In this document: positions 1 through 47,761 of the stretch, piece after piece
Layout of the letters: each line of letters begins with the position of its first letter
Numbering within the stretch: position 1 is the first letter of the stretch
Virus record (IMG/VR): IMGVR_UViG_3300048565_000032
DNA from: a virus
Reading direction: 5' to 3' (one strand)
DNA: 47,761 nucleotides
Position numbers and translations under genes: made by a program
Notes under the pieces: model-generated
The model's database searches: none
What the model saw: only the letters and a program-made list of their open reading frames with translations
Told to the model about the DNA's origin: nothing

Positions 1-127
1 CATCTCGACGTTGCAGGAGGCGCGCTTGTCTGCGCTGTCGGCCGCCTTGTAGTCGCTCGATGCGGCGTCGCGCTGTCCCTCCACCCACGCCCGCAGTGCC
101 CGCAGCGCCTTGCCGTCCGGCGCGGGC
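1..127. repeat. Terminal direct repeat, left copy (identical to 47635..47761)
   Basis: Read directly: bases 1-127 (catctcgacgttgcaggagg...ccgtccggcgcgggc) recur exactly at 47635-47761. This implies a circular or terminally redundant molecule of 47,634 unique bp. Confidence 0.95.
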
Positions 128-300
128 TCTCGCATGAGGGTGGTAGCTTCCGCCTCCGCCCTACGATACCGCTCCGCTCGCCGCTCGACGTCCTCCGGGG
201 GCCATCCTTCGCGCACGGCGAACATATGGTCGTCGTGGCAGCCGCACAGGTGCGCTAGGACGGCCGCGATCTTCGCCTCTCGGTCGGTGGGGACGGTCAT
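1..300 (-). CDS. 5' (N-terminal) 100 codons of a wrap-around ORF that continues at 47634 and ends at 46531; hypothetical protein, about 467 aa in total
   Basis: ATG at 300..298 overlaps the stop of the 297..704 ORF (ATGA). My translation reads MTVPTDREAKIAAVLAHLCGCHDDHMFAVREGWPPEDVERRAERYRRAEAEATTLMREPAPDGKALRALRAWVEGQRDAA, in frame with MEGQRDAAS of the track ORF 46531..47718 across the repeat. Confidence 0.6.
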   Translation of the reverse strand, partial: MTVPTDREAKIAAVLAHLCGCHDDHMFAVREGWPPEDVERRAERYRRAEAEATTLMREPAPDGKALRALRAWVEGQRDAASSDYKAADSADKRASCNVEM

Positions 301-704
301 CGGGTCACCTCGATGTCGAGGACGACACGCACGGCGTTCCAGATGCGTGCGCGGCGCTCCTCGTCCAGGCCGCCAAGGATCTCGCAGCACTGCTTGAAGG
401 GCGGGATCGGCGACCAGTCCGCAAGGGAAACCATCGGCTGGCGGAGACGTTGAAACTGAAGGAGAACCTCCTTCAGGTGTGCCTTCGAGACGCAGATTTC
501 GTCCCCTGACGGGCTCTGAAGACGCTTGTCGAGGTCGCGGACGAAGGGGCTGTTCGCGAACCTGCCGACGGCATCGCGCACGTCGATCTCCAACAGCGCG
601 CTGCATGGCATACCCACCCCCAATCGCGGGTCGAGCAGAAGCGAGTAGCGCGTCAGAGAACGGAACTGCGAGAACAACTCTTTGGAGATCGGATGTCGTG
701 TCAC
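297..704 (-). CDS. Hypothetical protein (135 aa)
   Basis: ORF with balanced composition, coupled to both neighbours by 4-nt overlaps. No motif recognised. Confidence 0.5.
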   Translation of the reverse strand: MTRHPISKELFSQFRSLTRYSLLLDPRLGVGMPCSALLEIDVRDAVGRFANSPFVRDLDKRLQSPSGDEICVSKAHLKEVLLQFQRLRQPMVSLADWSPIPPFKQCCEILGGLDEERRARIWNAVRVVLDIEVTR

Positions 705-2095
705 TTCATCACCTCTTGGATCATCTGGGTCTTGCGGGAAAGGATCTCCGTGACGATCTCGTCGACGGAATCTGCCAGCGCGAGCGTGCGGACTTGCACG
801 GGGCGTGTCTGGCCGATGCGAACGATGCGGTCGATGAACTGGGCGTTGTCACCAGGGGCGAACGACTGCTCGACCAGGACGCACTCAGATGCCGCAGTCA
901 ACGTGATGCCGACGCCGCCGGCGAGGATGTTGACGACTGCGACACGGATCGTAGGGTCAGCCTGGAAGCGACGCACCAGCTCGGTGCGCTTCGCCGGCGG
1001 CGTCGCGCCGGAGATCACGATCGGCTTGTAGTCGACGAGGCCGGCCGCGATGCCGTCGATCACGGACGTGTGGTGCGCGCCGACGACGATCTTGTCGGTG
1101 CCACCGTCCAGCTCCATCTTCAGAAGCTCGACCGTCGGCTCGACCTTGGCTTCACCGCAGAGGCGGCGCCACGTCGAGAAGGAGATGCCGTTGCGTGGAC
1201 CCCCGCTCAGCTCCTCCTTCAGTTCGTTGGACAGGTTCTCCATCACAACACGGCCGTGTCCCATCGTCTCGTCGAGCGTCGCGTCTCGGAAGGTCTGAGG
1301 CGGTCGCCGTAGGCCGGCTTCGTAGTCGCGGAGCGCCTTCGGCAACGCGCCGGACGTCAACGTCACAGTGCCGTAGCGCACGGGCGGCAGCGTCAGCACA
1401 TCCTTCTTCATGCGCCGCAGAGCGAAGCCCTTCAGGCGCGCCTTCAGCTCGACGGTGTTCTTCGAGCCGACGACCTTCACACCGTCACCGTAGGGCGACG
1501 GCGCGAGCACGCAGAAGCGTGCGCGCCACTGGTGCCAGTTCATCGGCAAGCCGCCGGGTGTCTTCGCGACGCGCGACGGTGCGATGCCGGCTAGCATCGT
1601 CCACAGCTCGCTCGGGTTGTTGACCATCGGTGTTCCGGTCAACGCCCAGACGCGAGCAGACGCGCGTGTCAGCGAGGGCTTGTCCTTGCGGAAGAGGTCG
1701 CCGTAGAGGCGCTTCGTGCGCTTCGCCTTCGGGTTCCTGAAGAACTGGGACTCGTCGATGATCAGCAGATCCCACTCGCGTGCGATCAGCTGCGCGTAGA
1801 GCTTGTCCGCGAGCAGCAGGCCGTGCGTCGTGATGATCACAGGGGAACTGAGCTTCGCGCTCCCCGACGTCACGACCTGATGGTGCATGCCGGGCGCCCA
1901 GATGCGCAGCTCGCGCGCCCAGTTGTGGGCGACCACCGACGGTGCGACGATGAGGACGCGCTTCACGCCGAGCTGCACAGCTGCGGTGATCGCGCAGATG
2001 GTCTTGCCCAGACCCTGGTCGTCGAAGTAGCCGTTGCGCGTGTGCTCGGTGAGCCACTCGATCGCCGGCGGCTGGTGCGCGAGAAACTCAGGCAC
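701..2095 (-). CDS. SNF2-family (DEAD/H-like) helicase
   Basis: Motif I DDQGLGKT, motif II LLIIDESQ, C-terminal helicase motifs LAGGVGITLT and QFIDRIVRIGQ. Confidence 0.9.
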   Translation of the reverse strand: MPEFLAHQPPAIEWLTEHTRNGYFDDQGLGKTICAITAAVQLGVKRVLIVAPSVVAHNWARELRIWAPGMHHQVVTSGSAKLSSPVIITTHGLLLADKLYAQLIAREWDLLIIDESQFFRNPKAKRTKRLYGDLFRKDKPSLTRASARVWALTGTPMVNNPSELWTMLAGIAPSRVAKTPGGLPMNWHQWRARFCVLAPSPYGDGVKVVGSKNTVELKARLKGFALRRMKKDVLTLPPVRYGTVTLTSGALPKALRDYEAGLRRPPQTFRDATLDETMGHGRVVMENLSNELKEELSGGPRNGISFSTWRRLCGEAKVEPTVELLKMELDGGTDKIVVGAHHTSVIDGIAAGLVDYKPIVISGATPPAKRTELVRRFQADPTIRVAVVNILAGGVGITLTAASECVLVEQSFAPGDNAQFIDRIVRIGQTRPVQVRTLALADSVDEIVTEILSRKTQMIQEVMK

Positions 2096-2396
2096 GGTGC
2101 TTCTTGCTCCGCCGCATCCGCTCGATGGTGCGGTTCGCTGCCGCCAGCGCGTTGGTGAGGCTGCGCACTTCCCAGCGAAGCACGTCTTCGCGCAAGCGCT
2201 GCTCGGTGGAGACCACCGCGGAGCGCGGAACCACGTAGACGCGGACTACGCCCTTCTGGCAATCCTCGCACGGATTGCTCATCGGGCACGCCGCCGCCGC
2301 AGCGTCTACCTGCGTCTCTCGAATCGATTCCAGACGAATGTGTCCGAGGTCCGGAACAACCCAACCGGCCCTAGCCTTCATCTTCTTGGTAGCCAT
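2088..2396 (-). CDS. Hypothetical protein (102 aa), first gene of the leftward arm
   Basis: ORF abutting the divergent control region. Has a small Cys cluster, CPMSNPCEDC. The 8-nt overlap with the SNF2 start suggests coupling. Confidence 0.5.
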   Translation of the reverse strand: MATKKMKARAGWVVPDLGHIRLESIRETQVDAAAAACPMSNPCEDCQKGVVRVYVVPRSAVVSTEQRLREDVLRWEVRSLTNALAAANRTIERMRRSKKHRA

Positions 2397-2544
2397 GGGG
2401 CGCCTGTATACCTCTGTCTACAGATCGGCGCAACACCCTTGCTGCCTGAACCCCGCCGCGGTAGCGTCGGCTCCCCACCAAGAAAGCAGGCCCCGCGGTG
2501 ACGAACCGCGGGGCCCCCAGAAACATCATGCCCGAGAAGAGCCG
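2397..2544. promoter_or_regulatory. Divergent control region with back-to-back promoter-like hexamers and a 10-bp GC hairpin
   Basis: Minus strand: TTGCGC (2433-2428), 17 nt, TATACA (2410-2405), then 8 nt to the ATG at 2396. Plus strand: TTGCTG (2439-2444), 17 nt, TAGCGT (2462-2467). Hairpin: ggccccgcgg (2489-2498), loop tgacgaa, ccgcggggcc (2506-2515). Confidence 0.4.
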
Positions 2545-4665
2545 ATGCCCGACGTGAACCCTAGCGGCGTTCCCCGCGTGTTGCAACGCCTGAAGCGCTG
2601 GATCAGGTGGCGCATGGACAAGGCCCCCGACGGGCGCGCGACGAAACGCCCTGTCGGGTCGACGAAGGACGTCGACAAGCTGCTCTCGTTCGCGGCGGCA
2701 ACTGCCCCAGAATCGAGCGCAACTGAGGGTTTCGGCTTCGTCTTCACGGGACGCGTCGTCATCGACGGGCGCACCTACTTCGCGGGCGACATGGACGCGT
2801 GTAGGCAACCGGACGACGGCGAGCTGGCGCCATGGGCGCAAGAGGTCGTCGACCACTACCAGACGTTCGTCGAGGTGACGCCGAGTCGCGTCGGCCTGCG
2901 CTTGTGGTTGTGCACGAAGAACCCACCGAAGGGCCTCGCGCGCACGAAGATGCCGGTCGCAGCGCCGGTGCCGGTCGGCGTCGAGAAGAACCCCGAGTTC
3001 CAGCTGTTCGGCATGGGGCACGCGCAGTATGTGACGGTGACCGGCGTGCAGCAGAAGGGGTCGAAGAACTACATCGCCGAGGTCGACAACCTCGACTGGT
3101 TGATCGAGCGCTTCGGGCTGCAGGAGCAGGACGAAGCGGGGCCTGAGATGGCGGCTGGCGACGGCCCCGAGCCCGAGCTGGATGTCATCGACGAACGCGT
3201 GCGGCGCGCGCCGCACGGCGACGACATGGTCGACGGCGACTGGCACACGGTGCTCGGGGAAAGCAAGGGCTCAGCGTCCGAGGTCTACTTCCGGCTGGTG
3301 CAGCATGTTATGCGAGCGGCGCGCGGCCACGGCGAGGCGGCGGTGCGCTACCTCCTGCAGCGCACGGCATGGGGCAAGGGCACGATCGAAGAGTCGGCCG
3401 ACCCTGCACGCTACATGCGTGAAAGCTGGGTCAGGAAGGAGGTTGCGCGCGTTTCGGGGAAGAAGGCAGGGCCGGCGATCGAGGACGTGTTCGACGTCAT
3501 GCCGGCGGCGGCGCCGGCGGCGCCGGACCCGGTGCTGGTGCACGACCTGTGGAAGCACGGCGCGGCGCTGATCGAGGGCCGCAACCAGGACACGTTCCTC
3601 GTGCACGGCCTGATCCCGAAGACGGGCCTGACGCAGTTCTTCGGCGACCCGGCGAGCGGCAAGACGCCGTTCGCGCTCTCGCTCGCGGTGCACGTCGCGG
3701 CCGGGCTGCCGACGTGGTTCGGGCACGCGATCGACAACCCCGGCCCCGTCGCCTACATGGTCGGCGAGGACCTGGACGGCGTCGCGCATCGCCTGAAGGC
3801 CGAGTATGAGGCGCTGGGCCTCGACCCCAAGGCGGTGCCGCTGTGGGCCAGCCTGCGCCCTGGGCGGCTGGTGGACCCCGACGAGGTCGAGAAGTGGGTG
3901 CGCTCGGTGCGGAAGTGGTCGCCGCAAGGGATCTCGCTGCTCGTGGTCGACACGCAGGCGGCGAACTTCGGCGGCAACGAGAACAGCAACGAGGACGCGC
4001 AGGCCTTCGTCAACAACCTCAACGCGATCTCGCTGCACCTGGGCTGCGCGAACGCCCTCGTGCACCACAAGGGGCACCACGACAAGGAGCGCGGCCGCGG
4101 TGGCTCGGCGGTGTTCGCCGGCGTCTACTGCGCCTTCGACGTGACCAGGGACGGCAGCGTCGTGCAGGCGGCGTCCGTGAAGGAGAAGAACTGGGCCAAG
4201 CCCGAGCCGCTGGTCGGCACGCTGGTGCCGGTGGTGACCGGCCAGGACAGCAAGGGGCGCGACGTGACCGCGATCACGCTGGTGACCAAGGCGCCCGAGA
4301 CGCTCGACGCGTTCGAGCCGATCGCAGCTGACATGGAGGGCGACGACGCCGGCTGGCGCGTGTTCTGGCAGCTCGAAGGACTGGCCGGGGCGGAGGTGTC
4401 TCGGGCCGAGCTGGCAGGTGCGTGCGCGACGACGGACAAGGTCGTGCGCAACCGTCTCAGGAAGCTGGAGAGCCTCGGTTTGGTGAGGGCCAAGCAAGGG
4501 CCAAGCAAGACATCGCAGACTTCATATCCCCTGACAGAGAAAGGACTTAGAGTCGCTGATCTGGAAAGGGCCAAGCTGATGGGTGAGGTCGATGCAAGTG
4601 TAGACAGTTTTGTCGACAACACAAAGGGCCAAGAGGAGGGCCAAGTAGACAATGAGTATCCGTAA
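2545..4665 (+). CDS. Primase-polymerase (AEP-like) fused to a RecA/RepA-type (AAA_25-like) helicase, with a C-terminal winged-helix domain
   Basis: ATG at 2545 (the track ORF starts at 2275, inside the control region). N-terminal RWIRWRMDKAPDGRATKRPVG and DMDAC, then SRVGLRLW, are primase-polymerase-like. Walker A is GDPASGKT and Walker B is LLVVDTQ. The C-terminus DKVVRNRLRKLESLGLVRAK is wHTH-like. Confidence 0.75.
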   Translation: MPDVNPSGVPRVLQRLKRWIRWRMDKAPDGRATKRPVGSTKDVDKLLSFAAATAPESSATEGFGFVFTGRVVIDGRTYFAGDMDACRQPDDGELAPWAQEVVDHYQTFVEVTPSRVGLRLWLCTKNPPKGLARTKMPVAAPVPVGVEKNPEFQLFGMGHAQYVTVTGVQQKGSKNYIAEVDNLDWLIERFGLQEQDEAGPEMAAGDGPEPELDVIDERVRRAPHGDDMVDGDWHTVLGESKGSASEVYFRLVQHVMRAARGHGEAAVRYLLQRTAWGKGTIEESADPARYMRESWVRKEVARVSGKKAGPAIEDVFDVMPAAAPAAPDPVLVHDLWKHGAALIEGRNQDTFLVHGLIPKTGLTQFFGDPASGKTPFALSLAVHVAAGLPTWFGHAIDNPGPVAYMVGEDLDGVAHRLKAEYEALGLDPKAVPLWASLRPGRLVDPDEVEKWVRSVRKWSPQGISLLVVDTQAANFGGNENSNEDAQAFVNNLNAISLHLGCANALVHHKGHHDKERGRGGSAVFAGVYCAFDVTRDGSVVQAASVKEKNWAKPEPLVGTLVPVVTGQDSKGRDVTAITLVTKAPETLDAFEPIAADMEGDDAGWRVFWQLEGLAGAEVSRAELAGACATTDKVVRNRLRKLESLGLVRAKQGPSKTSQTSYPLTEKGLRVADLERAKLMGEVDASVDSFVDNTKGQEEGQVDNEYP

Positions 4666-4795
4666 AGACATGCAGGAACTGGGGATGCCTTGGCCCCCTA
4701 CCGAGGGCCAAGCAAGGGCCAAGAGGAAAGCGCGTCATGATGCGCAACTTGGCCCTCTTGGCCCAAATCCCCGTAGGGGTTTGGCCAGGGCCAAG
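4487..4795. repeat. Iteron-like cluster: 8 forward and 3 reverse copies of GGGCCAAG (candidate replication origin)
   Basis: Forward copies at 4487, 4498, 4568, 4626, 4638, 4705, 4716 and 4788. Reverse copies (cttggccc) at 4689, 4748 and 4757. The 21-mer gagggccaagcaagggccaag occurs twice (4485 and 4703). Confidence 0.6.
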
Positions 4796-5131
4796 GGCGC
4801 AAGACGGAACCGGATCAACTCGCGTTCGAAGGGAGCGGTGGGCGAACGCGAGTTCGCCGCGGAGCTGCAGAAGCGAGGCTGGATCGGTGCCAAGCGGGGG
4901 CAACAGCGGAGCGGGCTGGAGCAGGCCGACGTGGTCGATGGCCCGCCGGGGATCCACTGGGAGGTGAAGCGGGTGCAGGCGCTGAACGTCGGGAAAGCGT
5001 TCGAGCAGGCGACCAGGGATGCGGATGGTGCCGAGACGCCCGTGGTGGCCCACAGGCGCAACAACGCGCCGTGGCTGGTCACGCTGAGCCTGGACGCGTT
5101 CCTGGCGCTGCTGCCGCCCCCTGTTGCGTGA
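4652..5131 (+). CDS. Putative PD-(D/E)XK nuclease (Holliday-junction-resolvase-like); start uncertain
   Basis: The core SKGAVGEREFAAELQKRGW...ADVVDGPPGIHWEVKRV fits an E...D...EVK nuclease signature. The first ~45 codons overlie the iteron cluster. An in-frame TTG at 4781 (MARAKGARRNRINSRSKG...) is an alternative start. Confidence 0.5.
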   Translation: MSIRKDMQELGMPWPPTEGQARAKRKARHDAQLGPLGPNPRRGLARAKGARRNRINSRSKGAVGEREFAAELQKRGWIGAKRGQQRSGLEQADVVDGPPGIHWEVKRVQALNVGKAFEQATRDADGAETPVVAHRRNNAPWLVTLSLDAFLALLPPPVA

Positions 5132-5161
5132 CAGGGGCGGGTGGGGTAGCCGTGGTGGTCG

Positions 5162-5389
5162 TTGAAAGTTCCAGTGAACGATCGCGGCTTCCGCATCGGC
5201 GAGAAGCATCACAACAGCACGATCCCCGATGCTGTCGTGGTGCAGATGCGCGACCTCTACGAACACGAGGACGTGACCCCGACTGAGATCGCGCGGCGTC
5301 TCGGGTGCAAGCTCGACACGGTCAAGGCCGTGGTCTACTACAAGCGCCGGGCGCAGGTGCCGGCGGATTGGAGGGAGGTCGATGGGTAG
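5162..5389 (+). CDS. Small helix-turn-helix protein upstream of terS
   Basis: VTPTEIARRLGCKLDTVKAVVYYKRR is HTH-like. TTG start in the track; the start is uncertain. Confidence 0.45.
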   Translation: MKVPVNDRGFRIGEKHHNSTIPDAVVVQMRDLYEHEDVTPTEIARRLGCKLDTVKAVVYYKRRAQVPADWREVDG

Positions 5390-5882
5390 GGTGATCACGA
5401 TCCCGATCGAGGACCACGCCGACGCGATCGAGAAGTGGATCAGCGAAGGCAAGACGCTGCGGAGCTACTGCCGAAAACCAGGAGCGCCATCGCGCGAGCT
5501 GGTCGACAAGTGGCGGCGAACGAACCCCGAGTTTGGTGCCCGGATCGCACGCGCGCGAGACATCGGCTACGACGCGATCGCCGAGGAGGCGCTCGCCATC
5601 GCGGACGACGCGAGCAACGACGATGACGGCGAAGGCAATCTCGACCATGAGTTCGTCGCGCGCAGCAAGCTGCGCGTCGAGACGCGCCTCAAGCTGCTCG
5701 CGAAGTGGGATCCGCGGCGCTACGGCGACAAGCTCGCGGTCGGTGGCGACGCGGACGCACCGCCGATCCGCCTGCTCTCCGTGACCGAGCGCATGCACCG
5801 CATCCAGGCGATCGTCGGCGCCGCGGCACGCCGCGCGCTTCCTGAGCCTGACCCCGATGACTTGAAGGAGATCGGCCTGTAG
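5382..5882 (+). CDS. terS: Terminase small subunit
   Basis: N-terminal HTH-like segment (GKTLRSYCRKPGAPSRELVDKWRR), then ARDIGYDAIAEEALAIADD...VARSKLRVETRLKLLAKWDPRRYGDK, typical of phage TerS. It sits two small ORFs upstream of terL. Confidence 0.7.
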   Translation: MGRVITIPIEDHADAIEKWISEGKTLRSYCRKPGAPSRELVDKWRRTNPEFGARIARARDIGYDAIAEEALAIADDASNDDDGEGNLDHEFVARSKLRVETRLKLLAKWDPRRYGDKLAVGGDADAPPIRLLSVTERMHRIQAIVGAAARRALPEPDPDDLKEIGL

Positions 5883-5883
5883 C

Positions 5884-6174
5884 GTGCTCGACATGACAAA
5901 CCTTCGTTTCCTCCTCCTCCTATCTCTCCTCTTCGCCTCGCTGCCCGCGCAGACGCCCGTGATGAACGGTGTGACCGGCACTGGCACTGGCATCGTCGCG
6001 TCGCCGAACGTGTGCAACACGATCAGCGCGAGACATTGCAGTCCCCGAGGTGGTGTCACCCTGGACTCGTCTCAGGTGATGTGGGTGTGGTATGAGCAGA
6101 TTTTCGAGGTCGACGCGAACGGCAACGTGCACGCGTTCGGCATCGCCTACCGCCACGAACTCTACGTGATCTGA
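5884..6174 (+). CDS. Small secreted protein (signal peptide), unknown function
   Basis: N-terminal LRFLLLLSLLFASLPAQT hydrophobic leader. Pyrimidine-rich, visibly less GC-rich 5' end. An alternative ATG lies at 5893. Confidence 0.45.
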   Translation: MLDMTNLRFLLLLSLLFASLPAQTPVMNGVTGTGTGIVASPNVCNTISARHCSPRGGVTLDSSQVMWVWYEQIFEVDANGNVHAFGIAYRHELYVI

Positions 6175-6443
6175 TGACGACCACATGCCCGCGATGCGGC
6201 TCCGAGAGCCTGGAGGTCACGACGATGGGCGGGCTGCTCAAGGGCAGCAGGTTCGACGACGTGAACCGTGCGACGTGCTCGAAGTGCAAGCATCGCGGCA
6301 CGCTCGGCGACTGGGAGCGCCTCGCGCAGGCCAACGCGGAGATCGCGCGCCTGCACGAGGCGATCCTGTCGCCGCTTCTCCAAGTCACCGAAGAGGCGCT
6401 GCGCGACGCGGGGGTGACACCACCAAAGCCAAGGTGCCGATAG
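6174..6443 (+). CDS. Zinc-ribbon protein (CPRC...CSKC)
   Basis: Two CxxC pairs (CPRCGS and CSKCKH) followed by a helical tail. The start overlaps the previous stop. Confidence 0.5.
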   Translation: MTTTCPRCGSESLEVTTMGGLLKGSRFDDVNRATCSKCKHRGTLGDWERLAQANAEIARLHEAILSPLLQVTEEALRDAGVTPPKPRCR

Positions 6444-6447
6444 TAGG

Positions 6448-8016
6448 GTGAACATCGACCCCTCGATCCTCGCGCAGATGACAGAGCAGGAGCTGCGCGA
6501 GCTGGACCAGCTGCTGCTCTCCGATCGTGACCCGTGGTTCCCGATCCAAGGGCCGCAGCTGCTCGCCTACGAGAGCGAGGCCGACATCGTCGGCTACGGC
6601 GGCGCGGCCGGCGGCGGCAAGACCGACCTGATCTGCGGCGAGTCGATCACGAAGCACAAGCGCGTGCTGATCGTGCGCAACGAGAAGGCGCAGACGTCGG
6701 GCATCGTGCAGCGCCTGACCGAGATCCTCGGCAACCGCGACGGCTACAACGGCCAGCAGTCGACGTGGCAGGTCAGCGTCGGCAGCGCGCCGCTGATCGA
6801 GTTCGGCGGACTCGACAACCCCGGTGACGAATCGCGCTGGCAAGGCCGAGCGCACGACCTGAAGTGCTTCGACGAAGTCACCGAGATGCGCGAGGCGCAG
6901 GTTCGCTTCGTGATGGGCTGGATGCGCACCAACGACCCGCGCTTCAAGCCGAAGGTGCTGATGACCTTCAACCCGCCGATGGGTGCCGAGGGCCAGTGGG
7001 TGATCAAGTTCTTCGCGCCGTGGCTCGACGACATGCACCCGAACCCGGCGAAGCCCGGCGAGCTGCGCTGGTTCACGACGATCGCCGAGGTCGACGAAGA
7101 GGTCGAAGGCCCCGACGAGTTCGTGCTCGGTGCGCGTGGCGAGCGCATCTACGACTTCAACCCGAAGGACTACACGCCCGAGCAGATCATCAAGCCGAAG
7201 AGCCGCACGTTCATCCCGGCACGCGTTGTCGACAACCCCTACTACATGGCGACCGGCTACATGAGCACGCTGCAGTCGATGCCCGAGCCGATGCGCTCGC
7301 GCATGCTGTTCGGCGACTTCAAGGCCGGCATCGAGCCGGACACCTTCCAGGTGATCCCGACGGCGTGGATCGATGCGGCGATGAAGCGGTGGAAGCCGCG
7401 CGACATCATCACACCGATGGAGAGTCTCGGCGCCGACATCGCGCAAGGCGGACGCGACAACACTCTGCTGATCGCACGCCACGCCGAGTGGTTCGCGATG
7501 CCGATCAAGCACCCTGGCGTCACCTGCATCGACGGTCCGACCAACGCGGGCTTCATCGTCTCGGCGCTGCGCGACAACGCCGTGATCCACCTCGATCTGT
7601 TCGGCGTAGGCGCTCGACCCTACGGCCACCTGATGGCGATGGGGCTGCAGGTCGTCGGCGTCAACTTCGGCGAGCCTGCCGGCGGGCGCGACGCGACGGG
7701 GCGCTTCCTCTTCCGCAACATTCGCAGCGAGTGGTGGTGGCGTCTGCGCGAGATGCTCGACCCGTCGAGCAACTACGGCATCGCGATACCTCCGAGCCGT
7801 GAGCTGCGCGCCGACCTCGCCGCGCCGCGCTTCCGCATCGCCGGCCCGGCGATCGAGGTGGAGAGCCGCGAGGACATCATCAAGCGGCTCGGGCGGTCGC
7901 CCGACTACGGCACCGCGTGCATCCTCGCGGCCATGAACACGCGCAAGCTCACGCCACGCGAGCGCCACACCGGGCGCGACACGCCGAAGGACTACAACCC
8001 GCTCGACTCGTTCTGA
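6448..8016 (+). CDS. terL: Terminase large subunit
   Basis: Walker A GGAAGGGKTD, Walker B-like LKCFDEVTE, long C-terminal nuclease-size domain. GTG start. Confidence 0.9.
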   Translation: MNIDPSILAQMTEQELRELDQLLLSDRDPWFPIQGPQLLAYESEADIVGYGGAAGGGKTDLICGESITKHKRVLIVRNEKAQTSGIVQRLTEILGNRDGYNGQQSTWQVSVGSAPLIEFGGLDNPGDESRWQGRAHDLKCFDEVTEMREAQVRFVMGWMRTNDPRFKPKVLMTFNPPMGAEGQWVIKFFAPWLDDMHPNPAKPGELRWFTTIAEVDEEVEGPDEFVLGARGERIYDFNPKDYTPEQIIKPKSRTFIPARVVDNPYYMATGYMSTLQSMPEPMRSRMLFGDFKAGIEPDTFQVIPTAWIDAAMKRWKPRDIITPMESLGADIAQGGRDNTLLIARHAEWFAMPIKHPGVTCIDGPTNAGFIVSALRDNAVIHLDLFGVGARPYGHLMAMGLQVVGVNFGEPAGGRDATGRFLFRNIRSEWWWRLREMLDPSSNYGIAIPPSRELRADLAAPRFRIAGPAIEVESREDIIKRLGRSPDYGTACILAAMNTRKLTPRERHTGRDTPKDYNPLDSF

Positions 8017-8026
8017 CCGCCGAGGA

Positions 8027-8069
8027 GGGGACGTAAGTCTCTCGGGCCGGCGTAGCGTCCCGAGGCGTG
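8027..8069 (+). promoter_or_regulatory. Conserved intergenic element, copy 1: GGGGACGTAAGTC-N12-GTAGCGTCCC-N5-GTG(start)
   Basis: Same two boxes at the same 25-nt offset as at 11564-11605. The arms GGGACG/CGTCCC are inverted. TAGCGT (8053-8058) lies 8 nt upstream of the GTG start at 8067. Confidence 0.45.
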
Positions 8070-8537
8070 ACGACCACCGCAACCGTTCCTGTCATCCGCC
8101 TGTCGTGCGTCGACGAGATGCGCGCCCTGGCCGGTGAGCTGTTCGCGGCCCACTACGACGAGATCACGCGCCACAAGGACGTGTGCAAGCTCGACCCGGA
8201 CTGGGCCGCCTACGAGCGCGTCGAGAAAGCGGGTGCGCTGCTCGCCATCGGCGCCTGGGTCGGGTCGACGATGGTCGGCTACAGCGTCACCATCGTTGTG
8301 CCGCACCTGCACTACGTCGACACGATCCTTGCGCAGAACGACGTCCTCTACGTCGCACCCGAGCATCGTGGCAGCAGCGTCGGCGGCCGGCTGATCAGCG
8401 AGACCGAGCGTCTCGCGAAGGAACGCGGCGCGTCGATCATGACGTGGCACGCGAAGCCGGGCACCGCGCTCGACACCCTCATGACCCGGCTGCGTCGCTA
8501 CTCGGTCCACGAAACCATCTACGCGAGGACGATGTGA
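8067..8537 (+). CDS. GNAT-family N-acetyltransferase
   Basis: YVAPEHRGSSVGGRLISETERLAKERG matches the acetyl-CoA-binding (Q/R)xxGxG/A motif and following helix. Size is 156 aa. Confidence 0.8.
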   Translation: MTTTATVPVIRLSCVDEMRALAGELFAAHYDEITRHKDVCKLDPDWAAYERVEKAGALLAIGAWVGSTMVGYSVTIVVPHLHYVDTILAQNDVLYVAPEHRGSSVGGRLISETERLAKERGASIMTWHAKPGTALDTLMTRLRRYSVHETIYARTM

Positions 8538-8538
8538 C

Positions 8539-8862
8539 ATGGCGATCACCGGCGCGATCACAGCAGGTATCGGCGCGTTGGCTGGCGCCTACAGCGCGGT
8601 CAGCTCGACGCAAGCCGCGGCCAAGTCCCGCAAGCAGCAGCGCGGCGCCCAGGACCAAGCGATCGGGCAGACGCTGAGGCAGGAGCGCAAAGACGACGTC
8701 GCTGCGCGCGCCGCGCAGCAGAACGCACCCGACCCGACGGCGTTGCTCACCGCCGAGCAGAAGGACCGCATCAAGGGCAGCTCACCCTCGATCCTCACCG
8801 GATCCGGTGGCGTGGACCCCAACCGCCTGAAGCTCGGCCGCACAGGCCTGCTCGGGGCTTGA
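8539..8862 (+). CDS. Hypothetical protein with a hydrophobic Gly/Ala-rich N-terminus (107 aa)
   Basis: MAITGAITAGIGALAGAYSAV followed by a charged, Gln/Ala-rich region. Tightly packed between the GNAT and the portal. Confidence 0.5.
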   Translation: MAITGAITAGIGALAGAYSAVSSTQAAAKSRKQQRGAQDQAIGQTLRQERKDDVAARAAQQNAPDPTALLTAEQKDRIKGSSPSILTGSGGVDPNRLKLGRTGLLGA

Positions 8863-8865
8863 TCC

Positions 8866-10593
8866 ATGGCAGAGCGTGGCGACGGCCAAGACGAAGGCTA
8901 CGAGAACAGCAAGCGTCGCTTGTTGCTCCAGCGGTGGCGTCGGCTGAAGGACGAGCGCACCAGCTGGGACTCGCACTGGCGCGAGATCAGCAACTACCTG
9001 CTGCCGCGCAACGGCCGCTTCTTCGTCGACGACCGCAACAAGGGCGGCAAGCGCCACAACCTGATCTACGACAACTCGGCGACGCGTGCGCTGCGGACGC
9101 TCGCGTCCGGCATGCTCGCCGGCGCGACGTCGCCGGCGCGGCCGTGGTTCGCGTTGACGACGACGGATCCCGAGCTGGCGAACGACACCGCGGTCCGCCT
9201 GTGGCTCGACGACAGCGTGAAGCGCATGCTCCGCGTCTTCGCGCTGTCGAACACATACCAAGCGCTGCACCAAATCTACGAGGAGATCGCGGCGTTCGGC
9301 ACCGCGGTTTCGATCGTGGTTCCCGACTACGACAACGTCATCCACCACCACGTCCTGACCGCCGGTGAATACGCGATCCAGCAAGACGAGAAGGGTCGCG
9401 TCAACACGCTGTTCCGCGAGTATCGGATGACCATCGAGCAGATGGTCTCGAAGTTCGGGGTCCAGAACTGCTCGGAGCGGGTGAGGGAAGCCAGCAGGCA
9501 GCAGAACCGACGCGACGAACTGGTGACCGTGATCCACGCCATCGAGCAGCGCCTGAAGCGCGACGCGTCGAAGGCGGACAACCTGAACATGCCGTTCAGG
9601 TCGTGCTACTTCGAGCTGGCGTCGGACGACGATCGTCTGCTGCAGGAGACCGGCTTCGAGACCTTCCCGGCGTTGGCGCCGCGGTGGAACCTCGCCGGCG
9701 GCGACGTCTACGGCAACGGCCCCGGCATGGAGGCGCTCGGCGACATCAAGCAGCTGCAGCAGGAGCAGTTTCGCAAGTCGCAGGGCATCGACTACATGGC
9801 GAAGCCGCCGTTCGCGGCGGACAACTCGTTCGCCGGCATCGACGAGCGGATGCTGCCCGGCAGCATCAACTTCGGCAGTGTGACCGGGACGGGCGGCGGC
9901 ATCCGGCCGGCGTTCGAGGTTCGCCTCGATCTGAACCACCTGCTGACCGACATCTACGACGTGCGCTCGCGCATCAACGGTTCGTTCTACGCGGACCTGT
10001 TCCTGATGCTCTCGCACGCAGGCCCCGACTCGCGCATGACCGCGACCGAGGTCGCAGAGCGGCACGAAGAGAAGCTGTTGATGCTCGGCCCGGTGCTGGA
10101 GCGTCTGCACAACGAACTGCTGCGCCCTCTGATCGACATCACGTTCGCGCGCATGCTCGAAGTCGGCGCGCTGCTACCGCCGCCGCCGGAACTCCAAGGC
10201 GCGGACCTCAGCGTCGAGTTCGTCTCGCTGCTCGCGCAAGCTCAGCGGGCGATCGGCGCGAACAGTCTCGACCGCTTCGTCGGCGCGCTCGGCGTGGTCT
10301 CCGGCATGAAGCAGGAAGTGCTCGACAACTTCGACCAGGACGCTTGGTTCAAGACCTACGCGGGCATGACCGGTGTCGACCCGAAGGTGATCGTCCCCGA
10401 CGACGTGGTCGCGGAAGTGCGGTCGGCGCGGCAGAAGATGCAGGCCGAGCAGATGAAGGCCGAGGCGCGAGCGCAGGAGGCGAAGGCCGCGAAGGATCTC
10501 GCTGCGTCACCGACGGGTGAGAAGAACGCACTCACCGACGTCATGTCGAACCTTCAAGGATACGACAACCCCGCACCCCAGTTCGTGAAATGA
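8866..10593 (+). CDS. Portal (head-to-tail connector, podovirus type)
   Basis: N-terminus RRLLLQRWRRLKDERTSWDSHWREISNYLLPRNGRF is typical of the podovirus connector family. 575 aa, positioned after terL. Confidence 0.85.
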   Translation: MAERGDGQDEGYENSKRRLLLQRWRRLKDERTSWDSHWREISNYLLPRNGRFFVDDRNKGGKRHNLIYDNSATRALRTLASGMLAGATSPARPWFALTTTDPELANDTAVRLWLDDSVKRMLRVFALSNTYQALHQIYEEIAAFGTAVSIVVPDYDNVIHHHVLTAGEYAIQQDEKGRVNTLFREYRMTIEQMVSKFGVQNCSERVREASRQQNRRDELVTVIHAIEQRLKRDASKADNLNMPFRSCYFELASDDDRLLQETGFETFPALAPRWNLAGGDVYGNGPGMEALGDIKQLQQEQFRKSQGIDYMAKPPFAADNSFAGIDERMLPGSINFGSVTGTGGGIRPAFEVRLDLNHLLTDIYDVRSRINGSFYADLFLMLSHAGPDSRMTATEVAERHEEKLLMLGPVLERLHNELLRPLIDITFARMLEVGALLPPPPELQGADLSVEFVSLLAQAQRAIGANSLDRFVGALGVVSGMKQEVLDNFDQDAWFKTYAGMTGVDPKVIVPDDVVAEVRSARQKMQAEQMKAEARAQEAKAAKDLAASPTGEKNALTDVMSNLQGYDNPAPQFVK

Positions 10594-10901
10594 ACGACAC
10601 GCCCTCGAAGAAAATATTCACGCTCAACAGCGAGACGCTGGTCCCGATCGGTCTGATCGCGACCGTCGTCGGGTCGGCAGTCGCTGTCTCGTTCTGGCTC
10701 AACTCGTCTCTGCTCGATCTTCGCTACAACCAGCGTGACACGAACTCTCGCATCGAACAGCTTGCCGCGCAGATCGCCGATCTGAAGGACCAAGGGGCAC
10801 GAACCAACAACGACCGCTGGTCACGTCTCGACATGATCCGCTGGGTCGAGCTGGCCAACGCGAAGAACCCCACCGCGGCGCTTCCCCTCCCTGGAAACTG
10901 A
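10590..10901 (+). CDS. Type-II membrane protein with a coiled-coil ectodomain (i-spanin-like topology)
   Basis: Single N-proximal TM segment LVPIGLIATVVGSAVAVSFWL, then a heptad-like segment RIEQLAAQIADLKDQ. Confidence 0.5.
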   Translation: MNDTPSKKIFTLNSETLVPIGLIATVVGSAVAVSFWLNSSLLDLRYNQRDTNSRIEQLAAQIADLKDQGARTNNDRWSRLDMIRWVELANAKNPTAALPLPGN

Positions 10902-10902
10902 C

Positions 10903-11247
10903 ATGCGTTACTTGCTTTCTCTCACGTTCCTTCTCGCCGCTTGCGGCGTCCTGAACCTCGGCTCGACGAACGCCGACGGCACGCCGAAGACGCCGATCGA
11001 CGCGATGCAGGCGATCCGCGAGGTCGGCGACGCGGCCCTGATCACCTACGGGTCGCAGTGGCTGAAGGAGCACGTCCCCGGTCTCGTCGAGCAGCTCGAC
11101 GCGGACGGCAACGGTCGCCTATCGCTCGCGGAGATCGAGTCGCAGGTCGACCTCAACTCGCCGGGATCTCTGACCACGCTGCTGGTGATCCTCGTGGAAC
11201 TGCACGAGGCGCAGAAGGCACGCAAGGCCGCGGGCCTGTCGGTGTGA
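10903..11247 (+). CDS. Lipoprotein with an EF-hand-like calcium loop
   Basis: Lipobox LLAAC at residues 9-13. Canonical DxDxNGxLxxxE loop DADGNGRLSLAE encoded at 11098-11133. Confidence 0.55.
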   Translation: MRYLLSLTFLLAACGVLNLGSTNADGTPKTPIDAMQAIREVGDAALITYGSQWLKEHVPGLVEQLDADGNGRLSLAEIESQVDLNSPGSLTTLLVILVELHEAQKARKAAGLSV

Positions 11248-11573
11248 GGCGTGTTCACGTCCTCGCGGTGGCGCTGCTCGCGGCTGCGTGCGTGGCAGCG
11301 CCACAGTCGCTTGGCTTCGTCGAGACGGTGCAATCGATGGCGCGCGAAGGCCGCGTCAGCGCAGAGGCGGCGGATGAAGTGGTGAACGCATACCTCGACA
11401 TGCGCGCAGGCCCTTCGTGGTGGGAGCCGTTGCTGCGCGACACCTGGAACTTCGCGCTCCTCCTGCTCGGTTCCGCGGCGTCGGTGATCTGGGTGCGCTA
11501 CGCACCGCCGAAGCTCGGTGGCCGTGGCGCCCCGGAAGTGGCCCGCCAGAAGCAGCGCGCACGGGGGACGTAA
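11244..11573 (+). CDS. Lipoprotein with a C-terminal TM anchor (u-spanin-like topology)
   Basis: GTG at 11244 overlaps the previous stop (GTGA). Has lipobox LLAAAC, a C-terminal TM segment NFALLLLGSAASVIWV and a basic tail. The track lists only the longer 10941 frame. Confidence 0.45.
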   Translation: MRRVHVLAVALLAAACVAAPQSLGFVETVQSMAREGRVSAEAADEVVNAYLDMRAGPSWWEPLLRDTWNFALLLLGSAASVIWVRYAPPKLGGRGAPEVARQKQRARGT

Positions 11574-11605
11574 GTCGATTTCGCAGGGGTAGCGTCCCCG
11601 GCGTG
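11564..11605 (+). promoter_or_regulatory. Conserved intergenic element, copy 2: GGGGACGTAAGTC-N12-GTAGCGTCCC-N4-GTG(start)
   Basis: Identical boxes and 25-nt offset as copy 1. TAGCGT (11590-11595) lies 7 nt upstream of the GTG at 11603. The upstream gene's TAA stop lies inside the first box. Confidence 0.45.
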
Positions 11606-11953
11606 AGTGACTTCGATCCCACCGACCTGGAGCGCCTGCGCATGCTCGAAGAGCGCGCGGAAGACGTTCGTCGGCTCGAACAAGCACGCAAGGTCGACGA
11701 CCTGTTGCTGCTGATGGCCGAGCCTTACGGGCGCCGCTTCGTCTGGGGGCTGATCAACCGCTCAGGGTGCAACCGTCCCTCGATGGACGAGAGCAACCCG
11801 AACCCTCTGACGACTGCCTTCAACGAAGGTCGTCGCCGCGAGGGTCTCGAACTGCAGGTGATCCTCTACGACCGCTGCCCGGACCTCTACGACCGGATGC
11901 TCCGCGAGCGTGTCGACGAACAGAAGCGACTGAAGAAGGAGATCGGATCGTGA
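11603..11953 (+). CDS. Bbp19-like conserved phage protein
   Basis: PYGRRFVWGLINRSGCNRPSMDESNPNPLTTAFNEGRRREGLEL resembles the Bbp19 family found between portal and scaffold in BPP-1-type head modules. In-frame GTG start at 11603. Confidence 0.5.
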   Translation: MSDFDPTDLERLRMLEERAEDVRRLEQARKVDDLLLLMAEPYGRRFVWGLINRSGCNRPSMDESNPNPLTTAFNEGRRREGLELQVILYDRCPDLYDRMLRERVDEQKRLKKEIGS

Positions 11954-12612
11954 GTGGCATCCCCGCACCTGTCACGCCGGCCACGCCGGCTGCACCGACC
12001 CCAGCTGCGCCGGCCGCGCCGCTGCCTTCTGGCGTGCCTGCCGCGCCGCCGACCGCCGCCGCGCCGCCGGCCGCGCCGGCCGCGCCGGCCGCGCCGCCTG
12101 CAGAGCCCGCGAAGTCGTCGGCCCCGCCTGCAGAGCCCGCGAAGCCGTCGGCCCCGCCCGCCTACGCCTTCAAGGACGCGACCGGCCAAGCGGTCGACAC
12201 CGCTGTCACGAAGGCCTACGCGGAGGTCGCCGGCAAGCACGGCATCGCTCCCGAGGCCGCGCAGGAGATTTTCAATCAGGTCATGCCGGCGCTGCAGAAG
12301 CAGATGGCGGACCAAGCCACCGAGGCGCGGAAGAGCTGGCTCGATGCGAGCATGGCCGACCCCGAGTTCGGTGGCGACAAGCTGAAGGGGACGCTGGAGC
12401 TGACGTCGCGCGTGTTCGCGCTCGGACGTCCGACGCTCGGCGCCTTCCTGAAGGAGACCGGCCTCGACAACCACCCGGAGCTGGTTGCGTGGGCCGCGGC
12501 GGTCGGCAAGCGACTGAGTCCCGATGCGCTGGCGGCTGCAACGCCGACCAACGCGCCCGCCACACCCAAGAGCCCCGCCGACGGCTTCTACCCCACCATG
12601 AAGAGGAACTGA
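11950..12612 (+). CDS. Head scaffolding protein (Pro/Ala-rich N-terminus)
   Basis: Lies immediately upstream of the capsid gene. Helical, charged C-terminal half. GTG at 11950 overlaps the previous stop. Contains a 2 x 30-bp tandem repeat at 12095-12154. Confidence 0.55.
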   Translation: MSGIPAPVTPATPAAPTPAAPAAPLPSGVPAAPPTAAAPPAAPAAPAAPPAEPAKSSAPPAEPAKPSAPPAYAFKDATGQAVDTAVTKAYAEVAGKHGIAPEAAQEIFNQVMPALQKQMADQATEARKSWLDASMADPEFGGDKLKGTLELTSRVFALGRPTLGAFLKETGLDNHPELVAWAAAVGKRLSPDALAAATPTNAPATPKSPADGFYPTMKRN

Positions 12613-12615
12613 TCC

Positions 12616-13620
12616 ATGTCCGTCCTGAGTGCCATTCATCCAACCCTGCTCGACGTGAGCCGGCGCACTGCGCCGGACGGCAGCATCGACAAGATCGTCG
12701 AGATGCTGAACATGACCAACCGTGTCCTCGACGACATGGTGTGGGTCGAAGGTAACCTGCCGACCGGCCACAAGGTGACCGCTCGCACCGGTCTGCCGAG
12801 CCCGACGTGGCGCAAGTTCTACGGCGGCGTGCAGCCGACGAAGAGCACCACGGTCCAGGTGACCTCGACCTGCGGCATGCTGCAGGCCTACGCCGAGGTG
12901 GACAAGAAGCTCGCCGATCTGGCGAACAACCAAGCCGAGTTCCGGCTCTCCGAGGACATGGCCCACATCGAGGGCATGAACCAGGAGTTCACGCAGACCC
13001 TGTTCTACGGGAACGAAGGCACGGAGCCCGAGGCCTTCACCGGCTTCGCTCCCGCGTTCAACGCGCGCTCGGGCGTCGGCAACGCCGAGAACGTCATCCA
13101 CGGTGGCAGCGCCGACACCGACAACACGTCGATCTGGCTCGTCATCTGGGGCGTCAACACCGTCTTCGGCATCACGCCGAAGGGATACCCGACCGGCCTG
13201 CAGATGCACGACAAGGGTCAGGTCACGATCGAGAACATCGACGGCCTGGGCGGTCGCGCCGAAGGCTATCGCACCCACTACGAGTGGGACTGCGGCCTGT
13301 GCATCCGCGACTGGCGCTACATCGTCCGCATCTGCAACATCGAAGTCAGTGCGCTGACGAAGAACGCGTCGGCCGGTGCCGACCTGATCGACCTGATCGC
13401 GCAGATGTTGGAGCTGCCGCCGTCACTCTCGATGGGCCGTCCGGTGCTCTACTGCAACCGCACGATCAAGTCGTTCCTGCGGCGCCAGATCGCGAACAAG
13501 GTCGCGGCCTCGACGCTGACGATGGAGCAGGTCGCCGGCAAGCACGTGATGATGTTCGACGGCATCCCGGTCCACCGGGTCGATTCGATCGTCAACACCG
13601 AAGCCCTGGTCCCGGCGTGA
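12616..13620 (+). CDS. Major capsid protein (HK97 fold, BPP-1/epsilon15-like)
   Basis: 334 aa. Position after the scaffold, and N-terminal pattern IDKIVEMLNMTNRVLDDMVWVEGNLPTGHK...GVQPTKS, are typical of this capsid family. Confidence 0.8.
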   Translation: MSVLSAIHPTLLDVSRRTAPDGSIDKIVEMLNMTNRVLDDMVWVEGNLPTGHKVTARTGLPSPTWRKFYGGVQPTKSTTVQVTSTCGMLQAYAEVDKKLADLANNQAEFRLSEDMAHIEGMNQEFTQTLFYGNEGTEPEAFTGFAPAFNARSGVGNAENVIHGGSADTDNTSIWLVIWGVNTVFGITPKGYPTGLQMHDKGQVTIENIDGLGGRAEGYRTHYEWDCGLCIRDWRYIVRICNIEVSALTKNASAGADLIDLIAQMLELPPSLSMGRPVLYCNRTIKSFLRRQIANKVAASTLTMEQVAGKHVMMFDGIPVHRVDSIVNTEALVPA

Positions 13621-13627
13621 TCCGCAG

Positions 13628-13647
13628 CCCGGCGCTTCGGCGCCGGG
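13628..13647 (+). terminator. Stable hairpin just after the capsid gene (8-bp GC stem, TTCG loop), no T tract
   Basis: cccggcgc-ttcg-gcgccggg read directly, 8 nt after the capsid stop. It could attenuate transcription or stabilise the capsid mRNA. Confidence 0.35.
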
Positions 13648-13678
13648 TCACCCCCTCAACCTCAACAGGAACACACCA

Positions 13679-14155
13679 ATGCTCATGGATTCTCGCGCCG
13701 AGTTCACCTCGGGAGCCAGCATGATTCGCACCGCGAGTGCGACTGCGTTCAACATCGGCAACGTGATCGACACCCAGGTCGGGTCCGCGAACACGCTGCA
13801 GAACCTCGGCGAAGACCCGATCTACTTGGTGATCTCGATCACCGCGTCGATCATCACCGCGGGCACCGCCGGCACACTCGTGTTCCGGCTCGTCAGCGAT
13901 GCGGTCAACCCGCCCGACACCGGCACGGCGACCGTGCACTTCACGTCGCCGACCTACGTCACCGACGACGACGCGCTCAACTCGCTCGACGCGGGCATGA
14001 TCCTGGTCTTCGCGCTGCCGCGGCAGAAGACCTACGAGAAGTATCTCGGCCTGCAGGCGATCGCCGCCACGACCGACACGACCGCGGGGTCCATCGTCGC
14101 GTTCCTCTCCGACGACGCCCGGACCTGGGCTGCCTACGCCGACGCCATCAACTGA
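13679..14155 (+). CDS. Capsid cement/decoration protein (Bbp16-like jellyroll)
   Basis: 158 aa directly after the capsid gene. Sequence style (GEDPIYLVISITA...LDAGMILVFALP...YLGLQ) resembles the Bbp16 family. Confidence 0.5.
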   Translation: MLMDSRAEFTSGASMIRTASATAFNIGNVIDTQVGSANTLQNLGEDPIYLVISITASIITAGTAGTLVFRLVSDAVNPPDTGTATVHFTSPTYVTDDDALNSLDAGMILVFALPRQKTYEKYLGLQAIAATTDTTAGSIVAFLSDDARTWAAYADAIN

Positions 14156-14163
14156 GGGTCGCC

Positions 14164-14535
14164 ATGCGAGTTCGCGCCAAGACGTTCGGGTTCTACGCCG
14201 GTCGGCGCATTCGCGCCGGCACGGACTTCAACATCCCTGGCGACACGAAGCCGGCGAAGTGGATGGAGGAGATCCCAGGGCCGGATGTGTCGCCACCGGC
14301 ACCTCCTGCCCCGGCGACATCGGCGCCGGGCGCCGGCGGGCAGCCCCCGCTGACGTCGGCGCAGCTGCCGCCGGCGCCGCTGCACATCCTCCAGCCCGAG
14401 CCGCCGCCGGCGCCCGCCGCCCCGGAGCCCGACACCATGTCCGCCATGACCAAGGCGACGCCCGTGCACCCTCAGGTGTCCGTGGCGCCGCCGGCCGCCC
14501 CTCCGGCGGACGACGAGAAGGATCTCCTGCCATGA
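14164..14535 (+). CDS. Hypothetical protein with a Pro/Ala-rich C-terminal half
   Basis: ORF with a structured ~35-aa N-terminus (MRVRAKTFGFYAGRRIRAGTDFNIPGD) followed by low-complexity sequence. Confidence 0.45.
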   Translation: MRVRAKTFGFYAGRRIRAGTDFNIPGDTKPAKWMEEIPGPDVSPPAPPAPATSAPGAGGQPPLTSAQLPPAPLHILQPEPPPAPAAPEPDTMSAMTKATPVHPQVSVAPPAAPPADDEKDLLP

Positions 14536-15011
14536 TGCTCGACCAACGCTACCGCACCTCGAACGCCCAGGCGATCACCACCTTGAGCGTGGCGTCGACC
14601 GACGTCGTCGACATCGCCTCGGTGCTGCGTGACATCGGCGCCGGCGAACAGCTGGTGATGGACTTCAACGTCGTCGAGGCCTTCGTCGGCAACGGCGGCC
14701 TGATCATCAACAACGTCCTCGACATCACCCCAGCGCTCACCGCGGCGCCGACGTTCGTCGGGTCGTCGGTCCTGCTGAACGCGGCGGACCTGTTCCTCGG
14801 GGCCCACATCTACGTGCCGATCACGATCCTGGGCTCGGCTCAAGCGCTCTACGCGCAGACGGGCGTCAACGCGGGCTTCCCGCTGAAGTATTTCGGCACC
14901 TTCTACAACCTCACGGGCGGCACGTTCAGCGCCGGCAAGATCACGTCGGGTCTGGCGATGGACCCCGTGTCCCGCGTGCGGATGGAGAACCTGAAGGACG
15001 CTCTCAACTGA
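14532..15011 (+). CDS. Second cement-like structural protein (possible paralogue of 13679..14155)
   Basis: ATG at 14532 overlaps the previous stop (ATGA). 159 aa, similar length and C-terminal ending (..DALN versus ..DAIN), with an analogous DIGAGEQLVMDF segment. Confidence 0.4.
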   Translation: MMLDQRYRTSNAQAITTLSVASTDVVDIASVLRDIGAGEQLVMDFNVVEAFVGNGGLIINNVLDITPALTAAPTFVGSSVLLNAADLFLGAHIYVPITILGSAQALYAQTGVNAGFPLKYFGTFYNLTGGTFSAGKITSGLAMDPVSRVRMENLKDALN

Positions 15012-15020
15012 GGCGCCCCC

Positions 15021-17621
15021 GTGGCTGAAATCTACGTCTTCGGCAGCAACGGCCAGAGCAACTCTGGCCCCTACCACGACATCGCGTCGTGGCTGCTGAA
15101 TCGACTCGACCTCAACCTGCTGACGAGCACGAACCGGGTCTCGGGCGCCTACGCGCCGACGTTCCAGATGCCCTTCAACGCCCCCGGCTACTCGGGGGCG
15201 GTGTCGCTGAAGGGGCGGGCGATCAGGAACATCAGTTACCTGAACTTCTACAACCCGATCGTCACGGGCTACACCAGCTACCCAGGCACGGGACGGGTGC
15301 TGAGTCTGTTCGGGCAGACCGGGGCGTTCAACCACACAGCGCTGGCGATCTGGGTCGAACAGATGTTCGTGCGCGGGACCCATCAGGTCGCATCCGTGAC
15401 GCGCAAGTCGAACGGCAAGACCTACGCGGTCAAGGCGGTGATGGAGCCGGTGATGGACTTCACCGTCGACATCGGCGTGAGCACGAGCAACTTCGTGCTC
15501 GCCAACAGTGGCCTCTTCAACAACGACCGACTGACACTCTCGTCTACGGGCGGCCTCCCCGGGACTCTGTCTGATACGCTCACCTACTACGTTGTCAACA
15601 AGACTGCTGCCGGCTTCCAGCTGTCACTGACCATGGGCGGTGTGCCCGTGACGTTCACGACGAACGGAACCGGCACGCACTCGGTGAACGTCCTGATGCC
15701 GAACTACGCAGGCAGCCGTCTGGAGTTCGACGTCGTGACCGACCCGTGGTCCGACCCCATCGCGCAGTTCGACGAGGAGTTCACCTACGCGGTCAAGGTC
15801 ACGGACACGGAGGTAGGTGAGGCGGAGGCGCAGCTGAACTTGAACTTCGGCGTCCTCCGAAAGTTCACCGCAAAGCTCACGGGCCTGCAGCTGCGCAACG
15901 TGGCGACAGGCGAGAAGCGCGTCATCGATACGTGGGACCCTGCGACACGCAAGGTCACGTTGGTCAACCTCGTCGGGCTGGCGCCGCAGACGTGGAACAT
16001 CACGGCCGGCGACACGGTGGTGATCGAGCCGCAAGGTGACGTCGCCTTCGACCGCTACTGCGAGTTCCTGCCGTGGTCGATGTTCGAGAGCAACCTCAGC
16101 GAGAACATCGTCAGCAAGGTCAACCCCTACATGCCAGGGTTCGACTACCCCGGCGACTTTCACGCGCCCGCCATCTACGGCACGGACCAACAGACCCCGA
16201 CCGCGGTCAGCGGGACTGGCGGCCTCTTCCTCCGGACGATCTACCCCAACATCGCATGGCACGTCGGGTTCCTCGTCCGCTTGTCGGAGTTCTTCGGGCG
16301 CGAAATCTACTGTCACAGCTGTGACTTCGGCGGCACCAGCGCGACGCACGTCGAAACCGAGATCGGCACACCGACGCTCGGATGGTATGACAAATCGCAG
16401 CAGACCGATTGGTCGATGGGGCGCCAGAACGGCTGCTTCCAGCGCTGGCTCGATGAGCTGGACGCCCTGAAGGCGTGGGCCGATCGCAACGGGCACACCG
16501 TGCGCTACTTCGCGATCGGCCGCAACCAGGGCTTCGCCGACGCGACGGGCGGCAGCGACCCGACCTACGGTGCCACCACGGAACAGGCGGTCGCGAGCGC
16601 CGACAAGTTCTACGAGGTCAACAAGGCCTTGCGCGCGCGCATGCGCGCCGAGATCAAGGCGCGGGGCTTCTGGCCCGGAGACGAATCGGAGATCCCCTTC
16701 ATTCAGCCCCTGGAGCAAGAGGAGTCCGCGCTGCTGATCAACGGCGTCGGCAACCCGGAGCTGCTGAAGAAGGTCAACACGGCTCTGCAGCAGCTCGCCG
16801 ACGAGGACCCGTTCGCAGCGACCTGGGACCAAACCGGGCTGCTCACCGGCACCGACGGAATCCACTTCCTCGGGTCGGAACTCGGCAAGGTGGAGGAGTT
16901 CACCTTCAACGCCTACCGCAGCATCCTCGCGGTGTCCGACCGAACCGCGGAGGTCGAAATCTGCAACCTCGCTCTCAGCCACATCGGGGAGAGCGCGCAG
17001 GTGATCTCGATCGACCCGCCGGATGGCTCCGCCCAGGCCGCGCTCTGCGCTTTGTTCTACAAGCGCGCCCGAAACGCAGTGCTGGAGATGCACAACTGGG
17101 GCTTCGCCTTGCGGCGTAGGTCGCTCGGCGCCGCGATCTCCAGCGGCACCAGCTCCTACGCCTACGCCTACTTCCGGCCCGGCGACGCGCAGCGCATCAT
17201 CTCGGTCCTGCCCCCGGACGCGCCCGGCGACTACGTCTACGTCGATCCACAGACGTGGCCGAACAACTGCTTCGCTACGCCACGCCCGCCGCTCGGCGGC
17301 GTCGTGACGCAACCGTTCGACGAGGGCATCCTAGAAGACGGCACGAAGGTGATCCTCACGAACCAGCCCGACGCTGTCGTGCGCTACGTCGCGAACGTCA
17401 AGAACACGTCCACCTACCCGGACCTCTTCATCCACGCCGTGGCGAAGTATCTCGCGTCCTTCTTGTGTGGGCCTCTCGTGAAGGGGCAGGCGGGCGCCGC
17501 GCTCGGGCAACGCCTGATGCAGGAAGCTCGGTTCGCCGTTCTGCAGGCGGCGTCGCTGTCCGCGGGGCAGCGAAAAGTCGAGCCGGACCACAACCCGTCG
17601 TGGATGTCGGCGAGGCTCTGA
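15021..17621 (+). CDS. Tail adaptor (T7 gp11-like C-terminal domain) fused to an N-terminal SASA/SGNH-like carbohydrate esterase with a large insertion
   Basis: Esterase-like blocks are IYVFGSNGQSNSGPY (aa 4-18), CDFGGTSATHV, AIGRNQGFADA, IPFIQPLEQ and TDGIHFLGSELGKV. The C-terminal ~230 aa begins EICNLALSHIGESAQVISI...NWGFALRR, which is adaptor-like. Confidence 0.55.
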   Translation: MAEIYVFGSNGQSNSGPYHDIASWLLNRLDLNLLTSTNRVSGAYAPTFQMPFNAPGYSGAVSLKGRAIRNISYLNFYNPIVTGYTSYPGTGRVLSLFGQTGAFNHTALAIWVEQMFVRGTHQVASVTRKSNGKTYAVKAVMEPVMDFTVDIGVSTSNFVLANSGLFNNDRLTLSSTGGLPGTLSDTLTYYVVNKTAAGFQLSLTMGGVPVTFTTNGTGTHSVNVLMPNYAGSRLEFDVVTDPWSDPIAQFDEEFTYAVKVTDTEVGEAEAQLNLNFGVLRKFTAKLTGLQLRNVATGEKRVIDTWDPATRKVTLVNLVGLAPQTWNITAGDTVVIEPQGDVAFDRYCEFLPWSMFESNLSENIVSKVNPYMPGFDYPGDFHAPAIYGTDQQTPTAVSGTGGLFLRTIYPNIAWHVGFLVRLSEFFGREIYCHSCDFGGTSATHVETEIGTPTLGWYDKSQQTDWSMGRQNGCFQRWLDELDALKAWADRNGHTVRYFAIGRNQGFADATGGSDPTYGATTEQAVASADKFYEVNKALRARMRAEIKARGFWPGDESEIPFIQPLEQEESALLINGVGNPELLKKVNTALQQLADEDPFAATWDQTGLLTGTDGIHFLGSELGKVEEFTFNAYRSILAVSDRTAEVEICNLALSHIGESAQVISIDPPDGSAQAALCALFYKRARNAVLEMHNWGFALRRRSLGAAISSGTSSYAYAYFRPGDAQRIISVLPPDAPGDYVYVDPQTWPNNCFATPRPPLGGVVTQPFDEGILEDGTKVILTNQPDAVVRYVANVKNTSTYPDLFIHAVAKYLASFLCGPLVKGQAGAALGQRLMQEARFAVLQAASLSAGQRKVEPDHNPSWMSARL

Positions 17622-20611
17622 TGCGCGCCCTGATCCGGTCGTTCATCGGTGGAGAGCAGTCGCCGCAGATGTTCTCTCGCGTCGGCGACCCGCGCGTCGA
17701 CCAAGGGGCGGCGAAGATCCGCAACATGGTCGTGACGCCGCAAGGCACGGCGGAGCGGCGAAACGGAACCCGGTTCGTCGCGGAGACGAAGGTCCACGCC
17801 GAGACGTCGAAGATGGTGTCGTTCAGGTTCTCCAGCAGTCAGACCTTGGCAGTGCAGGTCGGCGCGGGCTTCTTCCGGTTCTACTCGAACTGCGAGATGC
17901 TTCGGCTCAGCTCGACGCCGCGCACCTACGTGACGTCGAAGAACATCTCGGCGGGAAACTTCAACGGAGCAACGAACGAGATCACCTTCAGCGCTGTCCA
18001 CGATCTCGTGACCGGAGACGCCGTCACGCTCAGCGACACCGGCGGCCTGCTCCCGGTGGAGCTGGACGTTGGGGTCGACTACTACGCGATCGTGGTCAGC
18101 ACGACTGTCATCAAGCTGGCCGCTTCGGCGGCCGACGCCACGGCTAGCGTTGCCATCAACTTCACCACAGGAGGCACGGAATCCGGTCGCGTCCACTTTG
18201 TCTACGAGCGGCGCGACCTCGTGCGCTTCGGGTCGACGAACTACTACTGCACGCTGCGCCAGCCGTATGACACGTTGCCGACCGGAGGGTCGCCGGCAGC
18301 GGTGACGTTCGCAGGAAACTTCGTCAACTGGGCCAGCCACGGGCTGGTCGGGCAGACAGCAGTCGTCTTCTTCGGCTCGGGCCTCCCGCCGGCCGTCGTC
18401 GAAGGCCGCGTCTACTACCGCGTGAACGGTGCCGGGTCAGCCGGTTCGATCTCCATCTCGGAGGAACCCGGCGGCCCGATTCTCGGGCTCGGCAGCGGGT
18501 CTGGAACGGGCGTGCGCGCAACCCACTTCTACGCACTCACCGACGACATCTACGAGGTGCCAAACGAATACAGCGAGAGCGACCTCGCCGAGCTGACGTG
18601 GGATTCTTCGTTCGACATCCTCACGTTCGGCAGCAAGAACCATCGACTCTCTGAGCTTCGCCGATTCGGCACGACTAGCTGGGAGTTCGTGCCCGTCTCC
18701 TACCAGCAGACGATCGCGACGCCGGCGATCGGTTCGACTCTGATCGAGCCCGGCGCAACGACCGACATCGTGTCGCTAGGTGTCACTGGCACGGCGATCG
18801 TGTTCAACGCAGACACCGACCACCAGATTGCCATCGGCGACACCGTCATCGCCGAGGGAGTGGTCAACGACTCCGCGGGAACGCCGCTCTCTCTCACGCT
18901 GAGTGGGTTCTACGCTGTCGATCGGTCGACAGCGCCGAACATCTTCACGCTGCGCACCTTCGACGGCGGGGCCAAGGTCCAGATCGCGGGCGTGACGCTC
19001 CCCTACGTCATCGCCAGCCCGATCAAGGTTCGGGTCACGTCGCTCTTGTCGGAGCAGCAGCACATGTATCGTGTGACAGCGGTGGACGAAGACGGGAAGG
19101 AAACGCTGCCGTCCGCTACCCAGAACCTCACCAACAACCTCTTCGTCGACGGCGCGTCGAACACGATCAAGTGGAGCCCTATCGCGGGGGCGGAGCGCTA
19201 CAACGTCTACAAAGAGAAGAACGGCCTCTTCGGATTCATGGGCTCGGTTGAGCACGTCGACGGTGCCATCGACTTCGCGTTCGTCGACTCGGCGCTCGCG
19301 AACATCGCACCAGACCTCGGGCTGACCCCTCCACGATTCGACACCAGCCTCGACGGCACGGACTACCCGCGCGCGGTCGCCCACTTCGAGCAGCGTCGCC
19401 TCGTCGCAGGGACGGACCTGTTCCCTCAGCGTCTGTGGATGACACGGACCGGGACCAACAACGACCTCTCGTTCCACATTCCACTGCTCGACGACGATCG
19501 CATTGTCCTCGACGTGGCGTCGCGGGAGTCCGAGACGATCCGCCACATCATTCCACTCGCGCAGCTGCTCATCCTGACGGACGCGACCGAGTATCGGCTG
19601 ACGCCAGTGAACAGCGACGCGGTCACTCCGACGTCGGTTGCAGTTCGTGCTCAGAGCTACGTCGGTGCGTCGCCAGTGCAGCCGGTCATCGTCAACAACT
19701 CTCTCGTCTTCGCTGCAGCCCGCGGCGGGCACTTGCGGGAGATGGGGTTCAACGCCGACGCCGCCAGCTTCTTGACCGGTGACCTGTCGCTGCGGGCCAC
19801 GCATCTGTTCGACGGCCGCACGATCCGGTCCATCTCTTTCTCGAAGGCCCCCTACCCGATCGTCTGGAGCGCATCCAGCTCCGGGTTCTTGCTCGGTCTG
19901 ACCTACGCTCCCGAGGAGCAGATCGGTGCGTGGCACTCTCATGCGCTCGGGCCCGTCGGCGACAACAACGTGATCACGAACGGCGCCGTCGAGAGCTGCA
20001 CGGTCGTGGAGGAAGGAGAGGAAGACACCCTCTACTTGATGGTCAAGCGCGTCATCAACGGCTCGACCGTGCGTTACGTCGAGTGCCTGCCGTTCGAGCG
20101 CGCAGCAACCTTCGCGGACAACTTCTTCGTCGACTGCGGCGTCTCCCGGTCCGGCGCGATGTCAGTGGTCACGGGCCTCGACCACCTCGAAGGCGAGACG
20201 GTCGACGCCTTCGTCGACGGTGTCGTCTACCGCGGGCTGACGGTGTCGTCGGCGCAGGTCGTTCTCCCGGCCGCGTCCGTGAGCAAGGTTCAGCTGGGCC
20301 TGCCCATGACCGCGCAGGTGGAGACGCTTCCGCTGACGCTCCCGGTCGACGGCTACGGCACGGGGCGCACGAAGAGCACCGACAAGGTCTTCCTGCGCGT
20401 GGTCGATTCGTGCGAGTTCCAGCTCGGCCCCGTCGGTGGCCTGCTGGTGAGGCGCATGCCCGAGCTGTCGCCGACTTCGGCGAAGACGCTGAACCTGCGG
20501 GTGACGGCGATGCCGAAGATCGACGAGGACGCGAGGCTGCTGATCCAGCAAGAACTTCCGGTGCCGCTGACCATCGCCGGTGTTACGATCCTCGCCACGG
20601 CAGGTGATTGA
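17621..20611 (+). CDS. Tail tube/nozzle protein (T7 gp12-like)
   Basis: ATG at 17621 overlaps the previous stop by 1 nt. N-terminus MRALIRSFIGGEQSPQMFSRVGDPRVDQGAAKIRNMVVTPQGTAERRNGTRF is typical of podovirus nozzle proteins. 996 aa. Confidence 0.55.
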   Translation: MRALIRSFIGGEQSPQMFSRVGDPRVDQGAAKIRNMVVTPQGTAERRNGTRFVAETKVHAETSKMVSFRFSSSQTLAVQVGAGFFRFYSNCEMLRLSSTPRTYVTSKNISAGNFNGATNEITFSAVHDLVTGDAVTLSDTGGLLPVELDVGVDYYAIVVSTTVIKLAASAADATASVAINFTTGGTESGRVHFVYERRDLVRFGSTNYYCTLRQPYDTLPTGGSPAAVTFAGNFVNWASHGLVGQTAVVFFGSGLPPAVVEGRVYYRVNGAGSAGSISISEEPGGPILGLGSGSGTGVRATHFYALTDDIYEVPNEYSESDLAELTWDSSFDILTFGSKNHRLSELRRFGTTSWEFVPVSYQQTIATPAIGSTLIEPGATTDIVSLGVTGTAIVFNADTDHQIAIGDTVIAEGVVNDSAGTPLSLTLSGFYAVDRSTAPNIFTLRTFDGGAKVQIAGVTLPYVIASPIKVRVTSLLSEQQHMYRVTAVDEDGKETLPSATQNLTNNLFVDGASNTIKWSPIAGAERYNVYKEKNGLFGFMGSVEHVDGAIDFAFVDSALANIAPDLGLTPPRFDTSLDGTDYPRAVAHFEQRRLVAGTDLFPQRLWMTRTGTNNDLSFHIPLLDDDRIVLDVASRESETIRHIIPLAQLLILTDATEYRLTPVNSDAVTPTSVAVRAQSYVGASPVQPVIVNNSLVFAAARGGHLREMGFNADAASFLTGDLSLRATHLFDGRTIRSISFSKAPYPIVWSASSSGFLLGLTYAPEEQIGAWHSHALGPVGDNNVITNGAVESCTVVEEGEEDTLYLMVKRVINGSTVRYVECLPFERAATFADNFFVDCGVSRSGAMSVVTGLDHLEGETVDAFVDGVVYRGLTVSSAQVVLPAASVSKVQLGLPMTAQVETLPLTLPVDGYGTGRTKSTDKVFLRVVDSCEFQLGPVGGLLVRRMPELSPTSAKTLNLRVTAMPKIDEDARLLIQQELPVPLTIAGVTILATAGD

Positions 20612-20612
20612 C

Positions 20613-21251
20613 ATGGGCTACTGGGACACGGTGGTGACGAACGCGTATCTGGCGTCTCGGCAGGCGAACCAGAACTACGGGGCGATCGCGGACGCAGGCA
20701 CGGTCTTGACGGCCGGGGGAGCCCTCACGCAGGCGATCGGCGTCTTCGCGTCGGTTCTGAACGAGAAGAACCAGCTGAAGGCCGGTGCTCTGACGGCGCA
20801 GTTCCAGTCGTCGGTGGCAGCCATCAGCGCCCGCAGGGCAGAGAAGGACGCACAGGCCTTGATGGAGGCCGGGCAGACCGAGATCGGGCTCCTGGGGATG
20901 CGCTACGCGCAGGAGAAGGCGGCCCAGCGAACGTCCACCGCTGCCGGAGGTGTGGTGGTCGGCACCGGTAGTTCTGCGGAGGCTCTGGCCAGCACCGAGC
21001 TGGCGAAGAAGCTCGACGCGCGCGCGATCAACCTCAACTCGCTCGGGCAGGTCAGCGCTGCGCGCGCTCGTAGCGTCAACGCCTCGAACGAGAGTCTGCT
21101 CGCGCGCGCCTCGGCGCGGAACCTCTCACGGTCCGCTTCGACCATCAACCCGGGGCTGGGCGCTCTCACCAGCCTGATCGGGTCGAGCGGTGCCGTCGCT
21201 ACCCAATGGGTGGCCGGCAAGCGCGCGGAGCTATACGCTCGTCGTTTCTAG
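20613..21251 (+). CDS. Putative internal virion protein (Ala/Gly/Ser-rich, 212 aa)
   Basis: Position after the nozzle gene, and composition. ATG at 20613 is 1 nt after the previous stop. Confidence 0.4.
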   Translation: MGYWDTVVTNAYLASRQANQNYGAIADAGTVLTAGGALTQAIGVFASVLNEKNQLKAGALTAQFQSSVAAISARRAEKDAQALMEAGQTEIGLLGMRYAQEKAAQRTSTAAGGVVVGTGSSAEALASTELAKKLDARAINLNSLGQVSAARARSVNASNESLLARASARNLSRSASTINPGLGALTSLIGSSGAVATQWVAGKRAELYARRF

Positions 21252-21253
21252 CC

Positions 21254-23311
21254 ATGCCCCGCATCCCTCTCCCCACCGTCGGCCGGCAAGTCACCCAGGG
21301 CCCTGGGTCGTCGGCTCCGACCGTCACGCCGTTCAACGACCAGTCCGGCCGTCAGGTCGCGCAGTTCGGCGCCGCGGTCCAGCAGGCCGGGCAAGGACTC
21401 TCCGAGGTCGGGACGCACCTGCAGAACCAGTTCGACGTTGCGGCAGCGAAGGAGGCGGACAACCTCGCAGCGGACGTGCTGCGCAGCGGCCTCGGCACCT
21501 ACCTGCAGACGCAGGGCAAGGCTGCAACCGGCGACGCCTACGACCAGACGTTCAAGGGGCTCCGGCAGAAGATCGACGCCATCGGCAAGAGCCTGAAGTC
21601 GCCCAATCAGGTCGCGATGTTCCGGCGGTCCGTCGACTCGCGCATGCAGGACGCGCTCTACAAGGCTGACGAGCACAAGGCCAAGCAAGTGCTCGTCTAC
21701 GCCATGGCGGAGACCGAGACGCAGGCCAACTCCGCTCTCCGCGATGCGGTCGCGTCCTACGGCACCGACGAATCCGATGTCCATCTCGGCACGATGAACC
21801 GCGCGATCGACGAGATCGCGGACATGCAGGGTTGGGGTGCCGACAGCGAGCAGCGAAAGGCGTTGCACCTGAAGGCGAGCACCGACTTCCACTCGCTGGT
21901 GATCGACAGTCTCGTCACTGACGGCAAGCTGACGCAGGCCGCGCAGCACCTGGAGCAGAACGCCGACGAGATCGATCCTGCGCGCCGCGCCGTGATCGAC
22001 AAGGTCGTGAAGAAGGCGACCGTCGCGGACAAGGCGCAGCGTCTACAGCGAGCGTTCTCCGCCGAGGGCCTGTCGACCATCGACAGCGTCCGCAAGATCA
22101 ACGAGATGTTCGACAACAAGCAGCTGACCGTCGAAGAGCAAGACGAAGCTGTGCGCCGTGTCGCCTACAACGCGGAGCTGCAGGGGTCGCTGCAGGCGCG
22201 TGCCAGTAACGAGCTGTTGGAGAATGCCAAGGCCCAGGTTCTCGGCGGGCAGGAGCTGACGCCGCAACAGAAAGAAGCACTCCGCTTGGCGCGAGTCCTC
22301 GACGACTTCAACGCGTGGTCCGGTCACGGTGGGCAGCACAAGACCAGCGACGCGGGACTGTTCACGATGCAGAAGCTGCAGGAAGACCCTACTGGGTTCG
22401 GCCGCTACAACTCGTGGGACGAGGTGTTCAAGGATCTCCGCGGCCAGCTCGACGACAGCCGTCTCGACACCGTGGCGTCGATGTGGCGGAAGTGGAGGGG
22501 CATCGACACGTCCGAGGACGCCCTCAAGATGGACCTCGACCTGCAGATCACGCGTGCGCTGAAGGACATGACGCTCCTCCCCGAGGTGATCGCGAAGGAC
22601 AAGTTCACGCCGGAGCAGACGGCGATGGTCGATCGGTTCACGGCGGCGGTGATCGACGACGTCAACTCCCACGTCACTGGGCGAAAGGCCGGCGCGAAGG
22701 ACGTCTACGACGCGATCACCCGGCAGAAGAGGAACTCCTTGAAGATCGGCGACGTGCCCACCCCGGTGAGCATCTCACCCAACGACGAACTGCAGGACGG
22801 CATCTGGTCGACGCCGTTCGGTGATGTCGCGGCGGAGAAGATCACGCCAGCGTTCCGCGCCAACGCCAAAGCGAGCTTGCTCGCGTCGGGCCGGCGCGAG
22901 GAAGACATCTACGACATCGACATCGCGACCGAGTTCGCCCGATACGCCACAGAACTCAACAAGCAGACCCAGGAGGTCAAGGCCGCCAACCTGAGCACCG
23001 GTGAGTCCCGTTTGCGGGCGTTCTACAAGGGGCGCATCAACACGATCCTCCAGCAGGTCGCCGTCGACCGTCAGGCATGGGCTGAGATGGAGTTGGCCAC
23101 TGAAGCGAACGTGCCCGCCGCCTACCCCGGCGCGATGCCGACCGCCGAGTCGCTGCACGTCGGCGTCCGCGACTACGTCATCGAGGCCTTCGGTGACGAG
23201 ATGGCGCACTTCGGGTTGAGCGTCGAGCAGATGCGGCGCATCCTCGACAAGGAAGGCAACTACGTGCCGAGGAAGCAGATGTCGACGATCGATCAGCGAG
23301 GGCCCTTCTGA
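21254..23311 (+). CDS. Putative internal virion/ejection protein (685 aa, helical)
   Basis: Start MPRIPLPTVGRQV at 21254. Long helical, charged protein between the nozzle and the giant protein. Confidence 0.4.
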   Translation: MPRIPLPTVGRQVTQGPGSSAPTVTPFNDQSGRQVAQFGAAVQQAGQGLSEVGTHLQNQFDVAAAKEADNLAADVLRSGLGTYLQTQGKAATGDAYDQTFKGLRQKIDAIGKSLKSPNQVAMFRRSVDSRMQDALYKADEHKAKQVLVYAMAETETQANSALRDAVASYGTDESDVHLGTMNRAIDEIADMQGWGADSEQRKALHLKASTDFHSLVIDSLVTDGKLTQAAQHLEQNADEIDPARRAVIDKVVKKATVADKAQRLQRAFSAEGLSTIDSVRKINEMFDNKQLTVEEQDEAVRRVAYNAELQGSLQARASNELLENAKAQVLGGQELTPQQKEALRLARVLDDFNAWSGHGGQHKTSDAGLFTMQKLQEDPTGFGRYNSWDEVFKDLRGQLDDSRLDTVASMWRKWRGIDTSEDALKMDLDLQITRALKDMTLLPEVIAKDKFTPEQTAMVDRFTAAVIDDVNSHVTGRKAGAKDVYDAITRQKRNSLKIGDVPTPVSISPNDELQDGIWSTPFGDVAAEKITPAFRANAKASLLASGRREEDIYDIDIATEFARYATELNKQTQEVKAANLSTGESRLRAFYKGRINTILQQVAVDRQAWAEMELATEANVPAAYPGAMPTAESLHVGVRDYVIEAFGDEMAHFGLSVEQMRRILDKEGNYVPRKQMSTIDQRGPF

Positions 23312-26300
23312 TGTCCGGGTTGTCTCTGCCACCGAACGCAACCACTCCGACCGCAGACCAGCTGACTGAGATCCGACGGCGGCAGGAGGCGGCCCAGGCC
23401 GCCGAGAAGGACCAGCGGATGATGGCGGTGTTCCGCCAAGCGGTGACCATCAACCCGGAGGCTCGCGCCGAGGCGGAGTCGATCTCGAAGAGGCTCGGGA
23501 AGCCCGTCGAAGCGCTCACCGACAACATCGACGTTGCGCGCGAGATGCTGAAGGTCCGCGAGCTGCAGGAGACACGGCGGCAATACCCGAACCTCGACAA
23601 GCGCCTCGACAACCTGGAGTTCACGAGCCTCGTCCACGACGACCTCGGCAACCTGAAGTTGACCGAAGACACGTTCGACTGGGTGAAGCGAAACTTCCGC
23701 ACCGGCAAGTTCATGAACGAGCGCGGCGAGATCGGCGCGCGCATGATGGCCGGGCTGTCCAACTCGGATGACACGCTGCGCCTCGAACAGCTGAAGCTGT
23801 TGACGCAAGACGCTGGGCAGGACACCGGGTTCGTGGCGTCCGCTCTGCAGCTCAGTGGCCAGATGATCGGCCCGATGGCGAAGTCCTTCGCCGCTTCCAC
23901 CGCCGCCGCCGGCGCCGTGTCCCTGTTCTCGGGCCCCGGTGCCACCGTGACCGGGCCGGCTGCCTTCACGACGACTATGCTGGCGTCTACCTTCGCCCAG
24001 ACTGCGGTGATCGAGGGCGGCAACGCTTTCCTCGACATGCGCGACAAGGGCTACGGCGAGGACGTGTCGATGTTCAGCGCCGCCTTCGTCGGCCTCGCCA
24101 ACGGCGCCCTGGAGACCGTCGGTCTCGGCATCGTCCTGAACCCGATCCGCAAGGCCGTGATCCGACGCACGGCCAACAAGCTCGGGCAGGCGCTCGCGCG
24201 GCCGACGACCAAGGAAGCCATCACCACGCTCGCCAAGGACTACTTCGCGAGCGTGTTCGGCGAGGCCGGGCAAGAAGGGGTTCAGGAGTTCGTCAACGTC
24301 ATCGGCGAGGCGTTCGCTCGCGACGCTACCGACCCGAACCTGCCGGCGCCGTCGTGGGGTGAGATCGGGGAGCGAGTCTCGGACGCCTTCATCACGACGG
24401 CCAAGGGCATGGCGCTGCTGGGCCTGCCCGCGCCGGCGATCCGCTTCCACATGGACACGCGCGCAGCTGCCGACGCAAAGGAGCACCAGAACTTCATGCT
24501 CGGGCTGAAGAAGGGCGCGGCAGAGTCGAAGCTCCGCCAGCGCAACCCGAGTGTCTACAAAGACTACCTCCGCAAGACGGCGGAAGGGTCGCCGGTCGAG
24601 AAGCTCTACTTGGACGGCAAGGTGTTCTCCGAGACGCTGCAGCAACTCGACAACGTCGAGGGGTCGGATGTCACCGGGCCTGTCGCCTCCCAGCAGCTGG
24701 AGGCCGCCATGCCCGGCATCCTCGAGCGCGTCGCCGAGGCCGCACGCACCAACAGCGACGTCACGATCGACACGGCGGAGTTCGCTGCGAAGCTGACCGA
24801 GACCGCGGTCGGCGACGCCCTCATGCCGCACACGCGCCCGAGCGAGAGCGCCCGCAGCTTTGCGGAGGTCGAGGCGCGCGCCGAAGACGTGAAGGCGATG
24901 AAGGCCGAGGCCGACGAACTGCTGCAGGAGAAGAGGACCACCGACAAGGAGTTCGTCGAATCGGCGGACCGTGTCGAGGAGAACCTCTACCAGCAGCTCA
25001 ACGCCACCGGTGTCTTGACGGAGAAGGCGATGTCGCGCGCCGTGGCTCAGCAGTATGTGAGCTTCGTCGTCGTGAACGCAGCGCAGCTGAAGATGACGCC
25101 GGAGGAGTTCTACAAGCGCTACCCCTACCGGGTGTTCGCGGCCGAGGCGCAACCGCGCGACAGCGCGGCGTTCGACCAGACCGGTGACCGCCGGACAGAC
25201 TCGCCGGAGTTCCGCAACTGGTTCGGCGACAGCAAGGTGGTCGACGAGAAGGGCCAGCCGCTCGTCGTCTACCACGGCACGGCATCGACGTTCGACACGT
25301 TCAGCAAACAGAAGGCGCAGGACAAAGAGGGGCGTCGGCTTGGAATGGGTTGGGGTGCGGGCAAGTTCTACTTCGCCAGTTCTGGCGAAGCGGCGAGCAG
25401 CGCAGCGCAGTTTGCGGAGATGACGGGTAGGGGCAAACAGCCGCAAGTGATGCCGGTCTACCTGTCGATGCGGAAGCCGATTGATGCAGGTAGCTACCTA
25501 GCGCGAGTGGCTGCGCGCGTCGCCAAAGGTGCCACGCGGGACGCCGCAATCGCGCAGACGGATCGCGAGGTCCGGAAGGAAGGTTACGACGGCATCGTTG
25601 ACCATGTGTCCGGCGGTATCGCAGTCTTCGACCCGACGCAGATCAAGTCCGTCAACAACCGCGGCACCTACGATCCCACCGACCCGAACGTCCTGAACCA
25701 GCTCGGCGACTCGCGCGTCAAGACACCGACGCCTGCGGTCCGCAAGCTGCTGAAGAGCCTCACGCCGGCCGAGCAGCGCAAGATCACCGACAAGACCGCA
25801 GCGAAGGTGATCGCGCAGCTGAAGAAGCTGCCGTCCGCGAAGGAGATGGCGGCCGTCGCTCAGGGTGGCGTCGCGAAGCGCGGGTGGTATCGCGAGAGCG
25901 CGGCGGCCCTCGAAGCTGTGTTCGGCGCGGACGCCCCGCGGTTCGCGATGCTCCTCGCCGCTCTCTCGCCGCAGACCAGCGTCGAGCAGAACCTCACCAA
26001 CGCTCTGAACGTCTGGAAGACCTGGATCGACGCCGGCCGCCCCACCGGCCGTGACGCGATCATCGACGTCATGGCCAGCAGCGTGCAGGGCAAGAGCCGT
26101 GAGAGCGTGCTCGAAGCGTGGATCCCGAACAGCGTCCGCGCCCTCACGACGGACAGTCCGAGCGGCTCCTTGCTGTCCGGACCGAAGGTGAACAGCTTCT
26201 TCCGCAACCTGATCGGTGACACCACCGAGGTCACGCTCGACGCGTGGATGGCCAACTACGCGCTCGTCGACCAAGCGATGTTCGGCGGGTCTCTGACGAA

Positions 26301-29300
26301 GAGCGACTCCGGCAAGGGAACAGGCTACTTGGCGTTCTCGGCGCGTGTGCGCGAGACCGCTGCGCTGCTGACCAAGGAGACCGGAAAGACGTGGACCCCG
26401 GCCGAGGTGCAGGAAACGATCTGGTCGTGGGCGAAGACGCTCTACGAGCTGCAGACCGGGGAGGCCTCTGCGACGCAGCTGCTCGCCGAGGGTAAGCTGA
26501 CCGATGAGCTGATCAACTCGACCCCGGACTTCAGCAATCTCTTCCACGAACCGAACTACGCAACGATCCTCAACGAGGCTGGCTATGGCGCGCAACTCGA
26601 AATCCTCCGTGGCACTCGCGGCTCTGCTGATGTCCAGCTTGGTCAAGAAGCCGGATCTGGCAGCGAAGCAGAAGCTACTGCTGGAGAAGCTCGCCGCCGA
26701 CTCCAGCTCCAAGCGGCCAAGCGCCTCGAACGACTCCGCGAACAACGAGCTACCGCCTCCGCCCTCCGCAACGGCTTCGAGCAGCTCGGGCTCACCGATG
26801 ACGAAAGCGGAGACGTCGGTGGAGGGGCGGCTGCGGGACAATCTCCTGTCTACGGAACCGCGCGCGAAGGAAGCACCCGCGTCCGAGCCGTCCACTACTC
26901 CAAGCAGCCCCGAACCTTCCTCAACGGAGCAGCCTACGGCACCGGGCTCAGCGGACAGGAACGCTCTCGCGTAGCGGGCGACCCGATCCTCGGGCAGCGC
27001 ATCTACTTCTACGTCGACGCGGGCACGGGGATCACACCCGAGATCGGTGTCGGAACGGTCGGCCACGAGGTCGTCCTCGAAAACGTCTACGACATCAACG
27101 AGGACCCGCTCGGCATCATCGCCGAGTGGAAGAAGCAGCGAGCCGAGACCGGTGCTACCCTGAACGACATGGAGCTGGCGATCCACACCGCCGGCTTCGA
27201 TGGCTACTTCGTCCCGGCCGTCGGCGCAGCCGTGCTCGTCGGGCCACAACACACGAACGTCTCAGTTCGACAGATCGGTGACACGAATGGACCGCAAACA
27301 GATCGAAGCAACCAAGCCCCGCAGGGAGCAGTTCCAGACCCGAGCGGAGTTCGAGGAGGCTCTGGGGTTCTGGATGAGTCGTTCCGGCAGAGCCCTGTCG
27401 ACGATGCCCCCCTCCGAGGACTCCCCCAAACCGTCCGACACGCCGGCGAAGACGTAGCGTTCGGCCCGTTCCGCACCGCGCGTGAAGCCGCGGCGCGATA
27501 CATGGAGAGGGCAGGGCTCGAATACAACCCGCCGCGCGACTACGTCCAAGTCGATCGTGCGCGTGCGACGCGCATCGCGCAGGCCTTCGAGGAGATGAAG
27601 CACGACCCGGGCAGCCCGGAAGTGCAAGCTGCCTACGACGCGATGATCGATGAGACCATCGCGCAGTGGCAGGTGATCAAGGAGACCGGGCTGCAGGTCG
27701 AGTTCATCGACGGGCCGGACCCCTACCAATCGCCTCGCGACGCGATCCTCGACGTCACGCAGAACAACCACCTCTATGTCTTCCCGACGACGTCTGGCTT
27801 CGGCGGCTCCGAGTCCGCCAACGTCGACATCTCCGGCAACCCGCTGTTGCGCGTCGTCGAGGGCGAGGAGATCAGCGGGCGCCCGGTGCAGGCGAACGAC
27901 ATCTTCCGCATCGTCCATGACTACTTCGGTCATGTGAAGGAGGGCGTCGGCTTCCGTGCTCGCGGTGAGGAGAACGCGTGGCAGCAGCACATGGCGATGT
28001 ATTCGCCGCTCGCGCGCAAGGCCGCGACGAGCGAGACGCGCGGCCAAAACAGCTGGGTCAACTTCGGACCGTTCGCTGAGTCCAACCAGACCGCCAACGG
28101 TGCCGACACGCAGTATGCACCGCAGAAGATCGGCCTGCTCCCCGACTGGGTTGTCGAGGAAGGCTACGCCGGCGACGCCCTCGCCGCCGGAGAGCGGAAG
28201 AAGCCGCAGGGAACCTTCTCGCCTCGGACGCTGACGGCGTTGTTCTACAAGAAGGCCAACATCTCGACCGTCCTGCACGAGACCGCGCACTACTACCTGA
28301 CTGTCTACGCCGACATGGCGGCGCGGCCCGACGCGACGCCTATGATGCGCGCGAACATGCAGACCCTGCTCGACTGGTTCGGGGTCAAAGACCTCGCGAC
28401 GTGGAACGCGCTGTCGATCGAGCAGCAGCGCAAGCACCACGAAGCGTTCGCCTACAACTACGAGGTCTACGCGTTCGAAGGCAAGGCGCCGAGCAAGGAG
28501 ATGAAGACGATCTTCGCACGCTTCGCCGAGTGGCTGCGCGTGTTCTACAAGGATCTGCTGGAGCGCAGGAACCGCGTCTACCGCCGCGAGTTCGGCACCG
28601 ACCTGCCGATGCTGACCAAGGAAGTGCGGCAGGTCATGGACCGCATGCTCGCGAGCGAGGAGGCCGTTGCGCTGACCTACGCGCAGCGCGACCTGCTGCC
28701 CGTGTTCCAGACGCAAGAGGAGTCCGGCTTCGACGACGCGAAGTGGGCAGCCTACCAAGCGATGTGGCAGGAAGAGCGCGACGAAGCGGTCGCCGAGGTC
28801 ACGCGCGCCAGCCTCCGCAACGTCCAGTGGCTGTCGGGCGCTGAAGGCAAGGTTGCCAAAGCGCTGCAGGCTCGGAACAAGGAAGAGCGCGCGAGGATCC
28901 GCCGCGAAGTCGTGCAAGAGGTGCAGAACAACCCGCGCGACCGCGCACGCCGGTGGCTGCGCAAGGGAGAGGTCGTCCAGCCGGACGGGACTGTCGACGT
29001 CGAGCCGAAAGGCACGCCGCACAAGCTCGACCGCGCCACGGTGGTGTCGATGCTACCGCCCGGCACCGATCTGAAGCCGCTGAGCGGGATGCTGAAGAAC
29101 GACGGCCTTCACCCCGACCACGTCGCGGAGGCGCTTGGAGGCGAGTTCAAGACGGGCCGCGCGCTGCTAGACGCCCTGATCGAGATGCGTCCGTTCGAGG
29201 ACATCGTCAACGACCGCACCGACCAGCGCATGCTGGCTGAGCACGCCGAACTGGTCGAGGGGACACCCGAGTGGCGGGACTTCGTCAACCGCGCCGTGAA

Positions 29301-32064
29301 CAGCGAAGCGAGGGCGCGGTTCGCCGCTGCCGAGCAGCGCGCTCTGCAGAAGGCGACCACCCCTGTCCGCGTCCTGCTCGACTCCGCTCGCGAGGCCGCA
29401 CGTCTCTCGTTGGAGCGGTCGAAGGTCGCCGACGTGGACCCGCGCAAGCTGACGGGCACCTTGGACTACATCACCCGCAACCTGCACGAGGCGCAGCGCA
29501 AGGGCGACACCGACTCGATGATCATCTGGAAGCGGAAGCAGCTGCTCTACCACATGCTGGTGGCGCAGGCATACGAGGCGAAGCAAGAGATCGCGTCGGC
29601 ACGCGACGAGTTCCGCAAGATGTTCCGTTCCGACAAGAAGCTGGCGAAGGAGCGCAACGTCGACCTCGTGCTGGCGGCGCGGTGGGTGCTGTCGAAGTTC
29701 GGCCTGACCAGCGAACTGCAGGCGAAGGCGTCCGAGACGGCTCTCGCCACCGCGCAGGAGAACGACCCCGAGCGGCTCGAAGACACGAAGCCTCTGATCG
29801 ATGCCGCAGTCGCCGGCGCGAAGCCTTTCGACCAGCTCACGCTGGCGGAGTTCCGCGACCTGCGCAACACGGTCCGCTACCTGTGGGCGCGCAGCAAGCG
29901 CGACATGGAGATCGAGGTCTCGGGGCGCAAGGTCAAGCGCTCCGCCGCGGTCGCCGAGATGCTCGTGGAGATGAAGAAGGTGCTCGGCGAAGCGCCGGTC
30001 GAGACGAGCCCGATCACTGACGAGGCTCGCAGGTCGAGCCGCTACGCCAGCACCTTCGCGAAGCTGACGCGCATCGAGCACTGGGCGCGCAAGATGGACG
30101 GTGGGACCACGGGCCCGGTGACGACCTACTTGTTCCGCCCGCTGCGCGAACGCTACGACTCCTACATGGTCGATCGCGAGCGCCTCGTGAAGCGCATCCA
30201 CGAAGGCCTGCAGAAGCTGACGTTCAGCGACGCGAAGATCGAAGCCACGGAGCTGATCGGCGCGCCGGTGCTCAACGGCACGAAGCAGCTGCTCGGGGCG
30301 GTCCAGCACGCAGGCAACAACTCGAACCTGCGCAAGCTGTTGCTCGGCTACGGGTGGACCGAGGATCTCGGCAAGGGTGAGTTCAACCGCTCGCGGTGGG
30401 ACAACTTCTTGACGCGCATGATGGCGGAAGGGCACCTGACCAAGGAGCACCTCGACTACCTGCAGATGGTCTGGACGCTCAACGAGAAGGAGCTGAAGCC
30501 GATCGCGCAGAAGGTCAACCGCGAAGTCTACGGTCTGTTCTTCGAACAGATCGAGGCGACGCCGTTCGAGACGCCGTGGGGCACCTACGCCGGCGGCTAC
30601 ATGCCGGCGAAGCCCGACCCGGACCACCCACGCAACAGCGACATCCGTCAGCGGGAAGCGCTCGACGGGATCCAGGCGATGGAGAGCGACTTCCGCAACT
30701 CGATGTCCGGCACGGCGCGCGGCTTCACGATCTCACGCAACCTCTCGACTCGTCCGCTCACTCTCGACATCCGGCTGCAGTCGCGCCACATCGACGAGGT
30801 GCTGCGCTTCGTGCACATGCAGCCTGCGCTGCGCGACGTGAAGGGACTGCTGAAGGACCGTGAGTTCGCCAGCTACTTGAACGGCGTCGACCCGACCGCG
30901 ATCAAGGACATGCTGATCCCGTGGCTCGAAGACGTCGCGCGCAACCAAGTCACGAAGCCCAGCTCGATGCCCGCGCTCGACAAGTTCTTCGGCTTCCTGC
31001 GCCGCAGCACCGGCTTGAACTTCATGTTCGCCTCGTTCCGCAACGCCGCGCAGCAGATCACCGGGCTCAGCAACGTCCTCGTCTACGTGAAGGGTCGCCA
31101 CGTCCGTGACGCGATGTGGCGCTACTACACCAGCGCGCCGAGCACGACGAACTGGGTGGTCGAGCGGTCGAAGTTCATGCAGTCGCGCCTGCGCGATCAG
31201 GTCGGGCAGCTGCACGACGACATCGACCTCCTGCTCGATCCGTCGTGGATGGGCAACCTGAAGCGCTGGACCAACAAGCACGGCTACTTCGCTCAGCGGT
31301 TCATGCAGAACCAAGTCGACGTCGTCGCGTGGCTTGCCTCCTACCAGCAGGAGATGGAGAAGTCCGGGGCCGACGTGAGTGACGCCGACGCCGTCGCCGC
31401 CGCGATCGCCGAGGCTGACGCTGTCGTGCGCCTGACGCAGGGCAGCGTCACCTCGATCGACACCGCTGCCTACGAGCGTTCCTCGGCCTTCGCCCGTCTC
31501 TTCACGCAGTTCAGCTCCTACTACAACACGGTCCTGAACCAGATCACGTCGGCACCGCCGGGGTCGAAGGCCCGCGCCTCGCTGCTCGGGCTGGTCATGC
31601 CGGCGTTCGGTGCGGCCGTCATCGCCGCGGTCGCCTCGGGCGGCGCGGAGTTCGACGACCGGGACGAGAACGGCACCATGGACGAATACCTGGAGTGGCT
31701 GTTCTCGACCCAGGCGCGCGCTGGGCTGGCCACAGTGCCCGGATTCGGCCCGCTCCTGGCGCAGGCCGCGTCGGGGGATAGCCGCGCTGGCGACCGCCTG
31801 ACGCCCGCGCCGGCGTGGTCCTCGCTGCAGGCGCTGGCCCGCTCGGTGTCGAACCTCGCCAGCGGCGACCCGCGAGGCGGCGGCCGGCAAATCTACGACG
31901 CGTTCACGGTGTTCGCGGTGGCCACCGGCATCCCGGTCGGGGGCCTGGGGCGGTCGATCGGCTACGCGGTCGACGTCGCGAGAGGCGACGTCGTGCCGCG
32001 CCACTTGGCGGATCGCATCCGCGGCACCCTGAGCGGCAACGCCGGCTTCGGCACGCGACGCTAG
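23311..32064 (+). CDS. Giant polyvalent virion protein (2,917 aa): N-terminal hydrophobic region, ART-like (H-Y-E) domain, HDxxGH domain, HExxH metallopeptidase motif, C-terminal TM segment
   Basis: Uninterrupted 8,754-nt ORF. FRNWFGDSKVVDEKGQPLVVYHGT...GKFYFASS...EGYDGIV lies at about 25200-25680. IFRIVHDYFGHVKEG lies at about 27900. HETAH is at 28276-28290. The TM-like segment LLGLVMPAFGAAVIAAVASGG lies near 31580. Confidence 0.7.
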   Translation: MSGLSLPPNATTPTADQLTEIRRRQEAAQAAEKDQRMMAVFRQAVTINPEARAEAESISKRLGKPVEALTDNIDVAREMLKVRELQETRRQYPNLDKRLDNLEFTSLVHDDLGNLKLTEDTFDWVKRNFRTGKFMNERGEIGARMMAGLSNSDDTLRLEQLKLLTQDAGQDTGFVASALQLSGQMIGPMAKSFAASTAAAGAVSLFSGPGATVTGPAAFTTTMLASTFAQTAVIEGGNAFLDMRDKGYGEDVSMFSAAFVGLANGALETVGLGIVLNPIRKAVIRRTANKLGQALARPTTKEAITTLAKDYFASVFGEAGQEGVQEFVNVIGEAFARDATDPNLPAPSWGEIGERVSDAFITTAKGMALLGLPAPAIRFHMDTRAAADAKEHQNFMLGLKKGAAESKLRQRNPSVYKDYLRKTAEGSPVEKLYLDGKVFSETLQQLDNVEGSDVTGPVASQQLEAAMPGILERVAEAARTNSDVTIDTAEFAAKLTETAVGDALMPHTRPSESARSFAEVEARAEDVKAMKAEADELLQEKRTTDKEFVESADRVEENLYQQLNATGVLTEKAMSRAVAQQYVSFVVVNAAQLKMTPEEFYKRYPYRVFAAEAQPRDSAAFDQTGDRRTDSPEFRNWFGDSKVVDEKGQPLVVYHGTASTFDTFSKQKAQDKEGRRLGMGWGAGKFYFASSGEAASSAAQFAEMTGRGKQPQVMPVYLSMRKPIDAGSYLARVAARVAKGATRDAAIAQTDREVRKEGYDGIVDHVSGGIAVFDPTQIKSVNNRGTYDPTDPNVLNQLGDSRVKTPTPAVRKLLKSLTPAEQRKITDKTAAKVIAQLKKLPSAKEMAAVAQGGVAKRGWYRESAAALEAVFGADAPRFAMLLAALSPQTSVEQNLTNALNVWKTWIDAGRPTGRDAIIDVMASSVQGKSRESVLEAWIPNSVRALTTDSPSGSLLSGPKVNSFFRNLIGDTTEVTLDAWMANYALVDQAMFGGSLTKSDSGKGTGYLAFSARVRETAALLTKETGKTWTPAEVQETIWSWAKTLYELQTGEASATQLLAEGKLTDELINSTPDFSNLFHEPNYATILNEAGYGAQLEILRGTRGSADVQLGQEAGSGSEAEATAGEARRRLQLQAAKRLERLREQRATASALRNGFEQLGLTDDESGDVGGGAAAGQSPVYGTAREGSTRVRAVHYSKQPRTFLNGAAYGTGLSGQERSRVAGDPILGQRIYFYVDAGTGITPEIGVGTVGHEVVLENVYDINEDPLGIIAEWKKQRAETGATLNDMELAIHTAGFDGYFVPAVGAAVLVGPQHTNVSVRQIGDTNGPQTDRSNQAPQGAVPDPSGVRGGSGVLDESFRQSPVDDAPLRGLPQTVRHAGEDVAFGPFRTAREAAARYMERAGLEYNPPRDYVQVDRARATRIAQAFEEMKHDPGSPEVQAAYDAMIDETIAQWQVIKETGLQVEFIDGPDPYQSPRDAILDVTQNNHLYVFPTTSGFGGSESANVDISGNPLLRVVEGEEISGRPVQANDIFRIVHDYFGHVKEGVGFRARGEENAWQQHMAMYSPLARKAATSETRGQNSWVNFGPFAESNQTANGADTQYAPQKIGLLPDWVVEEGYAGDALAAGERKKPQGTFSPRTLTALFYKKANISTVLHETAHYYLTVYADMAARPDATPMMRANMQTLLDWFGVKDLATWNALSIEQQRKHHEAFAYNYEVYAFEGKAPSKEMKTIFARFAEWLRVFYKDLLERRNRVYRREFGTDLPMLTKEVRQVMDRMLASEEAVALTYAQRDLLPVFQTQEESGFDDAKWAAYQAMWQEERDEAVAEVTRASLRNVQWLSGAEGKVAKALQARNKEERARIRREVVQEVQNNPRDRARRWLRKGEVVQPDGTVDVEPKGTPHKLDRATVVSMLPPGTDLKPLSGMLKNDGLHPDHVAEALGGEFKTGRALLDALIEMRPFEDIVNDRTDQRMLAEHAELVEGTPEWRDFVNRAVNSEARARFAAAEQRALQKATTPVRVLLDSAREAARLSLERSKVADVDPRKLTGTLDYITRNLHEAQRKGDTDSMIIWKRKQLLYHMLVAQAYEAKQEIASARDEFRKMFRSDKKLAKERNVDLVLAARWVLSKFGLTSELQAKASETALATAQENDPERLEDTKPLIDAAVAGAKPFDQLTLAEFRDLRNTVRYLWARSKRDMEIEVSGRKVKRSAAVAEMLVEMKKVLGEAPVETSPITDEARRSSRYASTFAKLTRIEHWARKMDGGTTGPVTTYLFRPLRERYDSYMVDRERLVKRIHEGLQKLTFSDAKIEATELIGAPVLNGTKQLLGAVQHAGNNSNLRKLLLGYGWTEDLGKGEFNRSRWDNFLTRMMAEGHLTKEHLDYLQMVWTLNEKELKPIAQKVNREVYGLFFEQIEATPFETPWGTYAGGYMPAKPDPDHPRNSDIRQREALDGIQAMESDFRNSMSGTARGFTISRNLSTRPLTLDIRLQSRHIDEVLRFVHMQPALRDVKGLLKDREFASYLNGVDPTAIKDMLIPWLEDVARNQVTKPSSMPALDKFFGFLRRSTGLNFMFASFRNAAQQITGLSNVLVYVKGRHVRDAMWRYYTSAPSTTNWVVERSKFMQSRLRDQVGQLHDDIDLLLDPSWMGNLKRWTNKHGYFAQRFMQNQVDVVAWLASYQQEMEKSGADVSDADAVAAAIAEADAVVRLTQGSVTSIDTAAYERSSAFARLFTQFSSYYNTVLNQITSAPPGSKARASLLGLVMPAFGAAVIAAVASGGAEFDDRDENGTMDEYLEWLFSTQARAGLATVPGFGPLLAQAASGDSRAGDRLTPAPAWSSLQALARSVSNLASGDPRGGGRQIYDAFTVFAVATGIPVGGLGRSIGYAVDVARGDVVPRHLADRIRGTLSGNAGFGTRR

Positions 32065-32067
32065 TAG

Positions 32068-32141
32068 TGGCAGGACGGGGTGGGGTCGAACCACCATCGC
32101 CCGATTTGGAGGCGGGCATTCTACCGTTGAACTACCGCCCC
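32068..32141 (-). tRNA. tRNA-Trp (anticodon CCA), CCA-3' encoded
   Basis: Hand fold of the reverse complement. Acceptor GGGGCGG/CCGTCCT (two G-U pairs), D arm GTTC-AACGGTA-GAAT, anticodon arm CCCGC-CTCCAAA-TCGGG (C-U at 31-39), variable CGAT, T arm GGTGG-TTCGACC-CCACC, then discriminator G and CCA. Confidence 0.8.
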
Positions 32142-32166
32142 CGAGAAAAGACTCCGCGGCTAGGGA

Positions 32167-32291
32167 TGTGACAGCAGGTGGCTTCGCCTCGGCCAGCGGC
32201 GCTTGCGCGCCGGCAGGATTCGAACCTGCGTATCTTTGCGGTGAAAGATGGAAGCCGTCACGGCATCCGCGGATTGACAACAGCTGTCACA
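32167..32291 (-). ncRNA. Candidate Y-like RNA (unit 4): 9-bp terminal stem enclosing a hairpin and tRNA-like module 3 (32179..32229)
   Basis: 5' TGTGACAGC (32291-32283) pairs perfectly with 3' GCTGTCACA (32175-32167). Inside: GCAGG-TTCGAAT-CCTGC, CGGCGC-GCAA-GCGCCG, C, TGGC-CGAGGCGAA-GCCA. Confidence 0.55.
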
Positions 32292-32373
32292 CACCGAATC
32301 CGGCGACGAGCCGTTGGTCGACCGGTGCGTGACAGCCGAAGAAGAGAGCCCGACAAGGGATCGTCACAGCTTT

Positions 32374-32427
32374 GCCCTACCGTTTGGGCTACGGGCCCGT
32401 GGTGGGCCTGCCGAGATTCGAACTTGG
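32374..32427 (-). ncRNA. Permuted tRNA-like module 2 (T arm, closed acceptor helix, D arm)
   Basis: CCAAG-TTCGAAT-CTCGG (one A-C mismatch), CAGGCCC-ACCAC-GGGCCCG, TA, GCCC-AAACGGTA-GGGC. Confidence 0.6.
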
Positions 32428-32494
32428 ATGCAAGCCGGGACAGCATTCGGGCAGTGAGAGTCGGCGACAAGGGATCGCAGCAGTCTTCTTTCTC

Positions 32495-32547
32495 GCTCTA
32501 CCGTTGAGCTACACCGGGCAGGGCCCGATGGCTGGACTCGAACCAGC
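32495..32547 (-). ncRNA. Permuted tRNA-like module 1 (T arm, closed acceptor helix, D arm)
   Basis: GCTGG-TTCGAGT-CCAGC, CATCGGG-CCCTG-CCCGGTG (7 bp including one G-U), TA, GCTC-AACGGTA-GAGC. Confidence 0.65.
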
Positions 32548-32787
32548 AACCTAGACCTTAGAGGGGATGTAGACCGCTACTGCATTCGCCGAAATGGTGC
32601 GCGGACAAGAGGTGTGACAGGTGTGTCTTGGCAAAGCATCGGGGAGCCCTGATCAAGGGGCCCGGTAGCCTCGTGGTGAAGATGAAGCCCGTCACGGCAT
32701 TCCGCGTCTGGGTGTGCGACAAGGGTCGGCCGGAGCGAGGTATCATGGCGAGATGAACGCCCCGGTCAGCATTCGCACGCCGGCACT

Positions 32788-34404
32788 CTAGCGCCCGAAC
32801 TCACGAATGCAAGAGGGCCAGTCCTTGTTCTGTAGCCAAGCGGCGACAGACGTGAACACCGCGTCCGAGAAGCCGGCGACGCGGAGAGTGTCCTTCCGCT
32901 TCGGCAGCTGGTCGGTGGCGTTCGGGCTGATGTTGATGCGGACCTGCTTCGCGTTCGGGTTCTTGCGCTTGATGTCGTCCCACGCGGCCACAGTGCCGGG
33001 CGCCCGGTCGCGGGTGTGGGTCGCGTAGTTGTAGGTGAAGCTCATGCCACTTGAGTCGAGCCAGCTCTCGTTGTCCGAGATCAGGATGAACGTGTCCACG
33101 TCGCGCTTCTCGCTCGCGAGCAGCCGCATCGGCGCCGAGCAGTCCGTGCCGCCGCCCGCGTTCGCCAGCTTCTGCGCCATCGTCGGGATGCTGTCGAGCG
33201 GGTTCAACGGGACAATGACCGCATTGTTCGCGAACGTCATCACGCGCGTCTGCGGCGAGCGCCGCACGATGGCCGCCGCGAACAGCGCCGCCACGTCCAT
33301 GTAGGTGATCTCGGTCGACGCGTTGCCGCGATACCCGGTCACCGGGTTCTTCATCGAACCGGAACAGTCGACCGCGACGTAGACGTTGCCTTCGAGCGCG
33401 GGCACCGCCGCGAGCGAGTGATCGAGCGCCTGCCCGAGTGCATACTTCAGCTCGTGCGGCATGTCGGCGTCCTTGGCGACCATCGAGAACGCCTGCAGCA
33501 GCTGGTAGGGGAACTGCTTCGCCTTCAGCACCTCCTCCTTCGAGGAGAGGCGCGCGACGATCTTCTTCAGCAGCTCGGGGTTGCTCTTGAAGACGCCGTG
33601 CCGCTGCGCGGTCACGAGGTTCATGCGCGTGAACTGGAAGCCGCCCCGATCGAACAGCTGCTCCCAGTGCGCCGTCGTCAGCGGGACGGTGTCGATCATG
33701 TTGAACGGCACGTCCGGCAGCGGCTTCGTCTGGTCGGCGCGGAACGCGAGCGTGTCCTGCACCAGCTGCGGCAAGGCCTCCGGGTTCTCGACCGGCTTGC
33801 CGATCAGCATCCGGTAGAGGGTGGCGCGCTCGCGGTCGAGGGTGAAGCCGAGCGTGTCCATGTCCTTCGACACCGGTCGCGGGCGTGCGAGCTTGATGAT
33901 GTCGCCGAGGCTCGGATCCTTGGCGATCGACTGCTTCCACAGGTAGTCGACGTTCGCGCGGTTCAGCCAGTTCGACACCAGCCGCTTGCCGACCGAGCCG
34001 AGCGAGCGGCGGCCGAAGCGACCGGAGCGCACCGCCTGCACGAAGTTCGAGAGCATCTTCGCGTTGTTGATCACCTCGTCGAACAGCGCCGCGGTGAACG
34101 CGCCGCTCTTCTTGCCGAAGAGGTAGGCCAGCAGAACCGCCGGCGTGTCCTTCATGAAGCCAGCGCCGCGCGCGTAGCGCGCGACCTGCGCGACGAACGC
34201 GTCGTCGCACTTCGCGGCCAGCTCCAGAATCTGCGCGAGCTGAGTCTCGGCCGAGACGTAGAACGTGTCGCCGAAGAAGCCGGTCACCGCCAGCTGCGCG
34301 AGAGCCTCCTCGGGCTCCATCGCGTAGGCCGGCGCGCCGGCGTTGTTGGTGGCGTCGGGGGCGACGTAGAGGGACGGGGAGGAAGCAAAGGTCTTCTTGT
34401 TCAT
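32788..34404 (-). CDS. rsr: Ro60/Rsr orthologue (TROVE domain + vWA domain with MIDAS motif)
   Basis: N-terminus TNNAGAPAYAMEPEEALAQLAVTGFFGDTFYVSAE...VARYARGAGFMKDTPAVLLAYL is TROVE-like. The C-terminal vWA domain has DCSGS (VAVDCSGSM), GGGTDCSAP and ILISDNESW. ATG 34404 is preferred (GGAG 9 nt upstream); an alternative ATG lies at 34446. Confidence 0.85.
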   Translation of the reverse strand: MNKKTFASSPSLYVAPDATNNAGAPAYAMEPEEALAQLAVTGFFGDTFYVSAETQLAQILELAAKCDDAFVAQVARYARGAGFMKDTPAVLLAYLFGKKSGAFTAALFDEVINNAKMLSNFVQAVRSGRFGRRSLGSVGKRLVSNWLNRANVDYLWKQSIAKDPSLGDIIKLARPRPVSKDMDTLGFTLDRERATLYRMLIGKPVENPEALPQLVQDTLAFRADQTKPLPDVPFNMIDTVPLTTAHWEQLFDRGGFQFTRMNLVTAQRHGVFKSNPELLKKIVARLSSKEEVLKAKQFPYQLLQAFSMVAKDADMPHELKYALGQALDHSLAAVPALEGNVYVAVDCSGSMKNPVTGYRGNASTEITYMDVAALFAAAIVRRSPQTRVMTFANNAVIVPLNPLDSIPTMAQKLANAGGGTDCSAPMRLLASEKRDVDTFILISDNESWLDSSGMSFTYNYATHTRDRAPGTVAAWDDIKRKNPNAKQVRINISPNATDQLPKRKDTLRVAGFSDAVFTSVAAWLQNKDWPSCIREFGR

Positions 34405-34452
34405 CTTCAGGGTCTCCAGTAGTCCCGCAGGTCTACTGGAGTTCACCCTTGA

Positions 34453-37400
34453 CTACAAGCCCGGCCTGTGCCGATCCCACATCGCGCCCTGCCATGGGTA
34501 GGCGCGCAGCTCCGTCTGCTCGGTCGCCATGTAGCGATCCATGTAGTCGAAGAACGCCGGCTGGTTCCAGAACGGGCGCAGACCCATCGCGCGCATGGCG
34601 AGCACGCACCCCGACCACGAGATGGCGGAGCAGCACCGCCGGTAGTCGTTCTCGCCTGGGTTCTTCACCCACCGGTGGTCGTCGCCTGCCGGCGACTGCG
34701 CGTGGAAGTTCCCCCACTCCGGCAGACCGACGTCGGCCGCGGTGTAGCCGCCGAAGCCCCAGTTGTAGACGCCCGGCGAGGTCTCCTGCACGTAGAACGT
34801 CTGCCCATCCTCGCTGAAGGGGATGACGTTGCGCGCGTCGCCGGGCGTGAAGATGGTCGGCGCGTAGGTGGTGCCGGCCGCCAGCATCGCGTCGTCGTGG
34901 AGCACGCGCCCAGCGAAGAGGATCGGAAACTTGCGCCCGTTGCAGTGGCCGTTGACACCCCACTTCGCCCCGAGCTTCATGTGCTCGAAGTTGTCGATCC
35001 CCATCTGCGTCAACGCGATCACGATCTTCCGCTTCTGTGCGTTGGTCAGGTTCGTGTTCGCGAGCAGCGCGGCGTCGCCGATCTGCCGAGTGAACCGCTG
35101 GTAGTAGTCGCCGAGCCCGGCCTGCGGGTGCATGTAGCGCGAGGTCCAGTTCGGGAAGTGATCGAGCCACAGCGTTGCGTAGAACCAAGCCTCTACCTCT
35201 GCGACGCTCGGCGCGCCGGCAGCCGGGGTGAGATCCGCGAGGAGCGCGTAGTCGAGGTCTTGCTCGCGGAAGCGCACGGTCTTGTCCGCGCCGGCGTAGG
35301 CGGGTCGGAACGCGTCGGCGCTCGGCGCCGCCGCCAGAACGGTCAACACCGCAGCCGTCTGCAGCGCGGACCACTGCCCGTTCGCCGGCGCGAAGGCCGG
35401 CGTCGTCGAGATCAGCGACCCGGTTGTGATCGTCAACGGCAGCTGCGCGCCGACGTTCATCGCCGGCGTCCACCGTGGCGCGTTGGTCTCGTCGCGCAGG
35501 AAGAAGTCGCCGGGGTTCACCGTCGAGATGTCGCTGTCGTAGAGCGACGAGTCGTAGCCTTGCTTGCCGTCGGCGCGCGGCGCCGGGCTGAGCATCGACC
35601 CTCCCGTGGTGCGGCCCGTCGGCTGGACCACGACGCCCGGCGTGATCGCCGCGATCGTGACCGGGCCGACCACCCACGGGTCACCGTTGCAGAAGCGTCC
35701 GGCCGGGCGCGGCTGCGCGAAGGTCCAGGTCACCCCGAACTGAGTCATCGACGACGCTGTCGGCGCCGGTGCCGCCACGACACCGGGGGCCAGCCACGCC
35801 GTTTCCTTGGTCTCGTTCGCTCCGCTGGTCAGCTGCGCCCACACCGCGCCCGCCTGTGGGTCGGCCGGGTCGTTGCGGAGCACCACCGCCGGCGCCAGAC
35901 CCATGCCGAAGTAGTTGAACACCTCGTCCGCGGGCGCCGTGCCGGCGACCGGGCGCTGCGGGCTCGACACCCAGCGCCCACTCTGCAGGAGCCACGCGTC
36001 GCGCATGACCGCCCTGGCGCCCTCCAGGGCGATGCTTCGAGCGAGGGGGATGTCGAGCACCCGTCCGGCCAGATCGAGGCCGTAGCACCCGACGCCCTGC
36101 TGCCAGGGGATCCACCACGCCCCCGCCCCGAGGCGCGGGTCATCGACCCTGACGTCCCAGATCGCGAGGGGGCGCGTCCCGAGCGCGGCGTAGACCAGAC
36201 GCACGCGGTCCTCGTAGCGCGCCCTGACGCGCGCAGCGAGCGCCCGGTCCTCCAGGTCGCGCCACAGGCCGACGACCAGGATCCCCGCCCAGCCGACGCT
36301 ACGGGCCGCGTCAGGGCCGCTGGTCGACCACCCAGGCCGCACGGTCTCGCCGAAGAGGAAGAGGCGGGCCTGCTGCTCCAGCTCCCACTGCAGGGCAGCG
36401 GAGTCGGTCAGGCGGGCAGCTGCGATGACGGTGTTGTAGAGCCAGTGCTCGCGATCGGGGCCCAGCCACCCGTGGGTGTCGGGCAAAACGCCCGTCTTGC
36501 CGAGGCGGTCTGGGGAGACCCCGAGGTTGAAGTGGGGGCGGCCGTTCCAGGTGACGCAGTTCGGGTGCGCGATCGGATCCGCGAAGGAGCCGTCCGCTTC
36601 GAGGTGGTGGCAGGGCCGGGCAAGCATCTTCAGCGCCGCGAAGTAGGCGACCTGCTCCGCCCCGACGCCGCCCGGCAACAGGCTTTCGCCGCGCACGAAG
36701 ACCTGATCCTCCTGCGCACCGGTGTCGCCGGCGGTCGGGTTCGCGCCGATCGTGCCGGCCTCCCAGGTGTGCAGCCGGCGGAGGGCTTCGGGCCACTGGC
36801 CCATCCAGGCGCGGACATCGAATCCGGGCGGGTAGCTCGGGTTGCCGTCCGGCAGCAAACGAGCAATGGCGACGGCGGTCGCCGCGCGCAGCCCGGCGGC
36901 GTTCACTTGGAACCACCCGGCCTCGTCGACATCGCCGAGGATCCGCCGCCACGCGAGCGTGACCGCGGCGCCGCGCGCCTGACCGTCCGCGAAGGCGGTC
37001 CCCGCCGGCACGATCGGACTGCCCCAGCCGGCGCCCAGGACGTGCACGTAGGCGTCGCCGAACCGGAACGTCAGGGCGTCGCTGGTCTCGCCCATGTCGG
37101 GGATCGAGCCGTTGCTGCAGCAGACCACTACCTCTCCGGTGGCCATGCCCGGCTGGTCAGGGAGCCACCGCAGCCACGCGTCGACGTTCAGCATCGGCGT
37201 GACACGCCCGCGCATGCGACAGCGCCAGCCGGCACCGTCGGGGGTGACGGACACCAAGCCGAGGGGCGCGCCGTTCACCGTCGCGAGGCCGCCGAAGAAC
37301 GCGACCGGGTCCGCCGGCAAGCTCAGCTCGGGCGCCGGCGACGGTGCCGCGTCGGCGAGGCGCAGGTCTCGCTCTTCGTGCGGCGCGAGCGTGACGTGAA

Positions 37401-37605
37401 CATCGAGCGCCCAGACGTCGAGCCCGATCTTGCGCCCGAGCACGAAGCGCTCACCCGTCGGCAGGGTGCCGGCGTCGTGCGTCGGGCGCGTGTCGGTGGT
37501 CGTCCGCAACCAGCCGGTGAAGGGGTGCGGCGCGTAGTTCGCGACGCGGACGGTCTGCGCGGTAGCCGCGCAGCTGAGGAGGAACGCAAGCAGTGTTCGG
37601 AGCAT
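34453..37605 (-). CDS. Large secreted (or lipo-) protein of unknown function (1,050 aa)
   Basis: Signal peptide MLRTLLAFLLSCAATAQT (ATA-Q cleavage site or an LLSC lipobox). Trp/Gly/Pro-rich globular composition, with Cys motifs GHCNGRKF and YRRCCSAISWSGC. I recognised no catalytic family. Confidence 0.7.
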   Translation of the reverse strand: MLRTLLAFLLSCAATAQTVRVANYAPHPFTGWLRTTTDTRPTHDAGTLPTGERFVLGRKIGLDVWALDVHVTLAPHEERDLRLADAAPSPAPELSLPADPVAFFGGLATVNGAPLGLVSVTPDGAGWRCRMRGRVTPMLNVDAWLRWLPDQPGMATGEVVVCCSNGSIPDMGETSDALTFRFGDAYVHVLGAGWGSPIVPAGTAFADGQARGAAVTLAWRRILGDVDEAGWFQVNAAGLRAATAVAIARLLPDGNPSYPPGFDVRAWMGQWPEALRRLHTWEAGTIGANPTAGDTGAQEDQVFVRGESLLPGGVGAEQVAYFAALKMLARPCHHLEADGSFADPIAHPNCVTWNGRPHFNLGVSPDRLGKTGVLPDTHGWLGPDREHWLYNTVIAAARLTDSAALQWELEQQARLFLFGETVRPGWSTSGPDAARSVGWAGILVVGLWRDLEDRALAARVRARYEDRVRLVYAALGTRPLAIWDVRVDDPRLGAGAWWIPWQQGVGCYGLDLAGRVLDIPLARSIALEGARAVMRDAWLLQSGRWVSSPQRPVAGTAPADEVFNYFGMGLAPAVVLRNDPADPQAGAVWAQLTSGANETKETAWLAPGVVAAPAPTASSMTQFGVTWTFAQPRPAGRFCNGDPWVVGPVTIAAITPGVVVQPTGRTTGGSMLSPAPRADGKQGYDSSLYDSDISTVNPGDFFLRDETNAPRWTPAMNVGAQLPLTITTGSLISTTPAFAPANGQWSALQTAAVLTVLAAAPSADAFRPAYAGADKTVRFREQDLDYALLADLTPAAGAPSVAEVEAWFYATLWLDHFPNWTSRYMHPQAGLGDYYQRFTRQIGDAALLANTNLTNAQKRKIVIALTQMGIDNFEHMKLGAKWGVNGHCNGRKFPILFAGRVLHDDAMLAAGTTYAPTIFTPGDARNVIPFSEDGQTFYVQETSPGVYNWGFGGYTAADVGLPEWGNFHAQSPAGDDHRWVKNPGENDYRRCCSAISWSGCVLAMRAMGLRPFWNQPAFFDYMDRYMATEQTELRAYPWQGAMWDRHRPGL

Positions 37606-37632
37606 GGGGCGCGAGTCTACGCCCCGCCCCGA

Positions 37633-37902
37633 TCACTTGCGAGGTGCGAGCTTCCTCTCGTCGAGGGACACGCGGAGCGCGTCCTTGATCGTGCGCTCGG
37701 CCAGACCGGAACCCTTGACGATCCGGCTCAGCACCCAGTCGCTGGCGCCTTGGTCGCCGTTCATCAGGTTGTAGAGGTGGGGGCGAGAGATCCCGAAGTC
37801 CTTCGCGACGGACGCGAGGGGGCGGGGCTTGTCGCCCTTCTTCAGGCCACGACGAGCGTGGCGCTCCACGAGATCACGAAACGACGAAGTCACACGAACC
37901 AT
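37633..37902 (-). CDS. XRE/Cro-type helix-turn-helix DNA-binding protein (89 aa)
   Basis: LASVAKDFGISRPHLYNLMNG is a classic HTH. ATG at 37902 is preferred over the track start at 38004, which would abut the polymerase stop at 38008-38010. Confidence 0.6.
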   Translation of the reverse strand: MVRVTSSFRDLVERHARRGLKKGDKPRPLASVAKDFGISRPHLYNLMNGDQGASDWVLSRIVKGSGLAERTIKDALRVSLDERKLAPRK

Positions 37903-38007
37903 ACGAACACCAGGGTCAGGAGAATCAGGACGCACGCGGCGACGTTCTCGCCGGGTGAACATTGATCGTGGGTCTCGGGCATGGGTGTAGACGCTAGCAT
38001 ACAACTG

Positions 38008-40029
38008 TCACCCGCGGAAGTAGGCACCGCGATATCCTTCGACGGCGATTGGCAGATCCGGTGCCCACTCGGGCTGTTCGGCCATCAGGTCGCAGAACTC
38101 GCGCACGTCGCCGGTGCCCGTCGGCACCTCGCTGAGGATCGAGTCGTGAACGTGCATCACGATGTCGTAGGGGGTGACGGCGTCGACGCGCAGCAGGGCC
38201 CGCGCCATCAGGTCGCGCGCTACGGCCTGCGTCGCGTTCTCCGCGAGCTTGCCGCCGTAGGTGCTCTCGACCCGCATGCCGCCACCCTTCGGCGCGAAGT
38301 AGCGGATCTCCTCCGTCTCGAACTCGCGCGTCACGATGTCACCGTTGTCGTCGACGGTTTCGATCTTCTTCTTGACCCACTTGGTGTGGGGGCGCCAGTA
38401 GCGGATCGAACGCCCGCTCGGCAACCGCATCTGCACGCAGGTGCCATCACCGCGGAGCATCACGAGGCCCGCATAGAAGACCCGGTGCGGCGTTGCGATC
38501 GCGTCCCGGAAGGCCTGTTCGATGTCGGCCCAGAACTGCACGATCATCGGGTTGGCGGCGCGCCAACCGAGCTGCACGCGGCGCGCTTCCTTGCGCGTGA
38601 GGACCACCTTGTAGCCGAGCGCTGCGCTGACGAACGTGAGGGCACCCATGCCGTAGCCGAGCGCGAGACGCTGGACCTTGCCGAGCTGTCGGTTCGTGCT
38701 GCCGATCTTCGCGGCGTCCTCGACATAGATGTCGCGCCCCGACGCGAAGACGTCGAGCACGTCGTCCTGGCCGGCGAGCCACGCGAGCACCCGCGCCTCG
38801 ACCGCCGAGAAGTCGCCGCCGATCAGCTCCTTGCCGGGCGGGGCGATGATCGTCGAGCGCAGCGCTTGCGAGAGGCCGTCGAGCGGCTGACCGACGACGA
38901 ACTCCAGCCCCTCAAGGTCACCCTCGCGAACCATCGTGTGCACCAGCGAGCGCGCGCCGCCGAGCAAGTCCTTCGGCAGGTTGTGCACCTGCAACCCCTC
39001 AGACGACCACCGACCGGTGTTCGCCTTGGAGTAGCGGAGCGCGAAGTGCAGGCGCCCGTCGCGGCCGACCATCTTCGGCACGCGGTTGAGCTTCGCGAGC
39101 GACGTCGCCTTGCCGGCTTCGAGGCGGGTCTCCAGCACCGACTGCACGTCAGAGGCGAGACCCTCCTTCTTCAGCAGGTCGAGCACCGTCTTGCGATCGA
39201 TCGACGGTGTCATCTCGAACGAACCGTCCTTGCGCTTGCGCCTGACCATCGGCAGGACCACGCCGCGCTCCTTGAGCCACACCTTCATGCCGGGAGCTGA
39301 GATCGCGTTCTTCAGGTAGGCACCGGAGTCGTCGTAGGCGCTTTCCGCGAGCTGCAGCTTCCTGGCGCGTGTCATCCGCGACATGGTGTCGACGAGCGGC
39401 AGGTCGAGGTAGACGCCGCGGCGTCCGATCTTGCGGTCGAGGCGCATCGTGAGCACCTCGTCGACCGGGACCCGCGGCAGCCGCCACCAGCAGCTGAACA
39501 TCGAGAGCACGTCGGTCTCGCAGTAGGAGATCAGCTCGGCCTCGTCCTGCGGGGACAGCACCGGGTAGACGTAGCCGTCCGGGCCATCCTCTACGCGGGC
39601 GACGCGCTTCATCAGTTCGCTGCCCTCCTTGTCCTTCGGGATCGCTCCCTTCAGTGCGGCGGCGAGCGCACCCAGACCGAGCGGTAGGTTTGCCGCGGCG
39701 GCGTAGTGGAGCGTGTCTTCCCAGGTCTCGATCGCCGGCAGCGGCCACCCGTGGCGCTTCGACAACACGTTCTCGATGATCGCCATCTCGAACGACGCGT
39801 TGTGTGCGAGAAGAGGACGCCCGGCGAGGATGTGCGCCACCGCCCAAGATGGCACTTCCTCGCCGGGCTTCCAGGTAGCTGTCTTGACGACGCCGGTCGG
39901 GCTGTCACACAGGCCGAACACGGCGCAGTGAACACCCGTAGACGGGTGTTCACTGTAGGCCCAGGCACCGGAGACCTGCGGTGTGGTGGCGCTGTAGGTC
40001 TCGATGTCGATGCCCAGGATGGTGGTCAT
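38008..40029 (-). CDS. Family-A DNA polymerase with 3'-5' exonuclease domain
   Basis: Exo I ILGIDIETYS. Pol motif A GGDFSAVEARVLAWL, motif B RQLGKVQRLALGYGMG, motif C MHVHDSILSEV. ATG at 40029 overlaps the upstream stop (ATGA). Confidence 0.9.
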   Translation of the reverse strand: MTTILGIDIETYSATTPQVSGAWAYSEHPSTGVHCAVFGLCDSPTGVVKTATWKPGEEVPSWAVAHILAGRPLLAHNASFEMAIIENVLSKRHGWPLPAIETWEDTLHYAAAANLPLGLGALAAALKGAIPKDKEGSELMKRVARVEDGPDGYVYPVLSPQDEAELISYCETDVLSMFSCWWRLPRVPVDEVLTMRLDRKIGRRGVYLDLPLVDTMSRMTRARKLQLAESAYDDSGAYLKNAISAPGMKVWLKERGVVLPMVRRKRKDGSFEMTPSIDRKTVLDLLKKEGLASDVQSVLETRLEAGKATSLAKLNRVPKMVGRDGRLHFALRYSKANTGRWSSEGLQVHNLPKDLLGGARSLVHTMVREGDLEGLEFVVGQPLDGLSQALRSTIIAPPGKELIGGDFSAVEARVLAWLAGQDDVLDVFASGRDIYVEDAAKIGSTNRQLGKVQRLALGYGMGALTFVSAALGYKVVLTRKEARRVQLGWRAANPMIVQFWADIEQAFRDAIATPHRVFYAGLVMLRGDGTCVQMRLPSGRSIRYWRPHTKWVKKKIETVDDNGDIVTREFETEEIRYFAPKGGGMRVESTYGGKLAENATQAVARDLMARALLRVDAVTPYDIVMHVHDSILSEVPTGTGDVREFCDLMAEQPEWAPDLPIAVEGYRGAYFRG

Positions 40030-40214
40030 TTGCCGACCGCCAGGGCCACGAAGAGAAGGAGGAAGACGAGCGTGGCAGGCACCCACAAAGGCGCGAGCAC
40101 CCACCCCCAGCTCCAGGCGATGACGCCGCAGAGCTTGAGCACGATGAACGCGATCGTGAGGGCTCCGAGGAACCCGAGGGAACTCCGAGCATCCTTCGCA
40201 GGTTCTGACGTCAT
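40026..40214 (-). CDS. Small membrane protein (two TM segments, 62 aa)
   Basis: LGFLGALTIAFIVLKLCGVIAWSWGWVLAPLWVPATLVFLLLFVALAV. Coupled to both neighbours. Confidence 0.5.
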   Translation of the reverse strand: MTSEPAKDARSSLGFLGALTIAFIVLKLCGVIAWSWGWVLAPLWVPATLVFLLLFVALAVGK

Positions 40215-40414
40215 CGCCGCGTCCTCGGTGGTTCGTCATACCACTCGGCCCGGCCGGGCAACGCCGACAGCGACATGTAGTCGCTGATCGGCGTGCCCCC
40301 GAGCTTGCGCGCAAGCGCGACCCAATCGTCGCGCTCGCGTGCGTGGCGTTCCAAGTCCTCGACGCGAGGATCCATCGCGTGCCGGAGACTCCGAGCCTTG
40401 GTTTCCAGGTGCAT
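40211..40414 (-). CDS. Hypothetical protein (67 aa)
   Basis: ATG at 40414, 2 nt after the SSB stop. It is the only part of the long track ORF 40211..41062 that does not overlap the SSB frame. Confidence 0.4.
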   Translation of the reverse strand: MHLETKARSLRHAMDPRVEDLERHARERDDWVALARKLGGTPISDYMSLSALPGRAEWYDEPPRTRR

Positions 40415-40416
40415 GA

Positions 40417-41025
40417 TCAGCCCCAGATGTCGGAGTCGTCGCTGCTGGACTTGCCCGCCGCCGGAGCGTCGCCGCTCTCGATCGGATCGAACACGTCGTT
40501 GACGTCGGCGCGGCCGTCGAGGCGGTCGCCGTCGCGCACGAACTGCACCGCCTCCAGCGAGAACGAGACACCCTTGCCGAACTCGTTGCTGTAGGCGAAG
40601 GCCTTGATCAGGAAGCGGCACCAGCAGCCGGGGTAGATCACCGACGGGATGTCGATGAGGGGTTGGCGGTTGTGGTCGACGACCTTCGGTGCGTAGCCGG
40701 AGTGCGTGTTGATGTAACGCCACCCGTCCTCGTAGCCGTCGATGCCCGACTTGTCCGCGCAGAGCTTGATCGGCAGCTTCTCGCGGGGCACCTGGATCAC
40801 CTTGCCGAACTTCTCCATCATCGCGGCCTCGACCGCGGCCTTGAACGGCGCCATGTCCGTCTCGGGCGGGATCAGCAGCACCGCTTGGTAGGTCATCTTC
40901 GGGGAGCCCGGCGCGCGCGCACGCGGCTTGTCGAGGGAGGGGAACGCGAGGCGCAACGGCGGCGTGGTCACGTAGACCGGTGCGAGCGTCTTCTTCTGAT
41001 TCGTCTGAGCCATGTTTCGTGTCAC
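40417..41025 (-). CDS. Single-stranded DNA-binding protein (DUF2815 / T7 gp2.5-like) with an acidic C-terminal tail
   Basis: LRLAFPSLDKP...YINTHSGYAPKVVD...IYPGCWCRFLIKAFAYSNEFGKGVSFSLEAVQFVRDG, with tail SSSDDSDIWG. GTG 41025 or ATG 41013 as start. Confidence 0.7.
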   Translation of the reverse strand: MTRNMAQTNQKKTLAPVYVTTPPLRLAFPSLDKPRARAPGSPKMTYQAVLLIPPETDMAPFKAAVEAAMMEKFGKVIQVPREKLPIKLCADKSGIDGYEDGWRYINTHSGYAPKVVDHNRQPLIDIPSVIYPGCWCRFLIKAFAYSNEFGKGVSFSLEAVQFVRDGDRLDGRADVNDVFDPIESGDAPAAGKSSSDDSDIWG

Positions 41026-42182
41026 TCACTTGCTGGAAGTTCGGAGAACGCCTCAGCCGCATCCAGCGCCGGCCTGGGGTCGTTGTCCGCCACCAGCAAC
41101 GCGCCGGTGACGATACGGTCGGTCAGCGGGTCGACGAGACTCGCTGCCTTCTTCTTGCCGCCCAGCAGCTTCTCCGCTTGCGCCGGGCTCACCACTTCAG
41201 GGTCGGTGTATGGGTCGACGCCGGCCTGCACCAGGGCTGATGCAGCAGCATCGTCGCTGATCCACTTGCGGTTGCTGAGCTTCGCAACCAGCTTTATGCC
41301 GGGGACGCCGCCGCGGCGAGCAAGCTCGGTGGCGTGCTGGCGCACGGCTTTGATCCAGGCCTCGGCGATGTCCGCCGCCTTCAGGATCTTGGCGATGCGT
41401 TCCGGCGGGATGTTGGCCAGCAGCGGCGGCGCCACCGGCTTCTCGAAGTCGTCGGCGAACGCGTCCTGCACGACGGCAAGCGCGCGCTGCGACAGCGCCG
41501 TGCAGCCGTGCTTCGCCGGGCACCAGTGGCAGTGGTCGCCCGGCACCAGCTCGGCGTTCGGGTCTTGCGTCTCCTTCTCCGCGGCGAGCACGCGGTGCTG
41601 GAAGTCGCGCAGCGTGGTCAGGTCGTAGCTCACGCTCCGGTGCGCGTCGCCCTCACCGTCGACGCGGCGCGGCTGCACGATGTGCAGCACGACACGAGCG
41701 CGGCTGTTGCCAAGCTCCAGCGTCCGCAACGCGGCGAGCGCGTAGATCATCAGCTGCTCGTTGTCGGTGACCTCGACCAGCAGGCCGGCGCCGAACTTGA
41801 GGTCGATGATGTGGACCGCTTCACCGGTCACGATGATCGCGTCCGCGGTGCCGTAGATCAGGTCCGTGAACTTGACTTTGTGCTCGATGTAGAGCTTGCC
41901 ACCCTCGACGAACAGGATCTCGCGCACGACGTCGAGGTAGACCTGGATGTTGCGCGCCATGTCGGCGGTGACGACGAACTCCTTGTCCTTCGTCTTGCCG
42001 ACATGGACCACGGCGTCGTTCTCTTTCTCCAGGCAGGTCGCGGCAACCGCGTGGGCGAATGTGCCCTCGCGGCTGTAGACGTTGTCGGAGTCGGGGATGC
42101 CGGCGGACAACCGCACCGAGCCGGCGCAGGTCATCCACCGGTGCGCTGCGCTCGGCGGCAGGGGGGCGTGAGTGTTGGTCAT
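41022..42182 (-). CDS. PD-(D/E)XK exonuclease (DUF2800 / Cas4-like, Cys cluster)
   Basis: SAAHRWMTCAGS, GTADAIIV...VHIIDLKFG (D...DxK) and C-terminal HCHWCPAKHGC. ATG at 42182 overlaps the upstream stop. Confidence 0.7.
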   Translation of the reverse strand: MTNTHAPLPPSAAHRWMTCAGSVRLSAGIPDSDNVYSREGTFAHAVAATCLEKENDAVVHVGKTKDKEFVVTADMARNIQVYLDVVREILFVEGGKLYIEHKVKFTDLIYGTADAIIVTGEAVHIIDLKFGAGLLVEVTDNEQLMIYALAALRTLELGNSRARVVLHIVQPRRVDGEGDAHRSVSYDLTTLRDFQHRVLAAEKETQDPNAELVPGDHCHWCPAKHGCTALSQRALAVVQDAFADDFEKPVAPPLLANIPPERIAKILKAADIAEAWIKAVRQHATELARRGGVPGIKLVAKLSNRKWISDDAAASALVQAGVDPYTDPEVVSPAQAEKLLGGKKKAASLVDPLTDRIVTGALLVADNDPRPALDAAEAFSELPASE

Positions 42183-42526
42183 TCGAGGCAAGGGGGTCGG
42201 GAGATGCCGTGCGCGATTGCGAGTCCGCTGAGGGCACCCTTCCAGTCTTCCACAGGCAGGAGGTCGTGAACGAACTGAAGATGCTTCAAGAGCGTCGGGT
42301 CGCCGAACAACTCGAACAGCTGCGGATACAGCGTCAACAGCCCACGCACGCCGTAGCCCTCCATGCTCGGAGAGTAGATGGCATCGGGGATCAGACACCC
42401 AATGGCGCACTTGGTTCCGTCGACGCCTCTATAGGCGCAGCCGTTCCCGCCCGTCGCCTTCCTCTTCTGGGTCATCAGGTGTTCGGACACCTTGTTGAAC
42501 ACCACCTCCTGTTTCGAGGGCGTCAC
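42179..42526 (-). CDS. Hypothetical protein (115 aa)
   Basis: Balanced composition. Motif GNGCAYRGVDGTKCAIGCLIPD. Coupled to both neighbours. Confidence 0.5.
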   Translation of the reverse strand: MTPSKQEVVFNKVSEHLMTQKRKATGGNGCAYRGVDGTKCAIGCLIPDAIYSPSMEGYGVRGLLTLYPQLFELFGDPTLLKHLQFVHDLLPVEDWKGALSGLAIAHGISRPPCLE

Positions 42527-42888
42527 GACGCCCCCATCAGCAGCTCTTCGATCGCCTCCGCGACCGCGTCGTGGTGCTTCGGGTCGAGGTCGACGAACGT
42601 CTCGGCGCCGTGCTTCTGGAACACCGCCTTGACGCCAGCGACACCGATCGCGGGCTTCGCGGCGAGGCCCTTCTTGACCGCGGCCGTGACGCGTTCGAGC
42701 GCCTTCTTCGCGGTCTCCGGGTCGGCGGCCGGCTCGGCTTCCTTGTCGGCCTTCGTGCGCCGGGTCTTCTTGGGCTTCTCCTCCGTGTCACCGGTGGTGG
42801 TGGTGTCCATGCCGACCAGGGCGGCGAGCGCGGCCTTCTGGTCGTCGGTCAGCGGGAGGGAGATCGAGATGGTGATCGAGCTGGTCAT
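42523..42888 (-). CDS. Hypothetical protein (121 aa)
   Basis: ATG at 42888 (MTSSITISISLPL...). Charged Lys/Glu/Ala-rich centre. Confidence 0.45.
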   Translation of the reverse strand: MTSSITISISLPLTDDQKAALAALVGMDTTTTGDTEEKPKKTRRTKADKEAEPAADPETAKKALERVTAAVKKGLAAKPAIGVAGVKAVFQKHGAETFVDLDPKHHDAVAEAIEELLMGAS

Positions 42889-42913
42889 CGTGGTTCTCTG
42901 TTTACAGGAGTAG

Positions 42914-43354
42914 TCAGGCAAAAACAAGCGCCACCGCCGGCGCCACCTTGGCGTCGGCGGTGGCAGCATCGAGGCAGCGCTGGAGGACTTGTTCCTCCGT
43001 CAGCGAGCGGAAGACGCGAGGCGAGATCGCGTCGACGTAGCGGCGTGCGTGCTGCTCTCCGATCAGCACGGCGAGCATGTCGCGGTCGTTCTGCAGGCGG
43101 AAGATCGCGCGCCCTGTCGGCGGCATCTTCTGGAACGCCACGTCAGCTTCCGCGTAGGTCGCGAACACTGTGTCGACGCGCCAGAGCGGGTCGTCGCGGC
43201 GCGTTCCGTGGTGCGGCACGCAGACCGCGGTGGCGTCCTGGGCGTTCGCGGCGCTGGCGTTCGAGGTTCGATCGTCGACCAACAGCTTGATGATCTTCGG
43301 GCCGGAGAGGAGGGGGCGGAGAACACCGCACGCACGGAACTTGTGGGCCTTCAT
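42914..43354 (-). CDS. Hypothetical protein (146 aa)
   Basis: ATG at 43354 (MKAHKFRACG...) overlaps the upstream stop by 1 nt. Confidence 0.45.
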   Translation of the reverse strand: MKAHKFRACGVLRPLLSGPKIIKLLVDDRTSNASAANAQDATAVCVPHHGTRRDDPLWRVDTVFATYAEADVAFQKMPPTGRAIFRLQNDRDMLAVLIGEQHARRYVDAISPRVFRSLTEEQVLQRCLDAATADAKVAPAVALVFA

Positions 43355-44160
43355 CAGACGCTCCAGTTGTAGGCGTCGCCGTAGCGCGAGGCGATCTCGT
43401 TGCATCGGGCGCAGTAGGTATCGGTCGTCGGCGCGCCGCAGTCCACGCACTCGTGTCTCTTCGGCGCGGCGGCCGCGAAGTGAGTCGCGAGCGCCTTGGC
43501 TTCCTGGTCGGCGGCGTCGGCGATCGCGGTCGAGCCCCAGGAGAGCCCGAACTTCTCAGCGCAGATCGGGCCGTAGCCGGCGCTGCGCGACTCCTTGGTC
43601 GAGAGCGGGCGGTTGCAGAAGCAGCACTGCCCGGTGGCGACGCCGTGCTGCGCGGCGACGGCCAGCGGGTTCTCGGCCAGCTTCAGCAGCAGGGTCTCGA
43701 CTTGCTGCGTCCAGTCGCGGCCGATCTTGACCGAGCCGTCGCGCTCGATGCGCCCGAAGTAGAGACTCGCACCGTAGGGGCGGCCATCCGTGATCGTCAC
43801 CGTGCCGGGCGCGCTCGCCTTCTCGCCGGCCTGCGTCAGGACCACCTGTCGCGCACCGTCGGTCTGCAGGACGATCCGCGGACGCCGCTTCTGCGCGGCG
43901 GCGTTGTCCATCATCGTGATGACAGCGCCGAGGCGGAAGCATGCGGTGTCGTGCTTCGACGCCGCCTTCGCGTCGGTGGCCAGCTTGTGGATCCACGTCG
44001 CCTGCAGCGGAGACAGCGAGGCCTTGCCCAGCAGGTCGCGGGCGAAGTTGTTGCCGGACAGATCCTGCGTGCGCAGGAAGGCGCTCGCGTCGGCGAGCGT
44101 CTCGAAGGCCGAGGTGAAGGTGACGGCACGGCCGCGAACGGTGACGGTGAAGGTTCTCAT
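43354..44160 (-). CDS. DUF6011-like Cys-motif protein (268 aa)
   Basis: GQCCFCNRPLSTKESRSAGYGPICAEKFGL matches the CCxCxRxL...GxGPxC pattern. Second Cys pair CVDCGAPTTDTYCARC. GGAG lies 9 nt upstream of ATG 44160. Confidence 0.5.
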   Translation of the reverse strand: MRTFTVTVRGRAVTFTSAFETLADASAFLRTQDLSGNNFARDLLGKASLSPLQATWIHKLATDAKAASKHDTACFRLGAVITMMDNAAAQKRRPRIVLQTDGARQVVLTQAGEKASAPGTVTITDGRPYGASLYFGRIERDGSVKIGRDWTQQVETLLLKLAENPLAVAAQHGVATGQCCFCNRPLSTKESRSAGYGPICAEKFGLSWGSTAIADAADQEAKALATHFAAAAPKRHECVDCGAPTTDTYCARCNEIASRYGDAYNWSV

Positions 44161-44182
44161 GGTCTTGGGCTCCATGCGTGAG

Positions 44183-44211
44183 ATAGAAGCGAGTGTGTCT
44201 ACAGCTGTCAA
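44183..44211 (-). promoter_or_regulatory. Sigma70-like promoter candidate: TTGACA-17-TTCTAT
   Basis: Minus-strand TTGACA (44211-44206), 17-nt spacer, TTCTAT (44188-44183). Preceded by AGGGTGTTG and containing CTGTAGACA, both shared with the 2405-2440 promoter candidate. Confidence 0.4.
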
Positions 44212-44215
44212 CACC

Positions 44216-44518
44216 CTAGTCGAGATTTTTCGGCAGGGTGTCGGGGATGACGATGTTGTCGCCGCGGACTTCGTCCGTGGCTTGCTTGACGGTGCGCTGC
44301 AGGAGCGCGACCACGGACGTCGACAGGGACGCGATCTTCTTCGGGTCGCCCTGCCCGAGGGCCACGAGCGTCGCGACCATCATGTTGGTCTGCACGTTCA
44401 GGAGGTTGAAGTGCATCTGCGCGTCGTCGAGGCGATGGCGCTTCGCCTCGCGCTTGCACTTGGCAAGCGCGGAGGCGAACTGCTGGAACACGTAGGCAGC
44501 GAAAGCGGCGGAAGCCAT
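44216..44518 (-). CDS. Hypothetical protein (100 aa)
   Basis: ATG at 44518 (MASAAFAAYVFQQF...), 2 nt after the upstream stop. Confidence 0.45.
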   Translation of the reverse strand: MASAAFAAYVFQQFASALAKCKREAKRHRLDDAQMHFNLLNVQTNMMVATLVALGQGDPKKIASLSTSVVALLQRTVKQATDEVRGDNIVIPDTLPKNLD

Positions 44519-44520
44519 GG

Positions 44521-44877
44521 TCAGAGCCCCAGGATGTCGCCGAGGGACGGGGGCGGCGGCTTGCGCACTTTCCGCTGCGCTTCGATCGACGCCACGAAGA
44601 AGCGGACCAGACGCTCGGCCAGCGTGTCGACATCGGGGTGATCCGACAAGCCGCGCTCCGCGTCCACCACCCAGGCGGACGTGAGCACGAGCACCGCCTG
44701 AAGCGTGATCATGTTGGTGCCGCGTCCCCACTGGTCGGGCGCGACGCGTCCCACTCGCCGCGCTACTTGTTCGGCAAGCTCGACGCCGGAGCCCAGCGCG
44801 GCGAGGAAAGCGGCCTCGGCGGGAGTGATCTGCGAGTCGCCTTCGGGTGCGGTGTCACGAAACGGAATCTTCTTCAT
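44521..44877 (-). CDS. Hypothetical protein (118 aa)
   Basis: Clean ORF with an ATG start. No motif recognised. Confidence 0.5.
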   Translation of the reverse strand: MKKIPFRDTAPEGDSQITPAEAAFLAALGSGVELAEQVARRVGRVAPDQWGRGTNMITLQAVLVLTSAWVVDAERGLSDHPDVDTLAERLVRFFVASIEAQRKVRKPPPPSLGDILGL

Positions 44878-44891
44878 AGGAATCTCTCAGG

Positions 44892-45311
44892 TCAGGGGAA
44901 GGCGCGGCGGTTGCGCAGCGCCTGCAACAGCAGGGTGGCGGCACGCTCGCCGAGCCAGTGGCGGCAGAGGCGCACGTAGGCAGCGGCGTATGCGTGCCCG
45001 TGGTGTTCGTCGACCGGGCAGCAGAGGTGCGTCACCTCGTGCAGGAGTAGGCCCTGCGTGGCGGCGCAACCGTGCCGCAGGTCGATGTGCTGCTGCTCGA
45101 CACGAGCGAGAGAGCAGTGCGTCTGCTGGCGCGCGCCATGGGTGACGGTGACGTGGTCAGCCGGCAGCTGCGCCATGCGGCGCAGCTGCAGGAAGGGTTC
45201 GGTGGTGGTGACGTGCGTGACCCACGCCTGCGGGTCCGCGATCACCTCGGTGAACGCGGCGCACAAGGGCCAGCAGTCGCGCTCGGCGCGGTAGACGGGG
45301 CAGTCGATCAC
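44892..45311 (-). CDS. Small HExxH protein (putative zinc metallopeptidase, SprT-like)
   Basis: LLLHEVTHLCCPVDEHHGH. GTG at 45311 overlaps the upstream stop (GTGA). The rest of the track ORF 44892..45644 overlaps the DUF2786-like gene. Confidence 0.45.
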   Translation of the reverse strand: MIDCPVYRAERDCWPLCAAFTEVIADPQAWVTHVTTTEPFLQLRRMAQLPADHVTVTHGARQQTHCSLARVEQQHIDLRHGCAATQGLLLHEVTHLCCPVDEHHGHAYAAAYVRLCRHWLGERAATLLLQALRNRRAFP

Positions 45312-46054
45312 TTGAGCACCGCCTTGCTGAGGTTGACCGACCGGGCCGCTGACTCGCCGGCGGCGCGCGCGGAGTAGTCCGAGCGGATGTAGAGGGTCCG
45401 CCCCTTGCCGAGGCCGAGCTGCTTCGACTTCACGGCGAGCGCGCGGCCCAGTTCCTGCTGCGCCGACCCGACGCAGACCAGCGCCAGCACGGTGCCGTTC
45501 GTGTCCGCGGCTGCGACCGTCTCGGTCGACTTCTCGCGCTCGGCCCGCTCTGCCATCGTGCGGTTGAGCAGCGCGATCGCGAACCCGTCGGCGAAGCTGT
45601 TGCCGGCGACGCTGGTGCGGCGCACGCCGCGCTCCTTGCACCACGCGCCTCGCAGCTGGTTCAGGTGGCCGTGCACCCAGGTGAAGATTTCCGCCGCAAC
45701 CGCGAGGTCAGCAGGCAGGCCGTAGCCGACCATGACCTTGATCGACCGCTGGAGAGGGGGCGACCACTTGGTGGCGTGGTAGACACCGACTCCGCAGACT
45801 TCGCCGACGGCCATGGCCAGCACGCCGTCCTGGCGCCCGCTGCGGGGGCCGAGGTCGGCGGTGACCATGTCGTCGGCGCGGACGTGGCCGCCGGCTTCGC
45901 CGCGCGCGTGCGCGGCGATCTCGGCGTCGGTGATGCGGTGCGTCTGGATCAGACGCTGCGCGATGGCGAACGCGGTCGCCGCTTCCTCCGGCGTCGCGCC
46001 GGCGTCGGCGGACGTGCGGAGCAGCTTCTGGATCTTGCCGATGACGGGGTTCAC
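45308..46054 (-). CDS. DUF2786-like phage protein
   Basis: N-terminus IGKIQKLLRTSADAGATPEEAATAFAIAQRLIQTH matches the DUF2786 pattern. GTG start overlaps the upstream stop. Confidence 0.55.
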   Translation of the reverse strand: MNPVIGKIQKLLRTSADAGATPEEAATAFAIAQRLIQTHRITDAEIAAHARGEAGGHVRADDMVTADLGPRSGRQDGVLAMAVGEVCGVGVYHATKWSPPLQRSIKVMVGYGLPADLAVAAEIFTWVHGHLNQLRGAWCKERGVRRTSVAGNSFADGFAIALLNRTMAERAEREKSTETVAAADTNGTVLALVCVGSAQQELGRALAVKSKQLGLGKGRTLYIRSDYSARAAGESAARSVNLSKAVLK

Positions 46055-46224
46055 GAGGCACCTCCCGTGGCGGGCAGCGCCTCGGCGAGCGTCATGCCGT
46101 CACCGAAAGCGGTGGCGAACCTCTGAGCGTCGGCGACGGTCAGCCGCCCAGCGGCGACTTCGCGGCGAACGTAGTTCAGGGTCCAGGTGTCGAAGGGGCG
46201 GACGCTGTTTTCTTGTGCGGTCAT
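46051..46224 (-). CDS. Hypothetical protein (57 aa)
   Basis: ATG 46224 is preceded by the same GGAGCCCAAGACC leader as gene 43354..44160. The track start at 46239 lies inside that leader. Confidence 0.4.
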   Translation of the reverse strand: MTAQENSVRPFDTWTLNYVRREVAAGRLTVADAQRFATAFGDGMTLAEALPATGGAS

Positions 46225-46245
46225 GGTCTTGGGCTCCATGGTCTA

Positions 46246-46311
46246 GGGTTCGCGCCGGAGGACATCTCCGACGCGGACCCTACCTCTATCGGATGTTGTC
46301 ACACTTGTCAA
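46246..46311 (-). promoter_or_regulatory. Promoter candidate TTGACA-17-TAGAGG followed by a 35-nt imperfect inverted repeat
   Basis: Minus-strand TTGACA (46311-46306) and TAGAGG (46288-46283). The inverted repeat GGGTCCGCGTCGGAG-ATGTC-CTCCGGCGCGAACCC spans 46280-46246. Confidence 0.4.
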
Positions 46312-46534
46312 CAGGTGTTCTCGAAAAAATCTTCGCCATCTCCTCGGCGAGCGCGCGCATGACCTCGTGGCGGTCGACCAAGGGGGCGCCGTCGATCGCA
46401 GCGCGAGCGATCGTCGGTAGTCGACTGACGCGCAGCGAGAAGGCCGAGCAGAAGTCCTGCCAGACCGAGGAGTCCATGTTCAGTCCGCGGACCACCTCCT
46501 TCATGGGTGGCACCACGCTTGGCTTCTTGCTCAT
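46286..46534 (-). CDS. Hypothetical protein (82 aa)
   Basis: ATG overlaps the upstream stop (ATGA). No motif recognised. Confidence 0.45.
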   Translation of the reverse strand: MSKKPSVVPPMKEVVRGLNMDSSVWQDFCSAFSLRVSRLPTIARAAIDGAPLVDRHEVMRALAEEMAKIFSRTPVDKCDNIR

Positions 46535-47761
46535 GGCTTCTCCTTGCCGGCGAGGGCTCTGCGGCAGAGTTCGCGCAGGACGTCGCGCACGGTGAGCATC
46601 TGATCGGTGATCTCGCCGAAGCTGTCAGGGACGACGTGCAGCTCGCCCTCGGCGCGCTTCATGGCGTCGCGCAGCACGTCGTCGCCTTCGGCCGCTTCGC
46701 CCCTCGCGAGGGCCGCTTCACCGCGCACCCACGACTGCCGCTGTGCTTCGCGCTCCTCGTCGGTCATCGGCGGCCGGTTCTTGGCGGCGGCAAGCAAGGC
46801 GTCGAGATTGCTGGATGGCTCGGCTGCCGGCTTCGGCTGGGGCAGGGCGGCGAGGCGGTCGGTGCAGAAGCTCGCCACCGCCACCGTGTTGGGGTAGCCC
46901 GCTGGGCGAAACTGGAACATCCACGACTGCACCGCCTCCAACTCCCGCCTCGCCATCGCCGCCTGATCCGCGCGGGCGGCGGCGAGGTCGGTTTGCAGGC
47001 GGGCGTTCTCGGCGCGGAGGGTGTCACGCTCATCACACGCCTTGCCGAACATCGCGTCCTTGCGCGAGTGTGCTTCGTGTTCGAGGCGCACATGACCGGC
47101 AACCATCGACGGCGTGCGGCCTATCCGGTCGGCTGTCGAATTCAACGCGGCGGCGATCTGCTCCGGCCACTGCGCGTCCTCGGACCGCAGCCGCTCGTTC
47201 TCGGCGCGGAGGCTGAGCCCGGCGGATCGCAGTTGGTCGGCGTCGCCAGCGTCGCGCTGCATCTTCGCGATGGCGCGCAGGATGGCCGGCGTCGGTCCAG
47301 CAACCGGCGCGTGGTGGTCCGCAACGTAGACGATGCCGACCTGCTGCGCGATGGCAAGACGATCCGACTCAGCGTCGGCGAGCATCGCGCGGAGGCCAGC
47401 GAGCGTCTGTCGCTCGTCAGGAAAGATGAGGTCGACGGCTGCCTTCCACTTCTCCTGCCACTGCTTGAGGGCTTTCGCGACCTTCTGCGCTTGCTCGCCA
47501 GTGTAGGGCGAAACGCAACTGCGCAGGATCTCCATGGCGTGGTCGAGCGACTTGTAGTCGTCCTCCACCTCGGCGTCGGCAACAGGGGCGCTGGTGAGGC
47601 GGTCGATCTGCCCCATCACGCGCTGATAGACGTGCATCTCGACGTTGCAGGAGGCGCGCTTGTCTGCGCTGTCGGCCGCCTTGTAGTCGCTCGATGCGGC
47701 GTCGCGCTGTCCCTCCACCCACGCCCGCAGTGCCCGCAGCGCCTTGCCGTCCGGCGCGGGC
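46531..47761 (-). CDS. 3' part of the wrap-around ORF (see 1..300); Ala/Arg/Glu-rich coiled-coil protein
   Basis: The reading frame is open to the window edge. The track's start at 47718 is a GTG inside the terminal repeat, and the frame continues to the ATG at position 300. Confidence 0.6.
   Translation of the reverse strand, partial: PAPDGKALRALRAWVEGQRDAASSDYKAADSADKRASCNVEMHVYQRVMGQIDRLTSAPVADAEVEDDYKSLDHAMEILRSCVSPYTGEQAQKVAKALKQWQEKWKAAVDLIFPDERQTLAGLRAMLADAESDRLAIAQQVGIVYVADHHAPVAGPTPAILRAIAKMQRDAGDADQLRSAGLSLRAENERLRSEDAQWPEQIAAALNSTADRIGRTPSMVAGHVRLEHEAHSRKDAMFGKACDERDTLRAENARLQTDLAAARADQAAMARRELEAVQSWMFQFRPAGYPNTVAVASFCTDRLAALPQPKPAAEPSSNLDALLAAAKNRPPMTDEEREAQRQSWVRGEAALARGEAAEGDDVLRDAMKRAEGELHVVPDSFGEITDQMLTVRDVLRELCRRALAGKEKP
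47635..47761. repeat. Terminal direct repeat, right copy (identical to 1..127)
   Basis: Exact 127-bp identity, read directly. Confidence 0.95.

What the first reader, a model, noticed from the sequence alone, without database searches (positions are those of the whole stretch)
32160..32733. The RNA region is a tandem array of four paralogous ~115-140-nt units with conserved boxes and a covarying hairpin
Each unit, read on the minus strand, starts with a (C)TTGTC box (32722, 32608, 32470, 32280; an extra copy lies at 32356). It is followed 12-22 nt later by G(A)ATGC (32702, 32587, 32448, 32268). This box opens a short hairpin whose closing ATG/CAT (or ATGC/GCAT, GATG/CATC) is kept while the interior changes: CCG-TGA-CGG in units 1 and 4, GTAG-CGGT-CTAC in unit 2. 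Units 2-4 then carry the tRNA-like modules, whereas unit 1 instead has a different hairpin (GGGCCC-CTTGATCA-GGGCTC). GTGAC/GTCAC-containing segments (TGTGACAGC at 32291-32283 with GCTGTCACA at 32175-32167, plus others near 32693, 32616, 32365 and 32332) can form unit-closing stems, which are candidate Ro-binding helices. Because the motif is self-complementary, several alternative pairings exist and I cannot resolve them by eye.
Basis: seen in the sequence. Interest (0 to 1): 0.8.

Follow-up and report, generated by a model that had tools for sequence, protein, structure and literature searches.

The report
Phage Ro60 gene's Y-RNA array
Just downstream of a phage gene for a Ro60-type RNA-binding protein lie five small structured "Y RNA" genes, three of which mimic tRNA, followed by a real tRNA; this is a new example of an arrangement already known from bacteria and other phages.

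Summary

**What is there**
- The window is a complete genome of about 47.6 kb from a BPP-1-like podophage.
- Its rsr gene (Ro60 ortholog, 32788-34404, minus strand) is followed by five Y-RNA-like units, not four:
  - U0, YrlB-like: 32778-32714
  - U1, no tRNA-like part: 32706-32600
  - U2, U3, U4, YrlA-like with T arm, acceptor-like stem and D arm: 32592-32461, 32452-32348, 32273-32153
- A 58-nt hairpin (32338-32281) lies between U3 and U4, and tRNA-Trp (32141-32068) ends the array.

**Correct unit structure**
- G(A)ATGC is the 5' strand and CTTGTC/CTAGCC the 3' strand of the same unit's closing helix.
- The bases between ATGC and CATC form a long-range stem 2, not a local hairpin.
- Covariation across 27 units from seven related phages supports both stems.

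**Novelty**
- 72 of 80 bacterial rsr loci carry one to six such units on the rsr strand, sometimes with tRNAs embedded.
- Microbacterium phage Magritte has three.

This is a new member of a known kind. Binding to Rsr, processing into separate RNAs and the role in infection are all inferred.

The parts
32788..34404 (-). rsr, a Ro60 ortholog (538 aa by the JGI gene call; the open frame runs up to a GTG at 34446)
   Evidence: Pfam vWA_Ro60 2.9e-16 and TROVE 6e-7. PHROG 850 'RNA-binding protein' 3e-38. D. radiodurans Rsr structure 2NVO, E 2e-18. Gene call and mapping to the window.
32714..32778 (-). U0, type B Y RNA (YrlB-like, 65 nt). Stem 1 is GUGCGA/UCGCAC; AUGC lies opposite CUUG; stem 2 is 32768-32758 with 32737-32726; the terminal hairpin CAUC..GAU is 32755-32742. 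It starts 9 nt after the rsr stop codon.
   Evidence: Rfam YrlB 23.2 bits, E 0.07, below the gathering score of 97. MFE fold. Seven type-B units from related phages, one per phage: 12 of 21 pairs show compensatory changes, 91% paired against 76% when shuffled, 0 of 500 shuffles as high.
32600..32706 (-). U1, type Y unit (107 nt) with no tRNA-like module. Stem 1 is CGCGGA/UCCGCG; stem 2 is GUGACGGG (32695-32688) with CCUGUCAC (32621-32614); the inner hairpin GGGCCC..GGGCUC is 32663-32644.
   Evidence: MFE fold, z -2.5. R1 23.4 bits, E 0.002. Similar units at L008 4276-4362 and L005 4535-4638.
32461..32592 (-). U2, type A1 YrlA-like Y RNA (132 nt). Stem 1 is UCGGCGA/UCGCCGA, and this is the only unit with the strict GNCGAAN0-1G motif. 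Stem 2 is 32581-32572 with 32485-32477. T arm 32547-32531, acceptor-like stem 32530-32512, D arm 32511-32495.
   Evidence: Rfam YrlA 50.3 bits, E 4.7e-10, below the gathering score of 69. R1 123 bits. Seven orthologs, one per phage: 20 of 30 pairs compensatory, 94.6% paired against 70% shuffled and 33-46% with partners slid. Coordinates; motif test.
32348..32452 (-). U3, type A2 YrlA-like Y RNA (105 nt, no V hairpin). Stem 1 is GCCCGA/UCGGGC. Stem 2 is 32442-32432 with 32372-32362 (one C-U mismatch). T arm 32427-32411, acceptor-like stem 32408-32394, D arm 32391-32374.
   Evidence: Rfam YrlA 42.2 bits, E 1e-7. R1 60.4 bits. Orthologs in five other phages. The isolated-unit fold is weak (z -1.0), and stem 2 appears only in the centroid structure.
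32281..32338 (-). HP, a 58-nt stand-alone hairpin with a stem of about 19 bp, between U3 and U4. It has no AUGC/CAUC boxes, and the TTGTC at 32280 follows it. Function unknown.
   Evidence: MFE -36.5 kcal/mol, z -5.3, 0 of 200 shuffles as stable. No homolog in related loci. Not hit by R1.
32153..32273 (-). U4, type A3 YrlA-like Y RNA (121 nt). Stem 1 is UCCGCGG/CCGCGGA, with GGAUGC opposite CUAGCC (an A-U to G-C compensation relative to the other units). Stem 2 is 32262-32255 with 32174-32167. V hairpin 32249-32232, T arm 32229-32213, acceptor-like stem with a GCAA loop 32212-32197, degenerate D-like arm 32195-32179.
   Evidence: Rfam YrlA 30.8 bits, E 2e-4. R1 57.7 bits. Orthologs at L005 4259, L008 4371 and L011 4429. 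Fold z -2.4.
32068..32141 (-). tRNA-Trp (anticodon CCA) with an encoded 3' CCA, 11 nt after U4. It is the last element of the minus-strand unit and converges on the stop codon (32064) of a 2917-aa plus-strand gene.
   Evidence: ARAGORN. Rfam tRNA 55.5 bits, above its gathering score. ORF list.

Best explanation
The region is a cassette of small non-coding RNA genes that serve the phage's own Ro60 ortholog, Rsr. It holds five Y RNAs (one YrlB-like hairpin, one Y RNA with a non-tRNA effector domain, and three YrlA-like RNAs carrying a circularly permuted tRNA mimic of T arm, acceptor-like stem and D arm), one orphan hairpin and a genuine tRNA-Trp.

Each Y RNA is closed by pairing of its own 5' and 3' ends (stem 1). 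Next comes a conserved asymmetric internal loop (5' AUGC opposite 3'-strand CUUG/CUAG). Then comes a second long-range helix (stem 2), and then a variable effector module that begins at the invariant CAUC.

**Shown here**
- The sequence motifs, the structure and its covariation.
- The tight linkage to rsr.
- Conservation of the cassette and of its unit types across related phages.
- The presence of the same kind of locus in bacteria.

**Inferred from published work on bacterial and phage Ro60/Y RNA systems (PMC4201824, PMC12135203)**
- The array is transcribed with rsr as one precursor. U0 starts 9 nt after the stop codon, the spacers are 6-11 nt and pyrimidine-rich, and no sigma-70-type promoter or terminator was found in between.
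- The precursor is cut into separate RNAs, by RNase P at the tRNA and possibly in the acceptor-like stems, and by endo- or exonucleases in the spacers.
- Rsr binds stem 1 plus the AUGC loop of each RNA.
- The different effector modules couple or gate the Rsr ring to different host partners, such as PNPase or tRNA-recognising enzymes, during infection.
For: **Linkage to rsr**
- rsr is identified by Pfam, PHROG and PDB matches.
- The array lies directly 3' of rsr on the same strand, and the public gene calls place no gene there.

**Match to known Y RNA families**
- Rfam YrlA aligns full-length (model positions 1-114) to three units at E 5e-10 to 2e-4, and YrlB aligns to U0 at E 0.07.
- In 25 of the 27 units found in seven phages the 5' box reads AUGC (AUGA and AUGU in the other two), and in all 27 the 3' box is one of CUUG, CUAG, CUUA, GUUA, CCUG or CUGG; box wording was itself a search criterion. 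The corresponding Rfam consensus reads CgaAUGC...cUuGucG.

**Structure**
- Pairing each unit's 5' strand with its own 3' strand beats pairing it with another unit's. Stem 1 gives -8.7 against -3.5 kcal/mol and stem 2 gives -13.7 against -8.0. In 10,000 permutations none reached the observed value.
- RNAalifold and pair counts on the seven A1 orthologs give 20 of 30 pairs with compensatory changes and 94.6% paired, with 0 of 500 shuffles as high and 33-46% when partners are slid. For type B, 12 of 21 pairs are compensatory.
- T loops read UUCGAxU and D loops contain GG in U2-U4 (seen in the sequence).

**Conservation**
- Six related phage contigs (Rsr 57-62% identical) all carry three to five such units straight after rsr, with or without tRNAs.
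- The unit types recur in different orders.

**Precedent**
- M. smegmatis YrlA and YrlB are bound by Rsr and processed from one precursor (PMC4201824).
- Thermus phage phiLo Ro60 binds two phage Y-like RNAs and forms complexes with host PNPase (PMC12135203).
Against: - No unit reaches an Rfam gathering score (50, 42 and 31 against 69; 23 against 97).
- The strict GNCGAAN0-1G motif is present only in U2. U0 and U3 keep CGAA, while U1 and U4 have CGGAA and CGGA.
- Thermodynamic z-scores of isolated units are modest (-1.0 to -2.5), and the MFE folds of U3 and U4 do not show stem 2.
- There is no transcript, end-mapping or binding evidence.
- The promoter and terminator scan covers only sigma-70-type and intrinsic-terminator consensus sequences.
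- The host is unknown.
- The HP hairpin is not explained by this model.
Confidence: 0.85

Rival explanations
1. One reading: four units that each begin with CTTGTC, followed by G(A)ATGC opening a short local hairpin closed by ATG/CAT, with GTGAC/GTCAC stems closing the units as the Ro-binding helices.
For: The boxes and complementary segments exist at the stated positions. Local hairpins such as CCG-UGA-CGG and GUAG-CGGU-CUAC can be drawn.
Against: - The local segment folds no better than when its interior is shuffled (-3.4 against -3.0 kcal/mol). The hairpin register differs from unit to unit. AUG/CAU closes the best local fold in only 2 of 27 units. In whole-unit folds 209 bases pair long-range and 7 locally.
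- The sequences flanking GAATGC and the next downstream CTTGTC are complementary in every unit and covary. That fixes the register as GAATGC = unit start and CTTGTC = unit end.
Confidence: 0.03
2. The tRNA-like units act mainly as tRNA decoys or mimics, independently of Rsr. For example, they could soak up host tRNA-targeting nucleases or tRNA-modifying enzymes, alongside the phage tRNA-Trp. Their position next to rsr would then be incidental or only regulatory.
For: - Three units carry T arm, acceptor-like stem and D arm with tRNA-like loop sequences.
- Genuine tRNAs (Trp, Ile, His, and one with a UUA anticodon) sit inside or at the end of the arrays in relatives and in bacterial loci.
- L012 has an orphan T-AS-D module without Y stems.
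Against: - Every tRNA-like module in the window is embedded in the conserved stem 1 / AUGC / stem 2 scaffold. That scaffold is not a tRNA feature, and it covaries.
- Units without any tRNA-like part (U0, U1) share the scaffold.
- R1 hits occur in 72 of 80 bacterial rsr loci, always on the rsr strand.
- This reading is not mutually exclusive with the main explanation.
Confidence: 0.08
3. The region is a structured 3' UTR or trailer of the rsr mRNA, or decayed debris of tRNA genes. It would stabilise or terminate the transcript but yield no discrete functional RNAs.
For: - No separate promoter or terminator was detected between rsr and the array.
- There is no expression data.
- Weak sub-threshold Rfam tRNA hits span neighbouring units.
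Against: - Each unit is self-contained and closed by its own terminal helix, and is separated from the next by short spacers.
- The same unit types recur in a different order and number in relatives, which fits independent modules.
- Compensatory changes maintain helices that are not tRNA helices.
- Homologous RNAs are discrete and Rsr-bound in M. smegmatis and Salmonella (PMC4201824).
Confidence: 0.04

Closest known systems
YrlA (Rfam RF02553), the tRNA-like bacterial Y RNAs encoded next to rsr in Salmonella, M. smegmatis and more than 250 bacteria and phages (Chen et al. 2014, PMC4201824)
   Same: - Same strand as rsr and within 700 nt of it.
- A terminal helix formed by the 5' and 3' ends, with CGAAUGC on the 5' strand and CUUGUCG on the 3' strand.
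- A second helix, an optional V hairpin, then T arm, acceptor-like stem and D arm in that permuted order.
- T loop UUCGAxU and D loop GG.
- Full-length alignment to the Rfam model for U2, U3 and U4.
   Different: - Scores are below the Rfam gathering threshold (50, 42 and 31 against 69).
- The strict GNCGAAN0-1G motif occurs only in U2.
- There are three distinct YrlA-like types in one locus. One lacks the V hairpin (U3) and one has a degenerate D arm and a GCAA-capped acceptor-like stem (U4).
- The invariant CAUC after stem 2 is not part of the Rfam consensus.
[quoted passage not shown]
   Same: U0 is a 65-nt hairpin made of stem 1, the AUGC loop, stem 2 and a short terminal hairpin with a pyrimidine-rich loop (UCGCC). 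It is encoded beside a YrlA-type RNA and rsr. In M. smegmatis, YrlA and YrlB come from a single precursor.
   Different: The match to RF02565 is only 23 bits (E 0.07, gathering score 97). The resemblance is architectural, not a demonstrated family membership.
Phage-encoded Ro60 with Y-like RNAs: mycobacteriophages (Chen 2014) and Thermus phage phiLo Ro60 with Yrl1 and Yrl2 (PMC12135203).
   Same: A phage carries its own Ro60 ortholog and adjacent tandem Y-like RNAs on the same strand. For phiLo, binding to the phage Ro60 and ternary complexes with host PNPase have been shown experimentally.
   Different: - In those phages the RNAs lie upstream of rsr and number two or three. Here five lie downstream, starting 9 nt after the stop codon and ending in a tRNA.
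- The carrier here is a small (about 47.6 kb) BPP-1-like podophage, whereas most of those phages have genomes of 130-190 kb (Cashline, at 52 kb, is the exception).
- The Rsr here is closer to bacterial Rsr from Verrucomicrobiota, Acidobacteriota and Pseudomonadota (40-47% identity) than to the actinophage proteins (about 23%).
Bacterial rsr loci with tandem Y-RNA arrays, with or without tRNAs (80 loci fetched here)
   Same: - R1 finds 179 units, all on the rsr strand. 72 of 80 loci have at least one, 36 have three or more, and six have five or six.
- Several units reach the Rfam YrlA gathering score.
- tRNAs are embedded in the arrays of L076 and L024.
   Different: None in kind. The phage cassette looks like a compact copy of this bacterial arrangement.

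Membership tests
YrlA (RF02553) | Covariance-model score at or above the Rfam gathering score (69 bits) | tested here: not met
   U2 50.3, U3 42.2 and U4 30.8 bits. All are full-length alignments with E 4.7e-10, 1e-7 and 2e-4 in a 1.2-kb search. Nothing but tRNA passes at gathering level.
YrlA (RF02553) | Encoded within 4 kb of rsr and on the same strand (criterion of Chen et al. 2014) | tested here: met
   The units lie 10-640 nt downstream of the rsr stop codon on the minus strand.
YrlA (RF02553) | GNCGAAN0-1G motif in the 5' strand of the helix formed by the RNA ends | tested here: inconclusive
   The strict motif is present only in U2 (GGCGAAUG). U0 and U3 have a CGAAUG core. U1 has CGGAAUG. 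U4 has CGGAUG with a compensating C on the 3' strand.
YrlA (RF02553) | tRNA-like domain: T arm, acceptor-like stem-loop and D arm in that order, with tRNA-like loop nucleotides | tested here: met
   - The Rfam alignment places all three arms in U2-U4.
- For type A1, the T arm, a 7-bp acceptor-like stem (6 of 7 pairs compensatory) and the D arm are supported in seven orthologs.
- T loops UUCGAxU and D-loop GG can be read in the sequence.
- U4's D arm is degenerate.
YrlA (RF02553) | Bound by Rsr, and a substrate of tRNA enzymes (TruB, DusA, RNase P, CCA-adding enzyme) | not testable with these tools
   Needs RIP, EMSA, modification mapping and RNase P assays.
YrlB (RF02565) | Covariance-model score at or above the gathering score (97 bits) | tested here: not met
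   U0 scores 23.2 bits, E 0.07.
YrlB (RF02565) | Long hairpin closed by the RNA ends, carrying the Rsr-binding 5' strand and a small pyrimidine-rich terminal loop, encoded next to YrlA and rsr | tested here: met
   MFE and consensus folds of U0 and six type-B units of related phages. 12 of 21 pairs are compensatory, and 0 of 500 shuffles reach the observed value. The loop is UCGCC.
Ro60/Rsr protein (TROVE + vWA) | TROVE HEAT-repeat ring plus a C-terminal vWA domain | tested here: met
   PF05731 and PF25045 both pass their curated cut-offs. Alignment to D. radiodurans Rsr 2NVO covers residues 32-484, E 2e-18.
tRNA (RF00005) | Cloverleaf scoring above the gathering score, with an anticodon | tested here: met
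   32068-32141: 55.5 bits against a threshold of 29. ARAGORN calls tRNA-Trp(CCA).

The most novel reading that the evidence does not exclude
A clade of small uncultivated podophages keeps a fixed toolkit of at least four or five functionally distinct Y-RNA types (B, Y, A1, A2, A3) plus tRNAs behind its own Ro60 gene. With it the phage would assemble several different Rsr ribonucleoproteins during infection. Possible roles are redirecting or blocking host PNPase and other RNases, or using the tRNA mimics as decoys against tRNA-targeting defence nucleases. That would make Ro60/Y RNA a phage counter-defence or host-takeover module rather than a stress-response system.
Probability: 0.2. Interest if true: 0.7.

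Novelty: new member of a known kind. Interest (0 to 1): 0.4.

Why it matters
- **Annotation.** The result gives the correct structure of a phage Ro60/Y-RNA cassette. The same cassette is conserved in at least seven related metagenomic phages and resembles many bacterial rsr loci. Such arrays go unannotated or are mis-annotated: one YrlA-like unit of phage Magritte is deposited as tRNA-Arg.
- **Biology.** The role of the tRNA-like domain of bacterial Y RNAs, and the reason one Ro60 needs several Y RNAs, are still open questions. A compact phage locus with five different, conserved Y-RNA types and a single Rsr could serve as a small portable system for binding, processing and partner-identification experiments.
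- **Limit.** It does not reveal a new kind of system.

Tried and rejected
Tested on 27 units and rejected.
Rejected on complementarity and covariation of the flanks.
- **HP (32281-32338) as a degenerate Y unit or a conserved element.** It has no AUGC/CAUC boxes, no R1 hit and no homolog in relatives. It remains unexplained.
- **Promoter and terminator scan, 31800-38200.** No sigma-70-type promoter; three terminator-like sites, about the chance number (2.5 expected), none on the minus strand. This is uninformative for other promoter types.
- **Closer relatives, to obtain fine-scale covariation.** The other contigs carrying the identical Rsr have an identical RNA region. A single-protein scan of genome contigs found nothing.
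- **L001 (Rsr 48% identical).** It has no Rfam hit and only two weak R1 hits.
- **Myxococcus phage Mx1 (Rsr 40% identical).** It shows no Y-like RNA with Rfam or R1.
- **Sequence-based alignments of types A2 and A3.** These were too few and too gappy for clean covariation statistics.
- **Reviews on bacterial Ro60.** PMC10870794 and PMC6542706 are not held in the library. The supplementary tables of Chen 2014, which list the loci with several YrlAs, are not held either.
- **Host identification.** Not achieved.
- **D arms of A3-type units resembling particular tRNA classes.** This idea rests on memory only and was not tested.
Full report
**1. What the window is.**
The window is about 66% G+C. 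Its genes identify it as a phage:
- a T7-type portal (PF12236, 8866-10593+);
- an epsilon15/BPP-1-type major capsid protein (PF20911, 12616-13620+);
- a nozzle-like protein;
- a 2917-aa polyvalent protein with ART-PolyVal, LPD22 and DUF7178 domains (23311-32064+);
- on the minus strand, a family A DNA polymerase (38008-40314), a PD-(D/E)XK/DUF2800 protein and an SNF2-type helicase.

The structural genes are about 68% identical at the DNA level to Bordetella phage BPP-1. The first 127 bases are repeated exactly at the end. The window is therefore a complete podophage genome of about 47.6 kb, and the same contig is in JGI metagenome 3300048564.

**2. The neighbouring gene.**
The minus-strand ORF 32788-34404 is a Ro60 ortholog (Rsr). 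The evidence is vWA_Ro60 2.9e-16 and TROVE 6e-7, PHROG 850, and D. radiodurans Rsr structure 2NVO at E 2e-18 over residues 32-484. It is the last protein gene of the leftward replication module. The region 32068-32787 carries no called gene. It ends 4 nt from the stop codon of the convergent 2917-aa gene.

**3. Checking the observation.**
The Rfam E-value scan of 31800-33000 shows the true register:
- The YrlA model aligns end to end (positions 1-114) to 32592-32458 (50.3 bits, E 4.7e-10), 32453-32344 (42.2 bits, 1e-7) and 32273-32150 (30.8 bits, 2e-4).
- YrlB aligns to 32781-32710 (23.2 bits, E 0.07).
- In every alignment the unit begins with (C)G(A)AUGC and ends with CUUGUCG or CUAGCCG.

By the same logic, CGCGGAAUGC...CUUGUCCGCG defines a fifth unit at 32706-32600. 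So G(A)ATGC is the start of a unit, and the next CTTGTC, 60-130 nt downstream, is its end.

The resulting map on the minus strand:

| Element | Coordinates | Length |
|---|---|---|
| U0 | 32778-32714 | 65 nt |
| U1 | 32706-32600 | 107 nt |
| U2 | 32592-32461 | 132 nt |
| U3 | 32452-32348 | 105 nt |
| HP hairpin | 32338-32281 | 58 nt |
| U4 | 32273-32153 | 121 nt |
| tRNA-Trp(CCA) | 32141-32068 | 74 nt |

Spacers are 7-11 nt and mostly pyrimidine-rich. Each unit, folded alone, closes with stem 1 in its MFE structure.

**4. Is it more than chance?**
- A covariance model built from seven orthologs of U2 (R1) hits the 47.7-kb window only inside the array. It scores 123 bits for U2 (itself part of the model), and 60, 58 and 23 bits for U3, U4 and U1, which were not in it.
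- Five ATGC-N(12-13)-CATC boxes fall on one strand within about 510 nt. The whole window holds 17 on both strands, against 9.4 expected.
- Pairwise sequence similarity between units is strong only for U1-U4 (z 11) and U2-U3 (z 8.7). It is moderate for U0-U1 (z 4.2) and for U2 with tRNA-Trp (z 5.8, the D arm), and weak otherwise. The units are old paralogs that share an architecture, not recent repeats.

**5. Comparative evidence.**
A protein search found Rsr proteins 53-62% identical on phage-like metagenomic contigs. Six of those contigs, with Rsr 57-62% identical, were fetched. Three of them carry a large convergent gene after the array; two of these, plus a third lying one gene further on in L008, match the polyvalent-protein domains. 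All six have a 450-790 nt gene-free stretch immediately after rsr. Rfam finds one to four YrlA-like hits in each, plus tRNAs (Ile, His, Trp, and one with anticodon UUA) inside or at the end of the arrays.

A motif-plus-complementarity search defined 27 units in the seven phages. All share this plan:
- stem 1 (5-9 bp);
- AUGC;
- the stem-2 5' strand (8-10 nt);
- YUN, then CAUC and a variable core;
- the stem-2 3' strand;
- 2-6 nt, then CUUG/CUAG/CUUA/GUUA/CCUG/CUGG;
- the stem-1 3' strand.

The base just before AUGC covaries with the base just after the 3' box: GA-AUGC with CUUG-UC, GG-AUGC with CUAG-CC.

Pairing each unit's 5' strand with its own 3' strand, compared with the 3' strands of the other 26 units, gave these results:

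| Helix | Own partner | Other units' partners |
|---|---|---|
| Stem 1 | -8.7 kcal/mol | -3.5 kcal/mol |
| Stem 2 | -13.7 kcal/mol | -8.0 kcal/mol |

None of 10,000 permutations reached the observed mean.

For the seven A1 orthologs, RNAalifold recovers stem 1, stem 2, the T arm, a 7-bp acceptor-like stem and the D arm. 20 of 30 pairs carry compensatory changes. 94.6% of cells are paired, against 70% after shuffling (0 of 500 as high) and 33-46% when partners are slid by 1-3 columns. For the YrlB-like type, 12 of 21 pairs are compensatory, with 91% paired against 76% shuffled.

**6.
The bases between AUGC and CAUC are the 5' strand of stem 2.
- Folded alone, that segment gives -3.4 kcal/mol on average, against -3.0 with the interior shuffled.
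- The best local hairpin differs in register from unit to unit.
- AUG/CAU closes it in only 2 of 27 units.
- In whole-unit MFE folds, 209 of 281 of these bases pair with the 3' segment and 7 pair locally.

The apparent 'kept closing pair with changing interior' comes from two invariant boxes flanking a covarying long-range strand. CAUC instead opens the next element. That element is the terminal hairpin in type B (AUC/GAU). In types A1 and A3 it is the V hairpin described by Chen et al.. In type A2 it runs into the T arm.

The GTGAC/GTCAC segments are stem 2 of U1 and U4 (GUGACGG/CUGUCAC). U2 has GUAGCGG/CUGCUGC at the same place, that is, two compensatory pairs. HP alone is a very stable hairpin (-36.5 kcal/mol, z -5.3), and it has no counterpart in relatives.

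**7. Unit types.**
From the variable cores and the R1 scores, the units fall into recurring types.

| Type | Description | Window unit | Found in |
|---|---|---|---|
| B | 64-94 nt hairpin | U0 | all seven phages |
| A1 | V hairpin, T arm, acceptor-like stem, canonical D arm GUAGCUCA..GGUAGAGC | U2 | exactly one in each of seven phages |
| A2 | no V hairpin; T arm directly after CAUC | U3 | six of seven |
| A3 | V hairpin AUCUA../..UAGAU, T arm GCGGGUUCGAAUCCCGC, GCAA-capped acceptor-like stem, divergent D arm | U4 | four of seven |
| Y | no tRNA-like part, shares GGCUACCGGG | U1 | also L008 4276; L005 4535 is a third unit without a tRNA-like part but lacks that motif |

Their order differs between phages, and tRNAs sit at different places. 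This argues for independent modules with non-redundant roles.

**8. How it most likely works.**
Shown here:
- the structure and its covariation;
- the linkage to rsr;
- the conservation across relatives.

Inferred from published systems:
- Co-transcription with rsr. U0 starts 9 nt after the stop codon, and no sigma-70-type promoter or minus-strand terminator was found (weak evidence). In M. smegmatis, YrlA and YrlB are processed from one precursor (PMC4201824).
- Release of the individual RNAs. RNase P would cut at tRNA-Trp, and possibly in 7-bp acceptor-like stems as in M. smegmatis YrlA. Other nucleases would cut in the pyrimidine-rich spacers, which often end in CAUU or CACU.
- Binding of Rsr to stem 1 plus the conserved 5' strand.
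- Coupling or gating of the Rsr ring to host factors by the different effector modules. PNPase is the documented partner in Deinococcus and Salmonella, and for the Ro60 of Thermus phage phiLo, which binds two phage Y-like RNAs and attenuates PNPase (PMC12135203).

What this does for the phage is unknown.

**9. Comparison with what is known.**
- Chen et al. 2014 reported 355 YrlA-like RNAs near rsr in 254 bacteria and 22 phages, including loci with several copies.
- It found three in Microbacterium phage Magritte, where one is annotated as tRNA-Arg.
- In 80 bacterial rsr loci whose Rsr is 40-47% identical to the phage protein, R1 gave 179 hits. All are on the rsr strand. 72 loci have at least one, 36 have three or more, and six have five or six, including six in Hahella sp. 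NBU794.
- Several of these reach the Rfam YrlA gathering score, and tRNAs are embedded in the arrays of L076 and L024.
- The strand bias is also seen with the simple motif search: 53 of 80 loci have at least one unit on the rsr strand, against 10 of 80 on the opposite strand.

The phage cassette is therefore a compact copy of a common bacterial arrangement. By Rfam's own thresholds the units are not formal members of RF02553 or RF02565. By architecture, context and covariation they are YrlA-like and YrlB-like Y RNAs.

**10. Verdict.**
The unit boundaries, the unit count, the hairpin and the identity of the Ro-binding helix are wrong.

In novelty terms this is a new member of a known kind. Interest is moderate (0.4). 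The useful points are:
- five conserved Y-RNA types with one Rsr in a small phage;
- the widespread lack of annotation, or mis-annotation, of such arrays;
- an unexplained hairpin.

None of this would greatly surprise a specialist.

Noticed in passing
window 1-127 and 47635-47761: There is an exact 127-bp direct terminal repeat. The window is therefore a complete, circularly closed or terminally redundant phage genome of about 47.6 kb.
   Followed up: partly
window 32281-32338 (minus strand): A very stable stand-alone hairpin (-36.5 kcal/mol, z -5.3) lies between U3 and U4. It has no Y-RNA boxes and no homolog in related phages. Its 3' arm UGUGACAGC is perfectly complementary to the 3' strand of U4's stem 2, and its 5' arm resembles that strand. 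It could be a duplication remnant, an RNase III-type processing site or a competitor for U4 folding.
   Followed up: partly
L011 4717-4793: A related phage carries a tRNA with anticodon UUA, which ARAGORN calls 'tRNA-Stop' (ochre-suppressor-like). It follows directly after tRNA-His and tRNA-Trp at the end of that phage's Y-RNA array.
   Followed up: no
L098 (Microbacterium phage Magritte OR553905) 2190-2608: Three tandem YrlA-like units (R1 39, 53 and 79 bits) lie upstream of the Ro-like gene. The third (2477-2608) overlaps a feature deposited as tRNA-Arg(tct) at 2473-2549, which is probably a mis-annotation.
   Followed up: partly
L085 (Hahella sp. NBU794 chromosome) 4129-5294; also L076, L035, L090, L049, L024: These bacterial rsr loci carry five or six tandem YrlA-like units on the rsr strand. 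tRNA genes are embedded in the array in L076 (4917-4991 and 5124-5195) and clustered beside it in L024.
   Followed up: partly
L012 2862-2915: An orphan tRNA-like module (T arm, acceptor-like stem, D arm) lies between two complete units and has no Y-RNA stems 1 and 2 (Rfam YrlA positions 31-81; R1 positions 48-106).
   Followed up: no
window 23311-32064 (+): A 2917-aa polyvalent protein carries LPD22, an ADP-ribosyltransferase (ART-PolyVal) and DUF7178. Its stop codon is 4 nt from the 3' end of the convergent tRNA-Trp. Three relatives encode homologs of 2614-2918 aa matching the same domain families; in L012 and L013 the gene converges directly on the array, in L008 it lies one gene further on.
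   Followed up: no
window 34453-37605 (-): A 1050-aa protein of unknown function lies immediately upstream of rsr. It has no Pfam match and hits only PHROG 34846 (unknown function, E 8.5e-51). The gene upstream of rsr differs among relatives.
   Followed up: no
spacers between units in the window and in L005, L008, L010, L011, L012: The inter-unit spacers are 6-11 nt, pyrimidine-rich and often end in CAUU or CACU (for example UUCUCAUU, UUUCCAUU). This could be a processing signal or a single-stranded 3' tail.
   Followed up: partly
L014 (Myxococcus phage Mx1 OR576727) 4206-4662: Mx1 has the closest Rsr in the phage collection searched (40% identity). Neither Rfam nor R1 detects a Y-like RNA near it. 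Two short 'hypothetical protein' CDSs and a tRNA-Gly follow its rsr gene.
   Followed up: partly

Follow-up and report, generated by a model that had tools for sequence, protein, structure and literature searches.

A predicted five-unit Y RNA array, including three YrlA-type RNAs, downstream of rsr in a podovirus-like phage genome

We analyzed a 47,761-nt stretch of viral DNA (IMG/VR record IMGVR_UViG_3300048565_000032; hereafter the window) and found that the 646-nt gap between the stop codon of its rsr gene and a tRNA-Trp gene is, as judged from the sequence, an array of five back-to-back Y RNAs, of which three have a tRNA-like domain and two lack it. We consider it highly probable that the locus is an rsr-Y RNA cassette with five small non-coding Y RNAs, including the processing, Rsr binding and adaptor roles that we infer for them below. 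An initial annotation had described three circularly permuted tRNA-like modules here, and their coordinates and sequences agreed exactly with our read of the minus strand: module 1 runs from GCTGG at 32547 to GAGC at 32495, module 2 from CCAAG at 32427 to GGGC at 32374, and module 3 from GCAGG at 32229 to GCCA at 32179. The range assigned to them, 32167-32547, does contain the modules but is too narrow, as they form the cores of Y RNAs of 105-130 nt and two more units are located at 32714-32778 and 32600-32706.

The source DNA is a podovirus-like phage genome with a G+C content of 66.7%. Its T7-type portal protein is 58-60% identical to those of Bordetella phage BPP-1 and relatives, and other phage genes in the window encode a GP7 capsid protein, tail tubular proteins, a terminase and a 2917-aa polyvalent virion protein. 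A leftward gene block, with genes for PolA, an Enc34-type SSB and a DUF2800 protein, ends with the Y RNA array and the tRNA-Trp and is convergent with the 2917-aa gene. The longest ORF of rsr, a Ro60 orthologue (32788..34446, minus strand), comprises 552 aa; the catalogued product has 538 aa, and the start of rsr is therefore probably near 34404. The product matched vWA_Ro60 (2.9e-16) and TROVE (6.2e-7) in Pfam, PHROG 850 (RNA-binding protein) and, in the PDB, D. radiodurans Rsr (2NVO, E 2.2e-18), the Ro60 of phage phiLo (9KOP/9L5Y, 7e-11) and vertebrate RO60; P0001, which is 100% identical to the phage Rsr, is named 60 kDa SS-A/Ro. On these matches we take the 552-aa ORF to be a genuine Ro60/Rsr orthologue, and the modules lie directly downstream of it on the same strand, as had been proposed. 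The tRNA-Trp (CCA) gene (32068..32141, minus strand; found by ARAGORN, 55.5 bits with Rfam tRNA) begins 12 nt downstream of Y RNA 5 and lies 3 nt from the stop codon of the convergent 2917-aa gene; ARAGORN and Rfam at gathering thresholds reported only this tRNA in the window. A 1050-aa ORF upstream of rsr was considered as a conserved rsr partner and rejected, since its homologue is located elsewhere in relatives. The window ORFs that were scanned, about half of all, included no PNPase, RNA ligase/RNA-repair or CCA-adding enzyme, and megablast of the locus against 50,697 phage records gave no match.

The array spans 32154-32778 on the strand of rsr, with the first unit starting 10 nt past the rsr stop codon. 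Y RNA 1 (32714..32778, minus strand; 65 nt), which was recovered by the strict closure scan described below, is a candidate YrlB-like RNA without a tRNA domain, and has the closing stem GUGCGA/UCGCAC and the loop AUGC / CCCUUG. It aligned over its full length to Rfam YrlB (RF02565), a family of short Y RNAs that accompany YrlA as a second RNA, at 32710-32781, with the same closing stem and AUGC loop and in the same block as the YrlAs, although with a weak score (23.2 bits, E 0.064, against a cut-off of 97) and without the T arm that M. smegmatis YrlB has. Y RNA 1 is 85% identical to the first unit of relative L006; its orthologues are the first unit behind rsr in 8 relatives, with the architecture kept, and a conserved closing stem and stem 2 were predicted for this set by RNAalifold. 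Y RNA 2 (32600..32706, minus strand; 107 nt), likewise found by the strict closure scan and lacking a tRNA domain, has the closing stem CGCGGA/UCCGCG and a stem 2 composed of GUGACAGG/CCUGUCAC. This stem architecture appears in its MFE fold (-39.6 kcal/mol, z -2.3), and its candidacy as a short Y RNA draws on this fold and on a score of 27.5 bits (E 8.8e-5) with our covariance model R1. Both RNAs fold as the stem-loop-stem of Y RNAs.

The other three units contain the modules. Y RNA 3 (32462..32591, minus strand; 130 nt), which we term YrlA type I, holds module 1 (32495-32547); its acceptor helix measures 7-8 bp and is joined by a UA linker to a canonical D arm, and its variable loop reads AGGUU. 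Y RNA 4, or type II (32348..32452, minus strand; 105 nt), holds module 2 (32374-32427), has no variable arm, and combines a 7-bp acceptor helix containing one A.C mismatch with the acceptor loop ACCAC, an encoded discriminator plus CCA. Y RNA 5, or type III (32154..32272, minus strand; 119 nt), holds module 3 (32179-32229); here the variable arm is a hairpin of 6 bp, a GCAA tetraloop caps the 6-bp acceptor helix, the linker is 1 nt long and the D arm is atypical. Of the tRNA-like features originally ascribed to the modules, the T arm, the closed acceptor helix and the GG of the D loop are present in all three; the exception is module 3, where the linker is 1 nt and not UA. The order of domains is that of a tRNA permuted at the anticodon loop, namely stem 2 in the position of the anticodon stem, variable loop or arm, T arm, closed acceptor helix, U8-A9 linker and D arm. 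The spacers along the array measure 7, 8 and 9 nt, and then 75 nt between Y RNAs 4 and 5. This last spacer (32273..32347, minus strand) folds into a long hairpin of very high stability (-38.1 kcal/mol, z -4.5; none of 200 shuffles was equally stable), for which no counterpart was found in relatives; it may mark a site of processing, act as a stabiliser or represent a unit that has decayed. Small ORFs that overlap the array were ruled out as coding by their GC3 of 0.55-0.73, compared to 0.80-0.97 in real genes, and gene callers predict nothing in the matching gaps of relatives.

A search with YrlA covariance models, as suggested in the initial annotation, matched all three modules locally. Rfam YrlA (RF02553) aligned end to end, on the minus strand, with Y RNA 3 at 32458-32592 (50.3 bits, E 4.3e-10), Y RNA 4 at 32344-32453 (42.2 bits, E 9.4e-8) and Y RNA 5 at 32150-32273 (30.8 bits, E 1.9e-4), though none of the three reached the RF02553 gathering cut-off of 69 bits. 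Most copies in bacterial arrays are also under 69 bits although the best copy passes (for example 75.7, 69.7 and 56.8 bits in L186), which suggests that the cut-off fails to catch divergent paralogues and does not exclude them. For model R1 we used 8 sequences belonging to a single paralogue type (the RNA of module 1 and 7 orthologues), and it scored Y RNA 5 at 55.4 bits (E 3.6e-12) and Y RNA 4 at 52.0 bits (E about 1e-11); on the RNAs of the three modules, the range obtained with a covariance model from orthologues was 52-120 bits. By itself, the T-loop word shows no enrichment in the window (10 occurrences, 6.4 expected); the signal is carried by the composite structure and not by this word. 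Matches to Rfam tRNA that span the modules needed inserts of 59-125 nt and reached 19-20 bits, and the modules show none of the marks of a canonical tRNA or a tRNA-tRNA junction, such as an anticodon arm, open acceptor ends or flanking tRNA halves. These results support the classification of the three modules, from their sequences, as ordinary YrlA-type Y RNAs.

Each module is enclosed by a second helix and a terminal helix of 6-7 bp. The internal loop between this closing stem and stem 2 is asymmetric, with (A/G)AUGC on the 5′ side and CYCU(U/A)G on the 3′ side. The Rsr-binding motif given by Chen et al. (PMC4201824) is GNCGAAN0-1G, on the 5′ strand of the stem. We consider the (A/G)AUGC / CYCU(U/A)G loop to be the counterpart of that motif and thus a predicted Rsr-binding module. 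The motif is exact in Y RNA 3, as GGCGAAUG, and the other units carry GCGAAUG, CCGAAUG, GCGGAAUG and GCGGAUG; the bases that deviate from GNCGAAN0-1G sit within the covarying closing stem. A loose scan for closure stems had a background of about 9 matches per shuffled window, and the scan was therefore tightened to a 6-bp stem, ATGC, 45-190 nt, C[CT]CT[TA]G and the complementary strand. In this strict form it gave 5 matches in the entire window, all on the minus strand in the gap between rsr and the tRNA, where 0.12 would be expected from shuffled windows. Among 23 clade sequences aligned with the covariance model, all 7 pairs of the closing stem had compensatory changes. The initial annotation had overlooked the Rsr-binding stems around the modules, as well as the two Y RNAs that lack a tRNA domain.

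The T, acceptor and D helices that had been proposed for the modules were borne out by folding and covariation, both in RNAalifold predictions on MAFFT alignments and in the clade set aligned with the covariance model. Folded alone, module 1 forms exactly the three proposed hairpins in 88% of the ensemble; module 2 forms the acceptor and D hairpins, and its T stem includes an A.C mismatch. The fold proposed for module 3, which deviates in its 1-nt linker and in a C at position 14, lies 1.7 kcal/mol over its MFE. Single-sequence z values of the three YrlAs (-2.3, -1.0 and -2.4) lend moderate support. For 8 type I orthologues, a model-free alignment (MAFFT, RNAalifold) predicted, besides the closing stem and stem 2, T, acceptor and D helices of 5, 7 and 4 bp, with compensatory changes in 16 of 28 pairs. 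The same approach showed covariation of the acceptor helix in type II, and in type III it predicted the closing stem together with helices V, T and D, so that the model-free alignments of types II and III recovered most helices. When 23 clade sequences were aligned to R1, 92.7% of cells were paired, compared to 38-47% with the partners slid by 1-3 columns, and 26 of 28 pairs had changed on both sides; 0 of 500 shuffles matched the observed values, in an alignment that is biased toward the model's own structure because it was fitted to R1.

We also assessed tertiary contacts in 95 YrlA-like RNAs, which were parsed by simple rules and not by alignment to a covariance model, taking the base before the T stem as position 48 and the second D-loop base as position 15. 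The 15-48 Levitt pair was G-C in 55 RNAs, A-U in 31 and another combination in 9, and the UA linker was present in 80, A at position 14 in 92 and GG in the D loop in 94. The elbow nucleotides are thus conserved and the tertiary 15-48 pair covaries. The crystal structure of YrlA is PDB 6CU1 (Wang et al. 2018). Salmonella YrlA adopts a tRNA-like, L-shaped fold in its crystal structure (10.1101/312249), and the Levitt pair, UA linker, A14 and GG together indicate that the RNAs studied here very probably adopt it as well. YrlA is described as a tRNA that is circularly permuted and whose acceptor stem is closed and contains a loop (10.1101/312249; PMC4201824), and the modules agree with this in every point. 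With this description, the Rfam matches and the covarying helices all in agreement, the original reading of the modules as the tRNA-like domains of YrlA-class Y RNAs is supported.

Relatives of the phage Rsr with 46-62% identity, on phage-like contigs, all have an uncalled gap of 450-790 nt behind rsr. In each of the 8 close relatives whose contig reaches past the array, 3-5 units follow straight after rsr, with the short unit first. The units sort into four orthology groups, namely short, I, II and III; type II orthologues occur in L009, L010, L008 and L012, and type III orthologues are L003_3, L006_4 and L009_4. In another IMG/VR relative (L001; Rsr 48% identical) there was no match to Rfam YrlA, and R1 gave only two short units. 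Beyond the clade, 85 of the metagenome and viral rsr loci that we fetched had at least one full-length match, with one copy in 36, two in 31, three in 16, four in 1 and five in 1; at least three copies were therefore present in 18 of 85, and the maximum of five among viral contigs was found in L108. In all, the analysis collected roughly 300 YrlA-like RNAs. Three to six tandem YrlAs are encoded by cultured Pseudomonas, Ectopseudomonas, Hahella, Lysobacter, Dyella, Labrys and Inquilinus, with six in Hahella, and each of these seven arrays includes at least one copy over the Rfam gathering score (two each in Pseudomonas and Ectopseudomonas). Among 5 cultured phage records checked, those of Gordonia phages Neville and Cashline contain a single unannotated copy each, located upstream of a Ro-like gene; near the Ro-like genes of phages Mx1, Starbow and Myrna, Rfam YrlA gave no match at E <= 0.1. 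Chen et al. 2014 (PMC4201824) reported 355 YrlAs in 254 bacteria and 22 phages and gave every copy found within 4 kb of rsr. The initial annotation had regarded three such modules in tandem as an undescribed arrangement, and this claim is not supported: YrlA beside a phage rsr was published in 2014, and arrays of at least three copies recur both in the fetched loci and in cultured bacteria. An array next to rsr is common in bacteria and other phages and is not novel. What is new is the host genome, a BPP-1-like podovirus, and the presence in its phage clade of three conserved paralogue types, one of them with an ACCA acceptor loop.

The YrlAs of RF02553, known from Salmonella Typhimurium, M. 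smegmatis and over 250 further bacteria and phages, share with those of the window a position adjoining rsr on the same strand, a terminal stem with a CGAAUG-type loop, the order of T arm, closed acceptor, UA and D arm, and the conserved elbow nucleotides and Levitt pair; the 7-bp acceptor helix is also found in M. smegmatis YrlA. The window YrlAs differ from RF02553 in their bit scores below the gathering cut-off. In types I and III a variable-arm hairpin takes the place of the 4-nt variable loop of Salmonella YrlA, type III is set apart by its 1-nt linker and atypical D arm, and the clade carries a YWCAUC motif in place of the Rfam consensus CUAC. The host also differs: mycobacteriophages such as ET08 are those named by Chen et al. 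among their 22 phages, and the window comes from a BPP-1-like podovirus. Bacterial counterparts in layout occur, for example, in Pseudomonas sp. JDS08PS003, Ectopseudomonas alcaliphila JCM 10630 and Hahella sp. NBU794, where rsr is followed by short Y RNAs and then by 3-6 tandem YrlAs of about 132, 109 and 120 nt. The Pseudomonas order is a short Y RNA, a short Y RNA with a T arm, and YrlAs of 132, 109 and 120 nt, compared to 130, 105 and 119 nt in the window. Unlike the window, these arrays are chromosomal, their Rsr proteins are 41-47% identical to that of the phage, and their acceptor loops are mostly GCAA tetraloops.

Two other phages offer partial parallels. The Ro60 of Thermus phage phiLo binds two phage Yrls and the host PNPase in vitro, and Ro60, one Yrl and PNPase assemble there into a ternary complex (NAR 2025, PMC12135203). 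As in the window, a phage-encoded Ro60 lies beside several phage Y-like RNAs; however, Yrl1 and Yrl2 are upstream of the gene and are stem-bulge-stem RNAs with a CGAA motif and no reported tRNA domain. Listeria phage CKA15 produces three abundant RNAs near an Rsr-like gene, which were proposed as Y RNAs (mSystems 2025, PMC12282133), and it resembles the window in having an Rsr-like gene with several phage RNAs nearby. Permuted tRNA genes (Cyanidioschyzon, some archaea) share the T arm, closed acceptor and D arm, with ends in the anticodon stem, but they give rise through a circular intermediate to real tRNAs with anticodon loops, whereas the RNAs of the window have a stem with the Ro-binding motif and no anticodon loop.

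In Y RNAs generally, the stem binds the Ro60 ring, while the distal module gates the cavity and tethers Ro60 to a partner, which is PNPase in D. radiodurans and Salmonella. In the window, one transcript would carry rsr together with the five RNAs and the tRNA, which would make up the 3′ end of the leftward operon of replication genes and then be cut apart. The minus strand of the array gave neither a sigma-70-like promoter nor a terminator, which fits co-transcription with rsr and processing, and a parallel exists in M. smegmatis, where YrlA and YrlB are made as a single precursor and then processed (PMC4201824). Each RNA would bind the phage Rsr ring via its stem, and the distal module would be a tether or gate coupling Rsr to a host partner, which may be PNPase, by analogy with RYPER complexes, or tRNA-elbow-binding enzymes. 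The phage might thereby redirect structured-RNA decay or quality control during infection, with the five RNAs serving as several alternative adaptors for its Rsr. The conservation of three paralogue types across phages suggests three different partners or substrates and distinct roles. According to PMC4201824, YrlA binds Rsr, is modified by TruB/DusA, and in some species is cleaved by RNase P and has CCA added. Given their tRNA-length 7-bp acceptor helices and the parallel with M. smegmatis YrlA, Y RNAs 3 and 4 are probably opened by RNase P; after this cut and the loss of one nucleotide, Y RNA 4 would end in its encoded ACCA. The roles as tethers or decoys floated in the initial annotation are matters of inference, and decoys for anticodon nucleases are unlikely since the modules lack an anticodon loop.

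Like the ACCA of Y RNA 4, NCCA falls exactly at positions 73-76 in 18 of the 111 YrlA-like RNAs whose 7-bp helix could be parsed, compared to 2.35 expected (binomial P about 3e-11, from counts that ignore relatedness), and CCA is the most frequent triplet at this offset. This enrichment may be a relic of tandem tRNA gene ancestry, or may reflect members in which RNase P opens the loop and thereby exposes a CCA end. A speculative and rather unlikely extension is that a YrlA subset including Y RNA 4 is made for RNase P opening, yielding a two-piece tRNA mimic held by Rsr, with a genuine CCA end, that is a substrate or decoy for acceptor-end enzymes or toxins or is aminoacylated, the three types being distinct adaptors and not redundant copies. 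A rival reading, which we consider quite improbable, would make Rsr only a chaperone: in types I and II at least, RNase P opens the loop, the 5′ half is trimmed to NCCA, and the two-piece RNA engages synthetases, EF-Tu or the ribosome, or soaks up acceptor-end toxins. In addition to the NCCA enrichment and the ACCAC that follows the 7-bp acceptor helix of Y RNA 4, it can draw on M. smegmatis YrlA, which in vivo is cleaved by RNase P and given CCA and for which possible aminoacylation has been raised (PMC4201824). Against it, most family members are without NCCA and many have helices of 6 bp or much longer, the helix of module 2 itself has an A.C mismatch, the encoded CCA may be a mere relic of descent from tandem tRNA genes, the counts do not allow for relatedness, and the missing anticodon loop means that identity elements are absent for many synthetases.

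Predicted Y RNAs that act in trans through Rsr also have to be weighed against two readings in which the structures have no such function. One could regard the modules as functionless decayed remnants or junctions of tandem tRNA genes, combining the T arm of one with the D arm of the next. A real tRNA-Trp adjoins the array, the model does match a true tRNA-tRNA junction in relative L009 (6189-6241, 32 bits), and Chen et al. (PMC4201824) warn of such false positives. Nevertheless, no anticodon arms or second halves flank the modules, ARAGORN finds one tRNA only, a covarying terminal stem with the Rsr-binding loop encloses each module, the relatives' units show no neutral decay, and three paralogue types are kept among phages whose Rsr proteins are just 46-62% identical, all of which makes this origin extremely unlikely as an explanation. 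Alternatively, the structures might be cis-acting elements in the 3′ UTR of the rsr mRNA, such as stabilisers, processing punctuation or terminators. Their location directly downstream of rsr on the same strand, the failure to detect a promoter, the very stable hairpin within the array and the ability of tRNA-like structures to act as RNase P/Z punctuation are all compatible with this. We nevertheless find it very doubtful, because punctuation leaves the AUGC/CUUG loop, the 15-48 covariation and the elbow conservation unexplained, there is no terminator-like site on the minus strand in the array, and the same RNAs occur upstream of rsr in other genomes, in our loci L176 and L177 and in M. smegmatis (PMC4201824).

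With the interpretation as an rsr-Y RNA cassette, a small podovirus whose portal protein relates it to BPP-1 joins the phages with a complete Ro60-Y RNA system. The cassette is no new kind of element, and only the NCCA and paralogue observations go beyond the literature examined. Nonetheless, an uncultured phage clade keeps it whole, rsr and a short Y RNA being accompanied by as many as three distinct YrlA paralogues and often by tRNAs, which supports the idea that phages manipulate host RNA metabolism via Ro60 RNPs and provides compact candidates for experiments. For Y RNA specialists, the observations of most use may be the covarying 15-48 tertiary pair and the enrichment of NCCA behind 7-bp acceptor helices.

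We examined the position that directly follows the closed acceptor helix of the tRNA-like module and found an encoded N-CCA right after a 7-bp helix in 18 of 111 YrlA-like RNAs, against 2.35 expected, although these counts ignore relatedness; CCA was the most frequent triplet at this post-helix offset. In the window the N-CCA, at 32401-32405 on the minus strand, abuts the 7-bp helix, and it occurs in 17 other loci, for example in the relatives L003 (5894-6032) and L009 (5676-5781) and in the rsr loci L170 (900-1025) and L033 (4662-4780). A second motif, YWCAUC, lies on the minus strand immediately after stem 2 in all five Y RNAs (32750-32755, 32680-32685, 32565-32570, 32426-32431, and 32246-32251). 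It is present in each Y RNA of the phage clade, comprising the window and all units of L003-L013, and is retained both where it is paired, as the base of a variable arm, and where it is unpaired. The counterpart of this position in bacterial arrays is ACUACA. Y RNAs 4 and 5 are separated by a 75-nt spacer (32273-32347, minus strand), which folds into a hairpin of approximately 19 bp (-38.1 kcal/mol, z -4.5) in which the CUGUCAC/GUGACAG words of the adjacent stem 2 helices recur; it has no equivalent among the relatives.

The order seen in the window, with rsr followed by short Y RNAs and then by tandem YrlAs, is shared by arrays with three to six YrlAs on the chromosomes of Pseudomonas sp. JDS08PS003 (L186, 4075-4640) and Hahella sp. 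NBU794 (L235, 4130-5296). Only part of the YrlA copies in these arrays reach the Rfam gathering score, and automated annotation therefore undercounts them. Unannotated YrlA-like RNAs were also detected closely upstream of the Ro-like genes of Gordonia phages Neville (L177, 2250-2366, 44 bits) and Cashline (L176, 2784-2880, 42 bits). As the Neville match lies beneath a small annotated CDS, gp090 (2232-2369), the latter is probably not a gene.

In the syntenic relative L009, the Y RNA array is followed at 6063-6293 by tRNA-His, tRNA-Trp, and a tRNA with anticodon UUA (ARAGORN), possibly an ochre suppressor. Our custom covariance model, built from eight Y RNA 3 orthologues, matched the junction of two neighboring real tRNAs there (6189-6241), combining the T arm of the first with the D arm of the next. 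This match illustrates a known class of false positives, and equally the proposal that YrlA arose from tRNAs in tandem. Within the array of another relative, L010, a T-arm/acceptor/D-arm module (2862-2918, 34 bits) had no detectable closing stem around it.

Among the protein-coding neighbors, a 2917-aa ORF (23311-32064, plus strand) stops 3 nt short of tRNA-Trp and is kept in the relatives L006 and L010; its LPD22, ART-PolyVal (ADP-ribosyltransferase), and DUF7178 domains identify it as a polyvalent virion protein. Immediately upstream of rsr, a 1050-aa ORF (34453-37605, minus strand) had no Pfam match and belongs to PHROG 34846, of unknown function. Homologues of its N-terminal 600 aa are encoded in L009 and, downstream of the array, in L006, which makes it a gene of the clade and not a fixed partner of rsr.

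What the first reader, a model, noticed from the sequence alone, without database searches (positions are those of the whole stretch)
32788..34404. Phage-encoded Ro60/Rsr orthologue with an intact MIDAS motif
The ORF has a TROVE-like N-terminal region and a C-terminal vWA domain with DxSGS, a GGGTD threonine and a downstream Asp. This is the bipartite architecture of Ro60/Rsr. In bacteria, Rsr with Y RNA is known to scaffold exoribonucleases for structured-RNA decay under stress. Rsr/Y-RNA loci have been reported in some phages but are rare. Here the gene closes the early/replication arm and is co-oriented with its putative RNA partners and a tRNA. A plausible role during infection is remodelling host RNA surveillance or rRNA/tRNA turnover, but that is inference.
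Basis: partly seen in the sequence, partly recalled or inferred. Interest (0 to 1): 0.8.

Follow-up and report, generated by a model that had tools for sequence, protein, structure and literature searches.

The report
Phage Ro60/Rsr gene with Y-RNAs
This phage genome carries a real copy of the ring-shaped RNA-binding protein Ro60/Rsr, followed by five small partner RNAs and a tRNA; this gene-plus-RNA package is already known from bacteria and other phages, so it is a sound but ordinary find.

Summary
ORF 32788-34404 (minus strand, 538 aa) is a full-length Ro60/Rsr-family protein. It matches Pfam vWA_Ro60 and TROVE. It aligns over residues 18-470 with D. radiodurans Rsr. Its AlphaFold model (pLDDT 88.9) matches every solved Ro60/Rsr structure over its full length (TM 0.60-0.75). 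The MIDAS residues D346, S348, S350, T420 and D444 are invariant in 60 homologues.

Downstream on the same strand lie five Y-RNA-like modules, two short and three with a tRNA-like domain. Then comes tRNA-Trp. The window is a complete podovirus genome of about 47.6 kb.

The closest cellular homologue (Pseudomonas, 46% identity) sits in the rtcR-rsr-Y RNA-rtcB-rtcA RNA-repair operon. It has the same layout of two short and three long RNAs. The phage carries rsr and the RNAs but no ligase, cyclase or regulator.

The kind is known. Y RNAs next to Ro60 were reported in 22 phages in 2014, and a Thermus phage Ro60 with its Y RNAs and host PNPase was characterised in 2025. I found homologues in 152 deposited phage records and at least 192 viral contigs.

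Verdict: a new member of a known kind. Its function in infection is inferred only. Interest 0.3.

The parts
32788..34404 (-). rsr: Ro60/Rsr-family protein, 538 aa (ATG 34404, stop 32790-32788)
34414..34417 (-). GGAG Shine-Dalgarno, 9 nt upstream of the rsr ATG. Only 48 nt separate rsr from the stop of the upstream 1050-aa ORF, and no promoter-like site was found there.
33400..34353 (-). N-terminal TROVE/HEAT-repeat ring region (about residues 18-335, almost all alpha-helical in the model)
32791..33387 (-). C-terminal vWA domain (about residues 340-538). MIDAS residues: D346/S348/S350 (33355-33369), T420 (33145-33147), D444 (33073-33075).
32708..32781 (-). Y1: short Y-RNA-like stem-loop (YrlB-like). 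Closing stem GUGCG/CGCAC flanks GAAUGC ... CCCUUGUC. Starts 6 nt after the rsr stop.
   Evidence: YrlB 23 bits; R1 27.8 bits, E 1e-4; not in the model's training set
32600..32706 (-). Y2: short Y-RNA-like module without a tRNA-like domain (CGCGGAAUGC ... CUCUUGUCCGCG)
   Evidence: (R1 27.6 bits, E 1.3e-4; not in the training set)
32456..32594 (-). Y3: YrlA-like Y RNA with a Ro-binding stem plus canonical T-arm (GGUUCGAGUCC) and D-arm (GUAGCUCAACGGUAGAGC)
   Evidence: (YrlA 50.3 bits, E 1e-9)
32342..32455 (-). Y4: YrlA-like Y RNA with a weaker T-arm and an intact D-arm
   Evidence: (YrlA 42.2 bits)
32281..32338 (-). Long, near-perfect hairpin between Y4 and Y5, with no U tract. Role unknown; it could be a processing site or a remnant of a module.
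   Evidence: -37.1 kcal/mol, z -5.9, 0 of 200 shuffles as stable
32148..32275 (-). Y5: YrlA-like Y RNA with a perfect T-arm, a degenerate D-arm and variant stem motifs (CGGAUGC ... CCCUAGCCG)
   Evidence: (YrlA 30.8 bits)
32068..32141 (-). tRNA-Trp (CCA) with an encoded CCA end. It starts 6 nt after Y5, and its 3' end lies 3 nt from the stop of the converging 2917-aa gene.

Best explanation
The ORF encodes a phage-borne Rsr, a Ro60-family ring protein made of a HEAT-repeat TROVE ring closed by a vWA domain with a metal-binding MIDAS site. With the five Y-RNA-like genes and the tRNA-Trp that follow it on the same strand, it forms one RNA-protein cassette at the junction of the two genome arms.

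Shown here: the protein family and fold, the intact MIDAS residues, the five RNA modules with a covariation-supported structure, the shared orientation and tight spacing, and the match in layout to the rsr-Y RNA segment of the bacterial rtcR-rsr-Y RNA-rtcB-rtcA RNA-repair operon.

Inferred from characterised homologues:
- The RNAs are made from a common transcript and trimmed by tRNA-processing enzymes.
- Each binds the outer surface of the Rsr ring through its conserved closing stem (CGAAUGC ... CCCUUGUCG).
- The resulting particles engage host RNA-decay machinery, most probably the 3'-5' exoribonuclease PNPase. This happens in the D. radiodurans RYPER complex and in Thermus phage phiLo.
- The phage thereby redirects or damps host structured-RNA and tRNA turnover during infection.

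Because the phage copy lacks RtcB, RtcA and RtcR, it is uncoupled from the host's damage-sensing control.

My estimates: identity as an Rsr/Y-RNA module about 0.95; RNP formation about 0.8; action through PNPase about 0.35.
For: Protein:
- Pfam vWA_Ro60 and TROVE.
- PDB 2nvo Rsr E 2e-18 over residues 18-470, and phage phiLo Ro60 (9kop/9l5y) E 6.5e-11.
- AlphaFold2 model with pLDDT 88.9 and pTM 0.87.
- The Foldseek top 13 hits are all Ro60/Rsr at TM 0.60-0.75. The next hits are isolated vWA domains at TM about 0.2.
- MIDAS residues invariant in 60 homologues.

RNAs:
- Rfam YrlA hits at E 1e-9, 2e-7 and 5e-4, and YrlB at E 0.16, all on the rsr strand.
- In an 8-sequence alignment with relatives, 23 of 30 pairs show compensatory changes. 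88% of cells pair, against 38-49% when partners are slid; 0 of 500 shuffles reach the observed values.
- The model built from this alignment finds Y1 and Y2 independently at E about 1e-4. Nothing else in the 47.7-kb window scores better than E 0.66.

Context:
- Relatives at 59-62% identity on other phage-like contigs keep a 600-790 nt non-coding stretch with YrlA-like RNAs after rsr, with or without a tRNA.
- All 104 model hits in the 85 searched sequences (80 IMG/VR viral loci plus the window and four related loci) and all 180 in cellular loci lie on the rsr strand.
- The Pseudomonas homologue (46% identity) lies in rtcR-rsr-[2 short + 3 long Y modules]-rtcB-...-rtcA.

Literature:
- YrlA RNAs lie next to Ro60 in 254 bacteria and 22 phages (PMC4201824).
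- Phage phiLo Ro60 binds two phage Y RNAs and host PNPase and attenuates PNPase (PMC12135203).
Against: - No experiment bears on this phage. Expression, RNA ends, RNA-protein binding and any PNPase contact are untested.
- The RNAs score below Rfam's gathering thresholds (50, 42 and 31 bits against 69 for YrlA; 23 against 97 for YrlB).
- The protein is far below NCBI's Rsr equivalog cutoff (68.8 against 900 bits), so functional equivalence to the studied Rsr proteins is extrapolated.
- PNPase tethering has been shown only for the Deinococcus and Thermus-phage systems, whose Y RNAs differ from YrlA.
- No promoter or terminator was detected, so the single-transcript model is inference.
Confidence: 0.6

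Rival explanations
1. tRNA-mimic decoy. The main job of the cassette is to flood the cell with stable tRNA-like RNAs (Y3-Y5), protected by Rsr, that competitively inhibit host tRNA-cleaving defence nucleases. The linked tRNA-Trp tops up a targeted tRNA.
For: - Y3-Y5 carry T- and D-arm mimics.
- A tRNA directly follows the array.
- In 80 viral rsr loci, 280 of 280 tRNA genes are on the rsr strand and 30 loci have one within 1 kb.
- Hughes et al. proposed that the YrlA tRNA-like domain could act as a competitive inhibitor of an anticodon nuclease, and saw tRNA-Trp(CCA) halves among the damage products (PMC7790460).
Against: - YrlA-type domains lack an anticodon arm in the usual position, so many anticodon nucleases may not recognise them.
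- Two of the five modules have no tRNA-like domain.
- No nuclease target is known for this unknown host.
- This is compatible with, rather than exclusive of, the main explanation.
Confidence: 0.2
2. RNA-repair scaffold that borrows host enzymes. The phage supplies Rsr and Y RNAs, which recruit the host's RtcB ligase and RtcA cyclase to reseal tRNAs or rRNA cut during infection.
For: - The nearest cellular homologues lie in rtc operons. RtcB or RtcR is within 4 kb in 61 of 80 bacterial loci, and the RNA array layout is identical in Pseudomonas.
- The jumbo-phage review places the TROVE protein among phage RNA-repair systems (PMC7824862).
Against: - The window encodes no RtcB, RtcA, RtcR or other RNA ligase.
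- Only 1 of 80 viral loci has RtcB nearby.
- No physical Rsr-RtcB link has been demonstrated in any system I read about.
- Host RtcB is normally repressed unless RtcR is activated.
Confidence: 0.13
3. Passenger cassette. It is a recently captured piece of a host rtc operon sitting at a permissive arm junction, with no selected role in infection.
For: - The structural relatives named in the portal search (Limnohabitans phage DC33, Bordetella BPP-1, Caulobacter SR18) do not appear among the organism names listed for phages with an rsr homologue.
- The location at the convergent junction is typical of accessory genes.
Against: - The gene is intact with all invariant residues.
- No cellular genome has a relative above 47% identity, whereas relatives on phage-like contigs reach 62%. 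The capture is therefore not recent.
- The module recurs in at least 192 viral contigs.
Confidence: 0.05
4. Not an Ro60-type protein at all. It is a generic vWA/MIDAS protein, for example part of a vWA-based defence or adhesion system, whose N-terminus resembles TROVE by chance.
For: The Pfam TROVE match covers only residues 246-306.
Against: - Full-length alignments to Rsr.
- Full-length structural matches to all Ro60/Rsr entries at TM about 0.7, against about 0.2 for isolated vWA domains.
- The adjacent Y-RNA array.
Confidence: 0.02

Closest known systems
Rsr of the proteobacterial rtcR / rsr-yrlBA-rtcBA RNA-repair operon (Salmonella Typhimurium; Pseudomonas homologue P0024)
   Same: - 46% identity over the full length to the Pseudomonas protein.
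- Same domain order and MIDAS residues.
- Same downstream array of two short plus three long YrlA-type RNAs on the same strand.
   Different: - The phage has no rtcB, rtcA or rtcR, so it is not under the tRNA-fragment-sensing regulator.
- A tRNA-Trp follows the array in place of rtcB.
- There are two small insertions in the protein (about residues 178-192 and 453-467).
Thermus phage phiLo Ro60 with Yrl1/Yrl2 (PDB 9kop, 9l5y; PMC12135203)
   Same: - A phage-encoded Ro60 ring with phage-encoded Y-like RNAs.
- Structural match at TM 0.66/0.75 and sequence match at E 6.5e-11.
   Different: - Only about 20-23% identity.
- phiLo has two Y-like RNAs. This phage has five, three of them with tRNA-like domains.
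- PNPase binding has been shown for phiLo and is untested here.
Deinococcus radiodurans Rsr-Y RNA-PNPase (RYPER) complex (PDB 2nvo)
   Same: - Best sequence match in the PDB (E 2e-18, residues 18-470).
- Identical MIDAS motifs.
   Different: - 23% identity.
- The Deinococcus Y RNA (Yrn1) is a separately evolved Y RNA (PMC4201824).
- The system is chromosomal and stress-induced.
'Ro-like RNA binding protein' of actinobacteriophages (Streptomyces, Gordonia and Mycobacterium phages; PHROG 850)
   Same: - Same PHROG family (E 3.4e-38).
- Phage-borne, often in tRNA-rich genomes.
- YrlA-like RNAs have been reported next to them (PMC4201824).
   Different: - About 22-24% identity.
- Those are mostly large phages (50-190 kb) of Gram-positive hosts.
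- This is a 47.6-kb podovirus whose structural genes resemble those of phages of Proteobacteria.
Myxococcus phage Mx1 TROVE-domain protein (WNM70118.1)
   Same: - Closest homologue in a cultured phage (40.5% identity, 98% coverage).
- It lies among tRNA genes on the same strand.
   Different: - Mx1 is a 170-kb phage.
- No R1 hit at E <= 0.01 in the 13.6 kb around its gene.
Vertebrate Ro60 autoantigen with Y RNAs (PDB 1yvp, 9nen)
   Same: Same ring plus vWA fold (TM 0.70) and the same MIDAS motif.
   Different: - 16% identity.
- Eukaryotic Y RNAs lack the tRNA-like domain.

Membership tests
Ro60/Rsr protein family (TROVE ring + vWA) | N-terminal HEAT-repeat TROVE domain forming the ring | tested here: met
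   Pfam TROVE at 29.4 bits, above its 23-bit cutoff but partial. Alignment to Rsr 2nvo over residues 18-470. Predicted all-helical N-terminal 335 residues. Full-length Foldseek matches to all Ro60/Rsr entries at TM 0.60-0.75.
Ro60/Rsr protein family (TROVE ring + vWA) | C-terminal vWA domain of the Ro60 type with MIDAS residues DxSxS, T and D | tested here: met
   Pfam vWA_Ro60 E 2.8e-16. D346, S348, S350, T420 and D444 are present and invariant in 60 homologues. They align to the same motifs in 2nvo.
Ro60/Rsr protein family (TROVE ring + vWA) | Y RNA gene(s) encoded nearby on the same strand | tested here: met
   Five modules lie within 640 nt downstream, all on the same strand. The same pattern holds in relatives.
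Ro60/Rsr protein family (TROVE ring + vWA) | Physical binding of Y RNA on the outer ring surface and of single-stranded RNA ends in the central cavity | not testable with these tools
   Needs EMSA, RIP-seq or a structure of the complex.
NCBIfam NF041674 RNA-bind_Rsr (equivalog) | Whole-protein score at or above the curated cutoff of 900 bits | tested here: not met
   68.8 bits. The protein is a family member but is not equivalent to the narrow group that this model defines.
RtcR-regulated RNA-repair operon (rsr-yrlBA-rtcBA) | rsr linked to rtcB/rtcA and the divergent regulator rtcR | tested here: not met
   tblastn with Pseudomonas RtcB, RtcA and RtcR finds nothing in the window, against 53, 30 and 53 of 80 bacterial loci. 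Pfam and PHROG scans of the window's larger ORFs (over about 250 aa) show no RNA ligase or cyclase. The phage carries only the rsr + Y RNA part.
YrlA (Rfam RF02553) | Score at or above Rfam's gathering threshold (69 bits) | tested here: not met
   50.3, 42.2 and 30.8 bits. E-values are 1e-9 to 5e-4 in a 2.7-kb search. There was no hit at gathering threshold.
YrlA (Rfam RF02553) | Closing stem with the CGAA(U)G motif and CUUGUC partner strand, enclosing T-arm-like and D-arm-like hairpins (tRNA mimic) | tested here: met
   Y3 and Y4 have all elements. Y5 has a degenerate D-arm and variant motifs. The structure is supported by covariation: 23 of 30 pairs have double changes and 0 of 500 shuffles do as well.
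RYPER-type complex (Rsr-Y RNA-PNPase) | Y RNA tethers Rsr to PNPase | not testable with these tools
   Known for D. radiodurans and phage phiLo (PMC12135203). The host of this phage is unknown.

The most novel reading that the evidence does not exclude
Phage rsr/Y-RNA cassettes may be stripped-down, deregulated copies of the bacterial Rtc RNA-repair operon. They have lost the ligase, cyclase and sensor, and they travel with phage tRNA genes as one 'tRNA maintenance' unit. Their purpose would be to pre-empt tRNA-cleaving abortive-infection defences, by decoying the nucleases with tRNA-like Y RNAs, by capturing host PNPase, or both. This 47.6-kb podovirus would then be a minimal natural example: one protein, five RNAs and one tRNA.
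Probability: 0.2. Interest if true: 0.6.

Novelty: new member of a known kind. Interest (0 to 1): 0.3.

Why it matters
It adds a small, compact example to the known set of phage Ro60/Y-RNA modules. The example comes from a podovirus whose structural genes resemble those of phages of Proteobacteria.

The comparison made here gives a clean contrast that bears on function. In bacteria this Rsr subfamily almost always sits with RtcB, RtcA or RtcR. In viral contigs it almost never does, and instead sits among co-oriented tRNA genes.

What phage Ro60 does during infection is still open. A cassette of one protein, five RNAs and one tRNA would be a convenient object for binding and knockout tests. However, this genome comes from a metagenome, there is no cultured phage or host, and nothing here changes current understanding.

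Tried and rejected
- Rfam at gathering threshold found only the tRNA. The Y RNAs appeared only with the E-value threshold and with my own model.
- Megablast of 24 kb of the window against deposited phages found nothing.
- A genome-collection scan with the single protein found no close relative. The alignment-based scan was needed.
- Promoter and terminator scans around the locus gave nothing above the shuffled expectation, so transcription-unit boundaries could not be set.
- The upstream 1050-aa neighbour could not be identified. It has no Pfam hit, no NCBIfam hit and no PDB sequence hit. Its only matches are PHROG 34846 of unknown function and a C-terminal similarity to mycobacteriophage hypothetical or minor tail proteins. 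It is not linked to rsr in relatives, so I did not treat it as part of the system.
- I considered the GTG at 34446 as the start and rejected it, on homologue N-termini and the Shine-Dalgarno position.
- I considered a generic vWA protein and rejected it on full-length structural matches.
- I did not map individual RNA-contact residues from vertebrate Ro60, because alignment at 16% identity would be unreliable.
Full report
**Observation**

It lies on the minus strand from the ATG at 34404 to the stop at 32790-32788 and encodes 538 aa. A longer reading from a GTG at 34446 is possible. However, homologues start at the ATG (consensus MANKxLF), and a GGAG lies 9 nt upstream of it.

The motifs quoted are present: DCSGS at residues 346-350, GGGTD at 417-421, and ILISDNES with D444. 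The codon-position GC pattern (0.60/0.44/0.93) matches that of the other genes in this 66% GC genome.

**Protein identity**

- Pfam gives vWA_Ro60 (E 2.8e-16, residues 342-451). It gives TROVE above its cutoff, but only over residues 246-306.
- The weak TROVE hit is not a sign of a missing domain. NCBIfam's Rsr model aligns residues 18-449. D. radiodurans Rsr (PDB 2nvo) aligns over residues 18-470 at E 2e-18. The Thermus phage phiLo Ro60 (9kop/9l5y) aligns at E 6.5e-11. PHROG 850 'RNA-binding protein' aligns over residues 18-521 at E 3.4e-38.
- An AlphaFold2 model built on 60 homologues has mean pLDDT 88.9 and pTM 0.87. It shows an all-helical N-terminal two-thirds and an alpha/beta C-terminal third.
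- Foldseek against the PDB returns Ro60/Rsr entries as the top 13 hits: Xenopus and human Ro60, Deinococcus Rsr and phage phiLo Ro60. TM-scores are 0.60-0.75 over more than 520 aligned columns. The next hits are isolated vWA domains at TM about 0.2.
- The five MIDAS positions (D346, S348, S350, T420, D444) are invariant in the 60-sequence alignment.
- The NCBIfam score is far below the equivalog cutoff (68.8 vs 900 bits). The protein is therefore a family member but not a close equivalent of the reference Rsr group.

**RNA partners**

Everything between the rsr stop and the end of the arm is non-coding and structured, all on the rsr strand.

- A permissive Rfam scan gives three YrlA-like matches: 32592-32458 (50 bits), 32453-32344 (42 bits) and 32273-32150 (31 bits). 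It also gives a YrlB-like match (32781-32710, 23 bits) and then tRNA-Trp(CCA) at 32141-32068. All Y-RNA matches are below Rfam's gathering scores, and none appears at gathering threshold.
- I aligned the three long modules with five from relatives' loci. They share a closing stem flanked by GAAUGC and CCCUUGUC, a second stem, an invariant CAUC, a T-arm (GGUUCGAnUCC), a variable hairpin and a D-arm (GUAGCUCAAuuGGUAGAGC).
- For this structure, 23 of 30 pairs show compensatory double changes. 88% of cells pair, against 38-49% when partners are slid by 1-3 columns. No shuffle out of 500 reaches the observed values.
- A covariance model built from this alignment, run over the whole window with filters off, recovers the three long modules. 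It also recovers two short ones that were not used to build it: Y1 (32781-32708, E 1e-4) and Y2 (32706-32600, E 1.3e-4). The next best hit anywhere in 47.7 kb is E 0.66.
- The short modules keep the closing stem and its motifs but replace the tRNA-like domain with a simple hairpin. Short modules in relatives do the same.
- A 58-nt near-perfect hairpin (z -5.9) sits between Y4 and Y5. I cannot explain it.
- Modules are 0-6 nt apart, apart from the 66-nt Y4-Y5 interval that holds the hairpin. The tRNA follows Y5 after 6 nt and ends 3 nt from the stop of the converging 2917-aa gene.

**Genome context**

The window has an exact 127-bp terminal overlap. It encodes the following:

- *Replication:* helicase, primase, DNA polymerase A, a Gp2.5-like ssDNA-binding protein and an exonuclease.
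- *Packaging and virion:* both terminase subunits, a T7-type portal/adaptor protein, the major head protein and tubular tail proteins A and B.
- *Internal protein:* a 2917-aa polyvalent protein with an ADP-ribosyltransferase domain.

It is therefore a complete podovirus genome of about 47.6 kb. The portal is 54-60% identical to those of Limnohabitans phage DC33, Bordetella BPP-1 and Caulobacter SR18. None of those appears among the organism names listed for phages with an rsr homologue (one organism name was not shown).

The gene directly upstream, 48 nt away with no promoter-like site, is a 1050-aa protein of unknown function with a signal-peptide-like N-terminus. It is not a replication gene, and nothing tells us when rsr is expressed.

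**Relatives**

- The identical protein is on record from a JGI metagenome contig of 47,777 bp.
- The nearest relatives (56-62% identity) are on metagenomic contigs, the largest 20-40 kb. The three examined have unrelated, lambdoid-looking gene sets (RecT, YqaJ, RusA). Each keeps a 600-790-nt non-coding stretch after rsr that holds YrlA-like RNAs, and two also carry a tRNA-Ile there.
- In IMG/VR at least 192 viral contigs, from 7 kb to over 500 kb, encode a relative.
- Over the 85 sequences searched (the 80 best IMG/VR loci plus the window and four related loci), all 104 model hits are on the rsr strand. Arrays of 2-6 modules are common.
- In the 80 IMG/VR loci, all 280 tRNA genes found are also on the rsr strand. 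Forty loci have a tRNA within 4 kb and 30 within 1 kb.
- In deposited phage genomes 152 of 50,697 records have a homologue. Most are Streptomyces, Gordonia or Mycobacterium phages annotated 'Ro-like RNA binding protein'. The closest is Myxococcus phage Mx1 at 40.5% identity.

**Cellular homologues**

- At least 572 bacterial species genomes encode a relative at 40-47% identity.
- The Pseudomonas protein (46% identity) lies in the canonical operon: rtcR divergent from rsr, then non-coding DNA, then rtcB and further genes ending in rtcA.
- The non-coding stretch there holds two short and three long modules, the same layout as in the window.
- Of the 80 best bacterial loci, 53 have RtcB, 53 have RtcR and 30 have RtcA within 4 kb. 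The figures for the 80 viral loci are 1, 0 and 0. The window has none.
- All 180 model hits in 70 bacterial loci are on the rsr strand, again in arrays of 2-7.
- So the phage carries the rsr + Y RNA part of the RNA-repair operon without the ligase, cyclase or sensor. A five-module array is normal for this subfamily.

**Mechanism**

The points established above are the family, the fold, the MIDAS site, the RNA structures and the linkage. The rest is inference from studied homologues:

- In D. radiodurans, Y RNA tethers Rsr to PNPase for structured-RNA decay (summarised in PMC4201824 and PMC7790460).
- In Thermus phage phiLo, the phage Ro60 binds two phage Y-like RNAs and host PNPase and reduces PNPase activity (PMC12135203).
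[quoted passage not shown] The authors suggest that Rsr and Y RNA either aid tRNA decay or that the YrlA tRNA-like domain competitively inhibits an anticodon nuclease (PMC7790460).
- YrlA RNAs are substrates of tRNA-recognising enzymes (PMC4201824). This fits processing of an array that ends in a real tRNA.

I commit to an Rsr/Y-RNA particle that acts on host RNA decay, most likely through PNPase. The decoy and host-RtcB models are live rivals that are not mutually exclusive.

**Novelty**

The kind is known. Y RNAs next to Ro60 were reported in 22 phages in 2014 (PMC4201824). A jumbo-phage survey lists the TROVE protein among phage RNA-repair functions (PMC7824862). A phage Ro60 has been solved and assayed (PMC12135203).

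This is a new member, in a small podovirus from an uncultured source. The viral-versus-cellular contrast in Rtc linkage and the strict co-orientation with tRNA genes are useful descriptive points. I did not find them stated in the papers I read, but they are not surprising. Interest 0.3.

Noticed in passing
window 34453-37605 (-): The 1050-aa ORF directly upstream of rsr has a signal-peptide-like N-terminus (MLRTLLAFLLSCAATAQT) and 3.9% tryptophan (41 W), against 1.7% across 14 large genes. The only tRNA in the genome is tRNA-Trp, 2.3 kb downstream on the same strand. There is no Pfam, NCBIfam or PDB sequence match. Its C-terminal 280 aa are about 30% identical to mycobacteriophage hypothetical or 'minor tail' proteins.
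   Followed up: partly
window 23311-32064 (+): The 2917-aa ORF carries ART-PolyVal (ADP-ribosyltransferase, residues 645-783), DUF7178 and LPD22 domains. It is a polyvalent, probably ejected, virion protein that converges on the tRNA-Trp with only 3 nt between them.
   Followed up: no
window 1-127 and 47635-47761: An exact 127-bp overlap between the two ends of the window. The contig is a complete circularly permuted or terminally redundant genome of about 47,634 bp.
   Followed up: partly
window 32281-32338 (-): A very stable, near-perfect hairpin (-37 kcal/mol, z -5.9) between Y4 and Y5, with no U tract. Its stem sequence (GCUGUCAC) and its 3' flank (CUGUUGUC) resemble parts of the Y modules. 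It may be a remnant of a module or a processing site. No equivalent spacing was seen in the Pseudomonas array.
   Followed up: partly
L006-L085 (IMG/VR loci), e.g. L010 458-5825, L062 160-5682, L021 14-6001: In viral contigs rsr is often embedded in tRNA islands. All 280 tRNA genes within 4 kb of rsr in 80 loci are on the rsr strand. One subgroup repeatedly shows tRNA-Gly(GCC) just upstream of rsr and tRNA-Thr/Glu/Gln just downstream.
   Followed up: partly
L009 3645-3716, L024 3647-3723, L046 2770-2842, L074 2851-2923, L036 2027-2103, L061 2783-2871: tRNAs with stop-codon anticodons (CTA, called 'Pyl', and TTA, called 'Stop') lie shortly upstream of rsr in several viral contigs. They are possible suppressor tRNAs of phages that recode stop codons.
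   Followed up: no
L086 4190-13357 (Pseudomonas sp., GCA_016651325.1): The bacterial operon reads rtcR / rsr - five Y modules - rtcB - a HEAT-repeat protein - an unknown 213-aa protein - RlaP - rtcA. The extra genes between rtcB and rtcA were not examined.
   Followed up: no
L091, L107, L125, L131, L160 and others (bacterial genome or MAG loci): Fifteen of the 61 bacterial loci with an rtc context also carry tRNA genes next to rsr; some, mostly Pyrinomonadaceae/Acidobacteriota MAGs, have arrays of 10-26 upstream of it. These could be genuine chromosomal tRNA arrays or phage DNA binned into MAGs.
   Followed up: no
OR845705.1 and OR851267.1 (phage collection): Two very short records (1.7 and 2.2 kb), labelled Escherichia and Salmonella phages, encode fragments 42-43% identical to this Rsr. 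They are the only enterobacterial 'phage' hits, and they are unannotated fragments.
   Followed up: no

What the first reader, a model, noticed from the sequence alone, without database searches (positions are those of the whole stretch)
34453..37902. Accessory operon head: XRE-HTH regulator and a 1,050-aa secreted protein of unknown fold directly upstream of rsr
After the DNA polymerase gene, the leftward arm continues with a small Cro/XRE-like HTH protein, then a very large protein with a Sec-type leader (MLRTLLAFLLSCAATAQT). This protein has no other TM segment and no motif I can assign. It seems to have two halves, with the second starting near FGVTWTFAQPRPAGRFCNGDPWVVGP, and it carries Cys-containing motifs (GHCNGRKF, YRRCCSAISWSGC). 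A periplasmic or extracellular 110-kDa product encoded with early genes and coupled to an RNA-surveillance module is unexpected. Candidate roles include a polysaccharide depolymerase or lyase released at lysis, a superinfection-exclusion factor or an unconventional cell-wall enzyme, which could account for the missing endolysin.
Basis: partly seen in the sequence, partly recalled or inferred. Interest (0 to 1): 0.65.

Follow-up and report, generated by a model that had tools for sequence, protein, structure and literature searches.

The report
Exported two-module sugar-enzyme-like phage protein
A phage that probably infects Planctomycetota carries a 1,050-residue exported protein made by fusing two uncharacterised host envelope-protein families; it most likely cuts or remodels a host surface sugar polymer, it is a mobile cargo gene shared by many unrelated phages, and it is not functionally tied to the neighbouring Ro gene.

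Summary
ORF 34453..37605 (-) is a real 1,050-aa gene with a Sec-type leader, no other TM segment and two halves that join at residues 610-622.

- **Both halves** are stand-alone families of exported Planctomycetota proteins, with no Pfam, NCBIfam or PDB sequence match.
- **N half:** AlphaFold2 pLDDT 95. It is a beta-sandwich plus an (alpha/alpha)6 six-hairpin barrel, weakly like sugar epimerases and glycoside hydrolases.
- **C half:** pLDDT 90, phrog_34846, at least ~2,000 clusters at 50% identity, and no PDB fold neighbour. In other phages it sits inside tail-fibre-like or LamG-bearing proteins.
- **Distribution:** the N family occurs in 50 IMG/VR contigs of at least three phage types, at variable positions near packaging and head genes. 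About half the copies lack the signal peptide.
- **Ro adjacency:** it was seen in no fetched locus that reaches past the gene (the one close relative ends inside it). The gene is the distal end of the replication arm, not an operon head.
- **XRE call:** the 89-aa ORF is real but its HTH assignment is weak.

Best reading (inferred): an exported enzyme that degrades or modifies an envelope glycan, aiding egress or lysis or destroying receptors. No canonical endolysin was detected in the window. Function is unproven.

The parts
34453..37605 (-). Complete gene for the 1,050-aa pre-protein (113.4 kDa; about 111.7 kDa after leader removal)
   Evidence: ORF listed. GC3 0.92. More than 230 homologues. 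Mass and pI.
37558..37605 (-). Signal peptide, residues 1-16 (MLRTLLAFLLSCAATA), with predicted signal peptidase I cleavage before Gln17
   Evidence: The n/h/c layout is read from the sequence. The A-x-A|Q junction is conserved immediately before the folded domain in homologues. AlphaFold2 gives a helix at 2-13 with lower pLDDT, and the fold starts at residue 18. SignalP was not available.
35776..37557 (-). N module, residues 17-610: beta-sandwich (~18-250) plus (alpha/alpha)6-like barrel (~260-605)
   Evidence: Stand-alone homologues of 590-650 aa cover only this part. AlphaFold2 pLDDT 95.4, pTM 0.94. Foldseek finds the AGE/cellobiose 2-epimerase, GH88, GH105, GH76 and GH8 barrels and the two-domain GH92, GH15, GH63 and GH94 enzymes, best E = 1e-3. 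Family-invariant D384, H387, R435 and near-invariant C332, H333, H358, E386 are all present.
35740..35775 (-). Pro/Ala-rich linker, residues 611-622 (VVAAPAPTASSMTQ region)
   Evidence: N-only proteins end at about query residue 609-613 and C-only proteins start at about 617-623. pLDDT falls at the end of the N model and at the start of the C model.
34456..35739 (-). C module, residues 623-1050: beta-sandwich plus helical domain, member of phrog_34846; conserved R989 and C991-C992, G890, K892, E932, D933, H968
   Evidence: phrog_34846 E = 8.5e-51. 966 homologues in the word-indexed search. 2,272 clusters at 50% identity at E <= 1e-30. AlphaFold2 pLDDT 90.2, pTM 0.92. No PDB fold hit at E < 1. 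BFVD finds only two unnamed proteins, one of 706 aa like the mycobacteriophage homologue, at E = 1e-29 and 1e-28. Invariant columns.
37633..37902 (-). 89-aa ORF upstream, a possible XRE/Cro-like helix-turn-helix protein
   Evidence: GC3 0.82 from the ATG at 37902; upstream GC3 is 0.44. HTH_31 E = 0.011, below the cut-off. PHROG regulator E = 0.029. Two homologues only, one from a related phage with the same PolA-XRE order.
37903..38007 (-). Conserved non-coding spacer between the DNA polymerase gene and the XRE-like ORF; possible internal promoter or regulatory site
   Evidence: Blocks GTATGCTA..GTCTACACC and CGAGAACGTCGCCGCGTGC are conserved in three related contigs. The motif is unique in the window. 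No sigma-70-like match was found.

Best explanation
**What the gene encodes.** The product is a pre-protein that the Sec system carries across the cytoplasmic membrane. Signal peptidase I probably trims it after Ala16. The released soluble protein of about 112 kDa has two independent enzyme-like modules joined by a short Pro/Ala linker.
- **Module N** is a beta-sandwich plus a six-hairpin (alpha/alpha)6 barrel. This architecture is typical of glycoside hydrolases, unsaturated-uronyl hydrolases and sugar epimerases.
- **Module C** is a beta-sandwich plus a helical domain from a large unannotated family (phrog_34846). In other phages that family is built into tail-fibre-like or lectin-bearing proteins.

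**Origin.** Both modules are copies, 45-58% identical, of exported proteins of a high-GC Planctomycetota lineage. That lineage is the likely host.

**Proposed mechanism.** The fused protein works in the periplasm or at the cell surface of the infected cell. There it cleaves or remodels a host envelope or surface polysaccharide. This weakens or clears the envelope layer so that progeny can get out, as an endolysin-like or lysis-accessory role.

**Gene behaviour.** It is mobile cargo exchanged among unrelated phages, not part of the Ro module.

**Shown:** the ORF, the leader, the module boundaries, the predicted architectures, the homology and the distribution.
**Inferred:** the carbohydrate substrate, catalysis, the site of action and the role in egress.
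For: **Export**
- The leader and its conserved A-x-A|Q junction.
- No further TM segment.
- Cellular relatives of both halves carry signal or lipoprotein-like leaders.

**Sugar-enzyme architecture of N**
- A high-confidence model. All meaningful PDB neighbours are six-hairpin carbohydrate enzymes.

**C domain is linked to glycan recognition or attack**
- It is fused to LamG/ConA-like lectin domains in mycobacteriophage and Phycisphaerae proteins.
- It is fused to tail-fibre or virion-structural PHROG segments in low-GC phages.
- A cellular copy lies beside GT2, AsnB-like and LpxA-like genes.

**Both modules look intact**
- The window protein keeps every family-invariant residue.

**Functional linkage of N and C**
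- They are fused in at least 12 proteins.
- They are adjacent separate genes in viral contig L074.

**Importance to phages**
- The N family is in 50 IMG/VR contigs and a prophage, across GpA/portal_2, Terminase_6/Mu-portal and T7-like lineages.

**Consistent with a lysis-type role**
- No canonical endolysin or holin was detected in the window.
- In lambda-like (GpA) phages the gene occupies the slot just before the terminase genes.
- Copies exist both with and without a signal peptide, as is established for endolysin families.
- In T7 the lysozyme gene also lies among the DNA-metabolism genes (established knowledge).
- Small TM ORFs overlap the stop codon in two phage types.
Against: - No biochemical evidence exists, and there is no match to any known peptidoglycan-hydrolase family.
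- Fold matches for N are weak: best E = 1e-3, TM 0.2-0.4. The closest barrels include epimerases, so hydrolysis is not established.
- C has no structural neighbour at all. It could be a binding module rather than a catalytic one.
- Holin-like neighbours are rare, in 5 of 58 loci.
- The gene's position varies widely. This fits a dispensable moron better than a core lysis gene.
- A cleaved, constitutively exported lytic enzyme expressed with replication genes would need some restraint. I cannot identify one.
- The 701-aa internal virion protein has a weak 'endolysin' PHROG hit, so wall-degrading capacity may reside elsewhere.
Confidence: 0.35

Rival explanations
1. Receptor-destroying or superinfection-exclusion enzyme. 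Once exported, the protein strips or alters the surface glycan that this phage, or competing phages, use as receptor. This blocks secondary infection and stops progeny being trapped on debris. It would be functionally analogous to exported early proteins such as T5 Llp, but enzymatic.
For: - It is encoded on the replication arm rather than with late genes, and it is exported.
- The C domain occurs in tail-fibre-like proteins elsewhere, so it probably recognises a surface glycan.
- Between the window and its close relative L095 the protein is only 52% identical, while PolA is 82% and the XRE-like ORF 76-86%. It is closer (58-59%) to copies in unrelated phages. This rapid turnover or exchange is typical of host-surface interaction genes.
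Against: - About half of the phage copies of the N family lack a signal peptide. Those copies could not act on the surface before lysis.
- There is no match in PADLOC.
- In most other phages the gene is co-oriented with late packaging and head genes.
Confidence: 0.2
2. Auxiliary metabolic gene. The phage carries a host-type secreted carbohydrate-active enzyme that boosts polysaccharide breakdown and carbon supply of the infected cell, as proposed for viral glycoside hydrolases in soil and sediment viromes.
For: - Both modules are 45-58% identical to chromosomal, non-prophage genes of Planctomycetota that sit among housekeeping genes.
- The signal peptide is retained.
- The insertion sites vary in a moron-like way.
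Against: - The cellular copies are not in polysaccharide-utilisation or transporter clusters.
- SP-less phage copies exist.
- Recurrence in at least three phage lineages and the repeated N+C fusion or adjacency suggest a phage-specific use.
- The window phage looks lytic: the family scans that covered nearly all called ORFs found no integrase. That leaves little time for a nutritional benefit.
Confidence: 0.15
3. Virion-associated depolymerase or receptor-binding protein. The protein would be the missing tail spike or fibre of this podovirus, and the hydrophobic N-terminus would not be a functional signal peptide.
For: - No tail fibre was recognised in the window.
- The C domain is part of tail-fibre-like proteins in other phages and lies next to minor-tail genes in Cluster J mycobacteriophages.
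- SP-less N-family genes sit between portal and capsid genes in T7-like relatives.
Against: - The leader has a conserved signal-peptidase junction shared with cellular exported homologues.
- There is no virion-anchoring N-terminal domain, and the gene is on the replication arm.
- N-family genes are not found in tail modules.
- No 706-aa protein appears among the Omega virion proteins found by mass spectrometry. Omega was not among the phages matched, so it may lack the gene (PMC3706429).
Confidence: 0.07

Closest known systems
Six-hairpin (alpha/alpha)6 carbohydrate enzymes with or without an N-terminal beta-sandwich: AGE-superfamily cellobiose 2-epimerases (4Z4L, 3VW5), GH88/GH105 unsaturated uronyl hydrolases (3WIW, 4WU0), GH76, GH8, and two-domain GH92, GH15, GH63 and GH94 enzymes
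   Same: The predicted architecture of the N module is a beta-sandwich followed by an (alpha/alpha)6-like barrel. Foldseek probability is up to 1.00 for the barrel.
   Different: - Sequence identity is only 9-14%, E is 1e-3 or worse, and TM is 0.2-0.4.
- There is no Pfam, NCBIfam or PDB sequence match.
- The catalytic residues cannot be mapped.
- The conserved Cys-His-His, Asp-x-Glu-His and Arg set is not that of any of these families as far as I can tell (inference).
phrog_34846 and the 706-aa LamG-bearing protein of Cluster J mycobacteriophages (for example Redno2 gp43, Dove gp42)
   Same: The C module matches the PHROG at E = 8.5e-51. It is about 30% identical to residues ~240-680 of the mycobacteriophage protein. 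Its model superposes at TM 0.75 on a 706-aa BFVD protein that is presumably this one.
   Different: - The mycobacteriophage protein has an N-terminal Laminin_G_3 lectin domain and no N module. It lies between the minor-tail genes and the lysis cassette.
- Its function is unknown. It is annotated variously as hypothetical, minor tail protein or lysin A.
Sec-exported and SAR endolysins (Oenococcus phage fOg44 Lys44, phage P1 Lyz, phage 21 R21); named from established knowledge
   Same: These are phage wall-degrading enzymes that reach the periplasm through the host Sec system rather than through a holin pore. Their families contain both exported and cytoplasmic members, as the N family does.
   Different: Those enzymes belong to known muramidase or amidase families. 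This protein matches none. It is five to seven times larger, and no wall-degrading activity has been shown.
Phage tailspike or soluble polysaccharide depolymerases
   Same: A large, modular, phage-encoded, probably glycan-active protein. The C domain is shared with tail-fibre-like proteins.
   Different: Most known depolymerases are beta-helix or beta-propeller trimers with a virion-anchor domain and no signal peptide (established knowledge). This protein has a leader, six-hairpin and novel folds, and a position outside the tail module.

Membership tests
Sec/signal peptidase I secreted proteins | N-terminal basic n-region, hydrophobic h-region of 7-15 residues, and small residues at -3/-1 of the cleavage site | tested here: met
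   Arg3; h-region at residues 4-14 (11-residue Kyte-Doolittle mean 2.22); A14-T15-A16|Q17. The junction is conserved across homologues. SignalP was not run and export has not been shown experimentally.
Bacterial lipoproteins (signal peptidase II) | A conserved lipobox [LVI][ASTVI][GAS]C, with the Cys as first residue of the mature protein | tested here: not met
   L-L-S-C12 resembles a lipobox. However, Cys12 is not conserved in homologues, whose leaders end in A-x-A|Q, and it lies only 12 residues from the start.
Six-hairpin glycosidase / AGE-like (alpha/alpha)6 superfamily (N module) | An (alpha/alpha)6 barrel fold | tested here: inconclusive
   The AlphaFold2 model has pLDDT 95 with about 11 helices in residues 264-602. 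Foldseek probability is 1.00 but E is only 1e-3 to 1e-2 and TM 0.36-0.41 on the target.
Six-hairpin glycosidase / AGE-like (alpha/alpha)6 superfamily (N module) | Family-specific catalytic residues (two carboxylates for GH families; a His pair for AGE epimerases) | not testable with these tools
   Model coordinates and residue-level superpositions were not available. Conserved D300, E307, C332, H333, H358, D384, E386, H387 and R435 are candidates.
Canonical endolysins (GH19/23/24/25/108 muramidases, Amidase_2/3/5, M15/M23/CHAP/NlpC peptidases) | Sequence membership of one of these catalytic domain families | tested here: not met
   - No Pfam, NCBIfam or PDB sequence hit for either half.
- The only PHROG hit, phrog_34846, has unknown function.
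Lysis cassette gene | Adjacent holin or spanin genes (small TM or lipoprotein ORFs) | tested here: not met
   In the window the neighbours are the XRE-like ORF and Ro. Across loci only 5 of 58 have a TM ORF within 700 nt downstream, and these represent two phage types.
Tail fibre / tailspike proteins | No signal peptide, an N-terminal virion-attachment domain, and a gene in the tail module | tested here: not met
   A leader is present. The gene is on the replication arm, opposite to the tail genes. There is no tail PHROG hit on this protein. The C domain does occur in tail-fibre-like proteins of other phages.
phrog_34846 (C module) | A significant profile match over most of the domain | tested here: met
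   E = 8.5e-51; residues 619-1029 match profile positions 240-643 of 706.
XRE/Cro-type HTH regulators (89-aa upstream ORF) | A match to an HTH_3/HTH_31-type profile above the curated threshold | tested here: inconclusive
   - HTH_31 scores 16.5 bits against a cut-off of 27, E = 0.011.
- PHROG regulator E = 0.029.
- No NCBIfam hit and no phage tblastn hit.
- The segment LASVAKDFGISRPHLYNLMNG looks like a helix-turn-helix by eye.
rsr (Ro60) - Y RNA module | Conserved co-occurrence of the gene with rsr | tested here: not met
   No Ro, PolA or XRE homologue lies next to the N or N+C genes in the fetched loci. The exception is close relative L095, which keeps PolA-XRE-(172 aa)-N+C; that contig ends before the Ro position.

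The most novel reading that the evidence does not exclude
The N family would be the lineage-specific lysis or egress enzyme of phages that infect a high-GC Planctomycetota clade. That would make it a new class of phage wall- or envelope-degrading enzyme built on a six-hairpin barrel, delivered either by Sec or by membrane disruption. The C domain (phrog_34846) would be a new-fold glycan-active catalytic domain with a conserved Arg-x-Cys-Cys centre, used both by cells as lipoproteins and by phages in tail fibres.
Probability: 0.15. Interest if true: 0.8.

Novelty: new variant of a known kind. Interest (0 to 1): 0.5.

Why it matters
**Phage biology.** As far as I know and as far as the literature searches here found, nothing is known experimentally about how phages of Planctomycetota open or cross the unusual envelope of their hosts. 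This gene family recurs in at least three unrelated phage lineages, and none of the three family libraries searched has a model for it. It is therefore a concrete, clonable candidate for that step.

**Unannotated families.** Both modules define large families with confident structure predictions and no Pfam, NCBIfam or PDB counterpart. The C domain alone has at least about 2,000 clusters at 50% identity, and its predicted fold has no neighbour among solved structures. Assigning a substrate to either module would annotate thousands of bacterial and viral proteins. It might also add a new carbohydrate-active enzyme family.

The work removes a false lead. The link to the Ro/Y-RNA module is positional and specific to this phage lineage.

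Tried and rejected
**Family and structure searches**
- Pfam, NCBIfam, PADLOC and PDB sequence searches, with single sequences and with profiles, gave nothing for either half.
- hhalign of the N-half profile against the C-half profile shows the halves are not related to each other (probability 0.2%).
- The weak C-half Foldseek hits (PL17, GH47, PL8, LanC-like; E > 1, probability <= 0.06) were treated as noise.
- I considered a GH127- or LanC-like Cys/Zn site because of the conserved Cys-Cys pair. No structural or sequence support was found, so it remains speculation.

**Signal peptide type**
- The lipoprotein reading of LLSC12 was rejected because Cys12 is not conserved.

**Lysis-cassette test**
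- A scan for TM ORFs downstream of N genes in 58 loci was positive in only 5.
- An earlier version of that scan missed ORFs that overlap the stop codon and was redone.

**Canonical lysozymes**
This test has low sensitivity.

**Conserved neighbours of cellular copies**
- None was found. Neighbours included GGT, GluRS, Nqr, polyphosphate kinase and EF-P.

**Regulatory signals**
- The sigma-70 promoter and terminator scan of 31.9-38.3 kb gave no promoter, and terminators were at chance level.

**Literature**
- The Cluster J paper lists no virion protein the size of the C-domain homologue (PMC3706429).
- Searches for Planctomycetes phage endolysins and for Ro found nothing relevant.

**Identity of the window**
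- The window is not in the INPHARED phage set. Only the portal gene shows 71% nucleotide identity, to Caulobacter phages Jess A and RapA.

Full report
**1. The observation**

The window is a 66% GC phage genome.
- Its + arm carries primase/helicase, small and large terminase, a T7-type portal, the major capsid protein, tail tubular proteins A and B, internal virion proteins and a 2,917-aa polyvalent protein.
- Its - arm carries helicase, exonuclease, a gp2.5-like SSB and family A DNA polymerase.
- At the distal end of the - arm lie an 89-aa ORF (37633..37902), the 1,050-aa ORF (34453..37605), a Ro60/TROVE gene (32788..34446) and tRNA-Trp.

The 1,050-aa ORF is the true reading.
- GC3 is 0.92, and it has more than 230 homologues.
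- A longer ORF on the opposite strand (34468..37965) is a high-GC shadow.

This covers the leader MLRTLLAFLLSCAATAQT, the second half starting at FGVTWTF (residue 623), GHCNGRKF (886-893) and YRRCCSAISWSGC (988-1000). No second hydrophobic segment exists.

**2. The signal peptide**

No predictor was available, so I used conservation.
- In the full-length phage relatives and the stand-alone cellular relatives the N-terminus varies in length and sequence but is hydrophobic.
- It ends in A-x-A|Q (or P-A|Q) immediately before the conserved (V/I)-R-V-A-N strand.
- AlphaFold2 puts a low-confidence helix at 2-13 and starts the fold at residue 18.
- This is the signature of a cleaved Sec leader.
- Cys12 is not conserved, so a lipoprotein reading is rejected.

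**3. Two modules, both host-derived**

*Alignment coverage*
- BLASTP of the hits shows about 12 full-length relatives of 1,035-1,203 aa at 45-59% identity.
- More than 100 proteins of 590-650 aa align only to residues ~1-610.
- A separate search with residues 600-1050 found 966 proteins. Most are 450-590-aa Planctomycetota proteins, and their consensus begins with a lipoprotein-like leader and an FN3-like segment.

*Relationship and size*
- The two profiles are unrelated to each other.
- An exhaustive HMMER search with the C profile found 2,272 clusters at 50% identity at E <= 1e-30.
- Some members are fused to LamG-like domains in Phycisphaerae.

*Genomic setting of the cellular copies*
- Cellular copies of N lie singly among housekeeping genes: gamma-glutamyltranspeptidase, GluRS, the Nqr operon and polyphosphate kinase.
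- One pair of C copies lies beside GT2, AsnB-like and LpxA-like genes.
- The likely host is therefore a high-GC Planctomycetota lineage (inference).

**4. Structure**

*N module*
- pLDDT 95.4, pTM 0.94.
- It consists of a beta-sandwich (~18-250) followed by an (alpha/alpha)6-like barrel.
- Foldseek against the PDB gives only weak matches (best E = 1e-3). All are six-hairpin carbohydrate enzymes.
- The barrel matches cellobiose 2-epimerase/AGE, GH88/GH105, GH76 and GH8. The sandwich-plus-barrel arrangement matches GH92, GH15, GH63, GH65 and GH94.

*C module*
- pLDDT 90.2, pTM 0.92.
- It consists of a beta-sandwich plus a helical domain.
- It has no PDB neighbour at E < 1.
- In BFVD it matches only two unnamed proteins, one of 706 aa like the mycobacteriophage homologue.

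So 'unknown fold' is right for C and only partly right for N. The window protein retains every family-invariant residue in both modules. Both modules are therefore probably functional.

**5. Where the gene occurs**

*Distribution of the N family*
- It is in 50 IMG/VR contigs and in a prophage of a 6.6-Mb Planctomycetota chromosome.
- It spans at least three phage types: GpA-terminase/portal_2, Terminase_6/Mu-portal, and relatives of the window's own T7-like lineage.

*Position and orientation*
- The gene sits just before the small terminase gene, between terminase and portal, or between portal and capsid genes.
- In those phages it is always co-oriented with the late genes.

*Signal peptides*
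- About half of the distinct phage copies start directly at M-I-R-V-A-N, with a stop codon just upstream. Those copies have no signal peptide.

*Link to Ro*
- No locus has Ro, PolA or the XRE-like ORF beside the gene.
- The exception is one close relative, L095. It keeps PolA-XRE-(an extra 172-aa gene)-N+C, and its contig ends inside the N+C gene, so whether Ro follows is unknown.
- In L095 PolA is 82% identical and the XRE-like ORF 76-86% identical, but the large protein is only 52% identical.
- That is less than its 58-59% identity to copies in unrelated phages.
- The gene is therefore exchanged cargo, and its adjacency to rsr is not a conserved association.

*Link between N and C*
- They are also adjacent as separate genes in viral contig L074. 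Together with the fusions, this argues that they act together.

**6. The C domain in other phages**
- In Cluster J mycobacteriophages a 706-aa protein (Laminin_G_3 plus the C domain) lies between the minor-tail genes and the lysis cassette. It is annotated inconsistently.
- No protein of that size is among the Omega virion proteins found by mass spectrometry. Omega was not among the matched phages either, so this says little (PMC3706429).
- In low-GC viral contigs the domain is embedded in 570-990-aa proteins that also match 'virion structural', 'tail' or 'tail fiber' PHROGs.
- This points to recognition of, or attack on, a cell-surface glycan.

**7. Function**

*Lysis genes in the window*
- PHROG scans of almost every called ORF, plus Pfam scans of most, found no canonical endolysin, holin, spanin or tail fibre.
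- The one exception is a weak 'endolysin' PHROG hit on the 701-aa internal virion protein.
- A crude phmmer test with T4, lambda and T7 lysozymes was negative.

*Features that fit an endolysin-like role*
- The slot before the terminase genes in lambda-like phages.
- The coexistence of exported and non-exported versions.
- The placement of the T7 lysozyme gene among the DNA-metabolism genes (established knowledge).

*Features that count against it*
- Holin-like neighbours are rare, in 5 of 58 loci.
- The position of the gene varies.
- There is no link to a peptidoglycan-hydrolase fold.

*Verdict*
- I commit to an exported enzyme that degrades or modifies an envelope glycan and aids egress or lysis (confidence 0.35).
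- The rivals are a receptor-destroying or superinfection-exclusion enzyme (0.2), a secreted carbohydrate-active auxiliary metabolic gene (0.15) and a virion depolymerase (0.07).
- The carbohydrate substrate, catalysis and biological role are all inferred.

**8. The XRE-like ORF and the 'operon head'**
- The 89-aa ORF is coding from 37902. Its HTH assignment is below threshold, and it has only two homologues.
- A 105-nt non-coding spacer with conserved blocks precedes it. This spacer may hold an internal promoter, but no sigma-70-like site was found.
- The genes are otherwise tightly packed. There are 27 nt between the XRE-like ORF and the large gene, including a GGGGCG...CGCCCC inverted repeat abutting the start codon that I read by eye from the sequence and did not test by folding. 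There are 6 nt before the Ro ORF.
- The cluster is the tail end of the replication arm, not an autonomous accessory operon.

**9. Novelty**
- Phage-encoded glycan-active and wall-active enzymes are a known kind.
- What is new is the pair of unannotated families, the absence of any solved-structure neighbour for module C, the Sec-exported fusion, and its spread across Planctomycetota phages.
- I rate it a new variant of a known kind, with interest 0.5.

Noticed in passing
window 32150-32781 (-): Between the Ro gene and tRNA-Trp there are three tandem sub-threshold matches to the Y-RNA-like family YrlA (RF02553): 32458-32592 at 50.3 bits, 32344-32453 at 42.2 bits and 32150-32273 at 30.8 bits (E = 3.7e-10 to 1.6e-4; gathering score 69). 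There is also a weak YrlB match at 32710-32781 (E = 0.055). This suggests a phage Ro + Y-RNA + tRNA module.
   Followed up: partly
window 23311-32064 (+): A 2,917-aa 'polyvalent' protein with LPD22, ART-PolyVal (ADP-ribosyltransferase) and DUF7178 domains occupies the gp16-like internal-virion-protein position.
   Followed up: no
window 37903-38007 (-): The 105-nt non-coding spacer between the polymerase gene and the XRE-like ORF has blocks GTATGCTA..GTCTACACC and CGAGAACGTCGCCGCGTGC. They are conserved in three related metagenomic contigs (L095-L097) and the motif is unique in the window. It is a possible phage promoter or operator.
   Followed up: partly
window 40026-40214 (-): A 62-aa ORF with two predicted TM segments (phrog_1374, unknown function, E = 7e-20) lies just upstream of the DNA polymerase coding region. 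It is the only holin-like small membrane protein I saw.
   Followed up: no
window 15021-17621 (+): The tail tubular protein A homologue matches its family only in its last ~224 residues. The preceding ~640 residues have no family match and could be the missing receptor-binding part.
   Followed up: no
window 21206-23311 (+): A 701-aa protein in the internal-virion-protein position has a weak match to an 'endolysin' PHROG (phrog_10475, E = 3.3e-11, residues 22-327) but no Pfam domain. It may be an entry-associated wall-degrading protein.
   Followed up: no
window 8067-8537 (+): A GNAT acetyltransferase gene lies between the large terminase and portal genes (Acetyltransf_1 E = 7e-7). It is conserved in related viral contigs.
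   Followed up: no
L095 541-1059: The closest relative of this phage has an extra 172-aa gene of unknown function between the XRE-like ORF and the large exported protein.
   Followed up: no
L002 13150-13323; L004 10354-10506; L006 12170-12766: In two phage types, small single-TM ORFs overlap the stop codon of the N+C gene by 4 nt. In the prophage, a 198-aa coiled-coil protein with a C-terminal TM segment follows an intervening 83-aa ORF, about 240 nt downstream of the N gene. These are possible lysis partners, but they are not general.
   Followed up: partly
L074 7272-9005 and ~10000-11455: In one IMG/VR contig a C-family gene and an N-family gene are separate and adjacent on the same strand. 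This is the unfused counterpart of the window's fusion.
   Followed up: partly
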